A program made the position numbers and the translations under genes. Shown piece by piece: positions 1 to 64,000 of a stretch of DNA of 64,000 bases (its first letter is position 1; every line of letters begins with the position of its first letter). Origin of the DNA: Anaerolineae bacterium (GTDB lineage: Bacteria > Chloroflexota > Anaerolineae > Anaerolineales > Anaerolineaceae). A model generated the notes under the pieces. That model had not been told where the DNA came from, did not search any database, and saw only the letters and a list, made by a program, of their open reading frames with translations. The stretch covers positions 1-64,000 of the forward strand of contig JABUFD010000008.1 of NCBI GenBank assembly GCA_013314735.1. The letters are read 5' to 3'.

Positions 1-666
1 ACCCCGCGCGACCACAACCTGCGTATTGACGGCCCCGGGCCGCTCTCCAAACTGGTGTCGCCGATCCTGTACGATGTCTACATCCGCACCGGCGCCGATG
101 GCACGGCCCTGGTGGAACTGATCGGCGAGGACGGGCGCCTGATCACCTCGGACAGCATTTACCGCGGCGCGGACCGCTACTTCCGCGCGCAGCAATACCT
201 CGAATTCACCATCCCCGGGGTGAGTGAGCTGGCGCGCCTGCAATTCACCGCGCGCGATGCCAACGGGCGCGTGACGGCAATGTCATCGGTGGATGTGGTG
301 CTGCTGGCAATGGGGGAGGATGTGCTCAACCCGGCCTATTTCCAGCTGGACCCTTACATTGTGTGGGAACCAAAGAAGGATGCCGTGATCAGCGGCGGCG
401 TGGCATGGGTCGATGGCCTGGCGTACCCGGTCAATGACCAGCCGGTGATCCTGGAATTGCTGGACGCCAATGGCGAGGTGATCGCTTCGCGCCTGATCGA
501 GCTGCCGGAGGTGAAGGAGGGGCACACCCACACCCGCTTCGATGTCGGCATTTCCTACACGGTCACCGGGCGCACCCCGGCCCTGCTGGTGATGCGCCAG
601 GAGAGCGCCAACCGCATTGCCGGCACGGTGTATTTATCCAGCGTCCCGGTGGTGCTGGAACCCTGA
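1..666 (+). CDS. hypothetical protein, 5' partial (reading frame open to window edge)
   Basis: Frame 1 has no stop from nt 1; the track ORF from M at 55 continues a frame already open at the window start. Uniform coding-like composition; no recognisable motifs. Confidence 0.45.
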   Translation, partial: TPRDHNLRIDGPGPLSKLVSPILYDVYIRTGADGTALVELIGEDGRLITSDSIYRGADRYFRAQQYLEFTIPGVSELARLQFTARDANGRVTAMSSVDVVLLAMGEDVLNPAYFQLDPYIVWEPKKDAVISGGVAWVDGLAYPVNDQPVILELLDANGEVIASRLIELPEVKEGHTHTRFDVGISYTVTGRTPALLVMRQESANRIAGTVYLSSVPVVLEP

Positions 667-702
667 CCCCGCTGCCATTGTTTTGGAATGGCTCCTGTCT
701 GT

Positions 703-951
703 GAAATCCGTGGTTTGTTTTTTCCCCACAGTTTTTTTATTTAACCGCGGTGCTTCGACCGGTCCCTGAGCCTGTCGAAGGGCAGCAACCGGCACCGATC
801 TCCACGGATTTTTTTCCTCTTTATCCGCGTCGATCCGTGTAATCCGTGGTTCCCTTTTTCCACACATTTTTTTTATTTAACCACGGATAGCGCAGATCTC
901 CACGGATTCTTTTCATTTCTTTATCCGCGCCGATCCGTGTAATCCGCGGTT
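703..951. repeat. intergenic imperfect tandem duplication (~135-bp unit, ~1.8 copies) with palindromic half-sites AATCCGTGG / CCACGGATT and T-rich tracts, upstream of the Crp/Fnr gene
   Basis: 703-749 approx equals 839-886 (aatccgtggtt..ttttttatttaacc[g/a]cgg). 796-838 approx equals 891-940 (gatctccacggatt..tttatccgcg[t/c]cgatccgtgt). A related copy lies at 49795-49860. Confidence 0.6.
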
Positions 952-1034
952 AATAAAATCTGTGCCGATTCGGGGGGCGGCTGGGTGGCGGGAGGCTTGC
1001 ATCGGCGGGGCGCCTCCACTACAATGGAAGGTGA

Positions 1035-1699
1035 TGGATACCGCAGCGGAATTGTTCCGATTGGCGCCGGAGTTCGCCGGCCTTTCTGACGCCACGCTGG
1101 CGCGCCTGGCGCAGGTGCTGCTGCCGTTGCACTGCAGCGCCGGGCAGATCGTGCAGCTGGAAGGCGAAGCCTGCCGCGGCATGTGCTGGGTGGCGCGGGG
1201 CGAGGTGACCGTGTTCCGCACTGCCGCTGACGGCCGCGAGCTGGTGATGGCGCGCCTGCACCGCGGCGGCGCCTTCAACATCGTACCGCCCTTCGAAGAC
1301 CCGCCCATGTGCCGCGCCTCGGTGCGCGCCGCTGCCGAAACCACCCTGTGGCGCCTGCCGCTGGAAGCGATCCCGCCCCTGCTGGCCGCTTGCCCTGATT
1401 TTTCCGCCGCCCTGCTGCGGCGCTTTGCCGCCCAGTTGGGTCACCTCAACCGCCTGGTGGAACAGATCGCCCTGCATTCGGTGCGCGGCCGCCTGGCGCG
1501 CTTCCTGCTCGACCTCGCCGACGGCGTCACACCCGCCCGTGAATACACCCAGGATGAGATCGCCGCCCACATCGGCACCGTGCGTGATATGGTGGGCCGC
1601 ATCCTGCGCAGCTTTGAAGATGCCGGCCTGATCCGCCGCGACCGCAGCCGCATTCTGCTGCGCAACCGCGCCGGGCTGGAGGCCGAAGCCCGTGAATGA
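1035..1699 (+). CDS. Crp/Fnr family transcriptional regulator (cNMP-binding domain + C-terminal HTH)
   Basis: N-terminal cNMP-binding-like region. C-terminal HTH RGRLARFLLDLA...YTQDEIAAHIGTVRDMVGRILRSFEDAGLI typical of the Crp/Fnr family. ATG at 1035 preceded by TACAAT and a GGAAGG RBS; the track ORF from 962 is probably too long. Confidence 0.8.
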
Positions 1700-1909
1700 C
1701 ACAGCAGCCGGGCGTGAATCAATGGAAAAGCACCCCTAAGTTACCCGGTGGGTGTACAATCAGCAGTATGAAGGCGCATCTGCGCTGATCACCTTGAGTG
1801 GTGGATTGGCTGCATCGTGGCAGCTGAATTAATTTGGTTTTCTTGCGACGTCACCAAATCTTCAAATCCAGCACAACTCCCGCAAATTCACAGACAAAGG
1901 AGACCTCAG

Positions 1910-4069
1910 ATGCAGGAATACGTCGGTAAAAGTATTGACCGTTATCGTATCATCGAACGCCAGGGAATGGGAGGGATGGCTGTGGTCTATCATGCCTATG
2001 ATACCCGCCTGGAACGGGATGTGGCTTTGAAGCTCATCCGGACCGAATCCATGGCGCCTGCATTAAAAGAGCAATTGCTCAAGCGGTTTGAACGCGAAGC
2101 CAAAGCCCAGGCGCGGTTTTCGCATCCCAACATCGTGCCGGTGTATGATTACGGCGAGATTGAGGATACGCCGTACCTGGTGATGGAGTATATCCCTGGC
2201 GGAACATTGAAGGAGCGGATTGGAACCCCAATGCCCTGGCGGGAGGCACTGGAGTGGGTCATCCCGGTGGCGGATGCACTTTGTTATGCCCACGAACGCG
2301 GCATCATTCACCGGGATATCAAACCCAGCAATGTGTTAATTGGAGAAAACAACAAACCTGTCCTGACCGATTTCGGGATTGCCAAGCTGCTGGAAACACA
2401 GGAAACAACCCAGTTGACCAGTACCGGGATGGGGGTGGGTACGCCGGAGTATATGGCGCCGGAACAATGGCATGGCAAATCGATGCCCCAAACCGATGTC
2501 TATGCACTGGCTGTGGTCCTGTACGAATTATTGACCGGCGTCAAACCGTATAAAGCGGATACACCGGCGGCTGTGGCGATTTTGCAAGCCACCGAACCAC
2601 TCCCACGCCCATCAAAATATGTTCCCGGCTTGCCGGAAGGCGTGGAGAAATTATTGTATAAAGGGCTGTCTCTCAATCCTGAGGATCGCTATCCCAGCAT
2701 GAAGGCTTTTTGGCAGGCACTGAAGGAACTGTTGTCGGCTGCGCCGACAGTGGCCCATCTGAATGCGTCAGAAGACAGGACAATATTGGCTTCAGCACAA
2801 ACCGGGATGGAATCGCCTACAGCACCGGCCATCTCCCCGGTTCCACTGGTGCCAGCAACCACCACCCAGTCGCTCGCCCCGGCTTCAATGCCGGCAGGGA
2901 AACGCAAAAGCAAGTTTCCTGCCTGGGTTGTCTTTGGCGGAGTGGGCCTGGTGATTGTGCTTGTAATGGTTGGATTGGCTGTCAGTTGGGTGGTTAAAGG
3001 AATGGATGGCAGCGGGCCATTGGCGATGCTGGCAACCAGCACCAGTGCGCCAACCACCAGGCCGACAAAGACAGCTTCACCGGAGGTTGCGGAGGACAAT
3101 GGGGAACCGGTGGTGGAGGAAGAAGAGCCGTCGTCGGCAGCAGAAGAGCCATTCAATATCGGGCTGGTGACGGATGTCGGTGTGGTGAATGATCAATCCT
3201 TCAACCAGAATGCATGGGATGGAGTGCGGATGATTGCGGCAGAACTTGATGCCCATGCTGAGTATCTCGAAACCCAGAATGCCAAAGATTATACCGCCAA
3301 CATCAGGTACTTTGCTGACAATGGGTATGATGTGATTGTTACGGTGGGTTTTAACATGGGGGAGGCCACCCTCGAAGCGGCACTTCAATACCCCGAAATT
3401 ATTTTCATCGGTGTGGACCAGTACCAGACCAACCCGGTGGGCAACCTTGCCGGATTGATGTTCTCGGAATGGGAAGCGGGTTTCCAGGCGGGAGCCCTGG
3501 CAGCGATGCTGACTGAGAGCCAGCTGCTTGCGGGAGTGTACGGCACCGACCTGGTTCCCCCCGTGGTGGCATTTGCCGAAGGCTACGAGGACGGCGCGCA
3601 TTATATTGATCCATCCATCAATGTGATCACCACCTTTCACCCCGGTGGATTTGACACCGGGTTTACCGACCCGGAATGGGGGGCTGCCACCGCCAGGCAG
3701 GCGATCGCACAGGGCGCTGATGTGGTTTTTGCCGCGGGCGGCAAAACCGGCAACGGCGCCTTGATCGAATCAGCCAATTACGAAGGCGTTTTCTGCATCG
3801 GGGTCGACGCGGACCAATGGGGAACCGTGCCCGAGGCGCGTCCGTGCCTGGTGTCTTCCGCATTAAAACGCATTGATCAAGGGGTGTACGACCTGATCAA
3901 AGCGGCCAGGTTTGGCACTTTCCCATCCGGAAACTTCTATGGCACGGTCGGCCTTGCACCGTTTCATAACTTTGAAGTCCGCATCTCGCAGGAAATCCGG
4001 GATACGCTCAGGCAGGTCGAATCCGACCTGCTGAATAATGCCATCCGCTATGAAGACTTCCACGAATGA
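1910..4069 (+). CDS. Ser/Thr protein kinase fused via one TM segment to a BMP/PnrA/Med-family (basic membrane protein, nucleoside-binding type) periplasmic binding domain
   Basis: Kinase motifs: VAVK-like lysine region, HRDIKPSNVL catalytic loop, DFGIAKL, GTPEYMAPE. Hydrophobic segment WVVFGGVGLVIVLVMVGLAVSWVV. C-terminal BMP-like motifs FNIGLVTDVG..NDQSFNQ..VGFNMGEA..IGVDQ..FAAGGKTGNG..IGVDADQ. ATG 1910 with AAAGGAGA RBS; the track ORF begins upstream at 1817. Confidence 0.8.
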   Translation: MQEYVGKSIDRYRIIERQGMGGMAVVYHAYDTRLERDVALKLIRTESMAPALKEQLLKRFEREAKAQARFSHPNIVPVYDYGEIEDTPYLVMEYIPGGTLKERIGTPMPWREALEWVIPVADALCYAHERGIIHRDIKPSNVLIGENNKPVLTDFGIAKLLETQETTQLTSTGMGVGTPEYMAPEQWHGKSMPQTDVYALAVVLYELLTGVKPYKADTPAAVAILQATEPLPRPSKYVPGLPEGVEKLLYKGLSLNPEDRYPSMKAFWQALKELLSAAPTVAHLNASEDRTILASAQTGMESPTAPAISPVPLVPATTTQSLAPASMPAGKRKSKFPAWVVFGGVGLVIVLVMVGLAVSWVVKGMDGSGPLAMLATSTSAPTTRPTKTASPEVAEDNGEPVVEEEEPSSAAEEPFNIGLVTDVGVVNDQSFNQNAWDGVRMIAAELDAHAEYLETQNAKDYTANIRYFADNGYDVIVTVGFNMGEATLEAALQYPEIIFIGVDQYQTNPVGNLAGLMFSEWEAGFQAGALAAMLTESQLLAGVYGTDLVPPVVAFAEGYEDGAHYIDPSINVITTFHPGGFDTGFTDPEWGAATARQAIAQGADVVFAAGGKTGNGALIESANYEGVFCIGVDADQWGTVPEARPCLVSSALKRIDQGVYDLIKAARFGTFPSGNFYGTVGLAPFHNFEVRISQEIRDTLRQVESDLLNNAIRYEDFHE

Positions 4070-4177
4070 TCCCTCCCAGGAGAAATCTTTTCCAGCACTG
4101 AGCGGACACAACTCGTCTGCCTGGTGTACCGCATGGCCCGGCAGCCGGGCGTGAACATGGAGGCCTCCGAACCATGA

Positions 4178-4183
4178 TATAAT
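4178..4183 (+). promoter_or_regulatory. candidate -10 hexamer TATAAT upstream of the NfeD-like gene
   Basis: TATAAT sits about 80 nt upstream of ATG 4266 in the intergenic region after the kinase-BMP gene. Confidence 0.3.
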
Positions 4184-4265
4184 TCCAGTGCAGAAGCCAC
4201 CGGTGAATTGGTTCACGAGGGGACAACGGCGCGGGCTGCTTTGCTATCCTGGAAGGAAGGCTTGT

Positions 4266-4925
4266 ATGACCACATTGGAGTATATCTACCTGGCATGCGC
4301 CATCGCGGGCGCCATTATTTTCATTGTGCGCATGGTGCTGATGTTCGCCGGCGGTTTCGGCGGCGATACTGACCTCGACCTGGATGCCGGCGCAGATGGC
4401 GCCGATCTGGGCGGGATGGAGATGGACCTCGACGGCGCGGATTTTGACGGCGCTGGTATCGAGGAACTGGACCTGGCGGAAGCCAACGGCGCTTCCGGCC
4501 TGGAAGATACCGACCTCAGCTTCCGCTTCCTCTCGGTGCAGGGCATCTCTTCCTTTATTATGATGTTCGGCATTGTCGGGCTGGCGATTGCCAAGGCCCC
4601 CATCCACCCGGTGTTCTCACTCTTTGCCGGAATCGGCGCGGGGCTGTTCACGGTGTGGGTCATCAGCCTGATCTTTGCTGCCGCCACCGGCCTGCAATCG
4701 GACGGGACGATGCACATGAAGTCCGCTGTGGGCGAGATCGGCAAGGTCTACCTGCGCATTCCGGCCGAAGATGCCGGCAAAGTGCAGGTGGTGGTGCAGG
4801 GCGCGCTGCGTGTGCTCGATGCCTTTTCAGCGGACGGCACCCCAATTCCCACCGGTGCCAATGTGAAAGTGGTTGATGTGCGCGACACCGCCCTGGTGGT
4901 GAAAGCGCTCCACCCGGAAGAATAA
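4266..4925 (+). CDS. NfeD-like (YuaF-type) membrane protein with acidic loop and C-terminal OB-fold
   Basis: N-terminal TM, D/E/G-rich low-complexity segment, further TMs, C-terminal beta-rich segment GKVYLRIPAEDAGKVQVVVQGALRVLDAF..ANVKVVDVRDTALVV typical of the short NfeD OB domain. Located upstream of a flotillin gene as in yuaF-floT operons. Start ATG 4266 with GGAAGG RBS. Confidence 0.7.
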   Translation: MTTLEYIYLACAIAGAIIFIVRMVLMFAGGFGGDTDLDLDAGADGADLGGMEMDLDGADFDGAGIEELDLAEANGASGLEDTDLSFRFLSVQGISSFIMMFGIVGLAIAKAPIHPVFSLFAGIGAGLFTVWVISLIFAAATGLQSDGTMHMKSAVGEIGKVYLRIPAEDAGKVQVVVQGALRVLDAFSADGTPIPTGANVKVVDVRDTALVVKALHPEE

Positions 4926-4969
4926 TCCGGCTCTCCGCTGCCGGGAATGAGAAACACATTGAGTTTGAG

Positions 4970-6559
4970 GTGCAAGTGAAACATTCATTACCGCTTCGTT
5001 CTGCCAACCTGTTGTACCTGGTTTCGCTGCTGTTGGTGGTCACCCTCGGTGCGTGGGTGCAGTCTGTCCATTTGTCCTGGGGGCTGATCGCCACCGAGGC
5101 GCTGTTGATCGCCCTGCCGGCGGTGTTGTTCCTGCGCGCGCGCGGCATCCCGCTGCGCGAGGGGCTGGGGCTGCGCCGCATTTCCCTCGCCACCGCCGTG
5201 CTGTGCCTGCTGCTGGGCGCGGCCATGTACCTGGTGGGAATCTTGATCGAAGGGGTGATGGCGCAGCTCAGTGGGCTGCCTTCCGTGCCGCTGGATGACA
5301 GCCTGCTGCCCAAAACTTCAGCGGAAATGGCGCTGTATTTCACCGCCCTGGCCATCAGCGCCCCGCTGGGCGAGGAAATCCTCTTCCGCGGCGCGCTGCA
5401 GGGCGCGTACCAAAGCCGCAAATCGGCGCGCTTTGCCATCACCCTCACCGCGCTGCTGTTCGCTTTCTATCACCTGCGCCTCACCGGCCTGCCGGCGCTG
5501 CTGCCGGTGGCGTTTGTGCTGTCCTTCGTCATGTTCCGCACGCGCTCGCTCTATGCCGGGATGCTGGTGCATTTTGCCAACAACGCCTTTGCCGCGGCGC
5601 AGACGATCACCTTTTTGTCCACTGGCAAGGGATTGCCGTTCCTCTCGCTGTGGTCCGCCCTGGCCGGGCTGGTGGTGGCGGCGGCGGCCCTGGTGCTGCT
5701 GGCGCGTATGCACCCCAAACCGGCGGCGGAACCGCAGGTTGAAGCCGCCTCCCCGGCCGAAACCCGGCCGCGGAAATCCTGGCTGGCCGTCTATTGGCCG
5801 CTGCTCGCGGCGGGGGTGGTGTACCTGGTATTCGCCGGGATGACCCTGGCGCAGGCGCTGATCCCCGGGCTGGTGCCGGTGACCGATGACAGCTACGGCA
5901 GTTCCTTCATCACCGCGCCGGTTGAAAACCGCTATCAGATCCGCAACCGCGGCGGCGAGGTGGTGGGTGAGATGACCTGCACCCTTTCGCCCAACGGGAT
6001 GTACACCCACCTGGCCTGCGACAGCGCCACGCGCGCCTACGAGGTGCGCGTGGACAACAGCACCTATATTGACGGTGGGCACAGCGATACCCTGCAGGTG
6101 AAATGGGAATCCAACGGGATGCAGCTGGTGCAATTTGAATTACAACGGACGCATGCCGATGGCGCCACGATGCGTTCCTACACCGAGGGTGACCGCCTGG
6201 TGACGGAGTTCACCGGCGAAACGCAATCGGTGGAAATTCCGCAATACGCCCTGTTGGAAATGGAATGGTTTTGGCGCGCCACGGTGCTCAAAGCCAACAC
6301 CGGGCAGGCGCTGAAACTGCCGTATGTGTCCTTGCTGGCCTGGGACCCCGAGCAGCAGCAAGCGATCCCCTCGGTGACCGATGAAGTGCTGCGCGTGGCC
6401 GCCGATGAAACCCTCCCCCTGGGCGGCACCGAGATGGTGGTGCGCAAACTGGTGCTGGGCGACCGAACCCTGTGGGTGGCGCGCGATGATGCCACCGCCG
6501 GCATCACCCGCCCGGCGCAGATGGATGACGGCATGATCACCTATACCCTGTTACCGTAA
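4970..6559 (+). CDS. CPBP family intramembrane glutamic endopeptidase (CAAX protease/Abi domain) with ~280-aa C-terminal soluble domain of unknown function
   Basis: Motifs EEILFRGALQ, FAFYHL, HFANN. Multiple TM helices in the first ~250 aa; C-terminal half has no recognisable motifs. GTG start at 4970 is uncertain. Confidence 0.7.
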   Translation: MQVKHSLPLRSANLLYLVSLLLVVTLGAWVQSVHLSWGLIATEALLIALPAVLFLRARGIPLREGLGLRRISLATAVLCLLLGAAMYLVGILIEGVMAQLSGLPSVPLDDSLLPKTSAEMALYFTALAISAPLGEEILFRGALQGAYQSRKSARFAITLTALLFAFYHLRLTGLPALLPVAFVLSFVMFRTRSLYAGMLVHFANNAFAAAQTITFLSTGKGLPFLSLWSALAGLVVAAAALVLLARMHPKPAAEPQVEAASPAETRPRKSWLAVYWPLLAAGVVYLVFAGMTLAQALIPGLVPVTDDSYGSSFITAPVENRYQIRNRGGEVVGEMTCTLSPNGMYTHLACDSATRAYEVRVDNSTYIDGGHSDTLQVKWESNGMQLVQFELQRTHADGATMRSYTEGDRLVTEFTGETQSVEIPQYALLEMEWFWRATVLKANTGQALKLPYVSLLAWDPEQQQAIPSVTDEVLRVAADETLPLGGTEMVVRKLVLGDRTLWVARDDATAGITRPAQMDDGMITYTLLP

Positions 6560-6643
6560 CCAACAGGATGCCGGGCAGCCTGCCCGCACCCTGACAAACC
6601 CGGCGGAACCCCGTTCCGCCCCATGTTGAGAAAGGAAATTTGA

Positions 6644-8050
6644 ATGGAAGGTTTATTGACAATCGCATTGGTCGCATTTATTGTGATCATCTTTTTCACC
6701 CTGCTGTTCCTGGCCAGCCGCTTCCGCCGCTGCCCCTCGGACAAGATCCTGGTGGTGTACGGCAAGGTGGAAAAAGGCCGTTCCAGCCGCTGTATGCACG
6801 GCGGCGGGGCTTTCATCTGGCCGCTGGTGCAGGATTACGCCTATATGAGCCTGACCCCGATGACGATCAGCATCCCGCTGGAAGGCGCGCTCTCGCTGCA
6901 GAACATCCGCATCAACGTGCCCAGCACCTTCACGGTCGGCATCAGCACCCAGCCGGAGATCATGATGAACGCCGCGGAACGGTTGCTGGGCATCAACCAG
7001 CAGGCGATCGAGGACATGGCCAAGGAGATCATCTTCGGCCAGCTGCGCCTCACCGTGGCTTCGCTGACGATCGAGCAGATCAACCAGGACCGCGAAAGCT
7101 TCCTGGATTCGATCCGCCAGAACGTGGAACCCGAACTGAACAAGATCGGCCTGTACCTGATCAACGTGAACATCACCGACATCACCGATTCCTCCAACTA
7201 CATCGACAGCATCGGCAAGAAAGCCGCCTCCGAAGCGGTCAACAAAGCCCGTGTGGATGTGGCTGAGCAGGAAAAACTGGGTGCGGTGGGTGAATCGCTG
7301 GCGGTGCGCGAAAAGGACATCAGCGTTGCCGAAAACGTGGCAGCTTCCGTCAACGGGCAGAAGAAAGCCGAAACCGAGCGGCGCGTGTACGTGCAGAACC
7401 GCGAAGCGGAAGCCGTGCAGGGCGAAAACCTGGCGAAAGCCAACATCGCCAAGGCCGAAGCCGAACTGGCAATCCAGCAGGCCGAAGCGCGCCAGCGCGC
7501 CGAGATCGCGCGGCGCAACGCCGAAGTGGAGATCCAGAAGGCGCAGTACCTGGCCGAACAGCAGCGCCTGCGCGCCGAGCAGATTGTGCAGCAGGAAATT
7601 GAGAAGCAGCAGGTGGAAATTTCCGCCGAAGCTGAAGCCGAACGTATCCGCCGCATCGCCAAGGGTGAAGCCGATGGCGTGCTGCTGAAGTACCAGGCCG
7701 AAGCCGAAGGCCTCAAGCGCCTGCTGGCGAGCAAGGCTGCCGGCTACAAGGAACTGGTGGCCGGCGCGGGCAATGATCCCCAGGCCGCCGCCACCCTGTT
7801 GCTGTTGGAAAAAATGGCCGACCTGGTCAAGTACCAGACCGAAGCGATCGGCAAATTGCAGATCGACAAGATCACGGTATGGGACAACGGCGGCAGCGGC
7901 GAAGGTTCCGCCACCTCGAACTTCATCGCCAACCTGTTCAAGAGCCTGCCGCCCCTGCACGAGATTTCGAAGATGGCCGGTGTGGAATTGCCCGCCTACC
8001 TCGGCAGCGTGGTGAGCGAAGGCGAAACCGAACCCGCCGAAGAAGCGTAG
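6644..8050 (+). CDS. flotillin-like protein (SPFH/Band 7 domain + EA-rich coiled-coil flotillin domain; FloT/YuaG-like)
   Basis: N-terminal TM, SPFH region, long E/A/Q/R-rich coiled coil (AEAELAIQQAEARQRAEIARRNAEVEIQKAQYLAEQQR). RBS GAAAGGAAA before ATG 6644. Confidence 0.85.
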   Translation: MEGLLTIALVAFIVIIFFTLLFLASRFRRCPSDKILVVYGKVEKGRSSRCMHGGGAFIWPLVQDYAYMSLTPMTISIPLEGALSLQNIRINVPSTFTVGISTQPEIMMNAAERLLGINQQAIEDMAKEIIFGQLRLTVASLTIEQINQDRESFLDSIRQNVEPELNKIGLYLINVNITDITDSSNYIDSIGKKAASEAVNKARVDVAEQEKLGAVGESLAVREKDISVAENVAASVNGQKKAETERRVYVQNREAEAVQGENLAKANIAKAEAELAIQQAEARQRAEIARRNAEVEIQKAQYLAEQQRLRAEQIVQQEIEKQQVEISAEAEAERIRRIAKGEADGVLLKYQAEAEGLKRLLASKAAGYKELVAGAGNDPQAAATLLLLEKMADLVKYQTEAIGKLQIDKITVWDNGGSGEGSATSNFIANLFKSLPPLHEISKMAGVELPAYLGSVVSEGETEPAEEA

Positions 8051-8085
8051 TTTTTAACGCTTGGCCCCTGTTACAGGGAACATTT

Positions 8086-8128
8086 CTGCCCGTGTTCGGC
8101 AATATCACGAACACGGGCAGTTTGTTTT
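8086..8128 (+). terminator. rho-independent terminator after the flotillin gene
   Basis: 13-bp stem ctgcccgtgttcg / cgaacacgggcag with a 9-nt loop, followed by TTTGTTTT. Confidence 0.6.
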
Positions 8129-8147
8129 CCCACCCCGGCCCTCCTTC

Positions 8148-8316
8148 CTCCGCCGCGGTGAAGGCACGGGAACCATTTTCACGCTGCCCCGCCTGCCCCA
8201 TCCCGGAGGTGGGTATGAAAGCAACATACACTGTTACTGCACTTCCCACCTCCGGGATGGAATGGATCGGCGAAACGCTGACCCGGTGAAGGGGAACGCC
8301 ACGCGGACAAACCGCC
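8148..8316 (+). repeat. R1 hairpin repeat, copy 1 (REPIN-like; inverted arms ccatcccggaggtggg / cccacctccgggatgg at 8198-8260)
   Basis: Near-identical to 11462-11628. The 5' module ggcacgggaacc[a/g]ttttcacgctgccccgcctgcccc is shared with 10636-10712 and 13275-13340. Confidence 0.75.
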
Positions 8317-8413
8317 ATTCCCCCCGCCCCCACAGCCCCCGGCATGGGCGGGTTCGGGTATAATCAAACCCAGGCGCACCCACCATTGTCCTGAACGGGG
8401 AGGAATACCCACC

Positions 8414-10072
8414 ATGAACCAGTTGTATTACGGCGACAATCTCACCATCCTGCGGGAGTACATCCCGGCGGAATCCGTCGACCTGATCTACCTCGACCCG
8501 CCCTTTAATTCCAACCGCAATTACAATATCCTGTTCAAGGAAGAAAGCGGGGAACAAAGCGCGGCGTAGTTGACCGCGTTTGAAGATACCTGGCACTGGG
8601 ACATCAACACCGAAGGCCTCTACCAGGAGATGGTCACCTCGGCCGACATGCCGCCGCAGGTGAGCAGCATGATCGCCGCGCTGCGCAATTTTATTGGCAC
8701 CAACCCGATGATGGCGTACCTGGTGAACATGAGCGTGCGCCTGGTGGAACTGCACCGCGTGCTCAAACCCAGCGGCTCGCTCTACCTGCACTGCGACCCC
8801 ACCGCCAGCCATTACTTGAAGGTGGTGCTGGATGCCATTTTTGGGTTTGAGAATTACCGGAACGAAATTGTGTGGAAACGCCAATCCGCGCACAGCGATG
8901 CACGATATAAATTCTCTGACGTGGCTGATATTATCTTCTTTTATGTTAAATCGGGCAAAGCGTTATTCACACCACAATATACAGAACATGACCCGGAGTA
9001 TATTAAGAAATTCTACCGTTATGATGACATGGATGGGCGAGGGCCATATCGCCTTGCTGACATGGCATCACCAAACCCACGCCCAAATATGATGTACGAG
9101 TGGAAGGGATACGGTTATCCGAGCAAAGGATGGCGGTACCAAAGGGATACCATGCAGAAGCTGGATGAGGATGGTCGCATATATTACCCCATAAAAACCG
9201 ATGGAAGCCCAGATTATACAAAGCGATTGGCATTGAAAAGGTACCTTTCAGAACAGGAAGGCTCAATAGTAACTAATATATGGGATGATATCCAGCCATT
9301 GCACGGTGCTACAGCCGAACGCCTTGGTTACCCGACGCAAAAACCGCAGGCGCTGCTGGAGCGCATCATCAGCGCCTCCTCCAACCCCGGCGATGTCGTG
9401 CTGGATCCGTTCTGCGGCTGCGGCACCGCCGTGGCCGCGGCGCAGGCCCTCGGGCGGCGCTGGATCGGGATCGACATCACCCACCTTTCGATTGCCCTGA
9501 TCAAATACCGCATCGAAGACGCCTTCCCCGAGGCCAAATTTGAGGTGCTCGGCGAACCGCAATCGGTGCAGGACGCGCGCTACCTGGCCGAAAACAGCCG
9601 CCACCAGTTTGAATGGTGGGCGCTTTCGCTGGTGCGGGCGCGCCCCGCCGGGGGCGACGGCGGCAAGACCGGCAAAAAAGGCGCCGACCGCGGCATTGAC
9701 GGCATCATCAACTTCATCGACGGCGCCAAAGGTGCGCCGAAACAGATCATCGTGCAGGTGAAATCCGGGCACGTCTCCTCTGCCCACATCCGCGACCTGG
9801 TGGGCACGCTCGAACGCACCAAGGCCGCCATCGGCGTGTACCTCACCCTCGAAGAACCGACCGCCCCCATGCGCAAAGAGGCCGCCGAAGCCGGCTTTTA
9901 CCATTCCGACCTGTGGAACCGCGACTACCCGCGCGTGCAAATCTACACCATCGAAGAACTGCTCTCCGGCGCCGCGGTGCAGATGCCGCCCACCAGCGCC
10001 AACGTCACCTTCCAGCGCGCCCAGCGCCAGAAAAGCGAAGACAGCACCCGCCAGCCGGATTTGTTCGGTTAA
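8414..10072 (+). pseudogene. beta-class N6-adenine/N4-cytosine DNA methyltransferase fused to a C-terminal Mrr-type (PD-(D/E)xK) restriction endonuclease-like domain; interrupted by an in-frame TAG at 8567-8569
   Basis: N-terminal DLIYLDPPFNSNRNYN (motif IV) lies in the same frame as downstream ..AFEDTWHW.., ending in DPFCGCGT (motif I). These are separated only by an amber codon at the position where homologues have Q. C-terminal DRGIDGI..IIVQVKSG matches the Mrr catalytic motif. TATAAT at 8358-8363 and a GGGGAGGAA RBS precede ATG 8414. Confidence 0.7.
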
Positions 10073-10110
10073 GGGGAAGGGGGTAATGTTGGATTTTCAC
10101 ACATTGCTTG

Positions 10111-10139
10111 TTGCATTTTCGCACATCAAGGGATATAAT
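10111..10139 (+). promoter_or_regulatory. sigma70-like promoter for the XRE gene (TTGCAT -17 bp- TATAAT)
   Basis: TTGCAT at 10111-10116, 17-bp spacer, TATAAT at 10134-10139. Confidence 0.5.
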
Positions 10140-10182
10140 CATAGCGTGAAGTAATTTGCGCCTATGTGAAAGAGAGAATCCC

Positions 10183-10515
10183 ATGAACAGCGAATTGTCG
10201 ATGCATTTGAAAGAAATGCGGACCAAATTGAATTTCAGCCAGGAATATGTTGCCAGGTTGATGAACGTCAACCGCAGTGTGATCACCGCGATTGAATCCG
10301 GCAAACGCAGCGTCAGCGCGGAAGAATTGGATCAATTCTCGGCCATTTACGGCGTCTCGATGGAAATGCTTCTGCACGGAGAAGATGACCTTAACCATGT
10401 GCGTGTCTTCAACCGCATGTTTGACGCGCTGAGCGAGACCGACCAGCAGGAGATCCACAACCTGATGCAATTCAAGATCAACCTCAAGCGATCACTGGCA
10501 TCGGATGAACCATAA
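10183..10515 (+). CDS. XRE-family helix-turn-helix transcriptional regulator
   Basis: LNFSQEYVARLMNVNRSVITAIESGKRSVSAEEL is a Cro/C1-type HTH. ATG 10183 after a consensus promoter. Confidence 0.8.
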   Translation: MNSELSMHLKEMRTKLNFSQEYVARLMNVNRSVITAIESGKRSVSAEELDQFSAIYGVSMEMLLHGEDDLNHVRVFNRMFDALSETDQQEIHNLMQFKINLKRSLASDEP

Positions 10516-10635
10516 ACCGCACGTTATATACCAGCATCAATCTCCCGAAGAACTTGCCGCAGATGTTCTTCGGGAGTACCATAGTTATGCGTTCAACCCA
10601 TCCAACACCCACAACATCCCACTCACCTTCCCCCT

Positions 10636-10712
10636 GCCGCGGAGAAGGCACGGGAATCATTTTCACGCTGCCCCGCCTGCCCCATCGCCTCCGGCATGGG
10701 CGGGTTCGGGTA
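10636..10712 (+). repeat. R1 repeat, copy 2 (5' module only; hairpin deleted)
   Basis: gaaggcacgggaatcattttcacgctgccccgcctgcccc followed by ccggcatgggcgggttcgggta, which also follows copy 1 at 8330-8352. Confidence 0.65.
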
Positions 10713-10749
10713 GGGGGAAAGAAGGGATGACTGCATATTCATCGACTGC

Positions 10750-10799
10750 TTGACAAATTTGCCGTCATCCTGTACAGTAATACTGTACAGACACGGAGT
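10750..10799 (+). promoter_or_regulatory. yefM-yoeB promoter with tandem palindromic operator (2x CTGTACAG)
   Basis: TTGACA 10750-10755, 17 bp, TACAGT 10773-10778. Self-complementary CTGTACAG at 10770-10777 and 10783-10790 overlaps the -10 box. GGAG RBS before ATG 10805. Confidence 0.55.
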
Positions 10800-10804
10800 G
10801 TAAA

Positions 10805-11083
10805 ATGACGATTCAGACAACCTATACCCAGGCCCGTGACGGCCTGGCAAAATTGATGGACCAGGTGACGCATAATCGTGAAGTGGTGATTATCCAGCGC
10901 CGCGGTGAAGAGGAAGTAGCGATGATTGCCGCAGCGGAATTGGAAAGCCTGATGGAGACCGCCTACCTGCTGCGTTCCCCTGCCAATGCCGAACGCCTGC
11001 TTTCCGCCCTGGGGCGCGCCCTGAAACACGAGGGCACCCCGCAAAGCCTCGATGATCTGCGGCAGGAGACCGGGCTTGTCTAA
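10805..11083 (+). CDS. yefM: Phd/YefM family type II antitoxin
   Basis: MTIQTTYTQARDGLAKLMDQVTHNREVVIIQRRG..ESLMETAYLLRSPANAERLL is a typical YefM sequence. Overlaps the downstream toxin gene. Confidence 0.85.
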   Translation: MTIQTTYTQARDGLAKLMDQVTHNREVVIIQRRGEEEVAMIAAAELESLMETAYLLRSPANAERLLSALGRALKHEGTPQSLDDLRQETGLV

Positions 11084-11345
11084 AAAAGCGCGCGTAGCGG
11101 TCTTTCAGCCCGAGTTCATCGAGGACCTGCGCCATTGGGTGGAAACCGACCGCAAGCTGGCGCTGCGTACCTTCGACCTGATCGAAGCCATCTTGCGGGA
11201 TCCGTTCAACGGCATCGGCAAGCCGGAACCACTTAAATACCTGGCGCCGGGTACATGGTCCCGCCGGCTGACGCAGGAGCATCGTATCGTGTACCTGGTG
11301 CGCGATGAACAGATCGACTTTCTCCAGGCACGCTACCATTACTGA
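11052..11345 (+). CDS. yoeB: YoeB/Txe family type II toxin (ribosome-dependent mRNA interferase)
   Basis: ..FQPEFIEDLRHWVETDRKLALRTFDLIEAILRDPFNGIGKPEPLKY..SRRLTQEHRIVYLV.. matches YoeB. The true start is probably TTG 11076, overlapping the yefM stop by 8 nt. Confidence 0.8.
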   Translation: MICGRRPGLSKKARVAVFQPEFIEDLRHWVETDRKLALRTFDLIEAILRDPFNGIGKPEPLKYLAPGTWSRRLTQEHRIVYLVRDEQIDFLQARYHY

Positions 11346-11461
11346 GCGGATATTTCCCTTGATCTTTGGGATTAACGTTGTACAAATCTGCAATTGGAAT
11401 GCAGATTTGTACAGGTTTGTTAACATTTTCATCCACCCGGCCCATATTGACCCCTGTGCCC

Positions 11462-11628
11462 CCCGCCGCGGTGAAGGCACGGGAACCGTTTTCACGCTGC
11501 CCCGCCTGCCCCATCCCGGAGGTGGGTATGGAAGCAACATACACCGTTACCGCACTTCCCACCTCCGGGATGGAATGGATCGGCGAAACGCTGACCCGGT
11601 GGAGGGGAACGCCACGCGTACAAACCGC
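11462..11628 (+). repeat. R1 hairpin repeat, copy 3 (full length, REPIN-like)
   Basis: Near-identical to copy 1, including hairpin arms ccatcccggaggtgggtatggaagcaacatacaccgttaccgcacttcccacctccgggatgg. Confidence 0.75.
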
Positions 11629-11707
11629 AAAGGATGCCGCAGCTTCCCTGCCGGATGCGCCTGCGTTGTGCGATGTTGCCAAACGACATCGGCTGCGCCG
11701 CGCAGCC

Positions 11708-13183
11708 CTAGGCCTCCGCACTGAACAAATACGCCGTACCGGGCTGATCCCAACCATCCAGAAAAACTTCCGCGGTCCAATACTTGTCCGGGTACGGAAT
11801 ATTGACCCCATCGCCAAGGATGATATTCCTTGTCACATCATACATGGCGTCGCTGTCATAGCCCTCGCGTTTGTGCATGGCCTCCACATCGCCGGAGAAA
11901 GTGGCGCAGGCAAACTGGGAACAGAACGGCGGCCCCGCTTTTCCATCGTTCACCGGTACGAAGTCGAAGAACAGGAATCCTTCCGGGACAGGGGTGGATG
12001 CTTTCATCAGGCGCCCCCAAAAACCGTGCCACGGCCCCACATCCACGCCCAACCCATAATGGTGCATGAACAATATATCATAGCCAAAATCTGATTCGTA
12101 CCCGCTCATCGCGTCCAGGGTGCGGAAGAGTTCTTTCCGCTGTTCCAGGTTGTCCAGGTCAGTCAGCTCCTGCCCAATGAAGCGCATGGCAGGCATTTTT
12201 TTGTATTCAAAGCTCTCCACCCGGAAGCCCTGCTGCTGTTTCTTCACCGTATCGGGCATAAACAACGCCCACTGCACCTGGGCATCGCAATTTTTCAGAT
12301 AATTGACATAGCCAAAGACCTCCACGCTGTCGGTGCCTGTCGGCCCGGTTTTGTTTCCCGCGATTTTCTCCCGAATGCCCCGCTCCCGCATGACTGAGAA
12401 GTCGGCAAACATGTTGGCCACCGTTTCCCGTAACCCCTCCTCGCAGGGCTGCCCGGACAGTTCGTCATCAAATCGATCCAGGGCTTTGAACACAGCCGCA
12501 TTGACCACGCCGGCGGGTTCGAGCTCTTTCAGGCATGCCCGCAGCTGGTCATTTTGTTGCTTGAAGCGCCCAAGCACCCCCTGCATCAAAATCTGCTCAT
12601 TTTCCGCCAGTTGATCCGCACCCCATTGGGAATCATCAAGGATCCATTCGGTCAATTCATCAAAGACCCCCGGATTTTGCCCCCTGGCTTTGCCTGCCCA
12701 GCTGACCAACCGCTTATACTTCTCGATGGCTGACAGTGGTTCGCCCTTGTCATCGTCGATCTCGTTCCAATCGACCAGGTAAAATTCGCCCATTTGTGGG
12801 TATGTCATATCAAAACCTCCTTGAATGTTGATAGTAATCGTCAGGGGGTGGAACATCCTGACCCTGCCCCGCCGGATTTTCGATGGCGGCACCCCGTGAA
12901 ACCGCGTGAACGCCCTGGAAAAGCTCTCCTGTGTATCGTACTGATAGCGGAACGCCACATCCATGATTTTGCTCGCTGGCTGCAGCAAATCCTGCGCGGC
13001 CAGGCTCATGCGCCGATTGCGGATATACTCACCGACGGTGATGCCCATGACCAGGTGAAACAACAGCTGAAAATGGGAGCTTGATGTATACGCCTGTCTT
13101 GCCAACTCGTCGATGTTGAGTTCGCTGGTCAGGTTATTTTCGATGAACGCTATGGTTTTTGACAGGCTCTGAATCCAGTTCAT
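11708..13183 (-). CDS. AraC-family transcriptional regulator with large (~380-aa) C-terminal domain of unknown function
   Basis: N-terminal AraC HTH: IENNLTSELNIDELARQAYTSSSHFQLLFHLVMGITVGEYIRNRRMSLAAQDL...DVAFRYQYDTQESFSRAFTRFHGVPPS. Start either at the MNWIQ.. Met (13183) or at 13234. Confidence 0.7.
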   Translation of the reverse strand: MNWIQSLSKTIAFIENNLTSELNIDELARQAYTSSSHFQLLFHLVMGITVGEYIRNRRMSLAAQDLLQPASKIMDVAFRYQYDTQESFSRAFTRFHGVPPSKIRRGRVRMFHPLTITINIQGGFDMTYPQMGEFYLVDWNEIDDDKGEPLSAIEKYKRLVSWAGKARGQNPGVFDELTEWILDDSQWGADQLAENEQILMQGVLGRFKQQNDQLRACLKELEPAGVVNAAVFKALDRFDDELSGQPCEEGLRETVANMFADFSVMRERGIREKIAGNKTGPTGTDSVEVFGYVNYLKNCDAQVQWALFMPDTVKKQQQGFRVESFEYKKMPAMRFIGQELTDLDNLEQRKELFRTLDAMSGYESDFGYDILFMHHYGLGVDVGPWHGFWGRLMKASTPVPEGFLFFDFVPVNDGKAGPPFCSQFACATFSGDVEAMHKREGYDSDAMYDVTRNIILGDGVNIPYPDKYWTAEVFLDGWDQPGTAYLFSAEA

Positions 13184-13274
13184 CCACTGCCCTCCTTCAT
13201 CCATATCATACAGTCGGATTGCGAAAAAAGCCATGTCAGAAAATACGATGTTTTGTCCGTTCCCTGCCTTCCCA

Positions 13275-13340
13275 CCGCCGCGGGGCAGGCACAGGAACCG
13301 TTTTCACGCTGCCCCGCCTGCCCCGCACACGAACCGTGCA
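13275..13340 (+). repeat. R1 repeat, copy 4 (5' module only)
   Basis: ggcaggcacaggaaccgttttcacgctgccccgcctgcccc, immediately upstream of tRNA-Phe. Confidence 0.65.
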
Positions 13341-13397
13341 AAGGCTTGACGCTTTGGGCAGTGTATTGTAAAATCAAAGCGCGGTGAAAACCCGTCA

Positions 13398-13470
13398 GCC
13401 GAGATAGCTCAGTTGGTAGAGCACACGACTGAAAATTGTGGTGTCGTCAGTTCGATTCTGTCTCTCGGCA
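13398..13470 (+). tRNA. tRNA-Phe (anticodon GAA)
   Basis: 73-nt cloverleaf: acceptor gccgaga/tctcggc, D-arm gctc-AGTTGGTA-gagc, anticodon stem cacga/ttgtg, loop CTGAAAA (U33, GAA, A37), T-loop TTCGATT. One T-T mismatch in the T stem. CCA not encoded. Confidence 0.8.
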
Positions 13471-13471
13471 T

Positions 13472-13508
13472 AGAGCGCCCCCCCTGCGGGGCGCTCTGCA
13501 TTTTCATT
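13472..13508 (+). terminator. rho-independent terminator after tRNA-Phe
   Basis: agagcgcccc / ggggcgctct stem followed by gcattttcattt. Confidence 0.65.
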
Positions 13509-13569
13509 TGCCGCTGCACAAATTCCCAATCGCGGGTACAATCAAACCATTCCATTCGGGACGGATACC

Positions 13570-14820
13570 ATGACCACCACCACTCACCTGTCACAGCGCC
13601 AACCGGCGCAGATCAAAGCCTCGCTCTATTACGGCATCATGTGGGGCATGATGGCGCTTTCCACCACCTTCATCTCGATCGACCTCAACCACCGCGGCGT
13701 GACCGAAACCCAGTGGGGCATCATCTCGGCCCTGCGCGCGCTGATGACCTTCCTCGCCGCGCCGATCATCACCCGCCAGGCCGACCTGCGCCGCACGCGC
13801 GTGCGCTGGCTGCGCTGGATCATGATCCTGCAGGCGGTTGTGATGCTGATGTTCATGATCCCGCGCCACTTCGGTGCCTTCCTGGTGCTGTCGCTGCTGT
13901 CCGCCGTCATCGGCTCGGCCGTGATGCCCCTCGGCGATGGGGTGATCGTGCGCATGGCGCAGAAACACAATTTAGAATTCGGGCGGCTGCGCCTGTGGGG
14001 CTCATTGGGGTTTGCCGTGTTCGGCACCTTCGGCGGCTGGCTGTGGAGCGAGGTCGGCTATTCGTTCATCTACATCGCCGGCTTCCTCGGCTACCTGGTG
14101 GTGGCATTCTTCGCCGGCAACCTCGAAGAACCGGCCGTGCACGAGGCGGAGATCGAAATTCCCGTGCCCGAAGAAGAGGGCCTGCCGCTGCCCAAACCGA
14201 AAACGATCATTCAACTGCTGTTGGGCGATACCGTGCTGCTGCTGTTCCTGGTGGCGGCCTTCCTGCGCTCCTCTTCTGAACTGATGTTCTTTTCCTTCTC
14301 CGGCATCTACATCGACGCCCTCACCGGCAACGCCTTTTATGCCGGGCTGATCAACGGCGGTTCGGCCATCCTGGAAATCCCGGTGATGATCAACGCCCAG
14401 CGCCTGATCCAGCGTTTCGGGCTGGCACCGCTGGTGGTGGTGGGGTTCTTTGTCCAGGCGGCAGGCCTGGCGGTTTTCGCGCTTTCCAGCAGCCCGTGGC
14501 TGATGTATGCCGGCTCAACGCTGCGCAACATGGGCTTCGCGCTGTATTTTGTCGCGGCGGTGCAGTTCATCGACCGGCGCGCCGGCAAGAACGATGCCAC
14601 CAGCTACCAGGGCCTGCTGAGCGGGATCAGCTGGGGGCTGGCGCCGCTGCTGGCCACCCCGCTGGCCGGGATTGTCTACCAGCAGTGGAGCGCGCAATGG
14701 GTCTTCCTCCTCGCCACCCTGATCTGCACCTTCAGCGCGGTGGTGATGATCCCGGTGGCCGTGCTCTTCCGCCGCGAAGAGAAACAGCGTGCCCACCAGG
14801 CGGAAACCTCCCGCTTGTAA
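13570..14820 (+). CDS. MFS-type transporter (12 predicted TM helices)
   Basis: Hydrophobic periodicity throughout, basic residues in short loops between TM helices (e.g. ..TRQADLRRTRVRW..), 416 aa. TACAAT at 13533 upstream of ATG 13570. Confidence 0.75.
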   Translation: MTTTTHLSQRQPAQIKASLYYGIMWGMMALSTTFISIDLNHRGVTETQWGIISALRALMTFLAAPIITRQADLRRTRVRWLRWIMILQAVVMLMFMIPRHFGAFLVLSLLSAVIGSAVMPLGDGVIVRMAQKHNLEFGRLRLWGSLGFAVFGTFGGWLWSEVGYSFIYIAGFLGYLVVAFFAGNLEEPAVHEAEIEIPVPEEEGLPLPKPKTIIQLLLGDTVLLLFLVAAFLRSSSELMFFSFSGIYIDALTGNAFYAGLINGGSAILEIPVMINAQRLIQRFGLAPLVVVGFFVQAAGLAVFALSSSPWLMYAGSTLRNMGFALYFVAAVQFIDRRAGKNDATSYQGLLSGISWGLAPLLATPLAGIVYQQWSAQWVFLLATLICTFSAVVMIPVAVLFRREEKQRAHQAETSRL

Positions 14821-14880
14821 AGCAACAGGAAAGCGGGAATATCCGGGCTGAATACCGGGTGCCGTTGCGTCCGGGTTCGC

Positions 14881-15723
14881 TCAACCTGCCGCCCGGCCGC
14901 GGTTCCCTTCCAGCCATCCCACGGCGAAATCGACCAGGGCACGCTGGCGCAGCAGGCGGGTTTCCGCCATGCCAACCTGCCCGATGATGACCTCCGCGGG
15001 GCAGGCCGCCTCAAACGCGGCGCCCAGGGCGGGGAAGTCATCGCTGCCGTAATCGAGGTCATCGTACCACACCCATTGGCGCGCGCCTTCCACCAGCAGC
15101 GGGGCGCCTTCGCGCACCATTGCCTTGCCGGGAAAATCGGCGCGGTTTTCCGCCAGGTGGAGCGAGGTGTTGTTGCCGTGGCCCACCCCCAGCAACAGCA
15201 CCCACCCATCCAGGTCATACAGCCGTGCCAGGGGGGAGCCTTCGCCCATGGCCGGGGTGAGGGCATGGTTGGCGGTGAGGAATTCCGCCTGCGGGCCGCG
15301 CGCGCAGAATGAAACCTGCGGGTGCAGGCTGCGCCGCGTGCCATCCTGCTTGCGGAAGCACTCCGCGGCGGCGCCCATCCCCCGCGTGGGGGTCAGGTCG
15401 GGGGAAAAGGGCGGCATGCTGGCACGGATCGTATCCCACCACGCCGGCGGGACGGGCGGGTGCTGCCAGTTGGCGGGGTTGGAAAGGTCGCCGCTGTGGG
15501 CGGGCATCATCAGGGTGCCGGCCGGGCCGAGGGCATCTTCCAGCGCCAGCACCAGGGCGGGGGCGCTGCCGCACACCCACCCCAGCCGGCTGAGGGCGCT
15601 GTGCACCAGCAGCACCATGCCGGGGCGCACGCCGAGTGCCGCCAGGTCGGCGGTGATCTGCTGTTGGGTCATCATCCGGCTGGAAAGCACGGCGCGTTCT
15701 TCGCCGCGGATATCATGGGTCAT
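14881..15723 (-). CDS. AAC(3)-family aminoglycoside N3-acetyltransferase-like protein
   Basis: ITADLAALGVRPGMVLLVHSALSRLG..GTLMMP..NWQHPP.. and the C-terminal conserved blocks match the AAC(3) antibiotic N-acetyltransferase family. Start at ATG 15723 or the internal MMTQQQ Met; the track ORF extension to 16272 crosses the repeat element and is rejected. Confidence 0.75.
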   Translation of the reverse strand: MTHDIRGEERAVLSSRMMTQQQITADLAALGVRPGMVLLVHSALSRLGWVCGSAPALVLALEDALGPAGTLMMPAHSGDLSNPANWQHPPVPPAWWDTIRASMPPFSPDLTPTRGMGAAAECFRKQDGTRRSLHPQVSFCARGPQAEFLTANHALTPAMGEGSPLARLYDLDGWVLLLGVGHGNNTSLHLAENRADFPGKAMVREGAPLLVEGARQWVWYDDLDYGSDDFPALGAAFEAACPAEVIIGQVGMAETRLLRQRALVDFAVGWLEGNRGRAAG

Positions 15724-15794
15724 GGCGGGTTCCTCCGGGGGGTCTGGTTTTCTATCCATTGTACCGCTGTTTGCGCGGCGGAACGCCTCGGTGG

Positions 15795-16030
15795 TGAAGT
15801 TTGGGAATGGCAAAACATACACACCCGAACCTCCATCCCGAAGGGAGGTCTCCATCCCGAAGGGAGGTCTCCATCCCGAAGGGAGGTCTCCATCCCGAAG
15901 GGAGGTCTCCATCCCGAAGGGAGGGACATGCGCCGCTTGCACTCGTGACCTGACTGCCTCCCTCCGGGATGGGATGGCGAAGGCATGTTGGAAACGGCAG
16001 CCCGGAACGTCAAAGTCACGCCGCGGTGCC
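15795..16030. repeat. solo copy of the composite hairpin repeat (H family) with 5 tandem 19-bp arm repeats (cctccatcccgaagggaggt) x5
   Basis: Five tandem copies at 15830-15928, then gggacatgcgccgcttgcactcgtgacctgactgcctccctccgggatgggatggcg and a tail ggcccggaacgtcaaagtcacgccgcggtg that match units of the arrays at 51.96 and 56.12 kb. Confidence 0.75.
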
Positions 16031-16105
16031 CACCCCGCCTGCAACCCGCAGGGCGGGTTTGCCGTATCATTAATAGAGCTTTGTCGCAATCGAAAGGAAA
16101 CCTGC

Positions 16106-18022
16106 ATGAACCACACAACCCGAACGCAAACCAGGGGAAGGCTGATGCTGGCGCTCTTGATCGCCGCCCTGTGCCTGGCCGCCCCGCTGCCGGTACGCGC
16201 CCAATCCGCCGCCGACCTCGACGACCCGCTGGCAATGGCCGCTTTCCTCGAAGGCGCGTTTGCCGCCGCCATGCTGGAACACCATGTACCCGGCGCGGTG
16301 GCGGTGGTGGTGAAGGACGGCGCGGTGCTGCACGCCGCCGGTTACGGCTATGCCGACCTGGAAACACCCACCCCGGTCGACCCGGCCACCACCCTCTTCC
16401 GCCCCGGTTCGGTCTCCAAGCTGTTCACCTGGACCGCCGTGATGCAGATGGTGGAAGCCGGCCAGCTTGATCTCGATGCCGACATCAACCGCTATCTCGA
16501 TTTTGAGATCCCCTCCACCTTCCCCCAGCCGATCACCCTGCGCCACCTGCTGACCCACACCCCCGGGTTCGAGGACCAGGGCCAGGGGCTGTTCAAGCTC
16601 GATCCCGCCGAAATGATCTCCCTGGGCGAGTACCTGAAACGTGCCATCCCGGCACGGGTGTACCCGCCGGGTGAGATCGCGGCCTATTCCAACTACGGCT
16701 CAATCCTGGCCGGCTACATCGTGGAGCGCGTGAGCGGGATGCCGTTCACGGCGTATGTGGAAACCCACATCCTTGCCCCGCTGGGGATGGAACACGCCAC
16801 CTTCCAGCAGCCCCTGCCGCCCAACCTCCAGGCCGATATGGCGGGCGGGTACAACTACCTGAACGGTGAATACCTGCGGGGGTCGTTTGAACTGGTGGTC
16901 GGCTCTCCCGCCGGCGGGTTGAGTGCTTCGGGGCTGGATATGGCGCGCTTCATGATCGCCCATCTGCAACACGGTGAATACAACGGCGCGCGTATTTTGC
17001 AGGAAGACACCGCGCAGCAGATGCACAGTCCGCTCTACAGCCCTGACCCGCGCATCGACTGCATGGCGCACGGCTTTTTCTACCAGCACATCAACGGGCA
17101 GTACACGCTCTCGCACGGCGGTGACACCATGCTGTTCCATTCCAGCCTGAGGCTGCTGCCGGAACACAACCTGGGGATTTTCATCTCCACCAATGGCACC
17201 AACGGTTCGATGGTGGTGGAAACCGTAACCAAAGCCTTCATGGACCGCTACTTCCCGGTGGCGGTAGCCGAACTGACCCCCACTGCCGATTTCGCCGAAC
17301 GCGCGGCGCTGTACCGCGGCAATTATATTTCCGCCCGCAGCAATGTGCATGGACTGGAAAAAATACTTAACCTGATGACCCCAACGTCGGTCAGCATTAC
17401 CCCGGACAACCGCGTGGTATTGAACTATGCCGGGCAGGCGACTTCCTTCATCGAGGTGGAACCGGGCCTGCTGGTCGATCCGCTCGATCCGGATAACCGG
17501 ATTGTGATGCATGCGTTGAACGGGCGCGTACGCCTCTCACCGCCCATGCCGTTTGAATTCCTCAAAATCCACTGGTACGAAACCAGCGCCTTCCAGGGCG
17601 TGCTCTTCGTTGGCGGGCTGCTGATGTTTCTCGGGGCCGGTGTGGGATTCATCAGCGCGTTCCTGCGCCGCCGCAAGGCACACGAACCGGTTCCCGCGGG
17701 GTCACGCCTGGCACGCTGGACGGCGGCGCTGTTCGGGATGGCCCTGCTGCTGTTCCTGGCGGGATTCCTGGTGGTGTTCTCCGATATCGACCCCGCGCTG
17801 GGTGTTCCCACCGTGTTCTTTGCCGACCCCGGCACCCTGCCCATGCTGCTGGTCATCCTGCCGCTGGTGCTGGTTGCGCTGGGCGCGCTGATGGTGGTGT
17901 TTGCTGCCGCGGCATGGCGCAAGCGCTGGTGGAGCGCCGGTGGGCGCGCCTGCTACAGCCTGCTGGCGCTGTGGGCGCTGGGGCTGGTGTGGGCACTGGC
18001 GTACTGGAACCTGCTCTTCTGA
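16106..18022 (+). CDS. serine hydrolase of the beta-lactamase/PBP (class C-like) family with signal peptide and C-terminal multi-TM region
   Basis: Signal peptide MLALLIAALCLAAPLPVRAQS. S-x-x-K motif at FRPGSVSKLF; YSNYG (Y-x-N-like) and HGG (KTG-like) elements. Four hydrophobic helices in the last ~130 aa. ATG 16106 with AAAGGAAA RBS. Confidence 0.75.
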   Translation: MNHTTRTQTRGRLMLALLIAALCLAAPLPVRAQSAADLDDPLAMAAFLEGAFAAAMLEHHVPGAVAVVVKDGAVLHAAGYGYADLETPTPVDPATTLFRPGSVSKLFTWTAVMQMVEAGQLDLDADINRYLDFEIPSTFPQPITLRHLLTHTPGFEDQGQGLFKLDPAEMISLGEYLKRAIPARVYPPGEIAAYSNYGSILAGYIVERVSGMPFTAYVETHILAPLGMEHATFQQPLPPNLQADMAGGYNYLNGEYLRGSFELVVGSPAGGLSASGLDMARFMIAHLQHGEYNGARILQEDTAQQMHSPLYSPDPRIDCMAHGFFYQHINGQYTLSHGGDTMLFHSSLRLLPEHNLGIFISTNGTNGSMVVETVTKAFMDRYFPVAVAELTPTADFAERAALYRGNYISARSNVHGLEKILNLMTPTSVSITPDNRVVLNYAGQATSFIEVEPGLLVDPLDPDNRIVMHALNGRVRLSPPMPFEFLKIHWYETSAFQGVLFVGGLLMFLGAGVGFISAFLRRRKAHEPVPAGSRLARWTAALFGMALLLFLAGFLVVFSDIDPALGVPTVFFADPGTLPMLLVILPLVLVALGALMVVFAAAAWRKRWWSAGGRACYSLLALWALGLVWALAYWNLLF

Positions 18023-18145
18023 TCCTCCGGATTGCAGCGCACAAACGCAAACGCCCGGGCTTGGCCTGGGCGTTTGAGCTGTGTGTTGTGTGTGTTGTTA
18101 TAGTCGATCAAGGGTCTAGGAGAACCTCGAAAACGTGCGTCTTGT

Positions 18146-18568
18146 TCAGCGGCTGAGCAGCCAATCAATGATCAGGGTCTTTTCTTCCTCGTTGATCTTG
18201 GCACCGTAGCCGATCATGCGGTCGAGGGTTTCTTCCCATTCTTCACGGGTTTTGTCAGAATTCAGCACGCGGTCGATATCGTGTTTGCCATCCAGTTTTT
18301 CCGTGATCAGGGCGATCATATCATCTTCAGAGGGCAGGGCGCTTTCGGCGGGGGCCTGTTCCTCGGTTTCGGCAGCGGGTTCAGCGGCTTCCGCTTCGGC
18401 AGCTTCCGGTTCTGCTTCTTCAGCTTCGGCCGGGGCTTCTTCCGCGGCGCTGTCTTCAGCGGCTGCCGGTTCTGCGGCGGGGGCGGGTTCTGCGGTTGTG
18501 CAGGCGGAAATCACCAGCAGGGCGGTGATCGCCAATATCAGTACAATCCAGAGCTTTTTGCGTTGCAT
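18146..18568 (-). CDS. small acidic lipoprotein (E/A/P-rich linker, C-terminal globular domain)
   Basis: Signal peptide with lipobox LVISAC, then an AEEAPAEAEEAEPEAAEAEAAEP low-complexity stretch. Confidence 0.55.
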   Translation of the reverse strand: MQRKKLWIVLILAITALLVISACTTAEPAPAAEPAAAEDSAAEEAPAEAEEAEPEAAEAEAAEPAAETEEQAPAESALPSEDDMIALITEKLDGKHDIDRVLNSDKTREEWEETLDRMIGYGAKINEEEKTLIIDWLLSR

Positions 18569-18979
18569 CGGTTCCTCCAGGGAATCGGAATTACTTAATA
18601 CTTATCAAATAAATCTAACAAAATAATACCTGTTCTGGAAATGGAAATCAAGCCCGCGGGGACGTTCTAACAAAACATTAATGCAGTCAGCCCGTCCACC
18701 CTGCCGCTTTTCCCTATTGACTCTCCCCCCGGGGGAGGCTGTATACTCTTCGATGGAAGACAGCGAACGAAAGGAAAGGAGAACGGATGGTCTGTGGATG
18801 GATGACAGCAGGGCGAACCTGCCAGGCGCTTGCCGCACCCTGCGCGGCGCGGCGCCAGCGGCCAACCTCACGCCGCACAGCGCGGCGCATGTGCCTCCAC
18901 CCCGAAGCGGGATCGGGCGGCTTGCTGCCCGGCCCGGCAGGGCGTACAATCAATCAAGATCAAGGAAAGGAATAACACC

Positions 18980-19831
18980 ATGGATGAACACTGGCTTCAA
19001 TACTACCGCCAACCGGGCGTGATGACCGACCTCACGCCCCTGGGCGATGCCCTGGGGGAACTCCCGCGCGACCTGCCGGCGCTGGTGCGCCTGGTGCAGG
19101 GGGTGATGCTGCACGTCTTCTGGGCGGAGCACGAAGGCTTTGCGCTGGACGATGCGCGCCGCGCCGAGGTGGGCCTGCGCCCCGCCGCCGACAGTCTGCG
19201 CCGCGCCCTGGCGCTGGACCCCGCCCCACTGGCGCAGCCGCGACCGTTGGCGCGCAAGGTGGTCGGCAACTGCCGCCACTTCTCCGTTCTGCTGTGTGCC
19301 CTGCTGCAGCGCCAGGGCATCCCGGCCCGGGCGCGCGCGGGCTTCGGAACGTACTTTCTGCCCGACCATTACGAGGACCACTGGGTGGCGGAGTACTGGC
19401 ATGCCGCCCGGCAGCGTTGGGTGATGGTCGATGCCCAGCTCAGCCCGTTCCAGCTGGAGGCGCTGCGGATAGCGTTTGACCCGCTGGATGTGCCCCCGGC
19501 GCAGTTCTGGACGGCCGAACGCGCCTGGCTGGCGGCGCGCGCCGGTGAGATCGACCCTGAGCAGTGCGGCATCTTTGACATGCACGGGATGGACTTCATC
19601 CGCGGCAGCCTCGGGCTGGACTTCGGCGCGCTCAACAAGTTCGAGGTGCTGCCGTGGGACGGCTGGGGCATTTTCCAGCGCGAACCGGACCAGATCGATG
19701 CCGACGGCTGGCGTTTCCTCGACCAGCTGGCAGCGATGATGGCGGATGCCGACCAGCACCTGCCGGAGCTGCAGCGCCTGTTCCAGCAAGATGAGCGCGT
19801 GCGCCCCCCGCAACTGGCGGAACTGCCGTAG
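18980..19831 (+). CDS. transglutaminase-like cysteine protease superfamily protein
   Basis: GNCRHFSVLLCALLQRQGIPARARAGF ... DHWVAEYW ... VMVDAQ matches the Cys-His-Asp core of the transglutaminase-like domain. AAGGAAAGG RBS before ATG 18980. Confidence 0.7.
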   Translation: MDEHWLQYYRQPGVMTDLTPLGDALGELPRDLPALVRLVQGVMLHVFWAEHEGFALDDARRAEVGLRPAADSLRRALALDPAPLAQPRPLARKVVGNCRHFSVLLCALLQRQGIPARARAGFGTYFLPDHYEDHWVAEYWHAARQRWVMVDAQLSPFQLEALRIAFDPLDVPPAQFWTAERAWLAARAGEIDPEQCGIFDMHGMDFIRGSLGLDFGALNKFEVLPWDGWGIFQREPDQIDADGWRFLDQLAAMMADADQHLPELQRLFQQDERVRPPQLAELP

Positions 19832-19833
19832 GC

Positions 19834-20361
19834 TTACTGCGCCTTGCGGCGCTCAAACCACTTCAGCACACCCACCACCACCGCGGCCACCGAGACCGCC
19901 AGCAAGGCCCACTTGGCGCTGGCGGCCAGCGCCGCCAACAGGGTCGGCAGGGGATCGAGCGCCTGCGGCTGCTGCAGCATGAAAATGTGGAAGATGTTCT
20001 CGACCCAATCCAGCACCCCTGCAGCCAGCGGGGCGAGGAACAGGGTATCACCGCCGGGTTCGTAGTGTTCGTGGGAGGTCAGGTTGGCGATCGCCCCGGA
20101 AAGGGCCACGGCATACGCCAGCGGGAAGAGGAAATCGACATACATCATGTTGAGGTAGGCGCGCACACCGTCTTCGCCCCATTCGGCCAGGATCGCCTGC
20201 ATGCTTTCCACGCTGTAGGCGGTCTGCATGGTGAACAACCCGGTTTTGCCGCGCAGGGCGTCGCCCTGGATGATGGCAAAAGCGGCCAGGCACAGCAACA
20301 CCACCAGTAATGCCAGCACGCGCACCGCTTTGCGCCGGATCAAGGAAAACAATCGAGCCAT
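19834..20361 (-). CDS. hypothetical membrane protein
   Basis: 175 aa with 4 predicted TM helices; no diagnostic motifs. Confidence 0.5.
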   Translation of the reverse strand: MARLFSLIRRKAVRVLALLVVLLCLAAFAIIQGDALRGKTGLFTMQTAYSVESMQAILAEWGEDGVRAYLNMMYVDFLFPLAYAVALSGAIANLTSHEHYEPGGDTLFLAPLAAGVLDWVENIFHIFMLQQPQALDPLPTLLAALAASAKWALLAVSVAAVVVGVLKWFERRKAQ

Positions 20362-20485
20362 GGATGGTTTCTCCTTCGAAATTGTTAGATGATGGGGTTA
20401 ATCTTAATCCAATTTCGCATTTCGTGCGGGGGATTTTCCCCGCAATGTGACTTAAGTCGTATCGCCCTGCGGAAAAATGCGCTAT

Positions 20486-20734
20486 CCTGTAAGTATGAAC
20501 CAACAACAACCCACCCCACACCGCGAACCCATATTGCCCCGGCTGGACCGGCAGCGCTGCACCCGCTGCGGCGAATGCGTTACCGCCTGCCCGGCGCATG
20601 TGATTGAAATGGCACAGGGCCAGCCCGTGTTCGCGCGCCCGCAGGATTGCACCTACTGCACCGCCTGTGAAGGCGCCTGCCCGGCCGGTGCCATCCGCTG
20701 CGCGTTCACGGTGGCCTGGGATGACCCACTTTAA
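20486..20734 (+). CDS. 2x[4Fe-4S] ferredoxin-like protein
   Basis: Two C-x2-C-x2-C-x3-CP clusters (CTRCGECVTACP, CTYCTACEGACP). Start 20477 or 20486; immediately precedes the DUF438 gene with overlapping reading frames. Confidence 0.7.
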   Translation, partial: PVSMNQQQPTPHREPILPRLDRQRCTRCGECVTACPAHVIEMAQGQPVFARPQDCTYCTACEGACPAGAIRCAFTVAWDDPL

Positions 20735-20748
20735 TGGAGGAATAACCG

Positions 20749-22011
20749 ATGAGTGAATATATTGATAACGTCAGCCAGCGCAAGAAGATGCTCAAAGAGG
20801 CCCTCGCCGGCCTGCACCAGGGCAAGAGCGTGGAGGAAGTACAGGCGATCTTCGCCGAACTGGTGAAGGTGGCCACCTACGATGATATTTCCGAAGCCGA
20901 ACAAATGCTGATCGCGGAGGGACTGCCCGCCGCGGAGATCCAGAAACTGTGCGACCTGCACGTGGCCGTGGTGCGCGACAGCCTGGATGCCCAGCCCGAC
21001 CCCGATTCCATTCCCGGCCACCCGATCCACACCCTGCGCGCCGAGAACGAGATCGCCGAGACCATGCTGCAGCAATTGGAAGGGCTGCTGGTGGTGCCCG
21101 GTGCCGAGGCGCTGGAACTGGTGCGCGACCGCCTGGCGCAGCTGGTGCAGTTCGAGCGCCACTACCAGCGCAAGGAAAACCTGCTGTTCCCCTACCTGGA
21201 GCGCTACGGCTTCACCGGCCCTTCGCAGGTGATGTGGGGCATCCATGATGAGATCCGCGCCGCCTGGAAACAACTCACCGCCCTGCTGGCAGACCTCGGC
21301 CAGCCGCAGGATTGGACCGCCAGACTCAAGCAGCTGCGCGCCGTGTTCGAGCCGATGCGCACCGCGATGCAGGAGATGTTCTACAAGGAAGAGAAGATCC
21401 TCTTTCCCACCGCGATGGAACGCCTGAGCGAAGCCGACTGGGGAGAAATTCGCCGCCAGGAGGCAGAGCTGGGCTATTTCGTGGTGCGCCCCGGCCTCAC
21501 CTGGCAGCCGCCCGCCCCCGCCGCCCCCAAAGCGGAACCCACGCCGCAGGCCGCGCCAGCCTTCAGCGCCCCCGGGATCGGGGTGATGCTCTCACTCGCC
21601 ACCGGCGTCCTCAGCCCGGAACAGCTCAACCTGATGCTGACCCACCTGCCGTTCGACATCACCTTCGTCGATGAAAATGACGAGGTGCGCTACTTCACCC
21701 AGGGCAAGGAGCGCATCTTCGAGCGCCAGCCCGCCATCATCGGGCGCAAGGTGCAGCTGTGCCACCCGCCGCAAAGCATGGACAAGGTGCAGCGCATCCT
21801 CGATGATTTCCGTGCCGGTACACGTGATGTGGCGGAATTCTGGATCAAACTCAACCTGCCACAGGGTGAGTCGATGATGGAAAAATTCGTCCACATCCGC
21901 TACTTCGCCCTGCGCGATGCCGCCGGCACCTACCGCGGCACGATCGAAGTCACCCAGGACGTGGCCCCCATCCACGCCCTGCAAGGCGAAAAACGCCTGC
22001 TGGATGATTGA
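20749..22011 (+). CDS. DUF438-family protein (hemerythrin-like N-terminal region + C-terminal PAS-like domain)
   Basis: Architecture and C-terminal block DITFVDENDEVRYFTQGKERIFER..HPPQSMDKVQRILDDFRAG..FWIKL resemble DUF438/PAS proteins that usually follow small redox proteins. Confidence 0.6.
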   Translation: MSEYIDNVSQRKKMLKEALAGLHQGKSVEEVQAIFAELVKVATYDDISEAEQMLIAEGLPAAEIQKLCDLHVAVVRDSLDAQPDPDSIPGHPIHTLRAENEIAETMLQQLEGLLVVPGAEALELVRDRLAQLVQFERHYQRKENLLFPYLERYGFTGPSQVMWGIHDEIRAAWKQLTALLADLGQPQDWTARLKQLRAVFEPMRTAMQEMFYKEEKILFPTAMERLSEADWGEIRRQEAELGYFVVRPGLTWQPPAPAAPKAEPTPQAAPAFSAPGIGVMLSLATGVLSPEQLNLMLTHLPFDITFVDENDEVRYFTQGKERIFERQPAIIGRKVQLCHPPQSMDKVQRILDDFRAGTRDVAEFWIKLNLPQGESMMEKFVHIRYFALRDAAGTYRGTIEVTQDVAPIHALQGEKRLLDD

Positions 22012-22026
22012 TAGACAAACAATCAT

Positions 22027-22062
22027 ACAACCCCGCCAGCTTTGGCGGGGTTGTATGTTACT
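22027..22062 (+). terminator. rho-independent terminator after the DUF438 gene
   Basis: acaaccccgcc / ggcggggttgt stem followed by atgttactttg. Confidence 0.55.
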
Positions 22063-22185
22063 TTGCCCTATCACAAAACTACAATTTTTTTTGCATATAT
22101 ACACAAATGGCCACTCGCCATTGCGGGTTAAGGCGTTACCGAACCACCTGGTTCAAATTAACTATGATCGATCTTCATGTTTTCC

Positions 22186-22893
22186 CTAAAAATTCTTAAA
22201 TCTATCCCTGATTTTTTTATAAACTTCTTGATTTTTCTGATGGTCTAAATGGCTACTTTTAGGTTTTCGAATAAGCTTAAATTGATCACAGTTACATCCA
22301 AATTTGTTGCAGAGCTTTGACACATTGCCACCATTAACTCCCCCCAAAACAATCAACACACTCGGCGCTAATGCGTTAATTGTAGGGTGAGTAAACTTTA
22401 TCCAAGAATTTTTGCGCGTTTCCGGTGTCTCCCTTTCATTATCAGTTGTACGATACGGTAGCAAATTGATAAACGCAAATTGAGAGAAGTCTTGATATGT
22501 TAATTCTTGGATTTTTTCAAATGCTTCCCAAATCTCCCAATACTTCACAACCTTTGCATAGACCTTATTGGTTATCTCAAATTGTGCCACAACATTGGTT
22601 CGATGTTCTTTTGAGAAGGTTAATTGTTTAAACTTTCGAAGTTCAGGATACAAAATTTCATTACCATTATCCTTCTTTGAACCACCTCCGCCCCCAGGAT
22701 TTCTTCCAATAATCAGTACTCCACCTGGTTGATAGTTGATGCCAATATATCCTGCATGCATAACCTTAGCATCTTCAACATCTACATCAGGCATCAATTC
22801 ATCGGCAAATCCAAAAATCTCCTCCCTTGGTATTTGGGTCATTCGCCACATATGCTCAGCAATTCGAGTTCGGAATTCATCTAAACTACTCAT
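22186..22893 (-). CDS. hypothetical protein encoded in an AT-rich (~35-40% GC) island; Gly-rich loop IGRNPGGGGGS
   Basis: Clean 235-aa ORF with K/N/I-rich codon usage unlike the rest of the window; no family assigned with confidence. Confidence 0.55.
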   Translation of the reverse strand: MSSLDEFRTRIAEHMWRMTQIPREEIFGFADELMPDVDVEDAKVMHAGYIGINYQPGGVLIIGRNPGGGGGSKKDNGNEILYPELRKFKQLTFSKEHRTNVVAQFEITNKVYAKVVKYWEIWEAFEKIQELTYQDFSQFAFINLLPYRTTDNERETPETRKNSWIKFTHPTINALAPSVLIVLGGVNGGNVSKLCNKFGCNCDQFKLIRKPKSSHLDHQKNQEVYKKIRDRFKNF

Positions 22894-23205
22894 CCTTCCT
22901 CCTCAATTACTCCTAAATAACTCAAATCAGGATTGTAAGATTTATTTCGTAGAAACTTGAATATACTTCTGTTAATTATTTTACACTCAACGCCACAAAC
23001 TTTGATAAAGAAACAATCATATCATCCGTTCATAGAAATACACTGCCATCCATAAAAAGGGGAGCACCCTCTATCTTAATGCTAGTCCTACTGGGGAATG
23101 CATTAAAACCAGTGGTGATGGTATACATGGTTTGGTAGCTCGAGATTACCAACAGTAGATACTTTGCGCAGGATTCTCATGCTATAATCGAAAAGAGGTG
23201 TATTA

Positions 23206-23514
23206 ATGAGTGTGCAAGTACGAATCCCGGATGAACAAATCGCTGATTTCTGTCATCGGTGGAAGATTGTCCGCCTGGAAATTTTCGGCTCCGCCATCCG
23301 TGATGACTTTTCACGCACCAGTGATACCGATCTGCTGGTCGAATACCAGCCGGGATTTCACCGAACCGTAACAGATATGGAACAGATACAGGTCGAAATT
23401 GAAGCCTTATTTTCGCGGCCTGTCGACCTGATTACCCGGAGCAGCATCGAACACAGTCCCAATCCATATAAACGTAAAAACATCCTTGGACAGGCGCAGG
23501 TGATTTATGGATAA
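23206..23514 (+). CDS. MntA-like minimal nucleotidyltransferase (antitoxin-type NTase), orphan (no HepT partner)
   Basis: FGSAIRDDFSRTSDTDLLV matches the GS-x9-DxD nucleotidyltransferase motif. 102 aa; no HEPN gene downstream. Confidence 0.7.
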   Translation: MSVQVRIPDEQIADFCHRWKIVRLEIFGSAIRDDFSRTSDTDLLVEYQPGFHRTVTDMEQIQVEIEALFSRPVDLITRSSIEHSPNPYKRKNILGQAQVIYG

Positions 23515-23546
23515 ATGCGACTCAGTCTTGCCCGGCTCCCATCCCC

Positions 23547-24356
23547 TTACGCAAACAGCAGCAGGCTGAGGGCCATCACCACCATCCCGCCGATCACACC
23601 GCCGATGGCGATGTGGTGCTTGCCGTATTCCTCGGCGGTCGGCAGCAGTTCATCGAGCGAAATATACACCATGATCCCCGCCACCGCGGCGAAGATCACC
23701 CCGAACAGGGTATCGTTGAAGATCGCGCGCAGGATGAAGTACCCCAGGATCGCGCCCACCGGTTCGGAAAAGCCCGACAGCACCGAGAGCCACAGCGCCT
23801 TGCGGCGGCTCTTGGTGGCATAATACACCGGCACCGAAACCGCGATCCCTTCCGGGATGTTGTGGATCGCGATCGCCACGGCGATACTCACCCCCAGCGC
23901 GGGGTCTTTCAGCGCGCCCATGAAGGTCGCCAGGCCTTCGGGGAAGTTGTGGATGGCAATCGCCAGCGCCGAGAACATCCCCATCCGCAGCAGTTTCTTG
24001 CGGTCGGTTTCATCGGTGTAGCCGGCCTCATCGATGTTCTTGATCTCGTGCGGGTTCTCAAAGGAAGGCACCAGGTTATCGATCAGCGCGATCAGCGCCA
24101 TACCGGCGAAGAACGAAACCACCGTCACCCAGTAGCCGCCCTTCTCGCCGAGGGTAACGGTGAGGGCATCTTTGGCCTTAAAGAAAATTTCAACCAGCGA
24201 GACATAGATCATCACCCCGGCCGAGAACCCCAGCGCGCCGGAGAGGAAATTGGGGTTGAATTTCTTCGAGAAGAAGGCCATCATGCTGCCAATCCCCGTG
24301 GAAAGGCCGGCAAACAGGGTGAGTCCCAGGGCAAAGAGAACATCCGGTGTGATCAT
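23547..24356 (-). CDS. zupT: ZIP family zinc/metal transporter
   Basis: Eight TM helices; signature HNFPEG and HNIPEG motifs. Confidence 0.85.
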
Positions 24357-24412
24357 GTGTACCTCTGTGAGCGTTTGAATCGAACACGTTCATTATACTC
24401 CCCTCATGCGGT

Positions 24413-26119
24413 TTGCGGTACAATTTCCCCATGCACCTCGATTCCCTCTCCCTGGCCTGCTGGAAGGAAGAAACCAGCCGCAGCCTGCTCCCCGCACGGG
24501 TGCAGAACATCCTGCATGTGGACCCGCTTTCGTTCGGGTTTGAGCTGTATGCCGGGCAGCGCTACAACCTGCTGCTGTCGGCGGATGCCGCCCGGCCGCG
24601 CGCGGTGGTGGTGCCCTACAAGCTGCGCCGCGGCGTCGATGCCCCCCACCCGCTGCTGCTGCAACTGCGCAAGCACCTCGAAGGCGCGCGCCTGGTGGGC
24701 ATCAGCCAGCCGCCGTGGGAGCGCATCCTCAACTTCCACTTTGAAACCCCCGGAGCGCGCTTCACCCTGGTGGCCGAGATGATGGGACGCTATTCCAACC
24801 TGGTGCTGCTGGATGAAACCGGCACGGTGCTGGAAGCCGCCAAGCGCATCAGCCTGCGCCTCAACCGCCAGCGCAGCATCCTGCCCGGGCACCCCTACCA
24901 GCTGCCGCCGCTCCCCGCCGGCCGCGAAGCCCCCACCGCAGTCGACTGCGCCGCCCTCCTTTCCCGACAAAATCCACGGCAAGACCTGGCCGCGCTCCTC
25001 AGCCAGCATGTGCTGGCGGTCAGCCCCACCCTGGGGCGCGAAATCCAGCACCGCCTGGAACAGCGCGGCGAGATCACCCCCCACGCCCTGCGCGCCTGCC
25101 TCGATGAATTTTTCAGCACATCCGCCGTTTTTGCCCCCGCGCTGGGGTATGACGCGCAGAACCACCTGACAGCGTTTGCCGCCTATCCCCTCACCCACTG
25201 CACCCGCACCGAACCCGCCGCAAGCCTGAATGACGCCCTGCTGGAGTACCTGAGCCACGGCCAGGCGGTGGACGCCTACGCGCGTGCCCGCGGCAGCGTG
25301 GAAGCGCACCTGGCAGCGGCGATCGGGAAAACCGAACACCGCGCGGCGCAGATGCGCGCCCAGCAGGCCGACCCGGCCGTCATCGACCGCCTGCGCGAGG
25401 ACGGCGAACTGCTGCTGGCCTACCAGCACCTGGTGCAGCGCGGGATGGATTCGGTGACCGTACCGGATTACGAGGGCAACCCGCGCGAGATCCGGGTCGA
25501 GCCGCGCGTCAAAGCCAGTGAGAACGCGGCGCACTATTTTCAGCGCTACGAAAAAGCCAAACGCGCCGCCGCCGAAATGCCGCGCCGCGTGGCAAAAGTG
25601 GAAGCCGAACTGGCCTGCCTGCGCCAGCTGGCAGCCGACCTGGCCATCGCCACCACCCGCCCGCAGATCGATGCCGTCTACAATGCGCTGGCAGAGGGCG
25701 GTTACATTCGCACCCGCGCCAAACGCCCGCGCGTGCAGGAGAGCGCCCCGCTGCGTTTCGCGGTGGCGGGCTTCACGGTGTGGGTGGGGCGCAGCGCGCG
25801 CCAGAACGAGCAGGTCAGTTTCAAGCTCGCCAGCCCCGAAGACACCTGGCTGCACGTGCACGATTCCCCCGGGGCGCACGTCATCATTCAAAGTGGCGGG
25901 CAGGCGCTGCCGGCCGAAGTGCTCCAGTTCGCAATGCAGGCGGCGGCCTATTATTCGCCCCTGCGCCTGCAGGGCGGCGGCGCCCAGGTGGACTGCACCC
26001 TGCGCAAATACGTGCGCCGGGTCCCCGGCGGCCACCCGGGTTTGGTGACCTATTCCGAAAGCACCAGCCTGTGGGTGGCGGATGCGGCAAAGGAACCGGT
26101 GATCGCGCCCCAGCCTTAA
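24413..26119 (+). CDS. NFACT-family RNA-binding protein (RqcH / fibronectin-binding protein A-like, DUF814)
   Basis: N-terminal NFACT-N block and C-terminal WVGRSARQNEQVSFKLASPEDTWLHVHDSPGAHVII (NFACT-R/DUF814) match RqcH. Confidence 0.75.
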   Translation: MRYNFPMHLDSLSLACWKEETSRSLLPARVQNILHVDPLSFGFELYAGQRYNLLLSADAARPRAVVVPYKLRRGVDAPHPLLLQLRKHLEGARLVGISQPPWERILNFHFETPGARFTLVAEMMGRYSNLVLLDETGTVLEAAKRISLRLNRQRSILPGHPYQLPPLPAGREAPTAVDCAALLSRQNPRQDLAALLSQHVLAVSPTLGREIQHRLEQRGEITPHALRACLDEFFSTSAVFAPALGYDAQNHLTAFAAYPLTHCTRTEPAASLNDALLEYLSHGQAVDAYARARGSVEAHLAAAIGKTEHRAAQMRAQQADPAVIDRLREDGELLLAYQHLVQRGMDSVTVPDYEGNPREIRVEPRVKASENAAHYFQRYEKAKRAAAEMPRRVAKVEAELACLRQLAADLAIATTRPQIDAVYNALAEGGYIRTRAKRPRVQESAPLRFAVAGFTVWVGRSARQNEQVSFKLASPEDTWLHVHDSPGAHVIIQSGGQALPAEVLQFAMQAAAYYSPLRLQGGGAQVDCTLRKYVRRVPGGHPGLVTYSESTSLWVADAAKEPVIAPQP

Positions 26120-26146
26120 AAAGGTATCCCGTTACCCCTCTTGTAT

Positions 26147-26269
26147 TGTCTATAAAAATGGCTACAATCATGGATAGTATTCTCTGCAGCCATCGGCGAT
26201 TGATCATGAATGTGATCAATTTTCCTGAACAGGCGGGGAATCATCGAAGAGGATCGAGGAGTGTACAGC
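26147..26269 (+). promoter_or_regulatory. promoter (TACAAT at 26163) plus ~100-nt leader, identical to the leader of the downstream paralog
   Basis: 26163-26272 is base-for-base identical to 29483-29592. Contains a uORF (MDSILCSHRRLIMNVINFPEQAGNHRRGS..) overlapping the kinase start out of frame. Confidence 0.5.
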
Positions 26270-29200
26270 ATGCCCTACATGGTAGATCATCGGTACCTGG
26301 TAGGTGAACAATTGGGTGTGGGAGGCATGGGCGCGGTGTACCGCGGCAAAGACACCCGCCTGCAGCGCGATGTCGCCATCAAGCGCCTGCAGATTTTTGG
26401 ATCCCAGGCGGATGTTGATCAGTTCATGAAGCGTTTCGAACGCGAAGCGATTGCCATGGCGCAGCTGCAGCATCCCAATATTGTTGGTGTCCTCGATTTT
26501 GGGCAGGATGATCAAGGCATTTTCCTCATCCTGCAATATATGCCCGGCGGATCGTTGAAGGACCGGATGACTGCCCCGTTCAATCCGCAATCAGCCGCTG
26601 CCCTGCTGGCGCCGATCGCTGACGCGCTGCATTACGTCCATGATCAGGGCATGATCCACCGCGATGTCAAACCCGGCAATATCCTGTTTGACGCGCGCGG
26701 CAACCCCATGTTGGCGGATTTCGGCATCGTCAAGCTGGTGGAGGATACTCCTGGTGCCACCCTGACCGGAACCGGTACGGCGATTGGCACACCCACCTAC
26801 ATGGCGCCTGAACTGATTGGCGGGGAATTTGACCACCGGGTGGACCAATATGCCCTGGGCATTATTTTTTATGAAATGGTCACCGGGAAGGCACCCTTCA
26901 CCGGGCGCACGCCGATGGAAGCGATGGTGGCACACAAGTATGAACCCCTGCCGGATCCGCGCCTTTTGTGCCCCGGCCTGCCGCAGGACGCCTGGGACCT
27001 GATCGTGCGCGTATTGGCGAAGGACCCTGAACAGCGTTACGAGGACAGCGGGCAATTTTCCGCCGCGCTGCGCCGGCTGGGACAGCCCCCCACCCCAACC
27101 CCGCAACCGCAGCCGAAACCCGGCGAAGAACCCACCAGCCTGGTGGAAGACGAACTGCCCTTCAACCTCCCCGCCAAAACGCCGCAACCGCCTGCGCCGG
27201 GGATGCAGGCGGTATCAGAGGAGGATGAAACCCAGGGCGTCATCACACCTGGCAAAGGTACACCCGTGCCCCCGCCGCCATTTGTTGGGAATGAAACCCC
27301 AGGAGGCGCTCCGCTTTCTGCGCCATCCCTGGTGCGTGATGAAGCCTTAAAGCCACCTGCCAAGAAGAAGCGCGCCTGGGTATGGGTTCTGGGGGGCCTG
27401 GGTGTACTTCTCTTTTTGGGTGTGGCCCTGGTGCTGTTGATCACCATGCTGACCAAAGGGATTATGGAACCTGCAGCAACCCAGGTGGCACAAACCCATC
27501 TGGAGACCAAAGTTCCGACCATTACATCCCGACCCCAGCCCACCGTTACGCCCACACTCCCCTCTCAGATCGATAACAACACAGCTTCTGCTTTGCAAGT
27601 AAAAACGAGGATCGGAAAGGGGAACGCCAATATTGCTCTCTATTCACCCGATGGCAGTCTGCTGGTGATTGGCAATTCCAGCGGGTTCTACCTGCTGGGT
27701 GCTGATACCGGCAAAGAACTGTCTTCTGTACAGGATATCTATGTAACTTCGCTGGCAATCGCCCCCAGCGGGAATGCCCTTGCGACTTTGGACCAGGATG
27801 GCTACCTGACCCTGTGGGACATTCAAAACAAATTTGCGCCCGCCATTCTGCAGCAATATCCTGCTGCTGCGCCTGGCGCTTCGTTGAGGGCAGCCACGTT
27901 TTCACCTGACGGTAACAGCCTGGCCTATGCGGATTACGATACCATTTTTTTCTATTCCTTTGAGTCAGGGACAGTTACTGGCCAGGTTGAGTGGACTGAC
28001 AGCAATATATCACAGCTACAATTCAATCCTGATGGACAGTCCATTTACGGCGCAGCAAATCAATTGGGTCTGATTGGCTTGTGGGATATGAACACTTTGA
28101 GTCTAACGACTACCTTCCCGGTAGGTTTTGTTTTCAATTTCGCACTTGCCCCCGATGGATCGCTGTTGGCAGTTTATGATAGCAATGAGGGCACCCTGAA
28201 ATTTTTCAAACCTGCCAATGCATCCCAATTTATGGAACCAATCCAAACAAATGGTTATGTCAGTGACCTTGCCTTTTCAGCTGACGGCGCCAGTTTGTAT
28301 GGAGCCATCAATGGTAACACGATCAGTCGTTGGATCTTAGTGGATGATCGCTCACAACTGACTTATCCATTAAATAATGACCAGGCTTATTTGTTTGATC
28401 TCGCGCCGGATGGCAGCAGCCTTGCCTGGACAGGATTCGGCGCTGTCGGTGTTTTTGATTTTGATACTGAACAAGCCAAATTTGATACCGATCAATTTGA
28501 TTATACCGGGGTTCTGGTGGAAGGATGGGTGAATGGAGAAGTTCTGTATGTCAACGATGATCACAACGGTTCTGTCATTCTGAGGAATACCAGCGGAATT
28601 GCGAAACAACACCTTGATTCTACCGCCATCACAACCTGGTTGGATTCCGTCACTGTCTCTTCCAATGGGCAATACCTGGCAGCCAGGTCCTATGTGAATG
28701 GCGCCATTGTTCTGCTGGTCTGGGATCTGAATACAAAACAGCTGTTAAAGCAAGTTCCGCTTGCTGATTGGGTCGGTGACTTTCGGTTTTCTGATGACAG
28801 TCAATTTTTAACAGTGGTGAATGGCATGACTGCCACTGTGTATCGAACTGATACCTGGGGAATCCATTACGGATATACTGTTACCGATGCTGCATTAACG
28901 ATCGCAAAATACTATCCCGAGTTTGATCTCCTGGTGCTTGCGGGGTATGGGCGACCGTTGTTGATCAATCCACTCAGCGGCTATACCGTTGAATTGCCAT
29001 TGAATGTCCCTGCCGAGGGTGTTTTCGATCTGGAACTATCCAGGGATGGCAGCCTGCTCTTCCTGGTCAGCGGGAAAAGCCTGTTGATCTGGAATATTCC
29101 CGACCAAACGTTTGTCCTCGAAGCCTATGACTTGCTGCCGAATAATGCGGTTGAGCTGGCGCTCAATACCAGTGAGACCCTGCTGGCGATCGGCGATAAC

Positions 29201-29359
29201 ATTGGCAATATCGTGTTTTTGGACCTGACAACCAATATAATACTGGGTGTGTTGCGGCAACATTTCGCCTCGATCCGGTGGTTGACGTTCAGTGTTGATG
29301 ACCACGAGTTGATCTCATTCGGTGATGACGGCATAACCAACATTTGGGGAATCCAATAA
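26270..29359 (+). CDS. Ser/Thr protein kinase - Pro-rich linker - TM - C-terminal beta-propeller (WD40/PQQ-like repeats)
   Basis: GVGGMGAVYRGKD, VAIKRL, HRDVKPGNILF, DFGIVKL, GTPTYMAPE. Hydrophobic helix WVWVLGGLGVLLFLGVALVLLI. Repeated ~40-aa blocks with SPDG/APDGS..L..G..DG.. motifs. GAGGAG RBS 9 nt before ATG 26270. Confidence 0.85.
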   Translation: MPYMVDHRYLVGEQLGVGGMGAVYRGKDTRLQRDVAIKRLQIFGSQADVDQFMKRFEREAIAMAQLQHPNIVGVLDFGQDDQGIFLILQYMPGGSLKDRMTAPFNPQSAAALLAPIADALHYVHDQGMIHRDVKPGNILFDARGNPMLADFGIVKLVEDTPGATLTGTGTAIGTPTYMAPELIGGEFDHRVDQYALGIIFYEMVTGKAPFTGRTPMEAMVAHKYEPLPDPRLLCPGLPQDAWDLIVRVLAKDPEQRYEDSGQFSAALRRLGQPPTPTPQPQPKPGEEPTSLVEDELPFNLPAKTPQPPAPGMQAVSEEDETQGVITPGKGTPVPPPPFVGNETPGGAPLSAPSLVRDEALKPPAKKKRAWVWVLGGLGVLLFLGVALVLLITMLTKGIMEPAATQVAQTHLETKVPTITSRPQPTVTPTLPSQIDNNTASALQVKTRIGKGNANIALYSPDGSLLVIGNSSGFYLLGADTGKELSSVQDIYVTSLAIAPSGNALATLDQDGYLTLWDIQNKFAPAILQQYPAAAPGASLRAATFSPDGNSLAYADYDTIFFYSFESGTVTGQVEWTDSNISQLQFNPDGQSIYGAANQLGLIGLWDMNTLSLTTTFPVGFVFNFALAPDGSLLAVYDSNEGTLKFFKPANASQFMEPIQTNGYVSDLAFSADGASLYGAINGNTISRWILVDDRSQLTYPLNNDQAYLFDLAPDGSSLAWTGFGAVGVFDFDTEQAKFDTDQFDYTGVLVEGWVNGEVLYVNDDHNGSVILRNTSGIAKQHLDSTAITTWLDSVTVSSNGQYLAARSYVNGAIVLLVWDLNTKQLLKQVPLADWVGDFRFSDDSQFLTVVNGMTATVYRTDTWGIHYGYTVTDAALTIAKYYPEFDLLVLAGYGRPLLINPLSGYTVELPLNVPAEGVFDLELSRDGSLLFLVSGKSLLIWNIPDQTFVLEAYDLLPNNAVELALNTSETLLAIGDNIGNIVFLDLTTNIILGVLRQHFASIRWLTFSVDDHELISFGDDGITNIWGIQ

Positions 29360-29367
29360 CTTTTGTA

Positions 29368-29400
29368 AGAAAAGGGCAGCCTTTGAGCTGCCTTTTTCTT
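29368..29400 (+). terminator. candidate rho-independent terminator between the kinase paralogs
   Basis: aaaagggcagc / gctgccttttt hairpin with T-tract. Confidence 0.45.
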
Positions 29401-29466
29401 ACTCAAATTACCTGGCAATCCGTTTTCCCATACGCCACATTCTTCGGTTGCTTTCCCCTCTTGCAT

Positions 29467-29589
29467 TGTCATCTGAAAGGGTTACAATCATGGATAGTAT
29501 TCTCTGCAGCCATCGGCGATTGATCATGAATGTGATCAATTTTCCTGAACAGGCGGGGAATCATCGAAGAGGATCGAGGAGTGTACAGC
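29467..29589 (+). promoter_or_regulatory. duplicate promoter/leader (identical to 26147-26269)
   Basis: Identical 110-bp stretch including TACAATCATGGATAG and the RBS. Confidence 0.5.
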
Positions 29590-32500
29590 ATGGCCTACAT
29601 GGTGGATAATCGTTATCTGGTCGGTGAACAACTCGGCGTTGGCGGCATGGGTGCGGTCTACCGCGGCAAAGACACCCGCCTGCAGCGCGATGTCGCCATC
29701 AAGCGCCTTAACATCCTGGGGGGAAAAGCCGAAGTCGATCAGTTCATGAAACGTTTCGAACGCGAAGCGATTGCCATGGCGCAGCTGCAGCACCCCAACA
29801 TCGTGCGCGTACTCGATTTTGGGCGGGATGATGAAGGCATCTTCCTCATCCTCGAATTCATGTCCGGCAGGTCGCTGAAAGAGCGCATGACAGCCCCCTT
29901 TGATCCGCGCGCGGCAGCAATCCTGCTGGCGCCGATCGCCGATGCGCTGCATTATGTGCACGAACGGGGCATGATCCACCGTGATGTGAAACCCGGCAAC
30001 ATCCTGTTTGACGCGCGCGGCAACCCCATGCTGGCGGATTTCGGCATTGTCAAGCTGGTGGAGGAATCCCCCGGTGCCACCCTGACGGCGACGGGCATGG
30101 CGGTGGGTACGCCCACTTACATGGCGCCGGAGTTGATCGGGGGTGAATTTGACCACCGCGCCGACCAGTACGCGCTGGGGATCATCTTTTATGAAATGGT
30201 GACCGGCAAACCGCCCTTTAAGGGCCGCACGCCGATGGAAGCGATGGTGGCACACAAGTATGAACCCCTGCCGGATCCGCGCCTTTTGTGCCCCGGCCTG
30301 CCGCAGGATGCCTGGGACCTGATCGTGCGCGTATTGGCGAAGGACCCTGAACAGCGTTACGAGGACAGCGGGCAATTTTCCGCCGCGCTGCGCCGGCTGG
30401 GACAGCCCCCCACCCCAACCCCGCAACCGCAGCCGAAACCCGGCGAAGAACCCACCAGCCTGGTGGAAGACGAACTGCCCTTCAACCTCCCCGCCAAAAC
30501 GCCGCAACCGCCTGCGCCGGGGATGCAGGCGGTATCAGAGGAGGATGAAACCCAGGGCGTCCGTACCCCCGCGCGGGGGCTGCCGCTGGCACAGCCGCAA
30601 TATCACTGGGAACCGCAGCCAGCCGCGTCGGTTCAACCTGCCCCGCCCACCCCTGCGGCGGTTGCGGCGAAGAAAACAATCCCTGCCTGGGCCTGGGTGC
30701 TGGGAGGGGTTGGCCTGTTCACGATGGCAACCCTGGTGGTGGTGGCGGTGCTCCTGATCCGCAACGGGCTGTTCTCACCGGCTGCCACAGAAGAACCCTA
30801 CGCGTTCGAAGCGGCCACCGAAGCGCCAATGGCCGCGGCGGAAGAAACCGCCACGCAAGGGCCAACCGAGGCCCCCACCGCAAGCATGGTGCTTTCCGGC
30901 GGGGTGATCACCGCCGCCAACGTTGACCAGCTGCAGCCTGCATCCATCTTCGGCAAAGGCGGCGACCATCTCCCGCTCTTCACCCCCGATGGACGTTTCC
31001 TCCTGCTGGGCAACACCGACGGGCTGTATGTGTTCGATGCCGTCAGCGGGGTGGAGATCAGCCACACGCCGGGCCGCTACATCACCGCCATGGCGCTTTC
31101 GCCGGACGGCAGCGCCCTGGCCACGTTGGATTACAGCGGTTACCTCAGCCTGTGGTCGATCGGCGACGGCAGCGCGCCTTACCTGTTCCAGGCCTACCAG
31201 TACCAAGGCGGCAACAACTGGGACCTGCGCGCGCTGGCCTGGTCGCCCGACGGCAGTGTGATCGCCTTCAGTGACGCCTACACGATCTACTATTATTCCG
31301 TTGAAAAAAATGATGTTTTCAACACGGCTTATTGGGAAAACAGCCTGATCCGCGACCTGGCGTTCAGCCCGGACGGCAACCTTGTGTATGCCGCCGCCAA
31401 CAACCTCGCCTTGGTGGGGGTGTGGATCGCTGAAACTTCCACCCTGTACACCACCATTCCGGTCAATTACCCCTACTATATCGACCTATCGCCGGATGGA
31501 ACGCGCCTGGCGGTGTTTGACGCCGAGGAATACAGCCTGAAGCTGTTCAGCCTCTCCTCCTACCTCCTGGAACGCGCCTACAGTGTTGACGGGTACATGA
31601 ATGAAATGCGCTTTTCCCCTGATGGCACCGCCCTGTATGCCGTCCTCAGCAACGGCCAGGTCAACCGCTGGGAGGTGGGCGGCAGTGACCAGCCCCTCAC
31701 GCGCCAGCTGCCGGAAGGCTATGGCACACGCTTCTCGCTGTCGCCCGGCGGCTGCCTGGCGGCCTGGAGCAACTGGCTCCGGGTTGGAACCTACGACCTG
31801 TGTCAGGGTACCCCGGGTTTCTCCCTGGATGCTTTCACCACCCGCGGTAACCCGGTGAGGGGCTGGGTGAACGATGAATTGCTGTTCTCCGATACAGAGA
31901 GCCAACCGGGGCGGGTGCTCATCCGCGATATCTTCGGCGATGTGCGCCATGGGCTGGACATCTCATCCTACAACACCTGGATGTACCCGGTCAGCATTTC
32001 CCCCGACGGCACCACCCTGGTTGGCGGGGTGTATTACCAGAACACCTACAATATCCTGCTGTTCGACCTGGCTTCGGAATCGCTGCTGGGGATGTTCGCG
32101 GTGGATGAATATCCAATCGACCTGCGCTTTGCGCCAGACAGCCAGTCTTTTGTCTACTGCGGCAGCAGCCTCACCCGCATTTACAATATTCACAACTGGT
32201 GGGAGGGACCGTTCTACAGCCTGGATGGGTTGGAATACATGCAGGTGGGCAAGTATTTCCCGGCCTATGACCTGCTTGTGCTGGGCCAGTTCGCGAAAGT
32301 GCAGCTGGTATCACCGGCCAGCGGGGAAAGGTTCGAGCTGCCTGTGCCGGGGGGATATGTGGAAGGGATCGCGCTTTCCGCTGACGGCAGCCGGGTATAC
32401 GTGGCCAGCGGCCGTTCCCTGTACGTGTACGACCGCCGGACGGGTGCCTTTGTGGCGCAAGCCCCGGACAGCCTCCCGACAGAAGGATATGCGCTTGCCC

Positions 32501-32697
32501 TGAATGGGTCGGAAACCCTGCTGGCAGTCGGCGATACGCAGGGCGCGATTCACCTGTTCGACGCGCAAAACCTGGGCTGGGTGCGCACCCTCTACCGCCA
32601 CACCTACGGCATGGCAGACCTGCAGTTTGCGCCCGATGACCGGGCATTAACCTCCACCGGTTGGGATGCCCTGAGCGTGGTGTGGGCCGTGCCGTAA
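29590..32697 (+). CDS. Ser/Thr protein kinase - linker - TM - beta-propeller, paralog of 26270-29359
   Basis: Kinase domain ~90% identical at protein level to the upstream paralog; the identical PTPTPQPQPKPGEEPTSLVEDELPFNLPAKTPQPPAPGMQAVSEEDETQGV linker is retained. The C-terminal repeat domain has diverged. Confidence 0.85.
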   Translation: MAYMVDNRYLVGEQLGVGGMGAVYRGKDTRLQRDVAIKRLNILGGKAEVDQFMKRFEREAIAMAQLQHPNIVRVLDFGRDDEGIFLILEFMSGRSLKERMTAPFDPRAAAILLAPIADALHYVHERGMIHRDVKPGNILFDARGNPMLADFGIVKLVEESPGATLTATGMAVGTPTYMAPELIGGEFDHRADQYALGIIFYEMVTGKPPFKGRTPMEAMVAHKYEPLPDPRLLCPGLPQDAWDLIVRVLAKDPEQRYEDSGQFSAALRRLGQPPTPTPQPQPKPGEEPTSLVEDELPFNLPAKTPQPPAPGMQAVSEEDETQGVRTPARGLPLAQPQYHWEPQPAASVQPAPPTPAAVAAKKTIPAWAWVLGGVGLFTMATLVVVAVLLIRNGLFSPAATEEPYAFEAATEAPMAAAEETATQGPTEAPTASMVLSGGVITAANVDQLQPASIFGKGGDHLPLFTPDGRFLLLGNTDGLYVFDAVSGVEISHTPGRYITAMALSPDGSALATLDYSGYLSLWSIGDGSAPYLFQAYQYQGGNNWDLRALAWSPDGSVIAFSDAYTIYYYSVEKNDVFNTAYWENSLIRDLAFSPDGNLVYAAANNLALVGVWIAETSTLYTTIPVNYPYYIDLSPDGTRLAVFDAEEYSLKLFSLSSYLLERAYSVDGYMNEMRFSPDGTALYAVLSNGQVNRWEVGGSDQPLTRQLPEGYGTRFSLSPGGCLAAWSNWLRVGTYDLCQGTPGFSLDAFTTRGNPVRGWVNDELLFSDTESQPGRVLIRDIFGDVRHGLDISSYNTWMYPVSISPDGTTLVGGVYYQNTYNILLFDLASESLLGMFAVDEYPIDLRFAPDSQSFVYCGSSLTRIYNIHNWWEGPFYSLDGLEYMQVGKYFPAYDLLVLGQFAKVQLVSPASGERFELPVPGGYVEGIALSADGSRVYVASGRSLYVYDRRTGAFVAQAPDSLPTEGYALALNGSETLLAVGDTQGAIHLFDAQNLGWVRTLYRHTYGMADLQFAPDDRALTSTGWDALSVVWAVP

Positions 32698-32764
32698 CAG
32701 CCGCACGGGCTGCAATGGCCCGGATATTGACTGCATGCGGATCACTGGCACAAAGAACAACAAA

Positions 32765-32808
32765 CCCCCCGGCTGAAAACGATTGGATCGTGAGCCGCCG
32801 GGGGGTTA
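32765..32808. terminator. bidirectional terminator hairpin between the kinase paralog (+) and metG (-)
   Basis: ccccccggc / gccgggggg stem with 22-nt loop, flanked by A/T on both sides. Confidence 0.5.
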
Positions 32809-32829
32809 ATGATGTGGATACGGGGCGGG

Positions 32830-34623
32830 TTATTTGCCCAGCCGCGCCAGTTCCGCCGCCACGATGCTTTCATCGAGCTTGACGAACAGCGGTTCGGGTT
32901 TATTAAAGGCGCGCCCGGCCTGCAATGCACTCGGCTGCCACTGCCCGGCGGCAGCAGCGGGGTCGTAGCGCAGCACGCTGTGGCTGCCGAGGGTGTCGGC
33001 GGCCTCCTGCGTGAAACCGCTGCCGAACAGGGGTTGTTCGTAATGGAGGAAGCCGTGCAGTTTTTCACTGCTGAAGGGCAGGAACGGTGCGAACAGCACC
33101 TTGAGCGAGTCGATCGCGCGCATGGCGGTGAAAATCGCCCGCGCCGCGGCGGTCTCATCGGTTTTGACCACCTTCCACGGCTCGGTCACATCGAGGTACT
33201 TGTTGACCTCACTCGCCAGGCGGATGCATTCTGCCAGCGCCGCGCGCAGCTTCACGCCTTCGATCAACTCGCCGACCGTGCCAAACCCGGCCTCGATCGC
33301 CGCCAGCAGTTCGCTATCGAGCGCAGTCAGCTCGCCCGGTTCGGGGATCACGCCGTTCCAGCGCTTGTGGGCAAAGCCCAGCACGCGGTTGGCCAGGTTG
33401 CCCCAGGTGGCAATCAGTTCGCCGTTGTTGCGGTTGTAAAAGTCCTCCCACGCCCAATCGGTGTCCTTGGTTTCGGGCATGGTCATCGTCAGGTAATAGC
33501 GCAGGGGGTCGGGGTCGTAGCGCTCGAGGTAATCGAGCACCCACACGCCCCAGTTGCGGCTGCCGGAAATTTTCTGCCCCTCCATGTTCATAAACTCATT
33601 GGCGGGTACATCATAAGGCAGCACCAGCGGCTGCGGGTCGGCGGCGCCCATCAGGGCGTCAAAATCGGTGCCGGCGCCCAGCAGTTCCGCCGGCCAGATG
33701 ATGGCATGGAAGGGGATGTTGTCCTTGCCGATGAAGTAATAGGTTTTGGAAGCGGGGTTGGTCCACCATTCGCGCCATGCGTCGGGCTGGCCGGTGAGTT
33801 TGGCGTACTCCACCGCCGCCGAAAGGTAGCCGATCACGGCCTCGAACCACACGTACAGGCGCTTGCCGTCCCAGCCTTCCAGCGGCACGGGGATGCCCCA
33901 CTCCAGGTCGCGCGTGATGGCGCGCCCGCGCAGGGGGTTGTTCTCGATCTGCCCCAGCGATTGGCGGATCACATTCGGGCGCCAATAGCTTTCGCGCTGG
34001 CGCAGGAAATCAGCCACCTCGCCTTCCAGCGCGCCCAGGTCGAGGAAGAAATGCTCGGTATCGCGCAACTCGGGGGTGGAGCCGTCCACCTTGGAGCGCG
34101 GGTCGATCAGTTTGTCGGCTTCCAGCAGGCTGCCGCACTTGTCGCACTGGTCGGAACGGGCGTTGTCGTAGCCGCAGATGTAGCAGGTGCCTTCCACGTA
34201 GCGGTCGGGCAGGAATTTGCCCTGGGCGGGCGAATACCACTGCTTCTGGGTATCGGTATAGAGGTAGCCGTTTTCCTTCAGGACTGTGAACAGCTTTTGC
34301 GCCACATCGAAATGGTTTTCGGTGTGGGTGCTGGTAAAGAGGTCATAGGTGATGCCGGTTTTCTGGAACAGGTCGAGAAAACGGTGGTGGAAGCGCTGGT
34401 AGATGTCCAGCGGGGTGGCGTTCTCGGCATCGGCGCGCACGGTGATGGGTGTGCCGTGGGCGTCGGTGCCGGACACCATCAGCACCTGGCGGCCGCGCAT
34501 GCGGTGGTAGCGCGCGACAATATCCGCCGGCAAATGCGAGCCGGTCATATTTCCCACATGAATATCGGCGTTGCCGTACGGCCACGCCACGCACACCAAT
34601 ACAGGTTCAGCCATAGCGATCAT
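32830..34623 (-). CDS. metG: methionine--tRNA ligase
   Basis: Class I aaRS with HVGN (HIGH-type) motif, zinc knuckle CYICGYD..CDKCG, and GQKISGSRNWGV (KMSKS-type) motif. 597 aa. Confidence 0.85.
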   Translation of the reverse strand: MIAMAEPVLVCVAWPYGNADIHVGNMTGSHLPADIVARYHRMRGRQVLMVSGTDAHGTPITVRADAENATPLDIYQRFHHRFLDLFQKTGITYDLFTSTHTENHFDVAQKLFTVLKENGYLYTDTQKQWYSPAQGKFLPDRYVEGTCYICGYDNARSDQCDKCGSLLEADKLIDPRSKVDGSTPELRDTEHFFLDLGALEGEVADFLRQRESYWRPNVIRQSLGQIENNPLRGRAITRDLEWGIPVPLEGWDGKRLYVWFEAVIGYLSAAVEYAKLTGQPDAWREWWTNPASKTYYFIGKDNIPFHAIIWPAELLGAGTDFDALMGAADPQPLVLPYDVPANEFMNMEGQKISGSRNWGVWVLDYLERYDPDPLRYYLTMTMPETKDTDWAWEDFYNRNNGELIATWGNLANRVLGFAHKRWNGVIPEPGELTALDSELLAAIEAGFGTVGELIEGVKLRAALAECIRLASEVNKYLDVTEPWKVVKTDETAAARAIFTAMRAIDSLKVLFAPFLPFSSEKLHGFLHYEQPLFGSGFTQEAADTLGSHSVLRYDPAAAAGQWQPSALQAGRAFNKPEPLFVKLDESIVAAELARLGK

Positions 34624-34714
34624 CCTCCAAATGGAACAATTTGTAGCGAAATTGTATCATGAAGGGCAATGCGCGGGGAAGTTAAGATCACCCTTCGACA
34701 GCACTTCGGCAGCA

Positions 34715-35075
34715 CTTCGGCAGGCTCAGTGTGAAGCTCAGTGCAGGAGCTCAGGGAGCGTATTATTTCAACGGTCGCCGAGCGGGTTCCTGAGCCTGTC
34801 GAAGGATCGAGGCGACATTCTGCGGGTAACTTACGTTCTCCCCTCGACACACTTCGACAGGCTCAGTGCAGGAGCTCGGGGAGCGTGTTAATGGGGTGCG
34901 TGTTAACGCAACGGTCGCCGAGCGGGTTCCTGAGCCTGTCGAAGGATCGAAGCGACATCCTCCGTCCAAGGCGACATTCTGCGGGTAACTTACGTTCTCC
35001 CCTCGACACACTTCGACAGGCTCAGTGCAGGAGCTCGGGGAGCGTTTTTAAAGGGTGCGTGTTAATGGGCCGGGT
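34715..35075. repeat. left flanking copy (2+ tandem units) of a hairpin repeat (T family: cctgagcctgtcgaagg ... cttcgacaggctcag)
   Basis: Units at 34771-34918 and 34911-35075 share acggtcgccgagcgggttcctgagcctgtcgaagg..gcgacattctgcgggtaacttacgttctcccctcgacacacttcgacaggctcagtgcaggagctcggggagcgtgttaatgg. Same family and orientation at 44170-44400. Confidence 0.75.
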
Positions 35076-35210
35076 ATTAACGGGGAGCGTGTTGTTTCCC
35101 CCCGCAAAAACTGCTTGCGCCCGGTTGCGCAGGGGCGGTTTTTGGCGTATCATTAATATTCGGGCATCAAGCCCGCCGCCAAGTCTATCCACGGGGAGGG
35201 TACCCAACCA

Positions 35211-37259
35211 ATGCACGCCGCCGATTTCACCGAGATTTCCAATTTCATCTGGAATACCGCCGACCTGATCCGCAATTACTTCAAGCGTGGGCAGTACCAG
35301 TCCGTCATCCTGCCCTTCACGGTCCTGCGCCGCATTGACAGTGTGCTGGTGCCCACCAAGCAGGCTGTCCTGGCAGAATACCACAAACGCAAAGGGGAGA
35401 TCGATGACCTTTACCCACGGCTCACCCGCGTTTCGGGCTATGCTTTCTACAACACCTCGCCCTACACCTTCGAGAGCCTGCTGGATGACGCCCCCAACCT
35501 GGCCGCCAACCTGATGGCCTACATCAACGCCTTTTCCCCCAACATGGTCGAGGTGCTGGAGAAGTTCAAGTTCCCCACCATCGTCAAAGAACTGGACGAT
35601 GCCAACCTGCTCTTCCTGGTGATGCAGCATTTTAAGAACATCGACCTGCACCCGGGGCATGTGCCCAACCTGGCGATGGGCTACATCTTCGAAGACCTGA
35701 TCCGCCGCTTCAACGAAGCCCTCAACGAGAACCCCGGCGAGCACTACACCCCGCGCGAGGTCATCCGCCTGATGGTGAACCTGCTCCTGACCGATCCCGA
35801 CCCCGCCTGGCTGCTGCCCAATATCGTCCACAAGGTGTATGACCCGTGCTGCGGCACTGGCGGCATGCTCACCATTGCCCGTGACCGCATCCTGGAACTC
35901 AACCCGCAGGCCGATGTGCGCCTGTTCGGGCAGGAGCTCAACCCCGAAACCTGGGCGGTGTGCAAGTCGGATATGTTCCTCAAAAGCGCTGACGGCCGCG
36001 ACGCCGACAACATCCGCAGTGAATCGTCGCTCTCCAAAGACAAGTTCAAAGAGGAAACCTTCAATCTGCTCCTCACCAATCCCCCGTATGGCATGGATTG
36101 GAAATCGGAAAAGGAATTCATCGACAAGGAAGCCGCCCTGGGTTCGCGTGGGCGCTTCAGTGCCGGTACACCGCGAGTTTCCGATGGCCAACTGCTGTTC
36201 CTGCAGCACCTGATCAGCAAGATGGCTGCCCCGGTGGAAGGTTCCGGCGGGGCGCGCATCGCGATCGTCCTCAACGGTTCGCCGCTCTTCACCGGCGACG
36301 CCGGCTCGGGTGAATCCGAGATTCGCCGCTGGATCCTGGAGCATGACTGGCTCGAAGCGATCATCGCCCTGCCGGAGCAGCTCTTTTACAACACCGGCAT
36401 TGCCACCTATATCTGGCTCCTCACCAACCACAAGCCCGCCGCGCGCCGCGGCAAGGTGCAATTGATCGACGCCACCGGTATGTGGACCCCGATGCGCAAA
36501 TCGCTGGGCGACAAGCGCCGTGAAATTGGCGAGGCGCAGATCACCGAGATCACCCGCATCTTCCACGCCTTCGCGGAAAGCGAGCGCTCGAAAATCTTCG
36601 ACACCACCGCCTTCGGCTTCCGCAAGATCACAGTCGAACGCCCGTTGCGCCTCAACTTCCAGGCCAGTGCGGAGCGCATCGCGCGCCTGCATGAGGAAAC
36701 CGCCTTCAAGAACCTGGCCGCCAGCAAGAAGAAGAACCCCGCCGACCGCCGGGAGGAAGAAGCCGCCGGGCGCGCCCTGCAGCAGGACCTGCTCACTACC
36801 CTGAACACCCTGCCCGGCGAGGTATTCACCGACCGCGCCCGCTTTGAGAAAGCCCTCGACAAAGCCCTGCGCCAGGCCGGGCTGAAGCCCCCCGCCGCGC
36901 TGCGCAAGGCCATCCTCAACGCGCTTTCCGAACGCGACGAAAACGCTGCCCCCTGCCGCGACAGCAAGGGCAATCCCGAACCCGACCCCGACCTGCGCGA
37001 CACGGAGAACGTCCCGCTGGGCGAGGCCATCGAAGACTACTTTGCGCGCGAGGTGCTGCCCTACGTGCCCGATGCCTGGATTGCGCCCGACAAGACCGAT
37101 GCCCTCGACGGCCGGGTGGGCGTGGTGGGTTACGAGATCAACTTCAACCGCTACTTTTACCAATACCAGCCCCCGCGCCCGTTGGCGGAGATCGAAGCCG
37201 AGATCAAGGCGCTGGAGCGGGAGATCATGAGTTTGTTAGGAGAGATGACAGATGAATGA
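35211..37259 (+). CDS. hsdM: type I restriction-modification system, N6-adenine methyltransferase subunit
   Basis: N-terminal HsdM-N block (FIWNTADLIRNYFKRGQY..VILPFTVLRR), SAM motif DPCCGTGGML, catalytic LLTNPPYG. Confidence 0.9.
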   Translation: MHAADFTEISNFIWNTADLIRNYFKRGQYQSVILPFTVLRRIDSVLVPTKQAVLAEYHKRKGEIDDLYPRLTRVSGYAFYNTSPYTFESLLDDAPNLAANLMAYINAFSPNMVEVLEKFKFPTIVKELDDANLLFLVMQHFKNIDLHPGHVPNLAMGYIFEDLIRRFNEALNENPGEHYTPREVIRLMVNLLLTDPDPAWLLPNIVHKVYDPCCGTGGMLTIARDRILELNPQADVRLFGQELNPETWAVCKSDMFLKSADGRDADNIRSESSLSKDKFKEETFNLLLTNPPYGMDWKSEKEFIDKEAALGSRGRFSAGTPRVSDGQLLFLQHLISKMAAPVEGSGGARIAIVLNGSPLFTGDAGSGESEIRRWILEHDWLEAIIALPEQLFYNTGIATYIWLLTNHKPAARRGKVQLIDATGMWTPMRKSLGDKRREIGEAQITEITRIFHAFAESERSKIFDTTAFGFRKITVERPLRLNFQASAERIARLHEETAFKNLAASKKKNPADRREEEAAGRALQQDLLTTLNTLPGEVFTDRARFEKALDKALRQAGLKPPAALRKAILNALSERDENAAPCRDSKGNPEPDPDLRDTENVPLGEAIEDYFAREVLPYVPDAWIAPDKTDALDGRVGVVGYEINFNRYFYQYQPPRPLAEIEAEIKALEREIMSLLGEMTDE

Positions 37260-39150
37260 AAATGAAGGGGTGATTACTCGCATTGATGCAAATGCAAAAA
37301 ATGTCAGCGAATTATTGAAAGATAAAAATTACGAAATTGACTTTTATCAACGAGAATATCGATGGGAAACCCGCCACATCGAAGAATTAATCACTGATCT
37401 TACGGATAGATTTTTTGAAAGTTATCAAGAAACCCACACGAGAAAGGACGATGGGCCTAAATATGTCCACTATTTTTTAGGGCCGATCATTCTCAGCAAG
37501 CGCAACGGCAAAACATTTATCGTAGATGGACAGCAACGGCTGACATCACTCACCCTGTTATTGATCTATTTGAAACACCTTCAAAAAGAACTAAAAATTC
37601 AAAATCCAGTCAAGCTTGACGATCATATATGTTCTGAGGTTAGAGGCACTTATTCCTTCAACCTTTATGTTGAAGATCGGCAGGATGCGATTGCAGCCTT
37701 GTATAATGATGGCACTTACGAACCCACCAATGGTGATGAGTCAACCAGGAATATTGTCAATCGGTACAGTGAGATTGATACCATCATGCCACCGGACATC
37801 AAACATGAGCATGCCATTTTATTATTCACCGATTGGCTGCTTCTGAACGTTGACCTGATTGAAATTGTAGCCTTCTCAGACGAAGAGGCTTACACTATTT
37901 TTGAAACAATGAATGATCGCGGATTGAATCTTACACAAACCGAGATGCTAAAAGGATACCTGATTGCCAATTTGGGGCAGGAGGTCAATAAAAATAAGGC
38001 CAATGACCTTTGGAAGAAACAACTCGCCAGGTTGGTGAAAATCCACAGAAATGAAGAAGGTGACTTCTTCAAACATTGGCTGCGTGCAAAATATGCACTG
38101 ACTGTCCGTTCAGGCGGTCGAGGAGAAACCAACCAGGATTTTGAGAAAATCGGAACGGAGTTCCACAAGTGGGTGAGAGATAAAAAGGATTTAATCGGGT
38201 TGATTACACCCTACGATTACGAGGTTTTTATCAACGAGAAATTCCAAAAGTTTTCCACCCTCTACCAACTGATTCGCAAATATAGCTTTGAATACACACC
38301 CGGTTTTGAAGCCATTTATTACAACGCGTACAACAACTTTACCTGGCAATACCCGATGCTTTTGTCACCCGTTCGCGACAACGATACAAAGGAAGCAGCA
38401 GAACAGAAAATCATGCTGGTTGCCCGGTATATTGACTATTACATCGCCCACCGGGCGGTGAATTATCTGACGTTGAGTTATGCCTCGCAGCGTACCGCTG
38501 TTGCCAACTTCATTTTCGAGGTCAGAGATTTATCCTATGATGATCTGAAGCAGCAAATCAAAGTGAAAGCAAAGGAGATCGAGCATTACTTCGATGGGGC
38601 TGATGAAAAAAATCGCCAGGGTGTGTTGCAATTTGGCCTGAACCAATGGAGCAAGCGATACATCCGCTATATCCTGGCAAGGCTGACAAGCTTTGTGGAA
38701 ACGCAGAGCAACCAATCAGATAAATTCGTTGAATATACATCCACCAAAATCAAACGTCCTTACGAAATTGAGCACATCTGGGCGGCCAAGTTTGACCGGC
38801 ACAAAGATGAATTTTCAAGTGAGTATGCGTTTTTTGAGAAACGGAACCAGATCGGGGGATTGATCCTGGTGCCCAGAGGCTTCAACCAGTCCTACAATGA
38901 CCTGCCATATGAAGAGAAGCTGCCCTTATACCTACAACAGAATCTCCTGGCACAATCACTCAATCAACAGGCCTATCACAACAATCCTGATTTTAAAGCC
39001 TTCCTGCGCAAAAGCGGCCTGCCTTTTCAACCCCATCGGCAATTCCGTAAAGAAGATATCGACAAACGGAACCTGTTATACAAACAATTGTGTGAACAGG
39101 TCTGGAGTTTGAAATCACTGCTGCAGGATGAAGATGATACCAATGCCTGA
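37252..39150 (+). CDS. DUF262 (ParB-like nuclease fold) + DUF1524 (HNH-like) protein, GmrSD-family type IV restriction enzyme-like, embedded in the type I R-M operon
   Basis: N-terminal ..EIDFYQREYRWE..FLGPIIL..DGQQRLTSL (DUF262). C-terminal ..YEIEHIWA..F..N.IGGL.L.PRGFNQS (DUF1524/HNH). Start overlaps the hsdM stop by 8 nt. Confidence 0.75.
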   Translation: MNENEGVITRIDANAKNVSELLKDKNYEIDFYQREYRWETRHIEELITDLTDRFFESYQETHTRKDDGPKYVHYFLGPIILSKRNGKTFIVDGQQRLTSLTLLLIYLKHLQKELKIQNPVKLDDHICSEVRGTYSFNLYVEDRQDAIAALYNDGTYEPTNGDESTRNIVNRYSEIDTIMPPDIKHEHAILLFTDWLLLNVDLIEIVAFSDEEAYTIFETMNDRGLNLTQTEMLKGYLIANLGQEVNKNKANDLWKKQLARLVKIHRNEEGDFFKHWLRAKYALTVRSGGRGETNQDFEKIGTEFHKWVRDKKDLIGLITPYDYEVFINEKFQKFSTLYQLIRKYSFEYTPGFEAIYYNAYNNFTWQYPMLLSPVRDNDTKEAAEQKIMLVARYIDYYIAHRAVNYLTLSYASQRTAVANFIFEVRDLSYDDLKQQIKVKAKEIEHYFDGADEKNRQGVLQFGLNQWSKRYIRYILARLTSFVETQSNQSDKFVEYTSTKIKRPYEIEHIWAAKFDRHKDEFSSEYAFFEKRNQIGGLILVPRGFNQSYNDLPYEEKLPLYLQQNLLAQSLNQQAYHNNPDFKAFLRKSGLPFQPHRQFRKEDIDKRNLLYKQLCEQVWSLKSLLQDEDDTNA

Positions 39151-39300
39151 GCCAATGGCCATGCGCACAACCAGCAACGCTCCTGCCAATTGCTTGCACG
39201 CGGCTGTGCTTTGCGCTATACTATTCACCAGTAAACCCGCCAAGCCTCTGCCCCATTGGGGCATGCGCCACTGTGGTGGGTGTTTCTTTTTGGGGGCAGC

Positions 39301-40629
39301 ATGAATTCCGTCCTCTCCGGCCAATACACCCCCTACCCCGCCTACCAACCCTCCGGCATCGAGTGGCAGGGGGAGATTCCTACGCATTGGGATGTGGTTA
39401 ACTTAAAACATTTGACCGAATGTTTAGATTCAAAACGAATTCCTCTAAATGCAGATCAACGAGGACAAATGCAAGGAGACTATCCTTACTGGGGTGCAAA
39501 TGGAATTGTTGATTTTGTTGGTGACTGGTTATTTGATGAAGAACTTGTGCTGTTAGGTGAAGATGGAGCACCTTTTTTTGATTCCTACAAAGATGTGGCT
39601 TTCTTAGTAAATGGACGAATTTGGGTCAATAATCACATACATATCTTACGGGCAAAAAAAGTGGTTTCAAACTTTCTAGTCTATGTTCTTAACATTGTTG
39701 ATTATAAAAATTTTATCGATGGGAGTACAAGAGATAAACTCACGCAAGGATTAATGGGAATGATACCCATCCCCCTCCCCCCCCTGCCCGAACAACAGAC
39801 CATCGCGGCATTCCTTGACCACCACACGGCGCGGATTGATGCGCTGATCGCGAAGCAGCAGCGCCTGATCGACCTGCTGCACGAGAAGCGCACCGCCCTC
39901 ATCTCGCACGCCGTCACCCAGGGCCTCGACCCCGCCGCCCCCATGCGGGATTCCGGCGTGGCCTGGCTCGGTGAGATTCCGAGTCATTGGGAGGTGCGGA
40001 AAATAAAATTTATCTTGCGGAATAAAAAGAATGCAATAAAGACAGGACCTTTTGGTAGTCAACTAAAAAATTCAGATATGGCATCAGATGAGGTGAAAGT
40101 ATATAACCAAAGGAATGTGATTGATAGTGACTTTTCTACGGGGGATTACTACATTTCGTCCGAAAAATTTTTAGAATTGAGAGAATTTGAAATTTTCCCT
40201 GATGATATTCTGATTACGACAAGAGGTACTATTGGTAGATGTGCAATATTCCCAGAAAACAGAGATAGAGGAATTTTACATCCATGTTTAATAAGGCTTG
40301 AGTTAGATCAGAACAAAGTTTTGAATCAATTTCTTATTTGGTATATTCAAGATGCCAATCAATTTAAAAGCAACATTTTTTTCGAAAGTAATGCAACAAC
40401 CATTGAAGTTATTTATAGCGGGACTCTAAAACAAGTTTCGGTTGCTGTTCCTCCCATTTCGGAGCAATTAGCCATTATGGATTACCTTGACCGCGAAACC
40501 ACGAAGATTGATACCCTGGTGGAGAAGCAACACCAGGTGATTGAAAGATTGCAGGAATACCGCACGGCGCTGATCAGTGCCGCCGTCACCGGCAAGATCG
40601 ATGTGAGGAGGTGGCAGGATGGATTATAA
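39301..40629 (+). CDS. hsdS: type I R-M specificity subunit (two target-recognition domains)
   Basis: Two AT-rich variable TRDs, each followed by a conserved LPPLPEQQTIAAFLD..ID.LI.KQ / VPPISEQLAIMDYLD..IDTLVEKQ coiled-coil spacer. Confidence 0.85.
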   Translation: MNSVLSGQYTPYPAYQPSGIEWQGEIPTHWDVVNLKHLTECLDSKRIPLNADQRGQMQGDYPYWGANGIVDFVGDWLFDEELVLLGEDGAPFFDSYKDVAFLVNGRIWVNNHIHILRAKKVVSNFLVYVLNIVDYKNFIDGSTRDKLTQGLMGMIPIPLPPLPEQQTIAAFLDHHTARIDALIAKQQRLIDLLHEKRTALISHAVTQGLDPAAPMRDSGVAWLGEIPSHWEVRKIKFILRNKKNAIKTGPFGSQLKNSDMASDEVKVYNQRNVIDSDFSTGDYYISSEKFLELREFEIFPDDILITTRGTIGRCAIFPENRDRGILHPCLIRLELDQNKVLNQFLIWYIQDANQFKSNIFFESNATTIEVIYSGTLKQVSVAVPPISEQLAIMDYLDRETTKIDTLVEKQHQVIERLQEYRTALISAAVTGKIDVRRWQDGL

Positions 40630-41128
40630 CAACCTGGTCAAAGACTTTGCCCAACGCACGCGCGAGAACCTGGCCTACATTGACGCCGCCCATGCCCGCG
40701 GCGAAAACGTGTACGAGGTCACCCAGCTGGTCAATTCCTTGCTGGGGCTGTTGATCTTCCCCCAGCAGCGCTGGGTTAACCGTGTTCCGCGCATCGGTCT
40801 CGAAGAACTGGTGCGGCGCGGCTGGCCGGAAATCCATCCCACCCCACGCATCCAGGCAGATGCACACTTTCAACAGGCCGATAACCTGCATGACCTGGTG
40901 CGCGTTCTGCGCAATTCCATTGCCCACTGCAATATCGAAATTTCGGATGTGGATGCCAACAACGAGATATGCGGCCTGCGCATCTGGAACATCAACCGTC
41001 AGGGAGATAAAACCTGGGAGGCGGAGCTATCCATCGCCGACCTGCGCGCATTGGCAGAAAATTTTGCTGTGCTAATGACGCAGGACCCGCGCAATTGGGG
41101 ATCAGCCGCAGGAGGGGAACACCCATGA
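40619..41128 (+). CDS. small HEPN-like protein (R-x4-H motif LRNSIAH) translationally coupled between hsdS and hsdR
   Basis: 169 aa. RBS GAGGAGG before ATG 40619, which overlaps the hsdS stop; its stop overlaps the hsdR ATG (ATGA). RNSIAHCN fits the HEPN R-x4-6-H motif; the family assignment is tentative. Confidence 0.5.
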   Translation: MDYNNLVKDFAQRTRENLAYIDAAHARGENVYEVTQLVNSLLGLLIFPQQRWVNRVPRIGLEELVRRGWPEIHPTPRIQADAHFQQADNLHDLVRVLRNSIAHCNIEISDVDANNEICGLRIWNINRQGDKTWEAELSIADLRALAENFAVLMTQDPRNWGSAAGGEHP

Positions 41129-44100
41129 GCATCTCGGAAAAATCCTTTGAAGAAACCATCGAAGCCGCGCTGTGCGCCGGTGCCCCCGGCCAGCCGCGCA
41201 GCGTGCGCGAAGCCCCGGCCGGGCTGTTTGAACCCGGCGGCTACCGCCAGCGCCCCCCCGCCGACTACGACCCCGCCCTGTGTCTCATCCCCGAGGACGT
41301 GATCGCCTTCCTCCAGGCCACCCAGCCCGAAGAATGGGCCAAACTCAAGCGCCTCAAACGCGAAGGCGCCCGTGACAGCCTGCTGCGCCGCCTCTCGGAG
41401 GAGATCGGCCGGCGCGGCGTGGTCGATGTCCTGCGCAAGGGCATCAAGGATTCCGGCGCGCGCTTCCAGCTCTATTACCACAAGCCCGCCAGCACCCTCA
41501 ACCCCGAAATCCAGCAGCATTACCGCGCCAACGGGTTCACGGTCATGCGCCAGGTGCATTATGCCACCCGCAGCGGTGATGCCGGCAAATCGCTCGATCT
41601 CGTCCTGTTCCTCAACGGCATCCCCCTCTTCACCGCCGAACTCAAGAACGAGCTCACCGGCCAGAACGTGACCCACGCCATCCGCCAGTACCAGCGCGAC
41701 CGCGACCCGCGCGAGCCGCTGTTTGCCGCCGGGCGCTGCCTGGCGCATTTCGCCGTCGACACCCACCTGGTGTATTTCACCACCCACCTGCGCGGGGAGA
41801 AAACCGCCTTTCTGCCCTTCAACCAGGGCTTCGAGCGCGGCGCCGGCAACCCGCCCTCCTTCTTCGGCTACGATACCGCCTACCTGTGGGAACAGGTCTG
41901 GGCGCGCGATTCCGTCCTCAACCTGGTGCAGAACTTCGTCTACCGCCTGGAAAGCGCCGGCAAGGAGCATACCGTCATCTTCCCGCGCTACCACCAGCTG
42001 GATGCCGTGCGGCGCCTGCTGGCAGATGCCCTGGCACACGGCGCCGGGCAGCGCTACCTGATCCAGCACAGCGCTGGCAGCGGTAAGAGCTACTCCATCG
42101 CCTGGCTGGCGCACCAGTTATCCACCCTGCACGATGCCGAAAATAAGCGCGTGTTTGATTCGATCATCGTCGTCACCGACCGGCGCGTACTCGACCAGGC
42201 CCTGCAGCGCCACGTGGAAAACTTTGAGCAAACCCGCGGGCTGGTGGCCAACATCGGCGAGAACCAGCATTCCGCCGATCTTCGTAAAGCACTGGAGGAA
42301 GGCAAGGACATCATCGTCACCACCATCCAGAAATTCCCCTACATCGTTGACACCATCGGCGCCATGAGCCAGGCGCGCTTTGCCGTCATCATCGACGAAG
42401 CGCATTCCTCGCAGGGCGGCGAAACCGCCCACAAAATGCAGCAGGTGCTCAACGTCAGCACCCTGGAAGAAGCCGAAGCGATCGACGCTGACAGCGGCGA
42501 GGACTGGGAAGACCAGGTGGTGGAAGCGGCGCGCTCGCGCGGCATGCTGCCCAACGTGAGCTACTTCGCCTTCACCGCCACCCCCAAAGCCAAAACCCTC
42601 GAACTCTTTGGCACGCGCCGCCCCGATGGGCAGTACGAAGCCTTCAGCCTGTACGCGATGAAACAGGCCATCGATGAAGGCTTCATCCTCGATGTGCTCC
42701 AGAACTACATCACCTACCAGACCTACTGGAACCTGCTCAAGAAGATCGAGGACGACCCGACCTATGACAAAAAGAAAGCCACCTACCTGCTGAAACACTT
42801 TGTCGACCTGCACCACATCACCATCGAGCGCAAGGCCGAGATCATGCTGGCGCATTTTGATGGCCAGGCGCGCCACCAGGTCAACGGCCAGGCCAAAGCC
42901 ATGATCGTCACCCGTTCGCGCCTGCATGCCGTGCGCTATAAACTGATTATCGACCGCCTGATCCGTGAACACGGCTACCCGTTCGAAGCGCTGGTGGCGT
43001 TTTCCGGCAAGGTGGACGACGGCGGCAAAAGTTACACCGAAAGCGGGATGAACAGCGAAAGCAGCGGTGAGCGCATCCCCGAAAGCGGTACCGCCGATGC
43101 CTTCAAAGGCGAGCGCTTCCGCATCATGATCGTGGCGGAGAAATTCCAGACCGGCTTCGATGAACCGCGCCTGCATACCATGTATGTGGACAAGCGCCTG
43201 CAGGGCCTGCACGCCGTGCAAACCCTCTCGCGCCTCAACCGCATCTACCCGCCCCACAAAAAAGAAGTGGTGGTGATCGACTTCGTCAACGAGGTGGAAG
43301 ACATCGAAGCCGCCTTCCTGCCGTATTATGACCGCACCCTGCTCTCACACGAAACCGACCCCAACCTGCTGTATGATTACGAAGGTGAGATTCGCGGCTA
43401 CAACCTGTTCACCGATGATGACCTGAATGCCTTCGCGCGGGAATACTTCAGCCCCAACCCCAACCAGGCGAAACTATACCGCATCTTCAGCCCGGCCCTG
43501 GCGCATTTTGAGCAGTTGGAGAACGCCGACAAAAAAGCCTGCAAGCAATTTTTGAAAAAATACGTGCGCCTGTATGCCTTCCTGGGGCAGGTGGCGCGCT
43601 TCCAGGACCCTGAACTGGAGAAACTGTACTACTACGCCTACTACCTCGACCGCCTGGCAAAGCTGGAAGCCGAAGAACTGCCGCTGGAGATCATCGACGC
43701 CATCGACCTGGAGTCCCTGCGCGTGCAGCACACCGGCACAAGCCGGATCGACCTGAAACAAACCGGCGCCACGCTGGAACCGGAAAGCGGCCTGCCGCAG
43801 GGGATGGAAGATGCGGAGAAGGAAGCCCTATCACGTATCATCGCGGAACTCAACCAGCGCTTCGGCACCGAATGGACCGAGGAAGACCAGCTGCGCGTGA
43901 TCGAGGAAATCGAGCGCGGGTTGGATACCTCACTCGCCCTGCGCAACAGCGTGGCGGTCAACACCCCGGAAAACGCCAAACTGACCTTTGATGACATCCT
44001 CGATGACCTCCTGCAGGAGATGATCGACACCCATTTTAAGTTCTACAAGCAGATCAACGGCAACCCCGACCTCGGCCAGCGCTTCCGCGAGATCATGTAC

Positions 44101-44139
44101 ACCCGCTACCGCGAACGCGTGGCGCCACCAGGCGCATGA
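41125..44139 (+). CDS. hsdR: type I restriction enzyme R subunit (helicase/nuclease)
   Basis: Walker A HSAGSGKS, DEAH box VIIDEAHSS, helicase motif VI QTLSRLNR. Length 1004 aa. Confidence 0.9.
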   Translation: MSISEKSFEETIEAALCAGAPGQPRSVREAPAGLFEPGGYRQRPPADYDPALCLIPEDVIAFLQATQPEEWAKLKRLKREGARDSLLRRLSEEIGRRGVVDVLRKGIKDSGARFQLYYHKPASTLNPEIQQHYRANGFTVMRQVHYATRSGDAGKSLDLVLFLNGIPLFTAELKNELTGQNVTHAIRQYQRDRDPREPLFAAGRCLAHFAVDTHLVYFTTHLRGEKTAFLPFNQGFERGAGNPPSFFGYDTAYLWEQVWARDSVLNLVQNFVYRLESAGKEHTVIFPRYHQLDAVRRLLADALAHGAGQRYLIQHSAGSGKSYSIAWLAHQLSTLHDAENKRVFDSIIVVTDRRVLDQALQRHVENFEQTRGLVANIGENQHSADLRKALEEGKDIIVTTIQKFPYIVDTIGAMSQARFAVIIDEAHSSQGGETAHKMQQVLNVSTLEEAEAIDADSGEDWEDQVVEAARSRGMLPNVSYFAFTATPKAKTLELFGTRRPDGQYEAFSLYAMKQAIDEGFILDVLQNYITYQTYWNLLKKIEDDPTYDKKKATYLLKHFVDLHHITIERKAEIMLAHFDGQARHQVNGQAKAMIVTRSRLHAVRYKLIIDRLIREHGYPFEALVAFSGKVDDGGKSYTESGMNSESSGERIPESGTADAFKGERFRIMIVAEKFQTGFDEPRLHTMYVDKRLQGLHAVQTLSRLNRIYPPHKKEVVVIDFVNEVEDIEAAFLPYYDRTLLSHETDPNLLYDYEGEIRGYNLFTDDDLNAFAREYFSPNPNQAKLYRIFSPALAHFEQLENADKKACKQFLKKYVRLYAFLGQVARFQDPELEKLYYYAYYLDRLAKLEAEELPLEIIDAIDLESLRVQHTGTSRIDLKQTGATLEPESGLPQGMEDAEKEALSRIIAELNQRFGTEWTEEDQLRVIEEIERGLDTSLALRNSVAVNTPENAKLTFDDILDDLLQEMIDTHFKFYKQINGNPDLGQRFREIMYTRYRERVAPPGA

Positions 44140-44169
44140 TCACGGTTGGTGAGCTTGTGGTTCAACGGG

Positions 44170-44400
44170 CTCACCAACCATCGAAGGGACATTCTGCGGG
44201 TAACTTGCGTTCTCCCCTCGACAGGCTCGGGGAGCGTATTATTTCAACGGTCGCCGAGCCTGTCGAGGCGACATCCTCCGTCCGAGGCGACATCTTAGTC
44301 CGAAGCGACGTCCCCCACCCGAAGCGACAATGTGCGGGTAACTTGCGTTCTCCCCTCGACAGGCTCGGGGAGCGTGTTAATGGGGTGCGTTAATCAGCCT
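44170..44400. repeat. right flanking copy of the T-family hairpin repeat (direct orientation relative to 34715-35075)
   Basis: gacattctgcgggtaacttgcgttctcccctcgacaggctcggggagcgt[a/g]tta repeated twice; contains internal 13-nt tandem cgaggcgacatc-like repeats. Confidence 0.75.
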
Positions 44401-44893
44401 CAAACCCATCCAGCAGGCGCAGGTGGTAGGAACGCAGGGTGCGGTTGTCGGGGTGGTAGAGGAATTCGGCGCGGAAGGGCTGGCCGCGCAGCGCCAGCGG
44501 CAGCCAGTAGGGGTTGTCGGCCCACATCTCCGCCAGCGGCAGGGCCTCCGGCCGGCACCAGTGCGGGGTCATCTCGTCGGTTTCCCGCGGTTCGCCCGGC
44601 AGGGGCACGGCGGCCAGGAACACGTGGCAGAAAAAGGTCTCCTCGCCGTTGTAGTCGATGGTGAAGGTGATCTCCCCCACCTTGCGGAAGGCTTCCGGCG
44701 GGAGCAGCAGCCCGGATTCCTCGGCGAACTCGCGCCGCACGCAGGCGGCGGCATCCTCGCCGGGGTCCACCTTGCCGCCGTAGCTGGTGATCCTGCCGGC
44801 GCCGAAGCCTTTGCGCTTGCGCCCCAGTAACACGCGTCCATCGGCGGGGTCGAGCACAACAACGAGCGTGGTTTGCAGCAGGTCGCTATCCAT
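44390..44893 (-). CDS. NUDIX hydrolase
   Basis: Nudix box GKVDPGEDAAACVRREFAEESGL (G-x5-E-x7-REUxEExGU). Confidence 0.8.
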   Translation of the reverse strand: MDSDLLQTTLVVVLDPADGRVLLGRKRKGFGAGRITSYGGKVDPGEDAAACVRREFAEESGLLLPPEAFRKVGEITFTIDYNGEETFFCHVFLAAVPLPGEPRETDEMTPHWCRPEALPLAEMWADNPYWLPLALRGQPFRAEFLYHPDNRTLRSYHLRLLDGFEAD

Positions 44894-44896
44894 CGC

Positions 44897-47800
44897 TCAC
44901 CGCCCGTCTGCTTCGCGCAGCGCCACATCACAGAAGCGGATCACGCGCAGCGCGTCCACGGTCAGTTCTTCGCCGTCCACCGGGTGGCGGTTGAGGAAAT
45001 CGGTCATCACCTGGCGCGCCTGGCGCAGCAGGGGTTGGCTGCGGTGGGCGGCGCAGATCTTCTCCAGCGCCTGGATGCCATCCCGCAGCAGGAGCGGATT
45101 GACGCGCGGCTCACCGATGATCGTGAACAGGGAGGGCGCGGCGGCAGCCGATTTGATCTCGCCCAGCGCCCAGGCGCTTTGCTGGCGCACGCTCAGCAAA
45201 CTGCCCTTGTGGTTCAGCAGGTCGATCAGGGCGGGTTCGGCGGGGCGGCCGATGTACTTGAGCACATGGGAAAGGTGCACGCGCACGTTCTCATCGGTGC
45301 GGGCGGAGGAGAAGTACGAAACCAGCACCGGCACCGCCTCGGCGCCGATCTGGTACAGCGCCACCTTGAGGGCGTTGCGGCGTTCGTTGAGGGCTTCGAG
45401 GTTGCCATGGCCGCGGGTGAGGGCCTCGACGGTTTCCCGCAGGGCTTCCACCAACGGGCTGACGGCCAGTTCGCCGCAGCGGGTGCATTTGTCATATTGC
45501 CCGCGGATGATCCAGTAATTGCAGCCGGTCTGGTCGGGTTTGGGCTGCCAGCCGAGGGCATCGAGCAGTTCGGCGGCCTTGCGGCGCGTGGTTTCGCGGT
45601 CGCTGTCGAGCAGGTTCACCAGTGGGGCGACGGCGTCCTGCCCGTAGGCGGGCACGCGCTCCCACTCCTGGCGCGCGATGGCGTAGGCCGCGGCGCCTTC
45701 CCCGCTCTGCGGCACCCACTGGAAGCGCGTCAGCCATTCGGCCGCCAGGAAACGCCGCGCGCGCAGCGGCGACACCAGTTCGCCGCGCAGGGTGTTGGGG
45801 GCGCCTTCGCCCATCCCCAGCAGCATCTTGGTAAACGACTCGCGCCAGGGCAGCTGTTCGGCAAGGGTGCGATCGAACAGCACCAGCAGGGCGGTGCGCT
45901 CCATCGCCGCCAGGGCGCGGATCACGGTCAGGCGCAGCTGCTCCAGGCGCGCCCATTGCAGCTGCACCACGGGATCGGGTGTGGCGGATTGCAGCTGGGC
46001 ATCGAGGCGCAGCAGCAGGTCCAACAGGAGCGAGGCGCAATCGGCATCGCCGATCACGGCCAGCGCGGCGGCGGCATCCTGCTGCAGCTTGCCTTCCTGG
46101 TCGGTGAGGATGTCGATCAGCAGGCGGATCACGTCGGGCTGGTTGGCCTGGGGACCCATTTCGCTCAGGGCATGAATACCGGCGATCTGCATATCGCGGT
46201 GGTCAGCGCCGATCACGGCGGTGAGGAGCGGGATCAGCTGCGGGTCGCGCGCGCTGCCGAGGGCGAGCACGGCGGCCTTGCGCACTGCCAGGTCCTCCTG
46301 GCGGTTCTCGACCAGGCGCGTGAGCGCCTTGACCGCGCGCTCATCGATCTGCTGGTGGAAAGCGTTCGCCGCCAGCAGGCGGATGCGCGTGGCGGGGTCG
46401 CGCAGTTTGTCGACGTAAAATTCCATCGGGGTCTGGTCGATCTGGTACAGGGCGCGGGCAGCCTCATAGCGCACATCGGCGCTGGCGTGCTCGCGCGCGC
46501 TTTGCATCAGCATCGCCACCGCCGGCTCGCCGATGCGCGCCAGGATGTCGGCGGCGTAAGGGCGCAGGTGCCCCTGGCGGCCTTCCAGCACCACGATCAA
46601 ATCCACCACCGCCGCCTGCCCGATGGACACCAGCGCCTCGCTGATGCCTTTCTGGGCGCGGATGCGCAGGATGTCATTCGGCAGGCGCTTTTCCAGTTCG
46701 AGGGTTTCCTGCAGGTTGCGGATCAGCGGCTTGACGGCCGCGCGCCCCATTTCGGTGCAGGAGGCAAAGGCGGTGTGCGCCACATAGTAGTACACCAGGT
46801 CCTCAGGGTCCTGCGGCGGGCCGCCGAGCTGGTCGAGGGTCTGGGCAGCGGAAAGGCGCAGGGCGTAATCCCAAAAACGCAGCGCGCGCAGCAGCGGCGG
46901 ACGGGCGGGCGGGCCGAGTTCGATGCACACCTGCCACTGGCGCTGGGCGATGGCGGCATAGGCGGCATCTTCGGGGGTTTCCGCTTCCCATCCCAGGCGG
47001 CGCAGCATCTCCATCGCGCGGGCGCGCGGCAGGGTATCCGGCGCGCGCAGCAGGGTGAGCATGGCGGGGTTGACGGCCGAACCGAGGCGCTGCAGGGTGT
47101 TCATGGTGCGTTCCACCAGCACCTCGTTTTCGCTCTCCAGCTGTTCGGCCAGGGCGGGGATCGCCTCGGCGCCGATCGCCCCCAGGGCGCGCTCGATGTA
47201 GCTCAACTGGCGGCGCGCCAGGGTACGGCCTTCACGCTCTGCCGCGGTGACAGCGGTATCCCACGGGGTGGTGTTGATGATGGCACGCTGCGCGGCGGTG
47301 AGGGCGCGCGCGCCGGGTTCACCGCCCATCTCCCCCAGCGCGTCCGAGATCGCTTTTTGCACATTGGCGGATTCGCCCAGCAGCTTGCGCAGCAGGGGCT
47401 GCACGCTGGCGGGGTCCCTGAACTGCCGCAGCAGGTCGATCAGCGGCAGCAGTAGGGCTTCGTCCTGGGTGCGTTCCAGCAGTTCCAGCAGGGCGGGCAC
47501 GGCCGGCGCGCCGATCTCCAGCAGCACCCGGGCGGCGTGGTCGCGCTTTTGGGGATTGCCGCTGGTAAAGAGGTGCATCAATGAGGAAACCGCGGCCTCC
47601 CCGTTGGCAGCGAGCACTTTGGAAATTTCACTGATGGCCTGGGTGTGGCGGGCGTCCCATTCCGCGGCAGGCGGGCCCAGGCGGGCATCGAGCGCGCGCG
47701 CCAGCGGGGGCACGGCGGCCGGCCCGCATTCCAGGCAGTTGAGCCAGTTCTCGCGCGTGCAGTGATAGAGCGCGCCGTGGCGGTCGGGCGTGGGCAGCCA

Positions 47801-48166
47801 TTGCAGCTGATCGAGCGAGCGCACCACCGCGCGCGACAGGTCGGGATCGAGGCTGAGGGTGAGGGCCTCCAGCAGGGCGGGGATCACGCGCGGGTCGTTC
47901 ATTTCGCCCAGGGCGCGCGCCGCGCGGCGCCGCAGCAGGTCATCGCCTTCTTTTAAGAAGCGCGTCATCTCGGCGGCGGGGGGCGGCGAATAATGCACCA
48001 GCGCCTGGTAAGCTGCCAGGTAGGTTTCTTCACTGCCGGTCTGGAAGGCGCGCAGCAGCCCCCGCAGGTTGCGGTCGGTTTTCATTTTTTCAACATCGTC
48101 CGGGGTGAGAACGCGTTTCAGGAACATCGGGCTGCCTCTCCTTGCCAACATCGGCTGTGCCTTCAT
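44897..48166 (-). CDS. large HEAT/PBS-lyase-type repeat protein (1089 aa)
   Basis: Dozens of ~30-aa helical repeats of the form ..R..AA.ALGEIGDP.A.P.L.. and recurring W/Y-x2-C-x-E-x-G-x2-AV-x-PL-x2-AL elements. Confidence 0.75.
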   Translation of the reverse strand: MKAQPMLARRGSPMFLKRVLTPDDVEKMKTDRNLRGLLRAFQTGSEETYLAAYQALVHYSPPPAAEMTRFLKEGDDLLRRRAARALGEMNDPRVIPALLEALTLSLDPDLSRAVVRSLDQLQWLPTPDRHGALYHCTRENWLNCLECGPAAVPPLARALDARLGPPAAEWDARHTQAISEISKVLAANGEAAVSSLMHLFTSGNPQKRDHAARVLLEIGAPAVPALLELLERTQDEALLLPLIDLLRQFRDPASVQPLLRKLLGESANVQKAISDALGEMGGEPGARALTAAQRAIINTTPWDTAVTAAEREGRTLARRQLSYIERALGAIGAEAIPALAEQLESENEVLVERTMNTLQRLGSAVNPAMLTLLRAPDTLPRARAMEMLRRLGWEAETPEDAAYAAIAQRQWQVCIELGPPARPPLLRALRFWDYALRLSAAQTLDQLGGPPQDPEDLVYYYVAHTAFASCTEMGRAAVKPLIRNLQETLELEKRLPNDILRIRAQKGISEALVSIGQAAVVDLIVVLEGRQGHLRPYAADILARIGEPAVAMLMQSAREHASADVRYEAARALYQIDQTPMEFYVDKLRDPATRIRLLAANAFHQQIDERAVKALTRLVENRQEDLAVRKAAVLALGSARDPQLIPLLTAVIGADHRDMQIAGIHALSEMGPQANQPDVIRLLIDILTDQEGKLQQDAAAALAVIGDADCASLLLDLLLRLDAQLQSATPDPVVQLQWARLEQLRLTVIRALAAMERTALLVLFDRTLAEQLPWRESFTKMLLGMGEGAPNTLRGELVSPLRARRFLAAEWLTRFQWVPQSGEGAAAYAIARQEWERVPAYGQDAVAPLVNLLDSDRETTRRKAAELLDALGWQPKPDQTGCNYWIIRGQYDKCTRCGELAVSPLVEALRETVEALTRGHGNLEALNERRNALKVALYQIGAEAVPVLVSYFSSARTDENVRVHLSHVLKYIGRPAEPALIDLLNHKGSLLSVRQQSAWALGEIKSAAAAPSLFTIIGEPRVNPLLLRDGIQALEKICAAHRSQPLLRQARQVMTDFLNRHPVDGEELTVDALRVIRFCDVALREADGR

Positions 48167-48270
48167 TTTACCCGAAAACCGGGCGGATGCTGTAGCCGGA
48201 CACTGTCAACAAATGAACCGCGGATATCCGCGAATCTTCGCGGATCAAAAGGATCGGTATCCTTAATGGA

Positions 48271-49362
48271 TTAAGCGCTGCCCTTTCCCACTTCCCGCAC
48301 CAGCCGGACGATGTGCTGGTAATCACTCAGGCTGACATTATCCGGCACGCTGTGATCGGAGGAGAACACATACCCGCCCGATTCCATCAGGAGCGGCAGT
48401 TTTGTGCGGATGTCTTCTTCCACGGCCTGCGGATTGTCCCATTTTTGCACATCAAACCCGCCCCGCAGGGCAATCTGGTGACCATAGGTCCGTTTCACCG
48501 CAACCGGATCAACCCCTGCTTTGACTTCCAGCGGGTTGAGCATGTCGATGCCAAGTTCCACCAATTCAGGGATTAACGCAGTCAGGTTGCCGCAGCAATG
48601 CAGCTGGACCTTTTTCCCATGGGCATGCGACCAATCGACCACCTTTTTTTGGTACGGCATCAAAATTTGCCGCCATAATTTCTTCGAAAACAACAACCCA
48701 CCCTTATACGCCATATCGTCGAACCACATCCACTCGTCGAAATCATACCCCGCGTCCAGGATCATTTCGAACAGCGCAATCGTCAGGTCACAGCCGGTAT
48801 TACACATATCGATCACCCAATCCGGGTCGTCCATCATCCCCATCAGGATCGTTTCCGTGCTGCACATGCGGGTACTGACGATGTCATAGCCAAACCAGGG
48901 CCCCGCCATGATCCAGGAGCCTTCCTTGCGCCAGCGCTCATAATTGGCTTCCAGGTAGGCCCAATCAATGCGGTCCCGCGCGGGTGCCATGCGCGGTTTC
49001 GCCCGCAGCCACGAGTCTTTGTCCTTGATCTCATGGTCCAGGTGCTGGAAGGTGGCGCTTTCGGGTTTGAAGTTCTTTTTGGTCATGCCAAATTTATCAT
49101 GGTCAATCCGGTAATGGTCGGTCTCTTCGATCACGTATTCCTCGAACCGGGGCGAGGTATCAATCACCTCCGTGCCCAGAAAGACGAAATGGTCCAATCC
49201 GAGGAAATCCCGGAAACCCCGCCAATCTGTAATGGCGGGTAAGCCCTCCGTTTGCCAGCGCCGGAGGGTGGATTCCCAGAAGCCATCGGAAATCGGAACC
49301 TGGTCTGGCACCTGGTGGTTGTAGATGCGCTGCATGCGCTCAAAAGTCGTCATCTCCTTCAT
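48271..49362 (-). CDS. uroporphyrinogen decarboxylase (URO-D) family protein (MtaA/CmuA-like methyltransferase type)
   Basis: N-terminal ..FERMQRIYNHQVPDQVPI.. and C-terminal ..GGYVFSSDHSVPDNVSLSDYQHIVRLVREVG resemble the URO-D fold family. 363 aa. Confidence 0.65.
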   Translation of the reverse strand: MKEMTTFERMQRIYNHQVPDQVPISDGFWESTLRRWQTEGLPAITDWRGFRDFLGLDHFVFLGTEVIDTSPRFEEYVIEETDHYRIDHDKFGMTKKNFKPESATFQHLDHEIKDKDSWLRAKPRMAPARDRIDWAYLEANYERWRKEGSWIMAGPWFGYDIVSTRMCSTETILMGMMDDPDWVIDMCNTGCDLTIALFEMILDAGYDFDEWMWFDDMAYKGGLLFSKKLWRQILMPYQKKVVDWSHAHGKKVQLHCCGNLTALIPELVELGIDMLNPLEVKAGVDPVAVKRTYGHQIALRGGFDVQKWDNPQAVEEDIRTKLPLLMESGGYVFSSDHSVPDNVSLSDYQHIVRLVREVGKGSA

Positions 49363-49794
49363 GGGGCACCTGTCCTTTCGGTAATTGGGGTTCGATCATC
49401 TATCGTGAATGGGTATTGGGGGGTGAAATGATTGTTGTCCGATCTGCTGCCAGTCATTCCGTTCCCTTCACCCCCGCCGGATGGCGCAACGGAGCGGTAT
49501 GAACTGCTATTAGCGGTTAAGCAAAAAGAGCAGAAGGTGTATTCACCCTTCCATGCTCAGTCAGCCTTATTCACCGGGTACTCGATCGTCTGTAATGATT
49601 CTATATCTGAATCAATCCAGAAGTCAATAGGAGGTACTGAGAAAAGAGAGAGTTCCAATCATGATGGAAAGAAATGAAAGCCTCTCCCAGAGGACTGAAA
49701 AGACAGCCAATATGAAACGATGGCGGGGTGACGTGAAAATCGGATGCATGCTGGAGCCGCCCATGGCCACAAAGAACCCACGGCCATTGAAAAA

Positions 49795-49860
49795 AGGATC
49801 AACCGCGGATTGACACGGATTTTTTTCTTCCTGATCCGCGAAAATCTGTGAGATCAGTGG
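49795..49860. repeat. second copy of the Crp-upstream element (aaccgcggatt..cacggatttttttcttcctgatccgcg..aaaatctgtga..ccgattc)
   Basis: Compare with 796-960 (ccacggatttttttcctctttatccgcg .. aaaatctgtgccgattc .. TACAAT). Sits next to a ~400-bp low-GC stretch at 49400-49800. Confidence 0.5.
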
Positions 49861-49934
49861 TTATTCCGATTCACTGCACCGATTTTTCCCCTTGCGTCAG
49901 GCTACAATCACGAGGAGTGAACAGCAACGGATGG

Positions 49935-50474
49935 CTACCCTCCCCACTCCCGCTCCAGCAATCCGTAGACGACCTCATCGGCCCACTGGTTTTGCCAGCG
50001 GCGGGTTTCACGCAGGGTGCCTTCGTGCTGCATCCCCAGGCGCTCCATCACGCGGATCGAGGCGGCGTTGGCGGCGTGGCTGAACGCCACCACGCGGTGC
50101 GCCCGGCACGGCCCAAAGGCCAGATCCAGCATCGCGCGCGCCGCTTCCAGCGCGTAACCCTGCCCCCAATACGCGGGCAGCAGCGCCCAGCCCACCTCCC
50201 ATTCGCCCACCGGGGCGTAATTCAGCACCAGCTTCACCAGCCCAAAGGCGGTTTGCGGGGCTTCCCGCGGGCACACCGCCAGGTGGTAATGGGTGCGCGG
50301 TTCGGCAGCCGCCTCATCGATCACGCGCTGCAGGAATTGCCCCACCTGGGCTTCGGTGAGGGTTTCGGTATCATAATAACGCGTCTGCGGGGCGGTTTGC
50401 AGCGTCAGCATCGCCGGCAGGTCGGCAGGGGTATAGTCCCGCAGGCACAGGCGGGCGGTTTCGATCCGAGTCAT
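49935..50474 (-). CDS. GNAT family N-acetyltransferase (RimJ/RimL-like)
   Basis: N-terminal ..TARLCLRDYTPADLPAMLTL.. and acetyl-CoA motif QGYALEAARAML. Confidence 0.75.
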   Translation of the reverse strand: MTRIETARLCLRDYTPADLPAMLTLQTAPQTRYYDTETLTEAQVGQFLQRVIDEAAAEPRTHYHLAVCPREAPQTAFGLVKLVLNYAPVGEWEVGWALLPAYWGQGYALEAARAMLDLAFGPCRAHRVVAFSHAANAASIRVMERLGMQHEGTLRETRRWQNQWADEVVYGLLEREWGG

Positions 50475-50492
50475 GGGGGGCCTCCGTGGGGT

Positions 50493-51002
50493 TTATTTCT
50501 TCGGGTTGGGGTTGATCTCCTGCAGGGCTTTGGTCAGCCCGGCGACATCCCTGGTGGAGGCCTGCAGGCCGCCCACGTCCGCCGTCAGCAGGCTCTGCTC
50601 CACCCCCGGCAGCACCTTCACCGCCAGCTCATTGGCCTTCATGATCTTGCCCGCCAGTTCGTGGGCGTCTTTGGCAAAATCGATGATCCTGTCGGGGATC
50701 AGCGGGATTTTGTCCATGATCGGGATCAGCACCTCGAGCACATTCTCCACCATGTCGACGTACTTCACCACCACCTCGCGCAGCAGGCTGATGGTACGGG
50801 TCAGCTGCAGGGCCATGTCCTGGATCGAATCGAGCGTCCCCTTGTTGTCCTCGATCACATCGCTGATGTTGTTGAGCGCGCCGACGATCTTGTCGGAAAA
50901 ATGCACGTAGTTCTCACCGCCGCGGGCGGGGGCGGTTTTGGGTTTGCGCGCGGCCGTGCTGGTAACGGTGCGGCGCGGCGGGGTTTTGGGTTGGGTTGCC
51001 AT
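50493..51002 (-). CDS. hypothetical protein (basic N-terminus, helical)
   Basis: 169-aa ORF with consistent codon usage; no motifs recognised. Confidence 0.5.
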   Translation of the reverse strand: MATQPKTPPRRTVTSTAARKPKTAPARGGENYVHFSDKIVGALNNISDVIEDNKGTLDSIQDMALQLTRTISLLREVVVKYVDMVENVLEVLIPIMDKIPLIPDRIIDFAKDAHELAGKIMKANELAVKVLPGVEQSLLTADVGGLQASTRDVAGLTKALQEINPNPKK

Positions 51003-51117
51003 GATTGCCTCCTGGGTGTGAATTAAAATGGTGTTCTCCCGTTGATTGTAGCATCGAACCGGGCTGATTCAAGTGTGAAATCCGGCGGCAATGCATACTT
51101 TCTGGCCCGTGGTGGGT

Positions 51118-51939
51118 TCAGGCGGATTCCGGGGATGTGGATTGCGCTTCCTGCTGGATCAGGTAGAGGTGCCTGCCGCCGGCGTGGTTGCTGTAGGCCC
51201 GTTCCATCCCCCGCGCTTCCGCCAGGTGGCTTTCATAAAGAAACTGGTTCCCCTCGGTGATGTATTGCTGTTCCAGGGTGGGAAGCACCGCCAGCCGGCG
51301 GCGCACATGCGCCAGCACTTCGGCGTTCAATTCCCGGCTCTGCCAGCGCAGGCCCAATTCGTCCAGCAGCAAACCCAGCGGGTTGTACTGCGGCAAATTG
51401 GCACGCCGATCATAGCTTTGCAGGTCGTCATGCGGCATGGCGCTGCAGTCATAGATCACCGCCAGGGTACCGCCGGGCTTCAGCAAGGCCAGGAGACCGG
51501 TGAGGGTGCTGCGCAGGTCTGTAAAATACAGGGTATCGATCGAGACGATGACATCAAAACTGGCAGGCGGGAACGTAAGGCTGCCCATATCCATCACCGC
51601 GAAGTCAAGCCGCCCGTGCCCGGCGCGGGTGCGGGACAAAGCCCGTTCGATGGCACAGGGAATGTTGTCAATGCCGGTGACATGCGCGCCGGTGGTATCG
51701 CTGAAATATTCCGCGATCATGCCGTTGCCACACCCCAGGTCGAGCACCTGTGTGGCAGGGGACATCCCCGTCCGCAGGATGATCTCATCCAGGTGCGCCA
51801 TATCGGCAAAGCCGTGCTGGCACAGGTTCCTGCCGTAGACGGCCTCGCAAAAAGCGGCATTGGCGCTGCTGGTTTCCACTGCCTGGTAAAAGCGCGTATA
51901 AAATTCATCCATCGATCCGCTCCTTTGACTCGCTCGCAA
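51118..51939 (-). CDS. class I SAM-dependent methyltransferase
   Basis: Motif I VLDLGCGNG; post-I acidic residue; motif II-like region. Confidence 0.8.
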   Translation of the reverse strand: MRASQRSGSMDEFYTRFYQAVETSSANAAFCEAVYGRNLCQHGFADMAHLDEIILRTGMSPATQVLDLGCGNGMIAEYFSDTTGAHVTGIDNIPCAIERALSRTRAGHGRLDFAVMDMGSLTFPPASFDVIVSIDTLYFTDLRSTLTGLLALLKPGGTLAVIYDCSAMPHDDLQSYDRRANLPQYNPLGLLLDELGLRWQSRELNAEVLAHVRRRLAVLPTLEQQYITEGNQFLYESHLAEARGMERAYSNHAGGRHLYLIQQEAQSTSPESA

Positions 51940-51961
51940 TACCCTTTGATTATAAATGATT

Positions 51962-52880
51962 TGAACCTCCCTCCGGGATGGGATGGCGAAGGTAAGTTGT
52001 CAATGAAGCGCTCGGAACGTCAAAGCCACGCCACGGTGGTGAAGGTTGGCTATAGTTATCGTTACAAACCCGAACCTCCATCCCGGAGGGAGGGACTTGC
52101 GCCGCTTGCGTTCGTGACCTGACTGCCTCCCTCCGGGATGGGATGGCGGAGGCAAGTTGGAAGTGATTGGCCGGAACGTCAAAGCCACGCCACGGTGGTG
52201 AAGGTTGGGCATGGCAAAAGTTGCACTTCTGAACCTCCATCCCGAAGGGAGGTCTCCATCCCGGAGGGAGGGACTGACGCCGCTTGCGTTCGTAACCTGA
52301 CTGCCTCCCTCCGGGATGGGATGGCGGAGGTAAGTTGGAAATGAATGCCCGGAACGCCAAAGCCACGCCGCGGTGGTGAAGGTTGGGCATGGCAAAAGTT
52401 GCACGCCTGAGCCTCCCTCCGGGATGGAGGGACTTGCACCGCTGGTATTCGTAACCTGACTGCCTCCCTCCGGGATGGGATGGCGAAGGTAAGTTGTCAA
52501 TGAAGCGCTCGGAACGTCAAAGCCACGCCGCGGTGGTGAAGGTTGGCTATAGTTATCGTTACAAACCCGAACCTCCATCCCGAAGGGAGGTCTCCATCCC
52601 GGAGGGAGGGACTGACGCCGCTGGTATTCGTAACCTGACTACCTCCCTCCGGGATGGGATGGCGGAAGCAGGTTTGGAATGAATGCCCGGAACACAAAAG
52701 TCATGCCGCGGTGATGAACGTTGGCTATAGTTATCGTTACAAACCCGAACCTCCATCCCGGAGGGAGGGACTGACGCCACTTGCGTTCGTGACCTGACTG
52801 CCTCCCTCCGGGATGGGATGGCGGAGGCAAGTTGGAAGTGATTGGCCGGAACGTCAAAGCCATGCCACGGTGGTGAACGT
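51962..52880. repeat. tandem array A of the composite H-family hairpin repeat (~5.5 units of 160-180 bp)
   Basis: Units start at 52072, 52231, 52411, 52571 and 52747. Each has inverted arms cctccatcccggagggagggac ... gcctccctccgggatgggatggcg separated by a ~45-nt loop, then a conserved ~95-nt tail (ggccggaacgtcaaagccacgccgcggtggtgaaggttgg..). Confidence 0.85.
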
Positions 52881-52968
52881 ATGTGTGATGTGGCATCAAA
52901 AATTGGCTATAATGGTAACAGGACGCAGCTTCCACACCCGTTCCAACATTCACAGGCAAGAGGGTTTT

Positions 52969-53574
52969 ATGAGTATGGGTACAAACATGGGTACGATCAT
53001 CGGCACAATCATCATCATCAACGGCACCAGTTCTTCCGGCAAAACGTCAATTGTCAAGGCACTGCAGCAGCAATCGGCGGTACCGTATATCGATGCCGGG
53101 CTGGACCGCTTCCTGTGGATGCTCCCCTCCCGCTACCTCGACCGCCCGTTGTGGGATGACGTACTCGGCCTGGCAACCGAAGCCGGGCAAACCGGGCATA
53201 CCCTGGCGCGCGGCATGCACCGCGCCATCGCGGCCCTGGCCCACAGCGGGAACTACGTGGTGGCCGACCATGTACTGGTGGAACCCGGCTGGGTAACGGA
53301 TTGCGCCGAATTATTCTGGCAGCTGCCGGCGTACCTGGTGGGGGTGCGCTGCCCGTTGGCAGTGCTGGAGGAGCGCGAGCGCGCCCGCCGCGACCGCACC
53401 CTGGGGCAGGCAAAGGCGCAGTACCCGCTGGTACACGCCCACGATATTTACGACCTCGAAGTGGACACCTCGGTGCTGTCCCCGCAGGAATGTGCCACGG
53501 CCATCCTCGAACGCGTCAGCAGCGGCGGGCCGCCCACGGCGTTTCATCAACTGAAGCACGGCGGCCTGTTTTGA
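52969..53574 (+). CDS. chloramphenicol phosphotransferase-like (CPT family) P-loop kinase
   Basis: P-loop IIINGTSSSGKTSIVKAL at the N-terminus, typical of CPT-like proteins. TATAAT at 52908-52913; GAGG RBS before ATG 52969. The track ORF N-terminal extension runs into the repeat array. Confidence 0.65.
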   Translation: MSMGTNMGTIIGTIIIINGTSSSGKTSIVKALQQQSAVPYIDAGLDRFLWMLPSRYLDRPLWDDVLGLATEAGQTGHTLARGMHRAIAALAHSGNYVVADHVLVEPGWVTDCAELFWQLPAYLVGVRCPLAVLEERERARRDRTLGQAKAQYPLVHAHDIYDLEVDTSVLSPQECATAILERVSSGGPPTAFHQLKHGGLF

Positions 53575-54038
53575 TGCCCTGCCGCGTTTCCGGCCCCATG
53601 CAGGGTACCGCCGACCGCTGTGCGCCGATCCTGCGTGCCCTGCCAGACTGGTTCGGGATCGAGGAAGCCACCCGCCAGTATATCGCCGAGATTGACGACC
53701 GCCCGACTTTTATCGCGGAAATCGCGGGGACAGTGGTGGGCTTTGTAACCCTCACGCGGCACACCCCCGCCGCCGCCGAGGTGCATGTGATGGGCGTCCT
53801 GCCGCAGCATCACCACCAGGGCATCGGGCGGGCGCTGCTGCAAGCCGCCGAGGCCTGGCTGATCGCCGAGGGGGTGGAATACCTGCAGGTAAAAACCCTC
53901 AGCGCGGCCCACCCGGACCCCGGCTACGCCGCCACGCGCGCCTTTTACGAGGGCATGGGCTTCCGCCCCCTGCAGGAATGGCCGGCACTGTGGGGTACTG
54001 ACAACCCCTGCCTGCAGTTGGTGAAAGCCCTCCGTTAA
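53574..54038 (+). CDS. GNAT family N-acetyltransferase
   Basis: HHHQGIGRALLQAAEAWLIAEGVEYLQVKT matches the acetyl-CoA-binding motif. Start overlaps the preceding stop (TGATG). Confidence 0.7.
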   Translation: MPCRVSGPMQGTADRCAPILRALPDWFGIEEATRQYIAEIDDRPTFIAEIAGTVVGFVTLTRHTPAAAEVHVMGVLPQHHHQGIGRALLQAAEAWLIAEGVEYLQVKTLSAAHPDPGYAATRAFYEGMGFRPLQEWPALWGTDNPCLQLVKALR

Positions 54039-54126
54039 AAAAATATTAGAACCTGCTCAATTCTATTGAAAAACGTGCAAATGGGCGTATAATATCGAGT
54101 AGAAGTGGAAAAGAAGGTGAACAAGT

Positions 54127-54435
54127 ATGCCAATCTATACCTACCATTGCGATAATTGCGGTGTGACATTCGACCAGCGCCAGAGCTTTACGGATGAAGC
54201 CCTCAAAACCTGCCCCGAGTGCGAGGTGGAAGCCCTGCACAAGGTGTATCAGCCGGTTGGTATTGTATTCAAAGGCAAGGGCTTTTACGCCACCGACCAC
54301 AAATCTGCCTCTGGCAGCAAGCGCAGCAGCGACAGCAAAAGCGAATCTTCCGACAGCGGCAGCGAGAGCAAGAGCGAATCCGCCGCTGGCGAAAGCAAGA
54401 AGGAAAGCAAATCCCCGGCGCCCATTGCCGATTAA
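54127..54435 (+). CDS. FmdB-family zinc-ribbon protein with Ser/Glu/Lys-rich tail
   Basis: MPIYTYHCDNCGVTFDQRQSFTDEALKTCPECEVEALHKVYQ matches the FmdB CxxC..CxxC signature. Confidence 0.75.
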   Translation: MPIYTYHCDNCGVTFDQRQSFTDEALKTCPECEVEALHKVYQPVGIVFKGKGFYATDHKSASGSKRSSDSKSESSDSGSESKSESAAGESKKESKSPAPIAD

Positions 54436-54564
54436 CCCAATCCCCAACCCATCTCCAACAGCACCCGCGCGGGTGCTGTTTTTTTGTCATCACTGAGGCT
54501 GCGTTCCCCCGCGTGCAATCCGGTTTGGGCCTAATCTTTGGTACAATCAAGCACGAAGGAGAAA

Positions 54565-55914
54565 ATGACCATGACCCAACCCCAACCCCCCATCGCATTG
54601 CCCGGCGGCCTGGTGCTGCGCTTCGCCCGCCCGGACGATATGGAACGCATCGCCGATTTCAACCGCGCCCTCCATCCTGATCCCGGCGAACCGGAGCGCA
54701 TCGGCGCGATGCTCTATGCCTGGACGATGGACCTCGGCAACGGAAAGCACCCCACCACGGCCGCGGAACATTTCACCCTGGTGGAAGACCCCGCCGCCGG
54801 CGGCAAACTGGTATCCACCATGTGCGTCATCCCGCAAACGTGGGTGTACGAAGGCATCCCCTACGGCATGGGGCGCATCGAACTGGTCGGCACCGACCCG
54901 GACTACCGCAACCGCGGCCTGATCCGCGCCCAGTTTGAACAACTGCACGCCTGGTGCGCCGCGCATGATGCCCCGGTGCAGGGCATCACCGGCATCCCCT
55001 ACTTTTACCGCCAGTTCGGTTACGAAATGACCCTCAACCTGGGCGGGGCACGCTCCGGCAGCGAATTGACCCTGCCCCTCAAGCACGAGGGCGACGAGCC
55101 GTACCGTTTCCGTGCCGCCACCTTGGAAGATATCCCCTTGCTGATGCAGCTGGAGCGCGAGGCCGCGCGCCGCGCCGTCACCACCGTCCAGCGCGATGCC
55201 GCCCAATGGCGCTACGAACTGCTGGAACGCTCACCGGACAACATCTACGCCCGTACCATCGCCATCATCGAGGATACCGCCGGGGAACGGATCGGGTTCC
55301 TGGTACACCCACCGGAATTATGGGGCAGCGCGATGGGTTTAAACCGGATGGAATTGCTGGCGGGCGTCAACTGGGGCGCGGTGCTTCCCACGGTGATCCG
55401 CCACCTGTGGCAGCTGGGCCAGGGGTTTGCGGCCCAGGCCGGCGGCGATGCCGCCTGCAAAAGCGTGCGATTCAGCTTCGGCGGCGCCCATCCCGCCTAC
55501 CCGCTGGTGGAACAATGGCTGCCCACCTTCAACGCGCCCTACTGCTGGTACCTGCGCGTGGCGGATGTGCCGGCCTTCCTGCGGCAGATTGCCCCCGCGC
55601 TGGAAGCACGCCTGGCGGCCTCGGTGCATGCCGGGTACAGCGGGGAGATCAAAGTTAACATGTACACAGGCGGCCTGCGCCTGCGCTTCGAAGGTGGTAC
55701 AATGGTGGAGTCAGCCCCCTGGCGGCCCACACGGGAAGACAACGGGCAGGCGCGCTTCCCCGCGCATACCTTCCTGCATCTCCTGTTCGGGCACCGCACC
55801 AGCGATGAGATCAACCACCTCTACGCCGATGCCGGGGTTGATACCGGTCACAAGGATTTGCTGACGACCCTGTTCCCGAAGAAGATCGGTGAAGACACCT
55901 GGGCGCTGGCATAA
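54565..55914 (+). CDS. GNAT-fold acetyltransferase, Eis-like multi-domain architecture (tentative)
   Basis: N-terminal GNAT (LRFARPDDMERIADF..; GIPYFYRQFGYE), ~450 aa total as in Eis-type enzymes. GAAGGAG RBS before ATG 54565. Confidence 0.55.
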   Translation: MTMTQPQPPIALPGGLVLRFARPDDMERIADFNRALHPDPGEPERIGAMLYAWTMDLGNGKHPTTAAEHFTLVEDPAAGGKLVSTMCVIPQTWVYEGIPYGMGRIELVGTDPDYRNRGLIRAQFEQLHAWCAAHDAPVQGITGIPYFYRQFGYEMTLNLGGARSGSELTLPLKHEGDEPYRFRAATLEDIPLLMQLEREAARRAVTTVQRDAAQWRYELLERSPDNIYARTIAIIEDTAGERIGFLVHPPELWGSAMGLNRMELLAGVNWGAVLPTVIRHLWQLGQGFAAQAGGDAACKSVRFSFGGAHPAYPLVEQWLPTFNAPYCWYLRVADVPAFLRQIAPALEARLAASVHAGYSGEIKVNMYTGGLRLRFEGGTMVESAPWRPTREDNGQARFPAHTFLHLLFGHRTSDEINHLYADAGVDTGHKDLLTTLFPKKIGEDTWALA

Positions 55915-55952
55915 CAGGCAGTTCCATCCCCATCAGAAAAGGTTTGTATTCC

Positions 55953-56120
55953 ATGGCAACCAAAGTAAAAGGCAAAATCAGCAAAACCAGCAAAACCAAT
56001 GCCGCTGCGCAGAACAAGAAAACCGCCGCCGACCACAAGCGGCGCAGCACGCAGATCATCTTTTTGGCGGTATCGGTCGTCATCATCCTGGCGATGGTGC
56101 TGTCGATGATCTCGTTCTAA
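55953..56120 (+). CDS. small (55-aa) basic single-TM protein
   Basis: MATKVKGKISKTSKTNAAAQNKKTAADHKRRSTQIIFLAVSVVIILAMVLSMISF; ends exactly where repeat array B begins. Below the ORF-track size cutoff. Confidence 0.4.
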   Translation: MATKVKGKISKTSKTNAAAQNKKTAADHKRRSTQIIFLAVSVVIILAMVLSMISF

Positions 56121-56880
56121 CCGGACCCGCTTCCCTCCCGCCGGGATGGTGAACGTTGGCAATCGTTGACGTTACACGCCTGAACCTCCATCCCGAAGGG
56201 AGGTCTCCATCCCGGAGGGAGGGACTTGCGCCGCTTGTGTTCGTAACCTCACCACCTCCCTCCGGGAGGGGATGGCGGGGGTATGTGGAAAAGGATGGTT
56301 CGGAACGTCAAAGGCACGCCGCGATGATGAACGTTGGGAATGGTGCATGGTACATTCCCGAACCTCCATCCCGGAGGGAGGGACTTGCGCCGCTTGTGTT
56401 CGTGACCTGACTGCCTCCCTCCGGGATGGGATGGCGGAAGTGAGTTTGATACGATTGGCCGGAACGTCAAAGGCACGTTTCGGTGGTGAACGTTAATCAT
56501 TGCCAAAGTTAACTACCCGAACCTCCATCCCGGAGGGAGGGACTTGCGCCACTTGTGTTCGTAACCTCACCACCTCCCTCCGGGATGGGATGGCGAAAGT
56601 ATGTTTTGAAATGCTTGGCCGGAACGTCAAAGATACGTTTCGGTAATGAACGTTAATCATTGCCAAAGTTAACTACCCGAACCTCCATCCCGGAGGGAGG
56701 TCTCCATCCCGGAGGGAGGGACTTGCGCCGCTTGTGTTCGTGACCTCACCACCTCCCTCCGGGATGGGATGGCGGAAGTGAGTTTGACACGGTTGGCCGG
56801 AACGCCAAAGGCACGCCGCGGTGGTTAACGGTGGCAATAGTTCATGTTACACTTCTGAACTTATGTCCAGCCGGAACGTC
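56121..56880. repeat. tandem array B of the H-family composite hairpin repeat (~4.5 units)
   Basis: Units start at 56183, 56360, 56519 and 56679. Arm variant ..gtaacctcaccacctccctccgggatgggatggcg; tail variant ggccggaacgtcaaaggcacg..gtgaacgttaatcattgccaaagttaactacccgaa. Confidence 0.85.
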
Positions 56881-56899
56881 AAAGGCGGCGGAACCGTCC

Positions 56900-57244
56900 T
56901 TACTCCGCCGAGAGGTGCACATCCGGTTCCCAGCGGAAGCGCGCCAGGTCGATCCGGCCGAAGGCATCAAATTCAACCCCTTCCGCCTCCAGCAGTTCAC
57001 GCTGGATGAACGAACCTTCCCCCCCGCCGTGCAGGCTGATCTCACCGCGCGCGTTGACCACGCGCTGCCACGGCACCGGCGCGGTATGCGGTTCACTGCG
57101 CAGGTGGTTGAGGGCATAGCCCACCTGGCGCGCGCCGCAGCCGCCGTGCATCTCGGCAATCTGCCCGTAATTGGCCACCTTCCCCGGCGGGATCAGGCGT
57201 ACCAGTTCATAAATTTCCTCGTACAACCCGGTTGCTTTTGCCAT
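56900..57244 (-). CDS. alkyltransferase-like (ATL) protein: MGMT-family DNA-binding domain lacking the active-site cysteine
   Basis: VYELVRLIPPGKVANYGQIA..GYAL.. HTH and PWQRVV in place of the PCHRV active site. Start overlaps the stop of the upstream nucleotidase gene. Confidence 0.7.
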   Translation of the reverse strand: MAKATGLYEEIYELVRLIPPGKVANYGQIAEMHGGCGARQVGYALNHLRSEPHTAPVPWQRVVNARGEISLHGGGEGSFIQRELLEAEGVEFDAFGRIDLARFRWEPDVHLSAE

Positions 57245-57789
57245 CAGGCACCTCCCAGCAGCACGTCCTCCCAGTTGGCCCACGTCAGGCGCCGCCATTG
57301 GCGCGCCTCGCGGTTGTAGGGCTGGTCATACAAAATATACTCCCAGGTGGGGGTGAATTTTCCCTTCAGTTCCGGGCGGTCATCCACCAGGAAATCGCCC
57401 CGCACCACGGTCTTGTCGGCGGTGATGATCACACGCCGCTGCCAGCCCTGCCCCAGGTGCTCGTGCACCCAGCGGTATTTGCAGCTGACGCACTGCGGGT
57501 AATTAAAGTAAGAGGAGGTGCACAGGAACACATCATGCCCCAACTCCACCATGCGGTGCAGCGCATCCACCGCGCCCGCGATCGGCGGCAACTGGCAGAA
57601 GAAATCGGGGTGGGCGATGACGGAGGTCACCTTTTTGGCATGCTCGGGGGGATAGTCACGCGTCTGGTAAAAATGGCGGCGCGCTTCACGCGGCACCGCC
57701 GGAATGTGCGGGTAACGTTCCTGCCAGATCTCGAGGAATCGCCCCTCGAAATCGGCAATGGTATTGTCCATGTCGACCAGAATAATCAT
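57244..57789 (-). CDS. HAD-superfamily 5'(3')-deoxyribonucleotidase
   Basis: MIILVDMDNTIADFEGRFLEIWQERYP with DxDxT motif I at the N-terminus; 181 aa. Confidence 0.7.
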   Translation of the reverse strand: MIILVDMDNTIADFEGRFLEIWQERYPHIPAVPREARRHFYQTRDYPPEHAKKVTSVIAHPDFFCQLPPIAGAVDALHRMVELGHDVFLCTSSYFNYPQCVSCKYRWVHEHLGQGWQRRVIITADKTVVRGDFLVDDRPELKGKFTPTWEYILYDQPYNREARQWRRLTWANWEDVLLGGA

Positions 57790-57923
57790 CGCTGCCGGAT
57801 GCCTCCACTTCGATTGCTTGATGAAATGGATTATACCGCATGAAACCGCCCCGGTGCTGCCAGGCGGCCGGGGCGGTATGTTTTGTGTCGAATGAAACGA
57901 TCTTGCCGGGTGACAGTTCGACC

Positions 57924-58026
57924 GTAATCGAAATTACAGCCAGTCTGTAATCGAAATTGCGGCTAGTCTGTAATCGAAATTGCGGCTAGTCCGCAATCGA
58001 AATTACAGCTAGTCTGTAATCGTGAT
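57924..58026. repeat. 4.5 tandem degenerate copies of the 23-bp 3' end (including stop codon) of the downstream lipoprotein gene
   Basis: gtaatcgaaattacagccagtct / gtaatcgaaattgcggctagtct / ..ctagtcc / gcaatcgaaattacagctagtct / gtaatcgtgat(gene end). Confidence 0.7.
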
Positions 58027-58929
58027 AACCGCCGAGGTTTTGCTGACCCCATCCGCCAGGTCGGTGGTCATCACCTTCACCACCCATTTCTGGCCCTTGA
58101 CGGCGCTGGCAGGGATCGTCATCGTCACCGAGGCAGCGCCGTTGCTGTCGGTAAGGCCATCGGCGGCCACACTGTAGGCTTTGCCCTCTTCACCCAGCAG
58201 GAAATCGATGTTGACGTTCTTGGGGAAGCCGGTAACGGTTACGATGAAGCTGTCGCCGGGCTTGAGGCTGGTGGAAGACAGGAGCACATTCACACCGGTG
58301 GGGGTGCTGGTGGCGGTGCGCACCACGATCGTGATCGCGGCGGATCGGGCGCTGACGTTGGGTGACAATTCCGTGGTGGTCACTTCCACTTCCCAGGTTT
58401 CATCCTTCACCGCCCCGGCCGGCATGACCAGCGAGGTGGAATAGGCGCCGTTGCTGTCGGTCTTGCCGTCCTTCACCACACTGGGCGAAGCACCGCTCTT
58501 GCGCAGGTAGACATCAATATCGGCGCTGGCCGGGAAGCCGGCAACCGTCACCGTGAAGCTCTCGCCGGCGGCCAGGCTGGTGGAAGATACACTCACGCCC
58601 ACAGTGGGGGTGGCGGTATAGTACACCAGGATCTGCTGGGTGGCGGTGGCAGTGGGGGTTTTGGTCGGCCCCTCGGTGGGGGTGACCGTCGGCTGGGTGG
58701 TGGCGGTGGGTTCAGGGGTTTCCGTGGCGGTAGGCTCCAGGGTGGCGGTGGGCTGTGCCAGCGCGGTGCTGGTCAGGGCCGCCACCACGGTCTGCGCGGC
58801 GGAAGTGGCAATCTGGTTGGCGTCCAGGGTGGGCACGGCATCGGCTGCCGGGCCGCAGCTGCTGATCAGCAGCGCAAGCAGCGTTACCATGGCAAATACA
58901 CGGAACGCGGTTGAGGGAGTGGTTTTCAT
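58009..58929 (-). CDS. secreted lipoprotein with T/P-rich linker and two ~100-aa repeated beta-domains (..VTVTGFP.NV.ID..LG.EGKAYSV..DG.TDSNG.AS.TM.IPASAVKG.KWVVKV.T.. )
   Basis: Signal peptide with lipobox LLISSCG; TATEPTATETPEPTATTQPTVTPTEGPTKTPT linker; internal duplication; C-terminal VITITD. Confidence 0.65.
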   Translation of the reverse strand: MKTTPSTAFRVFAMVTLLALLISSCGPAADAVPTLDANQIATSAAQTVVAALTSTALAQPTATLEPTATETPEPTATTQPTVTPTEGPTKTPTATATQQILVYYTATPTVGVSVSSTSLAAGESFTVTVAGFPASADIDVYLRKSGASPSVVKDGKTDSNGAYSTSLVMPAGAVKDETWEVEVTTTELSPNVSARSAAITIVVRTATSTPTGVNVLLSSTSLKPGDSFIVTVTGFPKNVNIDFLLGEEGKAYSVAADGLTDSNGAASVTMTIPASAVKGQKWVVKVMTTDLADGVSKTSAVITITD

Positions 58930-59089
58930 GTGCATACAATACCTTCTTTTCGGTTTCAAGATCATATCAGCCAACATAGGATGATACACCCATTTGGCAT
59001 CCTGTGCGAGACTGGCTGGAGAATTGTACCCCGGGTGTAGGCCGCGCGCAGCCGTTGCGGTGCAGGCTGCGCGCGGTTTTCATGCTGGT

Positions 59090-59185
59090 GTGACGATGTT
59101 CGTTCTTCAGTCGCCAATCATCGTCATCAGTCGATGATCGGCATCGTTACTCGATGATCGTCATCAGTCAATGATCGTGATCAAG
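59090..59185. repeat. degenerate tandem copies of the 3' terminal ~20 bp of the adjacent paralog gene
   Basis: tcagtcgccaatcatcg / tcatcagtcgatgatcg / ttactcgatgatcg / tcatcagtcaatgatcgtgatcaa (gene end LITIID*). Confidence 0.6.
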
Positions 59186-60426
59186 GGAGAGGTTTTGACA
59201 ACCCCGCTGATCAACTCCGTGGTGCGCACGGTAACGAGCCATTTCTCGCCTTTCACCGCGCTGACCGGGATCGTCATCGTGATCGCTGCCGCGCCGGTGC
59301 TGTCGGTCTTGCCGTCCATCACCACGCTGTAGGCCTGGCCCTGCTTGCCCAGTTCAAAATCGATCTCGGCATTGGCCGGGAAGCCGCTCACCATCACGGT
59401 GAAGGTCGCACCCGCCCGCAGGCTGGTACCGGAAACCGTCACCAACCCGCCCGAGGCGCTCCCGCTCTCGGTGATCGTGATCACCGGCGAGGTCTTGCTG
59501 ACCTGCTCCACCAGGTCCTGGGTGAGGACCTTGACCACCCATTTTTCACCCTTGACGGCACTGGCGGGAATCACCATGGTGGCGGTGGCAATCCCGTTCT
59601 TGTCGGTCTTGCCGTCCAGCACCACGCTGTAGGCCTGGCCTTCCTTGCCCAGCTGGAAGTCAATTTCCGCTTCCTTCGGGTAACCGGTCACGGTGACGGT
59701 GAAGCTGTCGCCGGCCTTGAGGCTGGTGGAAGATACCACCACTTTCGCGCTGGCGCCGGGGTCCTTGATCGTGATCACGGTTGATACAGCGGAAACTTTG
59801 CTGGAGAGGTTGGTGGTATAGACTTCCACCACCCATTTCTCGCCCTTGGCGGCATTGGCGGGAATCACCAGCGCGGCGGAGGCTTTCCCCTGGCTGTCGG
59901 TTTTGCCGTCGAGGATCACGCTGGCGGAGGCGCCCTGTTTTTTCAGCACGATGTCAATCTCGGCATTGGCCGGGAAGCCGTAGGCAGAGGCGGTGAAGCC
60001 GTCACCGATCCCCAGGCTGGTACCGGACAACAGCACACCGATGGTGGGGGTGGCGGTGGGCAGCGGGGTATTGGTGGCGCTGGGGGTGAAGGTCAGCGTG
60101 GGGGTAAAGGTCAGGGTCGCGGTGGCAGTCGCGGTGGGCAGCAGGGTGGCCGTCGGCAGTTCGGTGGCGGTGGCGGTGGGCGCCAGGGTGGCCGTATCCT
60201 CCGCCGCGGGTGCCTGCGTACCGGTCGGCAGGATCACCACCGGCTGATCGGTCTGCGCCAGGATCGCTTCAATCGTCTGCGCCGCTGCCGTGGCAATCTG
60301 GTTGGGGTCCAGCGTGGCCTGCGCGGTTTCCTGCGGCTGACCGCAGCCGGCGAGCAGGAATACCGCCAGCACCAGCAGGATCAGCCCGGTGAGAATCGTT
60401 TTGCGTTTGAAATTCCTTGGTTCCAT
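59164..60426 (-). CDS. paralogous secreted lipoprotein with four copies of the same ~100-aa repeated domain
   Basis: Lipobox LLAGCG; T/P/A-rich linker; four repeats of ..TV.GFPANAEID..LGK.GQAYSVV.DGKTD..G.A..TM.IP.SAVKGEKW.V.V.T.. Confidence 0.65.
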   Translation of the reverse strand: MEPRNFKRKTILTGLILLVLAVFLLAGCGQPQETAQATLDPNQIATAAAQTIEAILAQTDQPVVILPTGTQAPAAEDTATLAPTATATELPTATLLPTATATATLTFTPTLTFTPSATNTPLPTATPTIGVLLSGTSLGIGDGFTASAYGFPANAEIDIVLKKQGASASVILDGKTDSQGKASAALVIPANAAKGEKWVVEVYTTNLSSKVSAVSTVITIKDPGASAKVVVSSTSLKAGDSFTVTVTGYPKEAEIDFQLGKEGQAYSVVLDGKTDKNGIATATMVIPASAVKGEKWVVKVLTQDLVEQVSKTSPVITITESGSASGGLVTVSGTSLRAGATFTVMVSGFPANAEIDFELGKQGQAYSVVMDGKTDSTGAAAITMTIPVSAVKGEKWLVTVRTTELISGVVKTSPLITIID

Positions 60427-60730
60427 TGTTTTCTTCCTTTTCGTTCCATGCGTTTACTGATTTTTAAAATTTTTCTCTCTCATATCATCATATTGCGAAT
60501 CGGCAGGGTTTACATTAAACGATTTTAACAATATGCGGGGCGGAAACCAGGGCAAGCCGCTGGTGCCTCCCACCATTAATACGTACTTCCCGCTGAAAAG
60601 GTTCCCGGAAACAGCGGGGAATTTCCTGCCAATCCTTTGATGTGCCGGGGACAGCGGCTTGCCCGTCCCGCGCCATGCGCGCATTCGCAACGCGCGGGCA
60701 AAACTGGTATAATTTGCGCTGAGGTACAAC

Positions 60731-61375
60731 ATGGAAATTCTCTGGTACGGACACTCCTGCTTTCGGTTCAGCGAAGACGGCTGCGCCACGGTCATCACCG
60801 ACCCCTACAACCACGCGGTGGTGGGGCATGCGCCGCTCAACGCCAAAGCGAATATTGTCACCATCAGCCACAATTCGCCGGGCCACAATGCGGTGGAGGC
60901 GGTGGGCGGCAAACCGTTTGTGATTGACGGCGCCGGGGAATACGAGCTGGGCGGGGTGTTCATCACCGGGGTGCAAACCAGCCTGAAAGCGCCCGGCGAA
61001 CGCAACACCCTGTTCGTGTTCCAGTATAACGACCTCACGATTGCCCACATGGGCGGGATCGAAAAACTCCCCAGCCAGGGCGACATCGAACAGATCGGGA
61101 GCATCAACGTGGCCCTGATCCCGGTCGGCGGCAGCAGCGGCTGGACCGCCAGCAAAGCCTCGGAACTGGTGACGATGCTGGAACCCGATTACGTGATCCC
61201 GATGCATTATGCCACCGATGACAGCAAGATCAGCCTGGAGCCGCTCCAGAAATTCTTAAAAGAAATGGGCATGGAATCCGCGCCAACCCAGCCATCGCTG
61301 GTACTGCGCAGTGATTCGCCGCCGTTGATGGAAGAAACCACCGTGATTGTGCTGCAATGCCAGCAAAAAGGATAA
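60731..61375 (+). CDS. MBL-fold metallo-hydrolase
   Basis: MEILWYGHSCFRF..DPY.. with HxHxDH-type context (ISHNSPGHN), 214 aa. TATAAT at 60701. Confidence 0.75.
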   Translation: MEILWYGHSCFRFSEDGCATVITDPYNHAVVGHAPLNAKANIVTISHNSPGHNAVEAVGGKPFVIDGAGEYELGGVFITGVQTSLKAPGERNTLFVFQYNDLTIAHMGGIEKLPSQGDIEQIGSINVALIPVGGSSGWTASKASELVTMLEPDYVIPMHYATDDSKISLEPLQKFLKEMGMESAPTQPSLVLRSDSPPLMEETTVIVLQCQQKG

Positions 61376-61378
61376 GCC

Positions 61379-61681
61379 ATGACCGCCAAATTGATCATGA
61401 CCTGGGATATTGTCCCGGAACGCGAACGCGAATATTTTGAATTTGTCATCCGGGAATTCCTGCCCGGTGTGCAGAAACTGGGCCTCGAACTGACCGATGC
61501 CTGGGCTACCGTCTACGGCGAGCAGCCGCAGATCCAGGTCGGCGCGGTATCCGATACCCTGGGTGAGGTCAACAAGGTACTCACCTCTGCGGAGTGGGAC
61601 GAGTTGAAGGACAAGCTGATGGAGTACGTGATCAACTACCACCAGAAGGTTGTCAACCTGCGCAAAGGGTTCCAGTTCTAG
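61379..61681 (+). CDS. hypothetical protein (100 aa)
   Basis: Follows the MBL gene after a 3-nt gap; no motifs recognised. Confidence 0.45.
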   Translation: MTAKLIMTWDIVPEREREYFEFVIREFLPGVQKLGLELTDAWATVYGEQPQIQVGAVSDTLGEVNKVLTSAEWDELKDKLMEYVINYHQKVVNLRKGFQF

Positions 61682-61700
61682 CGCCTGGCGGCAAAACCGG

Positions 61701-63434
61701 TCAGCGCTGCGCGGCGTTTGCGCTGCGGCGCAGGATGCTCTCAATCACCACGATCGCCGCGGCGCAGATCAGCAGCAGCAATACGGACATCGCCATTGAT
61801 GCGCCGTAGTTCAGGCTGCCGGGCTGTGACAAAAAGCGGAAAATGGCGGTGGGCATGGTGGGTGATTCCGGGCGGCTGAGGAAACTGGTGGCGCCGAATT
61901 CCCCCAGCGAGATGGTAAAGGCGAACACCCCCGCCGCCGCGCCCGCCCGCGCCAGGATCGGCAGGTCCACTTCGAGCCAGCGCCGCAGCGGGGAAGCCCC
62001 CAGCACGGCGGCGGAATCGCGCAGGTGGGCGGGGATGGCGCGCAGGGCGGGCTGCAGCGTACGCACCACCATCGGCAGCGCCACCAGGCTGTGGGCAATC
62101 GGCACCAGCAGCGGGAAACTGCGCGCATCCAGCGGCGGGGCGTTAAACAGCAGGATGAACCCCAGCCCGAGTGTGACCGGCGACAGCCCCAGCGGGAGCA
62201 TCACGGCGGTTTCCAGCACCGCCCCCAGCCGGCCGGGGCGCTCCAGCGCGTAGGCGATCAGCGTGCCCAGCCCGAGCGAGAACAGCACCGTCAGCAGCCC
62301 GTACACCAGCGAATTGCGGATGGCGGCCACAGGCGGGATGTGGAACAGCGAATCGCGGCGGTTGATGAACAGCTCGCGGTAGAATTCGAGGGTGAAGGAG
62401 GCCGGGCCGCCGCCGCGCGGCACCAGCAGCACCGATTTCAACACCAATGCCAGCAGCGGCAGCAGGATCAGCAGCACCAGCACGGCCAGCACCCCCCACA
62501 GCAGCAGGCGTTCGGCACGTGTGCGGGGGGCATGCGCCAGTTCATCCGAGAAGCGCGGCAGCAGCGGCACACGCCGCGTGCCCTGCACGCGCTGGTACAG
62601 CACGGTCAGCACCAGGGTGCAGGCCAGCTGCAGGGCCGAAAGCAGCGCCGCCAGCGGCAGGTTGAGCATGTGCAGCGCCTGGGTGTACACCTCCACTTCC
62701 AGCGTGGCAAACTGCGGACCGCCGAGGATCAGCACCACGCCGAAGGAGGCAAAATCGAACAGGAACACCAGCAGGGCGGCGGAGAGGATCGCCGGGCGCA
62801 GCAGCGGCAGGGTTACTTCGCGCAGGGTGCGCGCAGGCGAAGCCCCCAGCGCGCGCGCGGCATGTTCCAGGCGCGGATCGAGCTGCGACCAGGCCGCCCC
62901 CACCACGCGGATGATGATGGCGACATTGTAGAAGACATGCGCCGCCAGGATGGCGCCGAGGGTGTTCATGAACTGGATCGGCGGCTGGCTGAGGCCGAAC
63001 AGCGCCATCAGCAGCTGGTTGGCCCAGCCCCCCGGCCCCAGCAGCGCGCTGAAGGCGGAAGCCGCCACCACCGTGGGCAAAATAAAGGGCAGGGTGATCA
63101 GGATGTGCAGGGCGTGCTTGCCGGGGAAGCGCAGCCGCGCGAAGATCCAGGCCGCCGGCAGCCCCAGCGCCAGGGTGAGCACGGTGGAGAGCAGCGCCTG
63201 CCACAGGGTGAACCCCAGCACGCGCAGCAGGTAGCCCGCCGCGTCTGTCCGCCCCAGCCCGGCAGCGGAAAAGCCCTGCGCCATGCGCCCGAACACCGCC
63301 GCCAGCGGGGCGTAGAAGAACAGCGCCATGAACACCAGCGGCAGCAGCCACAGCACAAGCGCCGGCTGCGGTTTTAACGCCGCCCACCGGAAGGGCCGCC
63401 TTGCGGCCGCGGGGGGATTGTGGGAGGGCGTCAT
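61701..63434 (-). CDS. ABC transporter permease with two fused transmembrane domains (thiamine/Fe3+ ThiP/FbpB type)
   Basis: Twelve TM helices in two homologous halves, each with an EAA-like loop (..ARALGASP.RTLREVTLPLL.. / ..DSAAVLGASPLRRWLEVDLPIL..). The N-terminal 38 aa of the track ORF are rejected. Confidence 0.8.
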   Translation of the reverse strand: MTPSHNPPAAARRPFRWAALKPQPALVLWLLPLVFMALFFYAPLAAVFGRMAQGFSAAGLGRTDAAGYLLRVLGFTLWQALLSTVLTLALGLPAAWIFARLRFPGKHALHILITLPFILPTVVAASAFSALLGPGGWANQLLMALFGLSQPPIQFMNTLGAILAAHVFYNVAIIIRVVGAAWSQLDPRLEHAARALGASPARTLREVTLPLLRPAILSAALLVFLFDFASFGVVLILGGPQFATLEVEVYTQALHMLNLPLAALLSALQLACTLVLTVLYQRVQGTRRVPLLPRFSDELAHAPRTRAERLLLWGVLAVLVLLILLPLLALVLKSVLLVPRGGGPASFTLEFYRELFINRRDSLFHIPPVAAIRNSLVYGLLTVLFSLGLGTLIAYALERPGRLGAVLETAVMLPLGLSPVTLGLGFILLFNAPPLDARSFPLLVPIAHSLVALPMVVRTLQPALRAIPAHLRDSAAVLGASPLRRWLEVDLPILARAGAAAGVFAFTISLGEFGATSFLSRPESPTMPTAIFRFLSQPGSLNYGASMAMSVLLLLICAAAIVVIESILRRSANAAQR

Positions 63435-63445
63435 TGGCGGCTGCC

Positions 63446-64000
63446 TCAGCGCAGCACCGCCTGGTCCCAGGCCTGGATCCAGCGCTCGCGGTTTTCGGCA
63501 ATCAGGGCGGGGTCGAGCAGGGCCGGGGCCGGGGCGCTCTCCGCCCATTGGGCAAAGGCTTCCGGCAAAACAGCCTGCGTATTGACCGGGTAGACGAACA
63601 TCTGCAGCGGCAGGTCCTGTTGGAATGCCACATCGAGCAGGAAATCGACGAATTGTTCTGCCAGCGCGCGCTGCTGTGTGCCGCGCAGGATGCCGACAAA
63701 CTCGACCTGGCGGAAGCAGGTGTTGGGGCCGATGATCGAGCCGGTGGGGGCTTCGTCCAGGGGTTCGGCGGCAAAGATCACTTCGGCGGCCGGGCTGGAG
63801 GCGTAGGATACCACCAGCGGCTGACCGCCGCCGTAGGGGGTGAAGTTGCCGTAGTAGGCGCTCTCCCAGTCGTTGCTCACCACCACGCCGTTGGCGCGCA
63901 GGCTCTCCCAGTAAGCCAGGTAGCCGTCCTCACCGTATTCGGCGATGGTGGCCAACAGGAACGCCAGCCCCGGGGAGGAGGTGGCGGGGTTTTGCACCGC
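63446..64000 (-). CDS. ABC transporter periplasmic substrate-binding protein (thiamine/iron-type), 3' portion; gene continues beyond the window end
   Basis: C-terminal region ..NPATSSPGLAFLLATIAEYGEDGYLAYWESLRANGVVV..W..AY.. typical of ThiB/FbpA-like SBPs. Reading frame open to nt 64000. Confidence 0.65.
   Translation of the reverse strand, partial: AVQNPATSSPGLAFLLATIAEYGEDGYLAYWESLRANGVVVSNDWESAYYGNFTPYGGGQPLVVSYASSPAAEVIFAAEPLDEAPTGSIIGPNTCFRQVEFVGILRGTQQRALAEQFVDFLLDVAFQQDLPLQMFVYPVNTQAVLPEAFAQWAESAPAPALLDPALIAENRERWIQAWDQAVLR

Follow-up and report, generated by a model that had tools for sequence, protein, structure and literature searches.

Known activating signals are the exception among bacterial Hanks-type Ser/Thr kinases, the main case being the PASTA kinases and their cell-wall fragments (PMC6213207). 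The gene described here, at 1910..4069 on the + strand of a 64,000-nucleotide stretch of Anaerolineae DNA (the window), encodes a kinase of this type joined to a binding-protein domain, and raises the question of what a receptor built in this way would sense and how it was assembled. The protein is most likely a receptor Ser/Thr kinase whose activity responds to external nucleosides, where we infer both the binding and the signalling; receptor architecture, nucleoside-sensing mechanism and mosaic origin, taken jointly, are given a probability of about 0.6. Since the ectodomain appears to be a copy of a nucleoside-catching import protein, this would be one of the few bacterial Ser/Thr kinases whose signal can be predicted.

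Receptor architecture

The uninterrupted open reading frame on the + strand spans 1817..4069 in the ORF list and closes with a TGA stop codon (4067-4069). On sequence evidence the credible start is the ATG at 1910, because a Shine-Dalgarno sequence, AAGGAG (1897..1902, + strand), lies 7 nt upstream and homologues begin at the equivalent Met, giving a coding sequence of 719 aa plus stop. A preliminary description had placed the Bmp domain at residues ~430-750; the domain itself was confirmed, but that numbering had been counted from a GTG at 1817 rather than from the ATG. In a scan of 1600-4400, the + strand showed nothing resembling a promoter, and its terminator-like matches (one upstream at 1806-1827, two within the coding sequence and one within the next gene) do not delimit the kinase gene.

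The N-terminal 279 residues (1910..2746, + strand) form a Hanks-type Ser/Thr kinase domain, predicted to be cytoplasmic and identified by Pfam, motifs and the structural model. The Pkinase family (PF00069) matches aa 13-264 (E 1.3e-45; 156.3 bits against a cut-off of 31.7), and a motif scan together with alignment to PknB showed the catalytic signature to be complete, comprising the G-loop GMGGMAVV (19-26), K41, the alphaC Glu E63, HRDIKPSN (134-141, with HRD at 134-136), DFG (154-156) and APE (183-185). The closest solved relative of the domain, which is modelled at high pLDDT, is Mycobacterium tuberculosis PknB (E 2e-54). By the same motif scan and alignment, the activation segment from DFG to APE (aa 154-185; 2369..2464, + strand) is Thr-rich, with T170 and T172 pairing with T171 and T173 of PknB, and its residues 160-174 come out as disordered in the model. 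Also present are R11, L34 and D80, the PknB-type dimer-interface residues of the N-lobe, which, like T170, are invariant or nearly so in 29 fused homologues. The kinase is therefore predicted, from its sequence, to be catalytically competent and PknB-like.

Beyond the kinase domain lies a disordered juxtamembrane linker rich in Ala, Pro, Ser and Thr (aa 280-335; 2747..2914, + strand), recognised by its composition and by pLDDT values below 50 over aa 280-337, which ends in KRKSK. It leads into a single transmembrane helix (aa 336-362; 2915..2995, + strand), the sole Kyte-Doolittle peak above 1.6 in the whole protein, which the model places at 340-362. As KRKSK stands on the cytoplasmic side before the helix, the Bmp domain is placed outside the cell. 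The helix is followed by a disordered, acidic and PT-rich extracytoplasmic tether (aa 363-410; 2996..3139, + strand) defined by pLDDT below 50 and by pairwise alignments, one of which showed that the tether carries GPLAMLAT, a motif common to protein P0266. An N-terminal kinase, a membrane segment and a C-terminal ectodomain with a binding-protein fold are thus combined in one polypeptide, which sequence cues and the model suggest is a single-pass N-in/C-out receptor. The earlier reading of the gene as a Hanks kinase with an extracytoplasmic BMP/PnrA domain agrees with the Pfam matches to Pkinase and Bmp and with the one membrane segment. Its assignment of the C-terminal 400 aa to the BMP family holds for the family, by Pfam and by fold, but not for the extent, which is about 305 aa (411-716); the remainder is the membrane helix and disordered linker.

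A nucleoside-type pocket in the ectodomain

The ectodomain (aa 411-716; 3140..4057, + strand) was assigned by Pfam, AF2 and Foldseek to the Bmp/PnrA-type ligand-binding domains with a type I binding-protein fold. The domain HMM search that had been proposed returned Bmp (PF02608) over aa 420-675 (E 8.8e-41; 140.3 bits against a cut-off of 24.1), and the AF2 model of the ectodomain has a pLDDT of 91.2 and a pTM of 0.89. In a Foldseek comparison with the PDB, the 22 top-ranked chains all belonged to the Bmp/PnrA family (E 2.6e-23 to 1e-13; TM 0.76-0.82), led by Lbp with guanosine (7X0R) and followed by nucleoside-bound pneumococcal PnrA, Treponema pallidum PnrA and BmpD, while generic sugar-binding proteins began at rank 23 with TM of about 0.6. 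A sequence search of the PDB gave a matching order, with the Bmp family first. The modelled fold is thus Bmp-specific and not the generic periplasmic binding fold that the preliminary description had allowed for.

The same description had considered that pocket residues might be lacking, yet all 10 core pocket positions of PnrA are conserved in the alignment: D422, F431, N432, D503, F555, F585, T613/G614, V632, D633 and K653 of the ectodomain correspond respectively to D27, F36, N37, D108, F161, F186, T214/G215, V237, D238 and K260 of T. pallidum PnrA. Together these residues supply two stacking Phe, an Asp/Asn pair at the base and an Asp-Asp-Lys triad at the ribose. Structural studies assign these PnrA residues to base stacking and ribose binding (PMC7093131, PMC13325309); Phe-to-Ala mutants lost binding and ribose alone was not bound (PMC13325309). 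In addition, guanosine co-purified with Lbp (PMC9601137), and purine or pyrimidine compounds make up nearly all known ligands of the Bmp family (PMC10443332). The nucleoside-sensing reading proposed earlier is supported by fold and pocket, from which we infer that the ectodomain senses nucleosides.

The pocket is also retained in other fusions. Across 34 fused homologues, the equivalents of D238 and K260 are present in all, those of F186 and D108 in 33 each and that of F36 in 31. Such retention in divergent fused proteins argues for purifying selection on ligand binding, and it stands, together with the preservation of every core pocket residue here, against the idea that the Bmp domain is a ligand-free module for scaffolding, localisation or dimerisation attached to a kinase that is constitutive or regulated from inside the cell. 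We regard that idea as very unlikely, even though the fusion is a singleton, with no orthologue above 50% full-length identity among 15 billion proteins, and several otherwise conserved positions have changed. A precedent would be the Bmp-family protein Med, reportedly a kinase co-factor and not a transporter component.

The identity of the ligand is a further consideration. The base-recognition loop, D422-VGVVNDQS-F431-N432 (3173..3205, + strand), which aligns with PnrA, Lbp and pneumococcal PnrA and is equivalent to PnrA 27-37, departs from the consensus of its stand-alone relatives by E425V, D427N and K429Q, at three positions that hardly vary among them, and a second cluster of changes relative to the closest of these adjoins K653. 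These changes suggest that the exact ligand may differ or that affinity may be altered. A sensor for riboflavin or a B6 vitamer, for a free purine base or modified nucleoside, or for a cytokinin-like molecule would accommodate them, and other Bmp-family binders do include riboflavin, purine bases and B6, as illustrated by the structures of AtzT (adenine/guanine) and RfuA (riboflavin) and by the B6 subfamily of NCBIfam. However, as in nucleoside binders, the two stacking Phe are kept along with the residues that contact the ribose (Asp503, Asp633 and Lys653). AtzT and RfuA rank below all nucleoside binders in both the PDB sequence search and Foldseek, and the divergent positions resemble guanosine-bound Lbp, whose loop contains VNDxS and in which KR[IV]D follows the Lys. 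The B6-binding subfamily was rejected at 58 bits against a cut-off of 400. A ligand other than a common nucleoside is accordingly considered unlikely.

Probable mosaic origin of the gene

The ectodomain is 62-69% identical to 120 stand-alone Chloroflexota lipoproteins with a lipobox, whereas Bmp domains from other kinase fusions reach at most 54% identity. The mature form of one of these lipoproteins, P0121, aligns with it without gaps at 68% identity, and 154 of 176 columns (87.5%) that are at least 90% conserved in the stand-alone proteins are kept. Both of the two stand-alone relatives examined belong to importer operons composed of Bmp, two BPD_transp_2 and a double ABC_tran component. For the kinase half, the top 40 relatives (65-71.5% identity) are without a Bmp domain and carry other ectodomains, whereas Bmp-fused kinases reach 52-65%; the alignment to P0037 spans aa 1-388, membrane helix included. 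Because kinase and ectodomain are each closest to a different class of protein, the gene is read as a mosaic, and alignments to P0037, P0121 and P0266 place its junction within the tether at about aa 389-403.

Judged by sequence comparison, the fusion probably arose independently of the other kinase-Bmp proteins found, which number roughly 45 and come mostly from Anaerolineae metagenomes. In neighbour-joining trees of a first data set, the ectodomain fell inside the stand-alone clade in 499 of 500 bootstraps. With a wider taxon sample this occurred in 323 of 500, so that support for independent capture falls to 65%, and in 9% of replicates the ectodomain grouped first with another kinase fusion. 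The top match of a representative library, P0241, was rejected as a closer fused relative, being a kinase-less Bmp-Bmp-SBP_bac_3 protein.

Unlike its stand-alone relatives, which carry an LAAC|G lipobox, the ectodomain has neither signal peptide nor lipobox Cys, and the stretch from the membrane helix to the Bmp domain contains no Cys. An N-terminal Cys pair kept in 96% of these relatives is likewise lost. It would appear that the part from the kinase through the juxtamembrane region to the membrane helix derives from a line of Anaerolineae kinases in which FGE-sulfatase-type ectodomains are usual. The ectodomain would have been copied relatively recently from a lipoprotein that serves a Bmp-type nucleoside ABC importer as its binding protein, with the membrane anchor of the kinase taking the place of the signal peptide and lipobox.

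The closer similarity of both halves to unfused or differently fused proteins than to proteins of the same architecture would also fit an artefact, in which neighbouring kinase and binding-protein genes were joined by sequencing or assembly error or in a chimeric contig. This is highly improbable: the frame runs through without a break, a separate binding-protein gene would be expected to bring a signal peptide and a lipobox Cys and neither is there, GC and GC3 are alike in both halves, and the kinase-Bmp architecture recurs in many independent assemblies. Equal GC3 gives no sign of chimeric assembly, which was rejected on this ground together with the continuous frame and the missing lipobox.

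The kinase-Bmp design recurs in the Anaerolineae lineage, alongside kinases that bear SBP_bac_3, ANF_receptor/Peripla_BP_6, SBP_bac_1/8 and Phosphonate-bd ectodomains, and is not a new principle. Of the suggestion that the sensor is unusual, the Bmp assignment holds, but the architecture is commoner than suggested, as dozens of Anaerolineae proteins carry both kinase and Bmp domains.

Proposed mechanism and relation to known systems

In the proposed mechanism, the flexible tether of ~50 aa would hold the Bmp/PnrA 'Venus-flytrap' domain at the external side of the membrane, and entry of a nucleoside into the cleft, most likely a purine nucleoside (guanosine, inosine or adenosine), would close its two lobes. 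Closure could alter the association or orientation of receptor molecules and with it the trans-autophosphorylation of the activation loop, after which the kinase would phosphorylate cytoplasmic targets. The output would thereby report the external nucleoside supply, whether as a salvageable nutrient or as a product of lysed neighbours or extracellular nucleic-acid turnover.

The sensor half shares its Pfam family, pocket and fold (TM 0.79-0.82) with PnrA/TmpC of T. pallidum and Streptococcus pneumoniae, BmpD/BmpA of Borrelia and Lbp of Clostridium thermocellum. In contrast to the importer lipoproteins PnrA, BmpD and Lbp, the protein described here has no signal peptide, lipobox or adjacent permease and ATPase genes, and its Bmp domain is covalently joined through a membrane helix to a Ser/Thr kinase. 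A different connection between this family and kinases is offered by the Bacillus subtilis lipoprotein Med, which, in work attributed to Banse et al. in 2011, is said to act in signalling with the histidine kinase KinD and not in transport. The solved Med homologue 2HQB matches the ectodomain in the PDB sequence search (E 3.6e-11) and at Foldseek rank 19; both are Bmp-family proteins, but Med is a separate lipoprotein and its partner is a histidine kinase.

The kinase half belongs to the same subfamily as the PASTA kinases PknB, PrkC and StkP (its best solved relatives are PknB, PknE, StkP and PknA) and follows their plan of an N-terminal kinase, a disordered juxtamembrane region, one helix and an extracellular sensor. 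The N-lobe interface residues and activation-loop Thr pair of PknB are conserved, and the ligand-promoted dimerisation proposed here follows the PASTA-kinase model (PMC6213207). However, Pfam found no PASTA repeats, and the sensor belongs with the small-molecule binding proteins, not with the binders of peptidoglycan fragments; the PknB_PASTA_kin model (NCBIfam NF033483) scored 327.6 bits against a cut-off of 450 and covered only aa 10-393.

Hanks kinases with ABC binding-protein ectodomains have been known since 2005, when Krupa and Srinivasan catalogued them (PMC1262709), and the Bmp version represents a different binding-protein family. For example, a Streptomyces coelicolor kinase carries a Glu/Gln solute-binding domain and a Nostoc kinase an ANF-receptor domain (PMC1262709), while the ectodomain here is Bmp and has no SBP_bac_3 or ANF_receptor match in Pfam. 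With this difference in family, the predicted ligand class becomes nucleosides instead of amino acids. The literature searched contained no experimental characterisation of kinase/binding-protein fusions and no paper describing a kinase-Bmp fusion, although coverage was incomplete and one may exist. The only characterised Ser/Thr kinase stimulated by a binding protein is that of the GlnH-GlnX-PknG system of mycobacteria and corynebacteria (PMC8050422). There, too, a Ser/Thr kinase answers to an external nutrient by way of a binding protein of an ABC-type family, but the system consists of three proteins, the binding protein being free, the kinase soluble and the membrane adaptor built with 4-helix-bundle domains, whereas the present receptor is one polypeptide and uses a different binding-protein family.

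A one-polypeptide receptor with a well-understood pocket would make a tractable model for transmembrane signalling from flytrap to kinase, within the practical limit that the host is an unsampled Chloroflexota lineage. If nucleoside sensing is true, bacteria monitor external nucleosides by Ser/Thr phosphorylation, and the mosaic origin, with an importer binding protein moved onto a kinase, illustrates how such receptors may arise.

Genomic context

The kinase gene is neighboured by genes for a Crp-family regulator, NfeD, a CPBP protease and flotillin, and this neighbourhood gave no operon-based clue to function. No cognate phosphatase, FHA protein or nucleoside-metabolism gene was found near the kinase gene and no glnH- or glnX-like genes adjoin it. 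When the products of the seven flanking genes were compared by tblastn with 78 related loci, none proved to be shared, and the annotated contexts of three fused homologues all differ and are without permeases.

These observations bear on the possibility that the receptor is a transport-coupled sensor, in which the tethered Bmp domain would dock on nucleoside ABC permeases and the kinase would report or regulate transport. Its similarity to genuine importer binding proteins, with their highly conserved positions largely kept, is compatible with docking, and the geometry of its membrane tether resembles that of a lipoprotein. There are also well-documented cases of binding proteins that signal by way of partners in the membrane (PMC8050422). 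Against this, neither a BPD_transp_2 permease nor a Bmp-type ABC ATPase occurs among the large ORFs of the window (the range of the scan), none was seen beside the fused homologues examined, and the Cys pair typical of the stand-alone proteins has been lost. Coupling to transport therefore has a small chance of being correct. A broader version, which is quite unlikely, holds that Anaerolineae repeatedly build receptors by joining various cytoplasmic heads, among them a zinc ribbon and Hanks kinases from several lineages unrelated to each other, to membrane-anchored copies of their own ABC-importer binding proteins, and that the present protein bears a recently captured copy of the binding protein of the cell's nucleoside importer and docks on that importer. 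If true, flux through the importer would be reported by Ser/Thr phosphorylation, in a Hanks-kinase form of a 'trigger transporter'.

The nucleoside receptor is one of exactly three Hanks kinases in the window by tblastn and Pfam, as the preliminary description had counted; the other two, at 26261-29359 and 29581-32697, are of the WD40 beta-propeller type. PADLOC models for PD-T4-6 match the receptor kinase with scores of up to 300 bits, largely within the kinase domain, with some matches reaching about aa 409 and none entering the Bmp domain, and they match the two WD40 kinases equally well. The NCBIfam MAD6 equivalog scored 177 against a cut-off of 460. A role in antiphage defence (PD-T4-6, mad6) was set aside as unlikely, as these appear to be kinase-domain matches common to all three kinases of the window, and the PD-T4-6/MAD6 similarity is read as generic kinase similarity.

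Gene and architecture

An open frame runs without interruption from 1817 to 4069 on the plus strand. The ATG at 1910, the start used in the preliminary description, follows an AAGGAG at 1897-1902 and is where the closest homologues also begin (MQEYIGKQIDRY... in the homologous protein P0037), and the product is therefore 719 amino acids long. Pfam recovered both domains of the Ser/Thr kinase with a Bmp/PnrA-family domain that had been described at 1910-4069: Pkinase at aa 13-264 (E 1.3e-45) and Bmp (PF02608, 'ABC transporter substrate-binding protein PnrA-like') at aa 420-675 (E 8.8e-41), each far over its curated cut-off. The C-terminal Bmp match is thus present, but it had been given as 400 aa, whereas the fold spans about 305 aa. 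A hydropathy scan identified only one hydrophobic segment (aa 336-362), with KRKSK just before it, and the full-length AlphaFold model comprises a confident kinase (1-279), a disordered juxtamembrane region (280-337), a helix (340-362), a disordered acidic/PT-rich tether (363-410) and a confident Bmp domain (411-716), from which the kinase is predicted to lie inside and the Bmp domain outside. We regard this architecture as close to certain.

The catalytic motifs are all present (G-loop 19-26, K41, E63, HRD 134-136, DFG 154-156, APE 183-185), and the top matches among solved structures are M. tuberculosis PknB (E 2e-54), PknE, StkP and PknA. Residues R11, L34 and D80 align with PknB R10, L33 and D76, which form the N-lobe back-to-back dimer interface, and T170 and T172 align with PknB T171 and T173, the activation-loop autophosphorylation sites. 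All 29 fused homologues compared have L34 and D80, and nearly all have R11 and T170. In sequence, the kinase half carries every hallmark of an active PknB-like kinase; it belongs to the Pkinase family at the profile and motif level and falls outside the PASTA-kinase equivalog.

A tblastn search of the window with the kinase domain returned exactly two others (26261-29359 and 29581-32697), in agreement with the earlier count of three Hanks kinases, and no second Bmp domain was found in the window. These two, tandem paralogues of ~1035 aa, both bear WD40/PD40 beta-propellers at the C-terminus, differ markedly in GC3 (0.58 versus 0.77) and are followed by a 617-aa ORF (32809-34662) without a Pfam match.

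Bmp fold and nucleoside pocket

A sequence search of the PDB returned, in order, the Bmp-family protein Lbp of C. thermocellum (7X0R, E 4.8e-42), the T. pallidum nucleoside-binding lipoprotein PnrA/TmpC (2.7e-32), pneumococcal PnrA (about 4e-25), Borrelia BmpA and BmpD, Med and AtzT. When a model of the Bmp domain built on 51 relatives (pLDDT 91.2, pTM 0.89) was compared with the PDB by Foldseek, ranks 1-22 were all Bmp-family chains (TM 0.76-0.82), the first eleven of them nucleoside complexes, and generic sugar-binding proteins came after these (TM about 0.6). The Lbp crystal held endogenous guanosine (PMC9601137). The pocket described in the structural papers combines two stacking Phe, Asp and Asn close to the base, and an Asp/Asp/Lys set at the ribose; binding is lost in Phe-to-Ala mutants, and ribose by itself is not bound (PMC7093131, PMC13325309). 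Every pocket position named in T. pallidum PnrA (D27, F36, N37, D108, F161, F186, T214/G215, V237, D238 and K260) is kept here (D422, F431, N432, D503, F555, F585, T613/G614, V632, D633 and K653), and these residues are largely retained in 34 other kinase-fused Bmp domains. The ectodomain therefore escapes both objections anticipated in the preliminary description, namely a generic periplasmic fold unrelated to Bmp and missing ligand-pocket residues, and its family membership holds at the profile, motif, fold and pocket levels. A nucleoside is probably its ligand.

An alignment of 51 stand-alone relatives has 176 columns conserved to 90% or more; the protein keeps 154 of these and differs at 22. 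The lipobox Cys and the N-terminal Cys-x6-Cys pair are lost, three positions change in the base-recognition loop (E425V, D427N, K429Q), and a cluster of changes directly follows the ribose-binding Lys (M652L, L654R, T656D, P657Q). At these loop and post-Lys positions it resembles guanosine-bound Lbp (GVNDGS, MKRVDN) and PnrA (VKRAD), and the changes are on that account compatible with nucleoside binding, though they may shift the base preference. A different small ligand, for which such changes could leave room, is unlikely given the complete PnrA pocket, and a Bmp domain that has diverged into a non-binding scaffold is more improbable still, with the pocket retained in other fusions as well.

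Relatives and mosaic origin

Whole-protein searches recovered full-length kinase-Bmp proteins of only 37-49% identity, almost all from metagenomes and MAGs labelled Anaerolineae or Chloroflexota, some of which bear additional binding-protein domains (ANF_receptor/Peripla_BP_6, SBP_bac_3, Peripla_BP_1/4). When 1.84 billion cluster representatives were scanned exhaustively with HMMER, 12 further kinase-Bmp representatives came to light and no closer relative. By comparison, the best 120 matches to the Bmp domain were stand-alone proteins of ~340 aa, 62-69% identical, with classical lipoprotein signal peptides (e.g. LFLAAC|GQ); both stand-alone loci checked carry an operon of Bmp, permease, permease and double-ATPase. 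The mature part of one homologue, P0121 (residues 24-337, from just past the lipobox), aligns at 68% identity with zero gaps. The kinase is closest (65-71.5%) to kinases with FGE-sulfatase or other ectodomains, against only 52-65% for Bmp-fused kinases, and the P0037 alignment spans aa 1-388, membrane helix included. These relationships identify the gene as a mosaic whose junction falls within the extracytoplasmic tether, near aa 389-403, and in which a lineage-typical kinase is joined to an importer binding protein captured recently.

In neighbour-joining trees of the Bmp domain, the first data set puts the protein within the stand-alone clade, apart from the main clade of fusions, in 499/500 bootstrap replicates. 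A wider set adds a second kinase lineage, k2 (homologues P0246, P0248, P0252 and P0276), whose kinase domains are only 35-40% identical to this one and whose Bmp ectodomains, 49-54% identical, branch near the stand-alone clade, suggesting at least three separate kinase-Bmp associations. In this set the protein groups with stand-alone proteins in a clade without other fusions in 323/500 replicates, and joins another fusion first in 47/500. Together with the incongruent kinase relationships, this placement makes independent assembly of the fusion likely but not proven.

The placement of the junction is complicated by the homologue P0266 (positions 319-1692 of the related locus L084), a complete gene of 457 aa in which a zinc ribbon at the N-terminus is followed by one membrane helix and Bmp. 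P0266 and the receptor have in common the helix end, the tether motif GPLAMLAT and the C-terminal IRYEDFH, and the N-terminal Cys pair is missing in both; on these common features, the membrane-anchored Bmp module may be older than the attachment of the kinase head. P0266 also suggests that membrane-anchored Bmp proteins form a class whose cytoplasmic heads can be exchanged. Kinase-less polyproteins of several binding-protein domains occur among five members of the representative library (P0353, P0283, P0241, P0245, P0269), such as Peripla_BP_6 + OpuAC + Bmp + SBP_bac_5 (1470 aa), Bmp + SBP_bac_3 + Phosphonate-bd and tandem Bmp-Bmp.

Base composition and neighbourhood

GC3 is 0.61 and 0.64 in the two halves of the gene, with overall GC likewise similar, and is 0.74-0.83 in the flanking genes (962-1699; 4188-8050). 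The two domains have separate closest relatives, as a misassembled join also would, but the even composition, lower than that of the neighbouring genes, speaks against a chimeric contig and is a hint that the gene came in as one unit; already fused, it may have been acquired horizontally. We consider an artefactual fusion extremely improbable.

Upstream lies a Crp/Fnr-type regulator (962-1699), and downstream are an NfeD-like protein (4188-4925), a 529-aa CPBP (Rce1-like) protease (4970-6559) with a long C-terminal extension lacking a Pfam match, and a flotillin (Band_7 + Flot; 6644-8050). None of these neighbours recurs beside related genes, and three fused homologues sit in mutually unrelated surroundings. 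The large ORFs scanned in the window include no PP2C phosphatase, FHA protein, enzyme of nucleoside metabolism or Bmp-type permease, and the gene seems to be a solitary receptor. An MFS_1_like transporter with a weak Nuc_H_symport match (E 1.2e-10) lies about 10 kb away (13570-14820). A transport-coupled sensor, whose ectodomain still docks on importer permeases, would suit its closeness to importer proteins, but with no Bmp-type permease among those ORFs we think such a sensor unlikely. The ectodomain is predicted to act as a PnrA domain, yet by context, having neither the lipobox nor the ABC operon that define importer binding proteins, it is not an importer component.

Proposed signalling and known systems

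The topology, the predicted competence of the kinase and its PknB-like regulatory residues, the Bmp-specific fold and the nucleoside pocket conserved across fused proteins come from sequence or model. Our overall reading, with a probability of roughly 0.6, is a receptor kinase that responds to nucleoside through flytrap closure. Nucleoside binding would close the flytrap, closure would alter receptor self-association, a step modelled on a proposal for PASTA kinases (PMC6213207), and this would change trans-autophosphorylation of T170/T172 and substrate phosphorylation. Ligand control of kinase output is itself only slightly favoured.

Binding-protein-fused kinases were already listed in 2005, with a Glu/Gln-type domain in S. 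coelicolor and an ANF-receptor domain in Nostoc (PMC1262709), and in a 2021 review GlnH/GlnX/PknG was still the sole characterised binding-protein-stimulated Ser/Thr kinase (PMC8050422). We found no description of a Bmp-fused kinase in the literature searched; in automated JGI annotations both parts are already named. The feature is genuine and its first interpretation holds up; the mosaic make-up of the receptor is the added result, within a known kind of design and not as a new principle. For a Hanks kinase, it offers a ligand hypothesis that is well defined, within the limits that such modular logic is to be expected, that databases contain the architecture repeatedly and that the host is uncultured or unsampled.

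Other loci in the window

A type I restriction-modification locus (35211-44139) has a GmrSD-type endonuclease gene (37252-39150) between hsdM (35211-37259) and hsdS (39256-40629), followed by hsdR (41095-44139); GC falls to 0.475 at 38-40 kb. A single ORF (8570-10072) combines an N6/N4 DNA methylase with a C-terminal Mrr-like/NA-iREase1 endonuclease domain. At 14881-18022, long ORFs overlap on opposite strands, with an aminoglycoside 3-N-acetyltransferase domain on the minus strand (aa 221-454) and a beta-lactamase-family domain on the plus strand (aa 378-694); the real genes are probably shorter and divergent. A DUF438-hemerythrin-PAS_10 protein is encoded at 20749-22011, and a 1088-aa HEAT/Arm-repeat protein (44897-48166) lies in a stretch of GC 0.67-0.69.

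What the first reader, a model, noticed from the sequence alone, without database searches (positions are those of the whole stretch)
8148..13340. Second hairpin repeat family (R1, 4 copies) partitions a decayed island next to tRNA-Phe; shares the CCATCCCGGAGG arm core with the H family
Copies at 8148, 10636, 11462 and 13275 are all in the same orientation. They separate four modules: a disrupted MTase-Mrr gene, an XRE gene plus a truncated partner, yefM-yoeB, and an AraC-like regulator. The last copy ends 58 bp before tRNA-Phe(GAA).

Two copies are full length with a hairpin ccatcccggaggtggg..cccacctccgggatgg; two have lost the hairpin. The shared arm core suggests a superfamily of REPIN-like elements with a common cognate protein.

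No integrase, transposase or direct repeat of the tRNA 3' end is present, so this looks like a remnant of a tRNA-targeted integrative element that has been eroded or rearranged at these repeats.
Basis: partly seen in the sequence, partly recalled or inferred. Interest (0 to 1): 0.65.

Follow-up and report, generated by a model that had tools for sequence, protein, structure and literature searches.

The report
Lineage-specific hairpin repeats partition accessory genes
Four copies of a roughly 170-base hairpin-forming repeat, a diverged branch of a tandem-array repeat family in the same Anaerolineae genome, sit in four of the five gaps between genes of a small, probably foreign, defence and toxin-antitoxin cluster; this looks like an ordinary family of intergenic repeats, not the scar of an element that integrated into the neighbouring tRNA gene.

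Summary
Four same-strand R1 copies lie at 8146-8315, 10630-10712, 11459-11628 and 13271-13327. They occupy 4 of the 5 intergenic spacers between the flotillin gene and tRNA-Phe, and none of about 45 spacers elsewhere (p = 2e-5). Two copies are full length (about 95% identical). The other two keep only the 57-nt 5' module.

R1 shares more than an arm core with the H family. It is collinear with a whole H unit: 168-169 nt, module lengths 46/63/60 vs 48/64/56, and 54-58% identity (z 5.5-7.3). The 17-bp hairpin is kept through two compensatory pair changes. All truncated R1 and H copies break at the hairpin base, which points to palindrome-driven deletion.

The tRNA-integration reading is not supported. 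The cluster lies 5' of tRNA-Phe. No tRNA segment is repeated in the window. No integrase, transposase or RAYT gene occurs in the 64 kb. The tRNA lies inside a 12.6-kb segment that the closest relative lacks at the collinear site.

R1/H lacks REP tags, MITE ends and attC cores, and has no Rfam match. No copy was found in the public collections searched.

Best reading: an undescribed lineage-specific BIME/REPIN-like repeat family that spread locally in a permissive, horizontally acquired gene cluster. Interest is modest.

The parts
8083..8130 (+). Flotillin-gene terminator hairpin (CTGCCCGTGTTCG..CGAACACGGGCAG followed by a T-run). It marks the end of collinearity with the relatives.
   Evidence: Sequence read. 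blastn collinearity with L005-L007 and L024 ends at 8044/8007.
8146..8315 (+). R1a, a full-length R1 unit: 5' module 8146-8202, a 16-17-bp hairpin with arms at 8198-8213 and 8245-8260 and a 31-nt loop, then the 3' module.
   Evidence: (D11, D12). As single-stranded DNA it folds at -53.4 kcal/mol, z = -3.75.
8335..8362 (+). R1b-like 3' fragment (CCGGCATGGGCGGGTTCGGGTA) downstream of R1a, overlapping a TATAAT box upstream of the MTase gene.
   Evidence: Direct comparison of 8330-8365 with 10680-10715.
8414..10072 (+). DNA methyltransferase (N6_N4_Mtase) fused to an Mrr-type nuclease domain. It is a pseudogene through a single in-frame TAG at 8567-8569, and it has a low-GC mosaic middle part at about 8860-9330.
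   Evidence: Pfam, translation, GC profile.
10183..10515 (+). XRE-family HTH regulator.
   Evidence: Pfam HTH_3, E = 1.9e-13. PHROGs and NCBIfam agree.
10505..10633 (+). ORF fragment that overlaps the XRE stop and runs into R1b after about 42 codons. It may be a truncated partner gene, but this is unverified.
   Evidence: Translation. No family or plasmid match.
10630..10712 (+). R1b: the 5' module plus a collapsed hairpin. Only a 3'-arm-like CCTCCGGCATGG remains, followed by GCGGGTTCGGGTA.
   Evidence: (D12).
10805..11345 (+). yefM-yoeB type II toxin-antitoxin pair, with its own promoter/operator at 10750-10778 and a terminator at 11378-11414.
   Evidence: Pfam PhdYeFM_antitox 7.5e-17 and YoeB_toxin 1e-33. 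Promoter and terminator scan.
11459..11628 (+). R1c, a full-length R1 unit 162/170 identical to R1a. It lies between two convergent terminators.
11708..13234 (-). AraC/MarA-type regulator: an N-terminal dual HTH plus a C-terminal domain of about 380 aa with no family match. The annotated start gives 491 aa (13183).
   Evidence: Pfam, NCBIfam. Homologues are 68-86% identical across phyla, each in a different context.
13271..13327 (+). R1d: the 5' module only. Two substitutions make it a perfect 11-12-bp stem (GCGGGGCAGGC..GCCTGCCCCGC). It lies 19 nt upstream of the tRNA-Phe -35 box.
   Evidence: (D12). DNA fold z = -3.06. Promoter at 13346-13374.
13398..13470 (+). tRNA-Phe(GAA). It has its own promoter and terminator, and no part of it is repeated elsewhere in the window.
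   Evidence: ARAGORN, Rfam 66.6 bits, repeat test.
8045..20621 (.). The 12.6-kb segment between the flotillin gene and the ferredoxin/DUF438-hemerythrin genes. The closest relative has only about 290 bp here. It contains the R1 cluster, tRNA-Phe, the MFS, AAC(3)-type NAT and beta-lactamase-family genes, and the solo H unit.
   Evidence: blastn of L005-L007 against the window. Gene content.
15783..16028 (+). Solo H-family unit with five tandem copies of the 19-nt arm sub-repeat CTCCATCCCGAAGGGAGGT.
51965..52880 (+). H-family tandem array 1, with a period of 159/178 nt and a 338-nt higher-order repeat. It starts with a collapsed hairpin and ends with a 5'-module-only unit.
56138..56888 (+). H-family tandem array 2. 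Its last unit has lost the hairpin, with the break at the hairpin base.

Best explanation
A unit is about 160-170 nt. It consists of a 5' module that is itself a weak hairpin, a 17-bp hairpin made of two inverted copies of a 19-nt quasi-palindrome around a 31-nt loop, and a 3' module. The organism is an uncultured Anaerolineae bacterium.

The family behaves like REP/BIME/REPIN-type intergenic repeats. It lives only in spacers. It occurs as solo units and as tandem arrays that grow by unequal recombination. Its long palindromes are repeatedly lost by deletions that start at the hairpin base, leaving 5'-module-only relics such as R1b and R1d.

The four R1 copies fill the spacers of a 5.2-kb, low-GC, horizontally acquired cluster: a dead MTase-Mrr gene, XRE, yefM-yoeB and an AraC-type regulator. 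I infer that such DNA tolerates repeats and that spread was local, either by recombination or by a trans-acting enzyme encoded elsewhere.

Once present, the copies act as portable homology. The ~95%-identical R1a and R1c direct repeats bracket 3.3 kb. This can delete, duplicate or exchange modules, which is how the cluster comes to look partitioned.

Proximity to tRNA-Phe is incidental.

Shown here: family membership, the architecture, the breakpoints, the enrichment in this cluster, the absence of the cluster from relatives, and the absence of tRNA-derived repeats and recombinase genes. Inferred: the mode of spread and the recombination role.
For: - The four copies and the enrichment of their core motif.
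- Collinearity of R1 with H units: equal unit length of 168-169 nt; module lengths 46/63/60 vs 48/64/56; 54-58% identity with z 5.5-7.3, and hairpin plus loop z of about 8; shared terminal motifs GCCGCGGTG and GGAACGCCA.
- The hairpin is kept: 97.6% of cells pair against 65% or less when the partners are slid, and two pairs changed on both sides between R1 and H.
- Five independent truncated copies break at the hairpin base: R1b, R1d, 51965, 52864 and 56815.
- Tandem growth: 159/178-nt periods and a 338-nt higher-order repeat.
- R1 sits in 4 of 5 cluster spacers and 0 of about 45 others, p = 2e-5.
- R1 copies lie outside transcription units, between mapped terminators and promoters.
- The cluster is low in GC, is absent from the collinear site in relatives, and its AraC-type gene is spread across phyla.
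- REP clusters made of dimers reiterated in tandem together with flanking DNA are described in PMC3733652.
Against: - No genome-wide census was possible. The R1 21-mer core gave only chance hits in genome contigs, metagenome contigs and viral contigs, and the H arm gave only chance hits in viral contigs. All copies known are therefore in one 64-kb window, and mobility is not demonstrated.
- The REP tag GTAG/CGTC is absent, and no RAYT or other transposase is in the window.
- R1 is confined to one 5.2-kb cluster. That is unusual for a dispersed repeat and would also fit import of R1 together with the cluster, or a site-specific process.
- All four copies retain the 5' module at 82-95% identity, which could reflect selection on that module rather than decay.
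- The covariation rests on a single R1/H split and is statistically weak.
Confidence: 0.55

Rival explanations
1. Site-specific tandem accretion. The 57-nt 5' module is the core of an attachment site. Circular modules integrated one after another, each leaving a full-length copy (attL-like) on its left and a short copy (attR-like) on its right. The recombinase has been lost or is encoded elsewhere.
For: All four copies are in the same orientation and all keep the same 57-nt module. The order is full, short, full, short. The copies coincide with module boundaries, and R1a sits exactly at the left junction of the segment missing in relatives. The cargo is typical of islands.
Against: The full-length unit is homologous over its whole length to H units, which form gene-free tandem arrays; att sites do not do that. 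The left flanks of the two short copies share only C-richness, and their right flanks share nothing, so there is no common P or B' arm. No recombinase is in the 64 kb. The yefM-yoeB module lies between a short copy and a full copy, which the model does not predict.
Confidence: 0.12
2. One reading: a decayed integrative element that targeted tRNA-Phe and was later eroded and rearranged at R1 repeats.
For: The cluster abuts tRNA-Phe, is low in GC, and carries decayed genes: a nonsense codon in the MTase and an ORF that runs into R1b. It is absent from relatives at the collinear site.
Against: The cluster lies 5' of the tRNA, with the tRNA's own promoter in between. No tRNA fragment of 14 nt or more is repeated in the window. 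There is no integrase or excisionase. The tRNA and 7 kb of GC-typical genes to its right are also missing from the relative's site, so the tRNA is not the boundary.
Confidence: 0.08
3. R1/H units are genes or cis-elements for a structured RNA, for example a multicopy small RNA or an mRNA-stabilising or insulating element, and their placement between modules is functional.
For: The hairpin is conserved through compensatory changes. The 5' module is a hairpin that becomes perfect in R1d, just upstream of the tRNA promoter. All copies are on one strand. The fold z-score is -3.75.
Against: There is no promoter-like or terminator-like signal inside the units. There is no Rfam match even at E = 1. 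The copies lie in tandem, convergent and divergent spacers alike, and outside mapped terminators. Hairpins are readily lost. The strand bias rests on only 4-7 independent loci.
Confidence: 0.1
4. Integron-like cassette system. R1/H hairpins are attC-like recombination sites that capture accessory genes.
For: Structured repeats in one orientation separate small accessory, toxin-antitoxin and resistance-type genes, both here and at 52-57 kb.
Against: There are no R'/R'' core sites and no IntI. The genes lie on both strands and have their own promoters and terminators. The family also forms long gene-free tandem arrays.
Confidence: 0.05

Closest known systems
REP / BIME clusters and REPINs (RAYT-associated repetitive extragenic palindromes)
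   Same: Strictly intergenic. Built from a short quasi-palindrome (the 19-mer CTCCATCCCGRAGGGAGGT) that occurs as inverted dimers forming a long hairpin. Found as singletons and as clusters in which dimers are reiterated in tandem together with flanking DNA, as described in PMC3733652. Lineage-specific, with diverged subfamilies within one genome.
   Different: No GTAG or CGTC tag. The unit is much larger and composite, at about 160-170 nt including conserved 5' and 3' modules. The arm sub-repeat varies in copy number (1, 2 or 5). No RAYT was seen. The genome-wide copy number is unknown. R1 is confined to one cluster.
MITEs (for example Correia, ERIC, RUP)
   Same: Size class of 100-200 nt, intergenic, able to fold into a long hairpin, non-coding.
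   Different: No terminal inverted repeats of 10 bp or more at the unit ends; only GCGGT/ACCGC. No target-site duplication. The inverted repeats are internal. The family forms head-to-tail arrays.
tRNA-linked genomic islands / integrative elements
   Same: A low-GC cluster of defence, toxin-antitoxin and regulator genes next to a tRNA gene, bounded by direct repeats, and absent from relatives.
   Different: It lies on the 5' side of the tRNA. The direct repeats are not derived from the tRNA. There is no integrase. The tRNA is internal to the variable segment.
Integron attC arrays / CALINs
   Same: Hairpin-forming repeats in one orientation that separate accessory genes, including a toxin-antitoxin pair.
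   Different: No attC core sites and no IntI. The genes have their own promoters and lie in both orientations. The family also forms gene-free tandem arrays.

Membership tests
REP/REPIN (RAYT-mobilised) | A short (20-40 nt) imperfect palindrome as the basic unit | tested here: met
   The 19-nt unit CTCCATCCCGRAGGGAGGT has a CCTCC/GGAGG stem and also occurs as tandem 19-nt copies (D10, 5). The stem is short, about 5 bp.
REP/REPIN (RAYT-mobilised) | A conserved GTAG (or CGTC) tetranucleotide tag at one end of the palindrome | tested here: not met
   No R1 copy contains GTAG, CTAC, CGTC or GACG. H units have one CGTC, but far from the hairpin, inside GGAACGTCAAAG. The definition is taken from PMC3733652.
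REP/REPIN (RAYT-mobilised) | Two REPs in inverted orientation that form a hairpin (the REPIN) | tested here: met
   A 17-bp stem with a 31-nt loop; 97.6% of cells pair across 10 units.
REP/REPIN (RAYT-mobilised) | A cognate RAYT (Y1 HUH transposase) gene, usually flanked by REPs | tested here: inconclusive
   No Y1_Tnp or any other transposase hit among the roughly 55 ORFs of the 64-kb window.
REP/REPIN (RAYT-mobilised) | Tens to hundreds of dispersed copies per genome | not testable with these tools
   The source MAG is not among the searchable genome representatives, and exact-core scans gave only chance hits. The window holds 4 R1 copies and about 13 H units at 3 loci.
BIME-type REP clusters | Inverted dimers reiterated head-to-tail together with flanking DNA | tested here: met
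   H arrays with periods of 159/178 nt and a 338-nt higher-order repeat. R1 itself is not in tandem.
MITE | Terminal inverted repeats and a target-site duplication | tested here: not met
   The unit ends share only a 5-nt inverted match (GCGGT/ACCGC). The flanks of R1a-d and of the solo H unit show no duplication.
tRNA-targeted integrative island | A direct repeat of part of the tRNA (usually its 3' end) at the distal boundary | tested here: not met
   No match of 14 nt or more to any part of tRNA-Phe elsewhere in the 64 kb. The 3' 17-30 nt have no match even with 3-6 mismatches allowed.
tRNA-targeted integrative island | An integrase gene within the island, with the island located 3' of the tRNA | tested here: not met
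   No integrase. The cluster is 5' of the tRNA, with the tRNA promoter in between.
tRNA-targeted integrative island | An empty site, with the tRNA next to the conserved flank, in relatives | tested here: inconclusive
   The closest relatives lack the cluster, but they also lack tRNA-Phe at this site. Three lineages have three different neighbours to the right of the flotillin gene.
Integron attC / CALIN | R'' (RYYYAAC) and R' (GTTRRRY) core sites flanking an imperfect palindrome, plus IntI | tested here: not met
   Neither motif occurs in any R1 copy or in the H units tested. No IntI in the window.
Known structured RNA families (Rfam 15) | A match to a curated covariance model | tested here: not met
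   Only the tRNA passes the gathering threshold. Nothing at E <= 1 in 8050-13400. Only a 21.6-bit chance-level hit in an H array.

The most novel reading that the evidence does not exclude
The R1/H hairpin units, and perhaps the unrelated repeat family that brackets the restriction cluster at 35-44 kb, are not passive repeats. They would be the recombination or landing sites of a previously unrecognised gene-capture system in Anaerolineae. Defence, toxin-antitoxin and antibiotic-modifying genes would be inserted or exchanged at the conserved 57-nt module or at the palindromic CCGCGG unit junction, by a recombinase encoded elsewhere in the genome.
Probability: 0.07. Interest if true: 0.75.

Novelty: new member of a known kind. 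Interest (0 to 1): 0.3.

Why it matters
Repeat families in Chloroflexota are poorly catalogued. This one breaks metagenome assemblies: a contig from the same strain ends inside the solo H unit. It also clusters around accessory genes, so knowing it helps MAG assembly and island delineation in this lineage.

If the repeats turned out to direct recombination, they would represent a new route of accessory-gene exchange. The present evidence does not favour that. The practical correction is that adjacency to a tRNA gene does not by itself indicate a tRNA-integrated island.

Tried and rejected
**Scans for the repeat elsewhere**
- I scanned genome contigs, metagenome contigs and viral contigs for the invariant R1 21-mer, and viral contigs for the H arm. 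The few hits shared nothing beyond the query word.
- blastn of an R1 unit and an H unit against plasmids found nothing. A search of the whole cluster against phages matched only the conserved methylase core.
- An nhmmer profile of the units, run against 23 fetched loci (231 kb), matched only the contig from the same strain.

**Synteny**
- The MFS gene to the right of the tRNA was no use for synteny. Its nearest homologues are only 55% identical and their contexts are unrelated.
- Exact-protein look-up did not return the 131-kb source contig, so I could not read beyond the window.

**Readings considered and dropped**
- The variable segments of H units as CRISPR/TIGR-like spacers: they are diverged versions of one sequence, not unrelated inserts.
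- H arrays as coding repeats: the 19-nt indels break the reading frame.
- The hairpin after the solo H unit as a shared terminator module with R1b: the similarity is short, and the fold is not better than shuffled sequence.
- Significance of the all-plus-strand orientation: there are only 4-7 independent loci, so p is at best about 0.02 and more realistically about 0.12.

**Unresolved**
- I tried to identify the ORF truncated at R1b using Pfam, PHROGs, NCBIfam and tblastn against plasmids. None gave a match.

Full report
**Observation**

The region holds four direct, same-strand copies of a repeat (families D11 and D12; alignment).
- R1a (8146-8315) and R1c (11459-11628) are full length and 162/170 identical.
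- R1b (10630-10712) and R1d (13271-13327) keep only the first 57 nt, at 82-95% pairwise identity.
- The full copies carry the hairpin CCATCCCGGAGGTGGG / CCCACCTCCGGGATGG around a 31-nt loop. As single-stranded DNA, R1a folds at -53.4 kcal/mol with z = -3.75.
- The 12-nt arm core is found 35 times in the window against 0.76 expected.

- A flotillin gene (6644-8050).
- An N6_N4 methyltransferase fused to an Mrr nuclease domain, interrupted by a single in-frame TAG at codon 52.
- An XRE regulator.
- yefM-yoeB.
- An AraC/MarA-type regulator on the minus strand.
- tRNA-Phe(GAA) at 13398-13470.

An ORF that overlaps the XRE stop runs into R1b after about 42 codons. It matches no family, so 'truncated partner' remains plausible but unproven.

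R1 fills 4 of the 5 spacers of this cluster and none of about 45 spacers elsewhere (Fisher p = 2e-5). A profile search finds no other copy in the window.

**What R1 is**

R1 is a diverged subfamily of the H elements, not merely a repeat that shares their arm core.
- After collapsing the extra 19-nt arm sub-repeats, H units measure 168-169 nt from anchor to anchor. Full R1 copies measure 169 nt.
- The three modules have matching lengths: 46/63/60 nt in R1 against 48/64/56 nt in H.
- Global identity is 54-58%, with z = 5.5-7.3 against shuffled sequence. It is strongest in the hairpin plus loop (z about 8), modest in the 5' module (z about 3) and weak in the 3' module.
- Both subfamilies begin with GCCGCGGTG and end with GGAACGCCA...CGC.
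- The 17-bp hairpin pairs in 97.6% of cells, against 65% or less when the partners are slid. Two pairs changed on both sides between R1 and H. This is a single evolutionary split, so it is weak but consistent evidence for a constraint on the hairpin.
- The 5' module is itself a hairpin. In R1d, two substitutions make it a perfect 11-12-bp stem (z = -3.06).

**How copies decay**

Every truncated member of the superfamily breaks at the base of the main hairpin:
- R1b has a collapsed hairpin.
- R1d has lost everything after the 5' module.
- The first unit of array 1 (51965) has a collapsed hairpin.
- The last units of array 1 (52864) and array 2 (56815) keep only the 5' module.

One H unit (52367) has its 5' arm 19-mer exactly inverted. 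The 19-mer varies between 1, 2 and 5 tandem copies. Arrays show 159/178-nt periods and a 338-nt higher-order repeat. These are the signatures of palindrome instability and unequal recombination. They explain the two 'hairpin-less' R1 copies without invoking any special function.

**Tests against known classes**

- No R1 copy contains the GTAG or CGTC tags that define the REP superfamilies (PMC3733652), nor the attC core sites.
- The unit ends have no terminal inverted repeats beyond 5 nt and no target duplication.
- Rfam gives only the tRNA at the gathering threshold. It gives nothing at E <= 1 in the R1 region, and one chance-level hit in an H array.
- H units contain no promoter-like or terminator-like signals.
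- R1 copies lie outside transcription units. R1a follows the flotillin terminator. R1c lies between the convergent yoeB and AraC terminators. R1b and R1d lie upstream of the yefM and tRNA-Phe promoters.
- Taking R1 and H together, copies occur in tandem, convergent and divergent spacers alike.
- No integrase, transposase or RAYT-type gene was found among the roughly 55 ORFs of the window.

**The island and the tRNA**

The cluster is low in GC, at 0.45-0.60 against 0.63-0.70 in the flanks. The lineage is Anaerolineae, and the source is an NCBI MAG with a 131-kb contig.

The closest relative available has 88% nucleotide identity in the flotillin gene (L005-L007). It is collinear with the window at the Crp, NfeD, flotillin and ferredoxin/DUF438-hemerythrin genes. 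It has about 290 bp where the window has 12.6 kb (8045-20621). That segment contains the R1 cluster, tRNA-Phe itself, about 7 kb of GC-typical genes and the solo H unit. R1a sits exactly at its left junction. The right junction has no repeat.

A second relative (L024, 83%) has a Na/Ca exchanger gene downstream of the flotillin gene. More distant relatives have other neighbours again. None carries a tRNA there or any R1/H sequence. The 3' flank of the flotillin gene is therefore a variable site, and tRNA-Phe is not its boundary.

No part of the tRNA is repeated in the window. The cluster also lies on the tRNA's 5' side, separated from it by the tRNA promoter. Together with the lack of an integrase, this removes the support for a tRNA-targeted integrative element.

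Horizontal origin of the cargo is supported independently. The AraC-type protein is 68-72% identical to proteins of Clostridia and Armatimonadota, and 84-86% identical to proteins on unnamed metagenome contigs. It sits in a different neighbourhood each time.

**Mechanism proposed**

R1/H is a lineage-specific family of intergenic repeats of the BIME/REPIN type.
- Shown here: composite hairpin units, tandem amplification, deletions at the hairpin base, restriction to spacers, and strong local enrichment of the R1 subfamily in a foreign cluster.
- Inferred: R1 spread locally, by recombination or by a trans-acting single-strand-DNA enzyme encoded elsewhere, within DNA that tolerates insertions. 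The copies then serve as portable homology. The R1a/R1c pair could delete or duplicate the 3.3-kb MTase-XRE-toxin-antitoxin block. The ORF that ends in R1b may record such an event.

I put this explanation at about 0.55. The rivals are:
- Tandem site-specific accretion, with the 57-nt module as an att core (0.12). It is suggested by the full-short-full-short order, but contradicted by the homology to gene-free tandem arrays and by the lack of shared arms.
- A structured-RNA role (0.10).
- An integron-like cassette system (0.05).

**Limits**

The family could not be found outside this window. Exact-core scans of the genome, metagenome and viral collections gave only chance hits. Plasmid and phage collections gave no match. 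Copy number, dispersion and any cognate enzyme therefore remain unknown, and mobility has not been demonstrated.

All 17 or so units are on the plus strand. They represent only 4-7 independent loci, so this is not significant.

**Verdict**

The superfamily idea is confirmed and strengthened. The REPIN analogy holds for architecture but fails a defining test. The tRNA-integration interpretation is not supported. This is a new, undescribed member of a familiar kind of bacterial repeat, and it is of modest interest.

Noticed in passing
window 34808-35082 and 44182-44397: A fourth, unrelated intergenic repeat family (CGAAGCGACATTCTGCGGGTAACTTRCGTTCTCCCCTCGACAGGCTCGGGGAGCGTGTTAA, tandemly duplicated with spacings of 159 and 138 nt). 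It brackets, in direct orientation, the low-GC restriction/defence cluster at 35-44 kb (GmrSD, type I HsdS, a HEPN protein, HsdR). This is the same pattern of repeats bracketing accessory genes as the R1 case.
   Followed up: partly
window 52394-52412 (H unit starting at 52367): In one H unit the 19-nt 5' arm is exactly inverted (CCTCCCTCCGGGATGGAGG instead of CCTCCATCCCGGAGGGAGG). Both arms then point the same way and the long hairpin is abolished.
   Followed up: partly
window 15831-15924; also 52235-52271, 52573-52609, 56186-56222, 56683-56719: The 19-nt arm sub-repeat CTCCATCCCGRAGGGAGGT varies in copy number (5 in the solo H unit, 2 in several array units, 1 in the others). This produces the alternating 159/178-nt periods.
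   Followed up: yes
window 51965-52880 and 56138-56888: The two H arrays flank a block of three resistance-type genes (a chloramphenicol-phosphotransferase-like gene and two GNAT acetyltransferase genes). The solo H unit sits between an AAC(3)-type acetyltransferase gene and a beta-lactamase-family gene.
   Followed up: partly
window 8860-9330: The middle of the MTase-Mrr pseudogene drops to 0.45-0.48 GC while its ends are at 0.58-0.67. This suggests a mosaic gene with an exchanged target-recognition region.
   Followed up: no
window 1700-4166 and 4926-6629: Compared with the closest relatives, the window has two further insertions: a Ser/Thr kinase-Bmp fusion gene between the Crp and NfeD genes, and a 529-aa Rce1-like (CPBP) protease gene that splits the otherwise adjacent NfeD-flotillin pair.
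   Followed up: partly
window 26132-26431 / 29452-29751 (genes 26261-29359 and 29581-32697): Two tandem paralogous genes of about 1035 aa, each a Ser/Thr kinase with WD40 repeats. Their 5' regions are 87% identical.
   Followed up: no
window 57924-58022: A tandem array of 4.3 copies of a 23-nt repeat (GTAATCGAAATTACAGCTAGTCT), next to a gene with internal repeats of about 300 nt (58013-60047).
   Followed up: no
window 803-851, 903-951, 49814-49862: Another short repeat family (CACGGATTTTTTTCCTCTTTATCCGCGTCGATCCGTGTAATCCGTGGTT), with three copies in spacers.
   Followed up: no
L001 (Logan SRR6186653 contig; equals window 13407-15850): A metagenome contig from the same strain starts inside tRNA-Phe and ends inside the 19-mer run of the solo H unit. 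These repeats therefore break short-read assemblies.
   Followed up: partly
window 8355-8370 and 13533-13548: Near-identical 16-mers (GGGTATAATCAAACCC and GGGTACAATCAAACCA) lie at the -10 regions upstream of the MTase and MFS genes. This is probably a chance similarity between promoters (E = 0.69).
   Followed up: no

Follow-up and report, generated by a model that had tools for sequence, protein, structure and literature searches.

A probable nonsense-mutation pseudogene of a solitary Mod-like DNA methyltransferase carrying a C-terminal Mrr-cat domain

Results and discussion

The gene at positions 8414 to 10072 of the 64,000-nucleotide stretch of Anaerolineae DNA that we analyzed (hereafter, the window) is very probably a pseudogene, produced by a recent nonsense mutation in a gene for a solitary Mod-like methyltransferase/Mrr-cat fusion. 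The ancestor would have been a stand-alone enzyme of 552 amino acids, comprising motif IV, a central target-recognition domain, motif I, a helical linker and Mrr-cat, and one C>T transition would have changed Gln-52 (presumably CAG) to an amber TAG. Translation should now end after 51 residues, shortly past the DPPF of motif IV, with neither the methyltransferase nor the nuclease domain made; the nuclease domain would be lost with the methyltransferase because the two lie on the same polypeptide. The event appears to be recent, and the gene is presumably non-functional in its present state. Such a loss would be tolerated: since the two domains share a single chain and the stop comes at codon 52, both activities would vanish together and no unprotected restriction would remain. 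In an intact enzyme of this family, a single exchangeable central domain would direct methylation and, possibly, cleavage.

A single amber codon in an otherwise intact frame

The frame runs on the plus strand from the ATG at 8414 to the TAA at 10070-10072, and its single internal stop is the TAG at 8567-8569 (Table 1), with the result that the listing of open reading frames (ORFs) shows two in its place, one of 51 codons and one of 500 codons that begins at TTG 8570. This continuity and the places of the sequence motifs are as the original prediction described them. Judged by full-length homologues with E = 0, the 552-codon frame cannot have originated by chance, and in the alignment the amino terminus of the repaired translation (the stop read as Gln) starts level with residues 1-2 of the homologues.

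The homologue search returned at least 8000 sequences, the best 120 of which were aligned; 119 of these are full-length. Every full-length sequence (119/119) has Gln in the column of the TAG, and at 81 homologous genome loci the corresponding codon is CAG in 64 and CAA in 17, so that the comparison of homologues places the amber exactly at a conserved Gln, as had been claimed. Because the column is invariably Gln and its codon is CAG at 64 loci and CAA at 17, one C>T transition (CAG>TAG) explains the lesion.

Besides the TAG we found no second lesion in the gene. All residues conserved at 98% or more among the 119 homologues are kept, and the six deviations at positions of 90-96% consensus each bring in a residue that is also present in intact homologues. 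That the gene is pristine but for one lesion speaks for a very recent inactivation, and on this point our analysis agrees with the original prediction. An uninterrupted polypeptide bearing both motifs is not encoded here, the TAG at codon 52 parting motif IV from the rest, and by this measure the window copy, as predicted from its translation, is a pseudogene.

Table 1. Coordinates of the gene, its parts and the neighboring repeats in the window
Feature	Position	Strand	Remarks
Structured intergenic repeat, 169 nt, upstream copy	8147-8315	+	Context, outside the gene
Shine-Dalgarno-like GGAGG	8399-8403	+	10 nt 5' of the ATG; read off the sequence; expression signal kept
Codons 1-51, N-terminal methyltransferase fragment	8414-8566	+	Contains motif IV, DPPF (nt 8495-8506)
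Amber TAG at codon 52	8567-8569	+	Replaces the Gln of aligned homologues; ancestral codon presumably CAG
Last 500 codons and TAA	8570-10072	+	Remainder of methyltransferase core, target-recognition centre, motif I and Mrr-cat; without motif IV; identical to P0001
Central segment, codons 140-310, putative target-recognition region	8831-9343	+	Between the conserved NEIVWKR and ERLGYPTQKP; foreign codon usage
Motif I, AdoMet-binding loop DPFCGCGT, aa 331-338	9404-9427	+	C-terminal to motif IV, the beta-class permutation
Mrr-cat (PD-(D/E)XK superfamily), aa 393-493	9590-9892	+	Pfam Mrr_cat and NA-iREase1
Structured intergenic repeat, partial copies	10630-10712; 13262-13327
Structured intergenic repeat, second full copy	11460-11628

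The encoded methyltransferase and Mrr-cat domains

Both domains named in the original prediction are matched by Pfam above its cut-offs. In the repaired translation, N6_N4_Mtase (PF01555) scores 150.1 bits (cut-off 26.7) over residues 22-357, and Mrr_cat (PF04471) scores 37.3 bits (cut-off 21); NA-iREase1, a family named as inactive, scores slightly above Mrr_cat at 41.4 bits (cut-off 27). Motif IV (DPPF, residues 28-31) and the AFEDTWHW block (residues 55-62) lie ahead of motif I, and this is the permuted order of beta-class N6/N4 methyltransferases. The encoded methyltransferase is accordingly placed, on its predicted translation, in the beta class, as a Type III Mod-like enzyme of the N6_N4 type with a large central insert. 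The DPPF motif, together with best matches that are adenine-specific, only suggests N6-adenine as the target.

Structural comparison used the AlphaFold model (pLDDT 79) of P0002, the closest intact relative. Its best fold matches in Foldseek are EcoP15I Mod (4zcf_A; E = 1.6e-21) and the Helicobacter pylori Mod (6k0w; E = 8.6e-19), the latter being the only solved sequence that covers query residues 2-347; CcrM, M.BceJIV, M.MboIIA and M.RsrI follow. In PADLOC the protein matches MTase_II and MTase_III models (MTase_III, 1.4e-40), and the fold of a Type III Mod with a central recognition domain is thus found both by structure (EcoP15I Mod) and by profile. Against the NCBIfam equivalog for CcrM the score is 83 bits, for a cut-off of 830.

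In the carboxyl-terminal domain, GADRGIDG (residues 423-430) and VQVK (residues 447-450) supply a D...QxK signature, with putative catalytic residues D425/D429 (block at nt 9680-9703) and Q448-V-K450 (block at nt 9752-9763), each conserved at 98% or more among the 119 homologues. A PD-QxK catalytic site has been described for EcoKMrr and MspJI, and the modification dependence of the Mrr/MspJI Type IV enzymes comes from a separate winged-helix or SRA reader (PMC12707154). For the last 172 residues encoded by the window gene itself, an AF2 model (pLDDT 84) has MspJI (5e-5) and AspBHI (3.6e-3) as its best PDB matches. Given its near-invariant catalytic residues, the Mrr-cat nuclease may be active, an expectation tempered by the slightly higher score against the 'inactive' NA-iREase1. 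Pfam recognized only the methyltransferase and Mrr-cat/NA-iREase1, with no winged-helix or SRA reader, and in the P0002 model the joint between the two domains consists of a short helical linker only. With no reader domain, the Mrr-cat is to be taken as no more than a putative cleavage or DNA-binding module, and there is no reason to expect modification-dependent cleavage.

A widespread family of single-gene units

All 119 full-length proteins among the matches listed share one architecture, a nuclease and a methyltransferase domain on one polypeptide, and are about 550 amino acids long. Relatives are encoded by 407 stretches in species-representative genomes, from Chloroflexota, Planctomycetota, Acidobacteriota, Proteobacteria and other phyla, and the 81 genome loci that we checked are all single uninterrupted ORFs of about 520-570 codons. 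Full-length relatives also occur on plasmids of rhizobia and actinobacteria and in phages of Streptomyces and Mycobacterium, where they are annotated plainly as DNA methylase. Within 4 kb of the 81 loci no neighboring gene family recurs, whether Res, a separate restriction enzyme, or a controller or other fixed regulator. The gene thus forms a solitary and mobile unit by itself.

The original prediction had offered a self-toxic, modification-dependent nuclease fusion as one reason for the inactivation. Because the fusion is widespread and intact elsewhere (at the 81 loci, and on plasmids and in phages as well), it is unlikely to be inherently self-toxic, and the reader domain that modification dependence would call for is absent; this suggestion is therefore not supported.

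We found no papers on this methyltransferase/Mrr-cat fusion in the literature searched; a paper on HVO_A0006 of H. volcanii was set aside, because the Type IIG fragment that it treats is another one, in which the nuclease is N-terminal. Domain databases already list the architecture, and the literature searched yielded no biochemical characterization of it.

An exchangeable recognition centre, and a possible role for it in the inactivation

The central segment stands out by its codon usage: GC3 is 0.46 within codons 140-310 and 0.85 outside them (log-likelihood ratio 44, with 0 of 200 permutations as strong), and the shift persists when amino acids are taken singly (Ala, 0.29 versus 1.00; Pro, 0.30 versus 1.00). 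The breakpoints of the shift coincide with the conserved blocks that border the recognition centre. Some pairs of family members have flanks that are 94-96% identical and centres that are only 33-42% identical (for P0002 and P0120, 95% and 39%). Averaged over the family, synonymous sites are richer in AT within the centre than within the flanks, whatever the GC class of the host. Swapping of the central domain between alleles is known for Type III mod genes. From these sequence comparisons, the centre appears to behave as an exchangeable target-recognition cassette. We did not use the GC3 dip to date a swap, because the dip is partly family-wide, and the search for a close donor of the window's AT-rich centre found none (best match 75-79%).

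These observations bear on a different account of the lesion, in which the amber was selected: a recent replacement of the centre by recombination would have conferred a new specificity that left the chromosome unprotected, and the null allele would have let the cells survive. The foreign codon usage of codons 140-310, the exchange of centres elsewhere in the family and the near-invariant catalytic residues of an Mrr-cat whose nuclease may be active all fit such a knock-out, which we nevertheless regard as improbable, since nothing ties the swap and the amber together in time, a centre that is AT-richer family-wide dates no swap by its dip alone, no close donor is at hand and the nuclease activity is only putative. 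The same low estimate covers, jointly, a variant in which the conflict was with a resident GmrSD-like Type IV enzyme; a GmrSD-like gene does lie at 37252-39150, and the variant is at odds with the preference of GmrSD enzymes, which are known for modified cytosines and not for m6A.

A more far-reaching synthesis would see in the family single-chain restriction-modification enzymes of an uncharacterized class, in which a Mod-like beta-class methyltransferase and an active Mrr-cat are both guided by one exchangeable central cassette that travels among phyla, plasmids and phages, with the window copy caught just after a cassette replacement and its cell rescued from self-restriction by the amber. 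Taken as a whole, we give this little credence.

The amber codon in a second assembly

The original prediction had also allowed for a sequencing or assembly error. One database protein, P0001, is the 500-residue downstream product, and it lies on a 3253-nt Logan contig (L001) from run SRR6186653 that is 100% identical to window positions 8259-11511, TAG included; gene callers give the same 51 + 500 split on it. The Logan contig is an Illumina-only short-read assembly and spans the site of the TAG without a break. SRR6186653 is an Illumina metagenome from a 2.8-km-deep aquifer (borehole 5P, Western Siberia), and the genomes published from that sample were built by merging Illumina contigs with MinION reads, followed by Pilon polishing (PMC7509429, PMC5701477). 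Most likely the same Illumina reads underlie both the window and the Logan contig, which would make these two assemblies and not two samples. Because the second assembler yields the same base, an assembly error is an unlikely source of the TAG.

Searches for the organism beyond this run gave little. The MFS gene of the window was found only in SRR6186653, an exact look-up of the flotillin gene for a second sample returned nothing, and the best identity among the GTDB representative loci returned was 66%. In a collection of 15 billion proteins there was no intact, near-identical allele (the next best match is 77% identical), and JGI metagenome contigs, scanned for exact matches to either allele (NAG at the site), gave 0.

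The TAG might, then, misrepresent the gene, either through an error of sequencing, consensus calling or polishing or because the population is polymorphic and TAG is one of its alleles, perhaps not the dominant one. A metagenome-assembled consensus can conceal a minority CAG allele, which weighs against the pseudogene reading; the restriction of the organism to one sequencing run and the mixed, Pilon-polished origin of the genomes published from this sample (PMC7509429) favor this alternative. We nonetheless consider this quite improbable, given that an independent short-read assembler called the same base in a contig unbroken across the site, that Illumina substitution errors are rare at consensus depth, and that neither the protein collection nor the JGI contigs held an intact near-identical counterpart.

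The TAG as a working stop codon

In a crude gene call of the window, TAG ends 5 of 42 genes, including both flanking genes: the upstream flotillin gene (6644-8050) and the downstream AraC-like gene (11708-13234, minus strand). Genome-wide recoding of TAG was rejected on the ground that these neighbors stop at it. The only tRNA in the 64-kb window is a tRNA-Phe, no suppressor tRNA was found there, and Rfam recognized no recoding RNA signal in the window. A scan for ORFs with TAG read as a sense codon was dominated by off-frame ORFs of the high-GC sequence. Within the window, the lack of a suppressor tRNA and the five genes that end in TAG thus speak against reassignment or suppression of TAG as Gln.

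If a suppressor tRNA or context-dependent read-through decoded the amber, giving low or conditional amounts of the full-length enzyme, the gene would be the suppressible switch of the original prediction. The otherwise pristine gene and its preserved ribosome-binding site are compatible with this, and they count against the pseudogene reading to the extent that a suppressed or read-through gene, still expressed, would equally show zero further decay. With no suppressor tRNA in 64 kb, no recognized recoding signal, TAG serving neighboring genes as a working stop and a stop at this position in 0 of 119 homologous proteins and 0 of 81 loci, we think it extremely improbable.

Phase variation, also put forward earlier, was rejected: the site has no simple repeat and the lesion is a base substitution. 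Between 8300 and 8700, homopolymers of at least 6 and short tandem repeats are absent, apart from a C6 run in the upstream spacer; TRF reported only a weak in-frame 12-nt repeat (x1.9); and no inverted repeats bracket the TAG nearby, so that neither a repeat nor an invertible element marks an on/off site as it does in phase-variable methyltransferases. The scan for promoters and terminators around the gene was at chance level.

The 500-codon downstream ORF

As was predicted, a restart at TTG 8570 would yield a product (the 500-codon ORF) lacking motif IV. If translated alone, from TTG 8570 or from the ATG at codon 72, it would be a methylation-dead DNA-binding or nuclease protein; this receives next to no credence from us, for although gene callers do call it (P0001) and it keeps the recognition centre, motif I and Mrr-cat, it lacks the first two core strands and the DPPF of the methyltransferase fold (P0002 model), making misfolding likely, it has no convincing ribosome-binding site ahead of 8570, its candidate start codons are not conserved in the family and no natural short form appears among the best 120 matches or the 81 loci. 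Where the possible restart codons lie, L53 (TTG) and M72 (ATG), most family members carry another residue (Ile in the case of 53), indicating that there is no conserved short isoform. The downstream ORF is thus most unlikely to be a functional gene, and the pseudogene reading stands as the best explanation of the locus.

Genomic surroundings

The gene is located in a 5-kb stretch between the flotillin gene and tRNA-Phe that also contains an AT-rich XRE gene, a Phd/YoeB toxin-antitoxin pair and the AraC-like gene. Four same-orientation copies of a strongly structured repeat (Table 1) separate the genes of this stretch. We examined these flanking repeats by eye as candidate integron attC sites and rejected them, since it is the tip of the hairpin, rather than the base, that carries the GTT/AAC motifs. 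The XRE gene downstream is a match to the PADLOC 'Control_protein' model (5e-11) and is not a conserved neighbor at the 81 loci. Farther downstream, at 35-44 kb, lies a Type I restriction-modification operon into which GmrSD-like (37252-39150) and HEPN genes are inserted.

Implications for annotation and for the family

The window gene should be annotated as a pseudogene and not as a 500-residue 'methyltransferase'. Nonsense-inactivated restriction-modification genes are commonplace, and an inactivation of this kind is an ordinary event for such mobile genes. The family is more useful than the window copy: it is a very abundant stand-alone fusion and would deserve study by enzymologists. Should the nuclease domain prove active, the family would represent a compact new format of single-chain restriction-modification, with an easily exchanged specificity.

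Comparison with known systems

The nearest likeness is to the Type III Mod subunits (EcoP15I, 4zcf; H. pylori, 6k0w), with which the family shares the beta-class motif order and a central target-recognition domain; in this family, too, the centre is exchanged between alleles. In contrast to Type III systems, the Res helicase-nuclease partner is absent, both at the window locus, where the neighbors are the flotillin gene, the XRE regulator, Phd/YoeB and the AraC-like gene and no res is adjacent, and as a conserved neighbor at the 81 loci. A small C-terminal Mrr-cat fusion takes the place of Res.

With the Mrr-cat enzymes of Type IV (EcoKMrr; MspJI, 4f0p/4f0q; AspBHI, 4oc8), the family has in common the Mrr_cat match, the D...QxK signature and the best fold of the C-terminal domain. 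Unlike Mrr and MspJI, it has no reader domain fused to Mrr-cat; the partner domain is a methyltransferase.

Type IIG enzymes (MmeI, BpuSI) and the Type ISP enzyme LlaGI likewise combine a methyltransferase and a PD-(D/E)XK-type nuclease in one chain with one recognition module. In those enzymes the nuclease is N-terminal and the methyltransferase belongs to the gamma class, and LlaGI has a helicase motor besides, whereas the window family has a beta-class methyltransferase, a putative C-terminal nuclease and no motor; the Type IIG arrangement of an N-terminal PD-ExK nuclease with a gamma-class methyltransferase is thus not found. BpuSI is described with that arrangement (PMC3185434), and LlaGI shows that an Mrr-family nuclease motif can occur within a classical, modification-blocked enzyme (PMC2790908).

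The solitary methyltransferases CcrM, M.BceJIV, M.MboIIA and M.RsrI share with the family a common catalytic core and a solitary genomic context. CcrM has an extra C-terminal domain that is required for DNA binding. Compared with CcrM-type enzymes, the central domain of the window family is much larger and its C-terminal domain differs, having a nuclease fold. On present predictions, an intact member would work as a Mod subunit does, but with an Mrr-type nuclease domain built into the chain, and belongs to neither Type III nor Type IV nor canonical Type IIG.

A structured repeat around the methyltransferase gene

Four copies of an intergenic repeat, all in one orientation and all sharing a 55-nt core, set apart the methyltransferase and XRE genes, the Phd/YoeB pair, an AraC-like gene and tRNA-Phe (Table). 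Within the window the repeat is confined to one 5-kb stretch. The two 169-nt units are 96% identical, and the predicted fold (-79 kcal/mol, z = -5.2) includes a 16-bp perfect hairpin. Rfam gave no match to the repeat and its core was not found in JGI metagenome contigs; we regard it as a structured, lineage-specific element. The short-read Logan contig of run SRR6186653 terminates within repeat copies. Deletion of the 3.3-kb block (methyltransferase, XRE and toxin/antitoxin genes) could run through the direct repeats on both sides.

The XRE gene, which starts 110 nt 3' of the methyltransferase gene, has HTH_VI and the restriction-modification 'Control_protein' (5e-11) as its top PADLOC matches. 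It is not a conserved neighbour across the methyltransferase family, and may be a leftover of another mobile module. The antitoxin and toxin genes overlap, with repeat copies on both sides.

Table. Features in and around the repeat-bearing region, the defence island and the kinase pair, with one phage relative
Feature	Position	Strand	Remarks
Repeat, full copies	8147-8315, 11460-11628	+	
Repeat, partial copies	10630-10712, 13262-13327	same as full copies	
XRE-family helix-turn-helix	10183-10515	+	AT-rich, GC about 0.42-0.49
Phd/YefM antitoxin	10805-11083	+	Pfam 7.5e-17
YoeB toxin	11052-11345	+	Pfam 1e-33
Ser/Thr protein kinase-WD40 beta-propeller fusion 1	26261-29359	+	
Ser/Thr protein kinase-WD40 beta-propeller fusion 2	29581-32697	+	
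Type I restriction-modification operon	35211-44139	+	
hsdM	35211-37259	+	
GmrSD-like Type IV nuclease	37252-39150	+	inserted in operon; GC3 only 0.50
hsdS	39256-40629	+	
HEPN pEK499_p136 protein	40619-41128	+	inserted in operon
hsdR	41095-44139	+	
Streptomyces phage OzzyJ relative (MG757163.1)	34161-35741 of the phage record		example

Defence island and kinase paralogues

The Type I operon, with its GmrSD-like and HEPN insertions, is a small defence island. Elsewhere in the window lie two tandem kinase-WD40 paralogues of about 1035 aa each, with third-position GC of 0.58 in the first versus 0.77 in the second.

Mosaicism and phage-borne relatives of the methyltransferase

Among database homologues (proteins P0002-P0120, loci L002-L082), some pairs are 94-96% identical in the flanks but only 33-42% identical in the centre (codons 140-310, window 8831-9343, the target-recognition region), and third-position GC of the centre lies ~0.15-0.2 below that of the flanks, whatever the GC class of the host and whichever amino acid is encoded. 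This mosaicism of the centre runs through the whole family and suggests either frequent exchange of cassettes drawn from an AT-richer mobile pool or GC-biased conversion of the recombining flanks.

Full-length relatives, annotated only as DNA methylase, are also carried, in phage records H16-H25, by Streptomyces phages (about 51 kb) and Mycobacterium phages, at 46-49% identity over 97-98% coverage, nuclease-fold tail included. Retention of this Mrr-cat tail by phages hints at a role for it different from classical host restriction.
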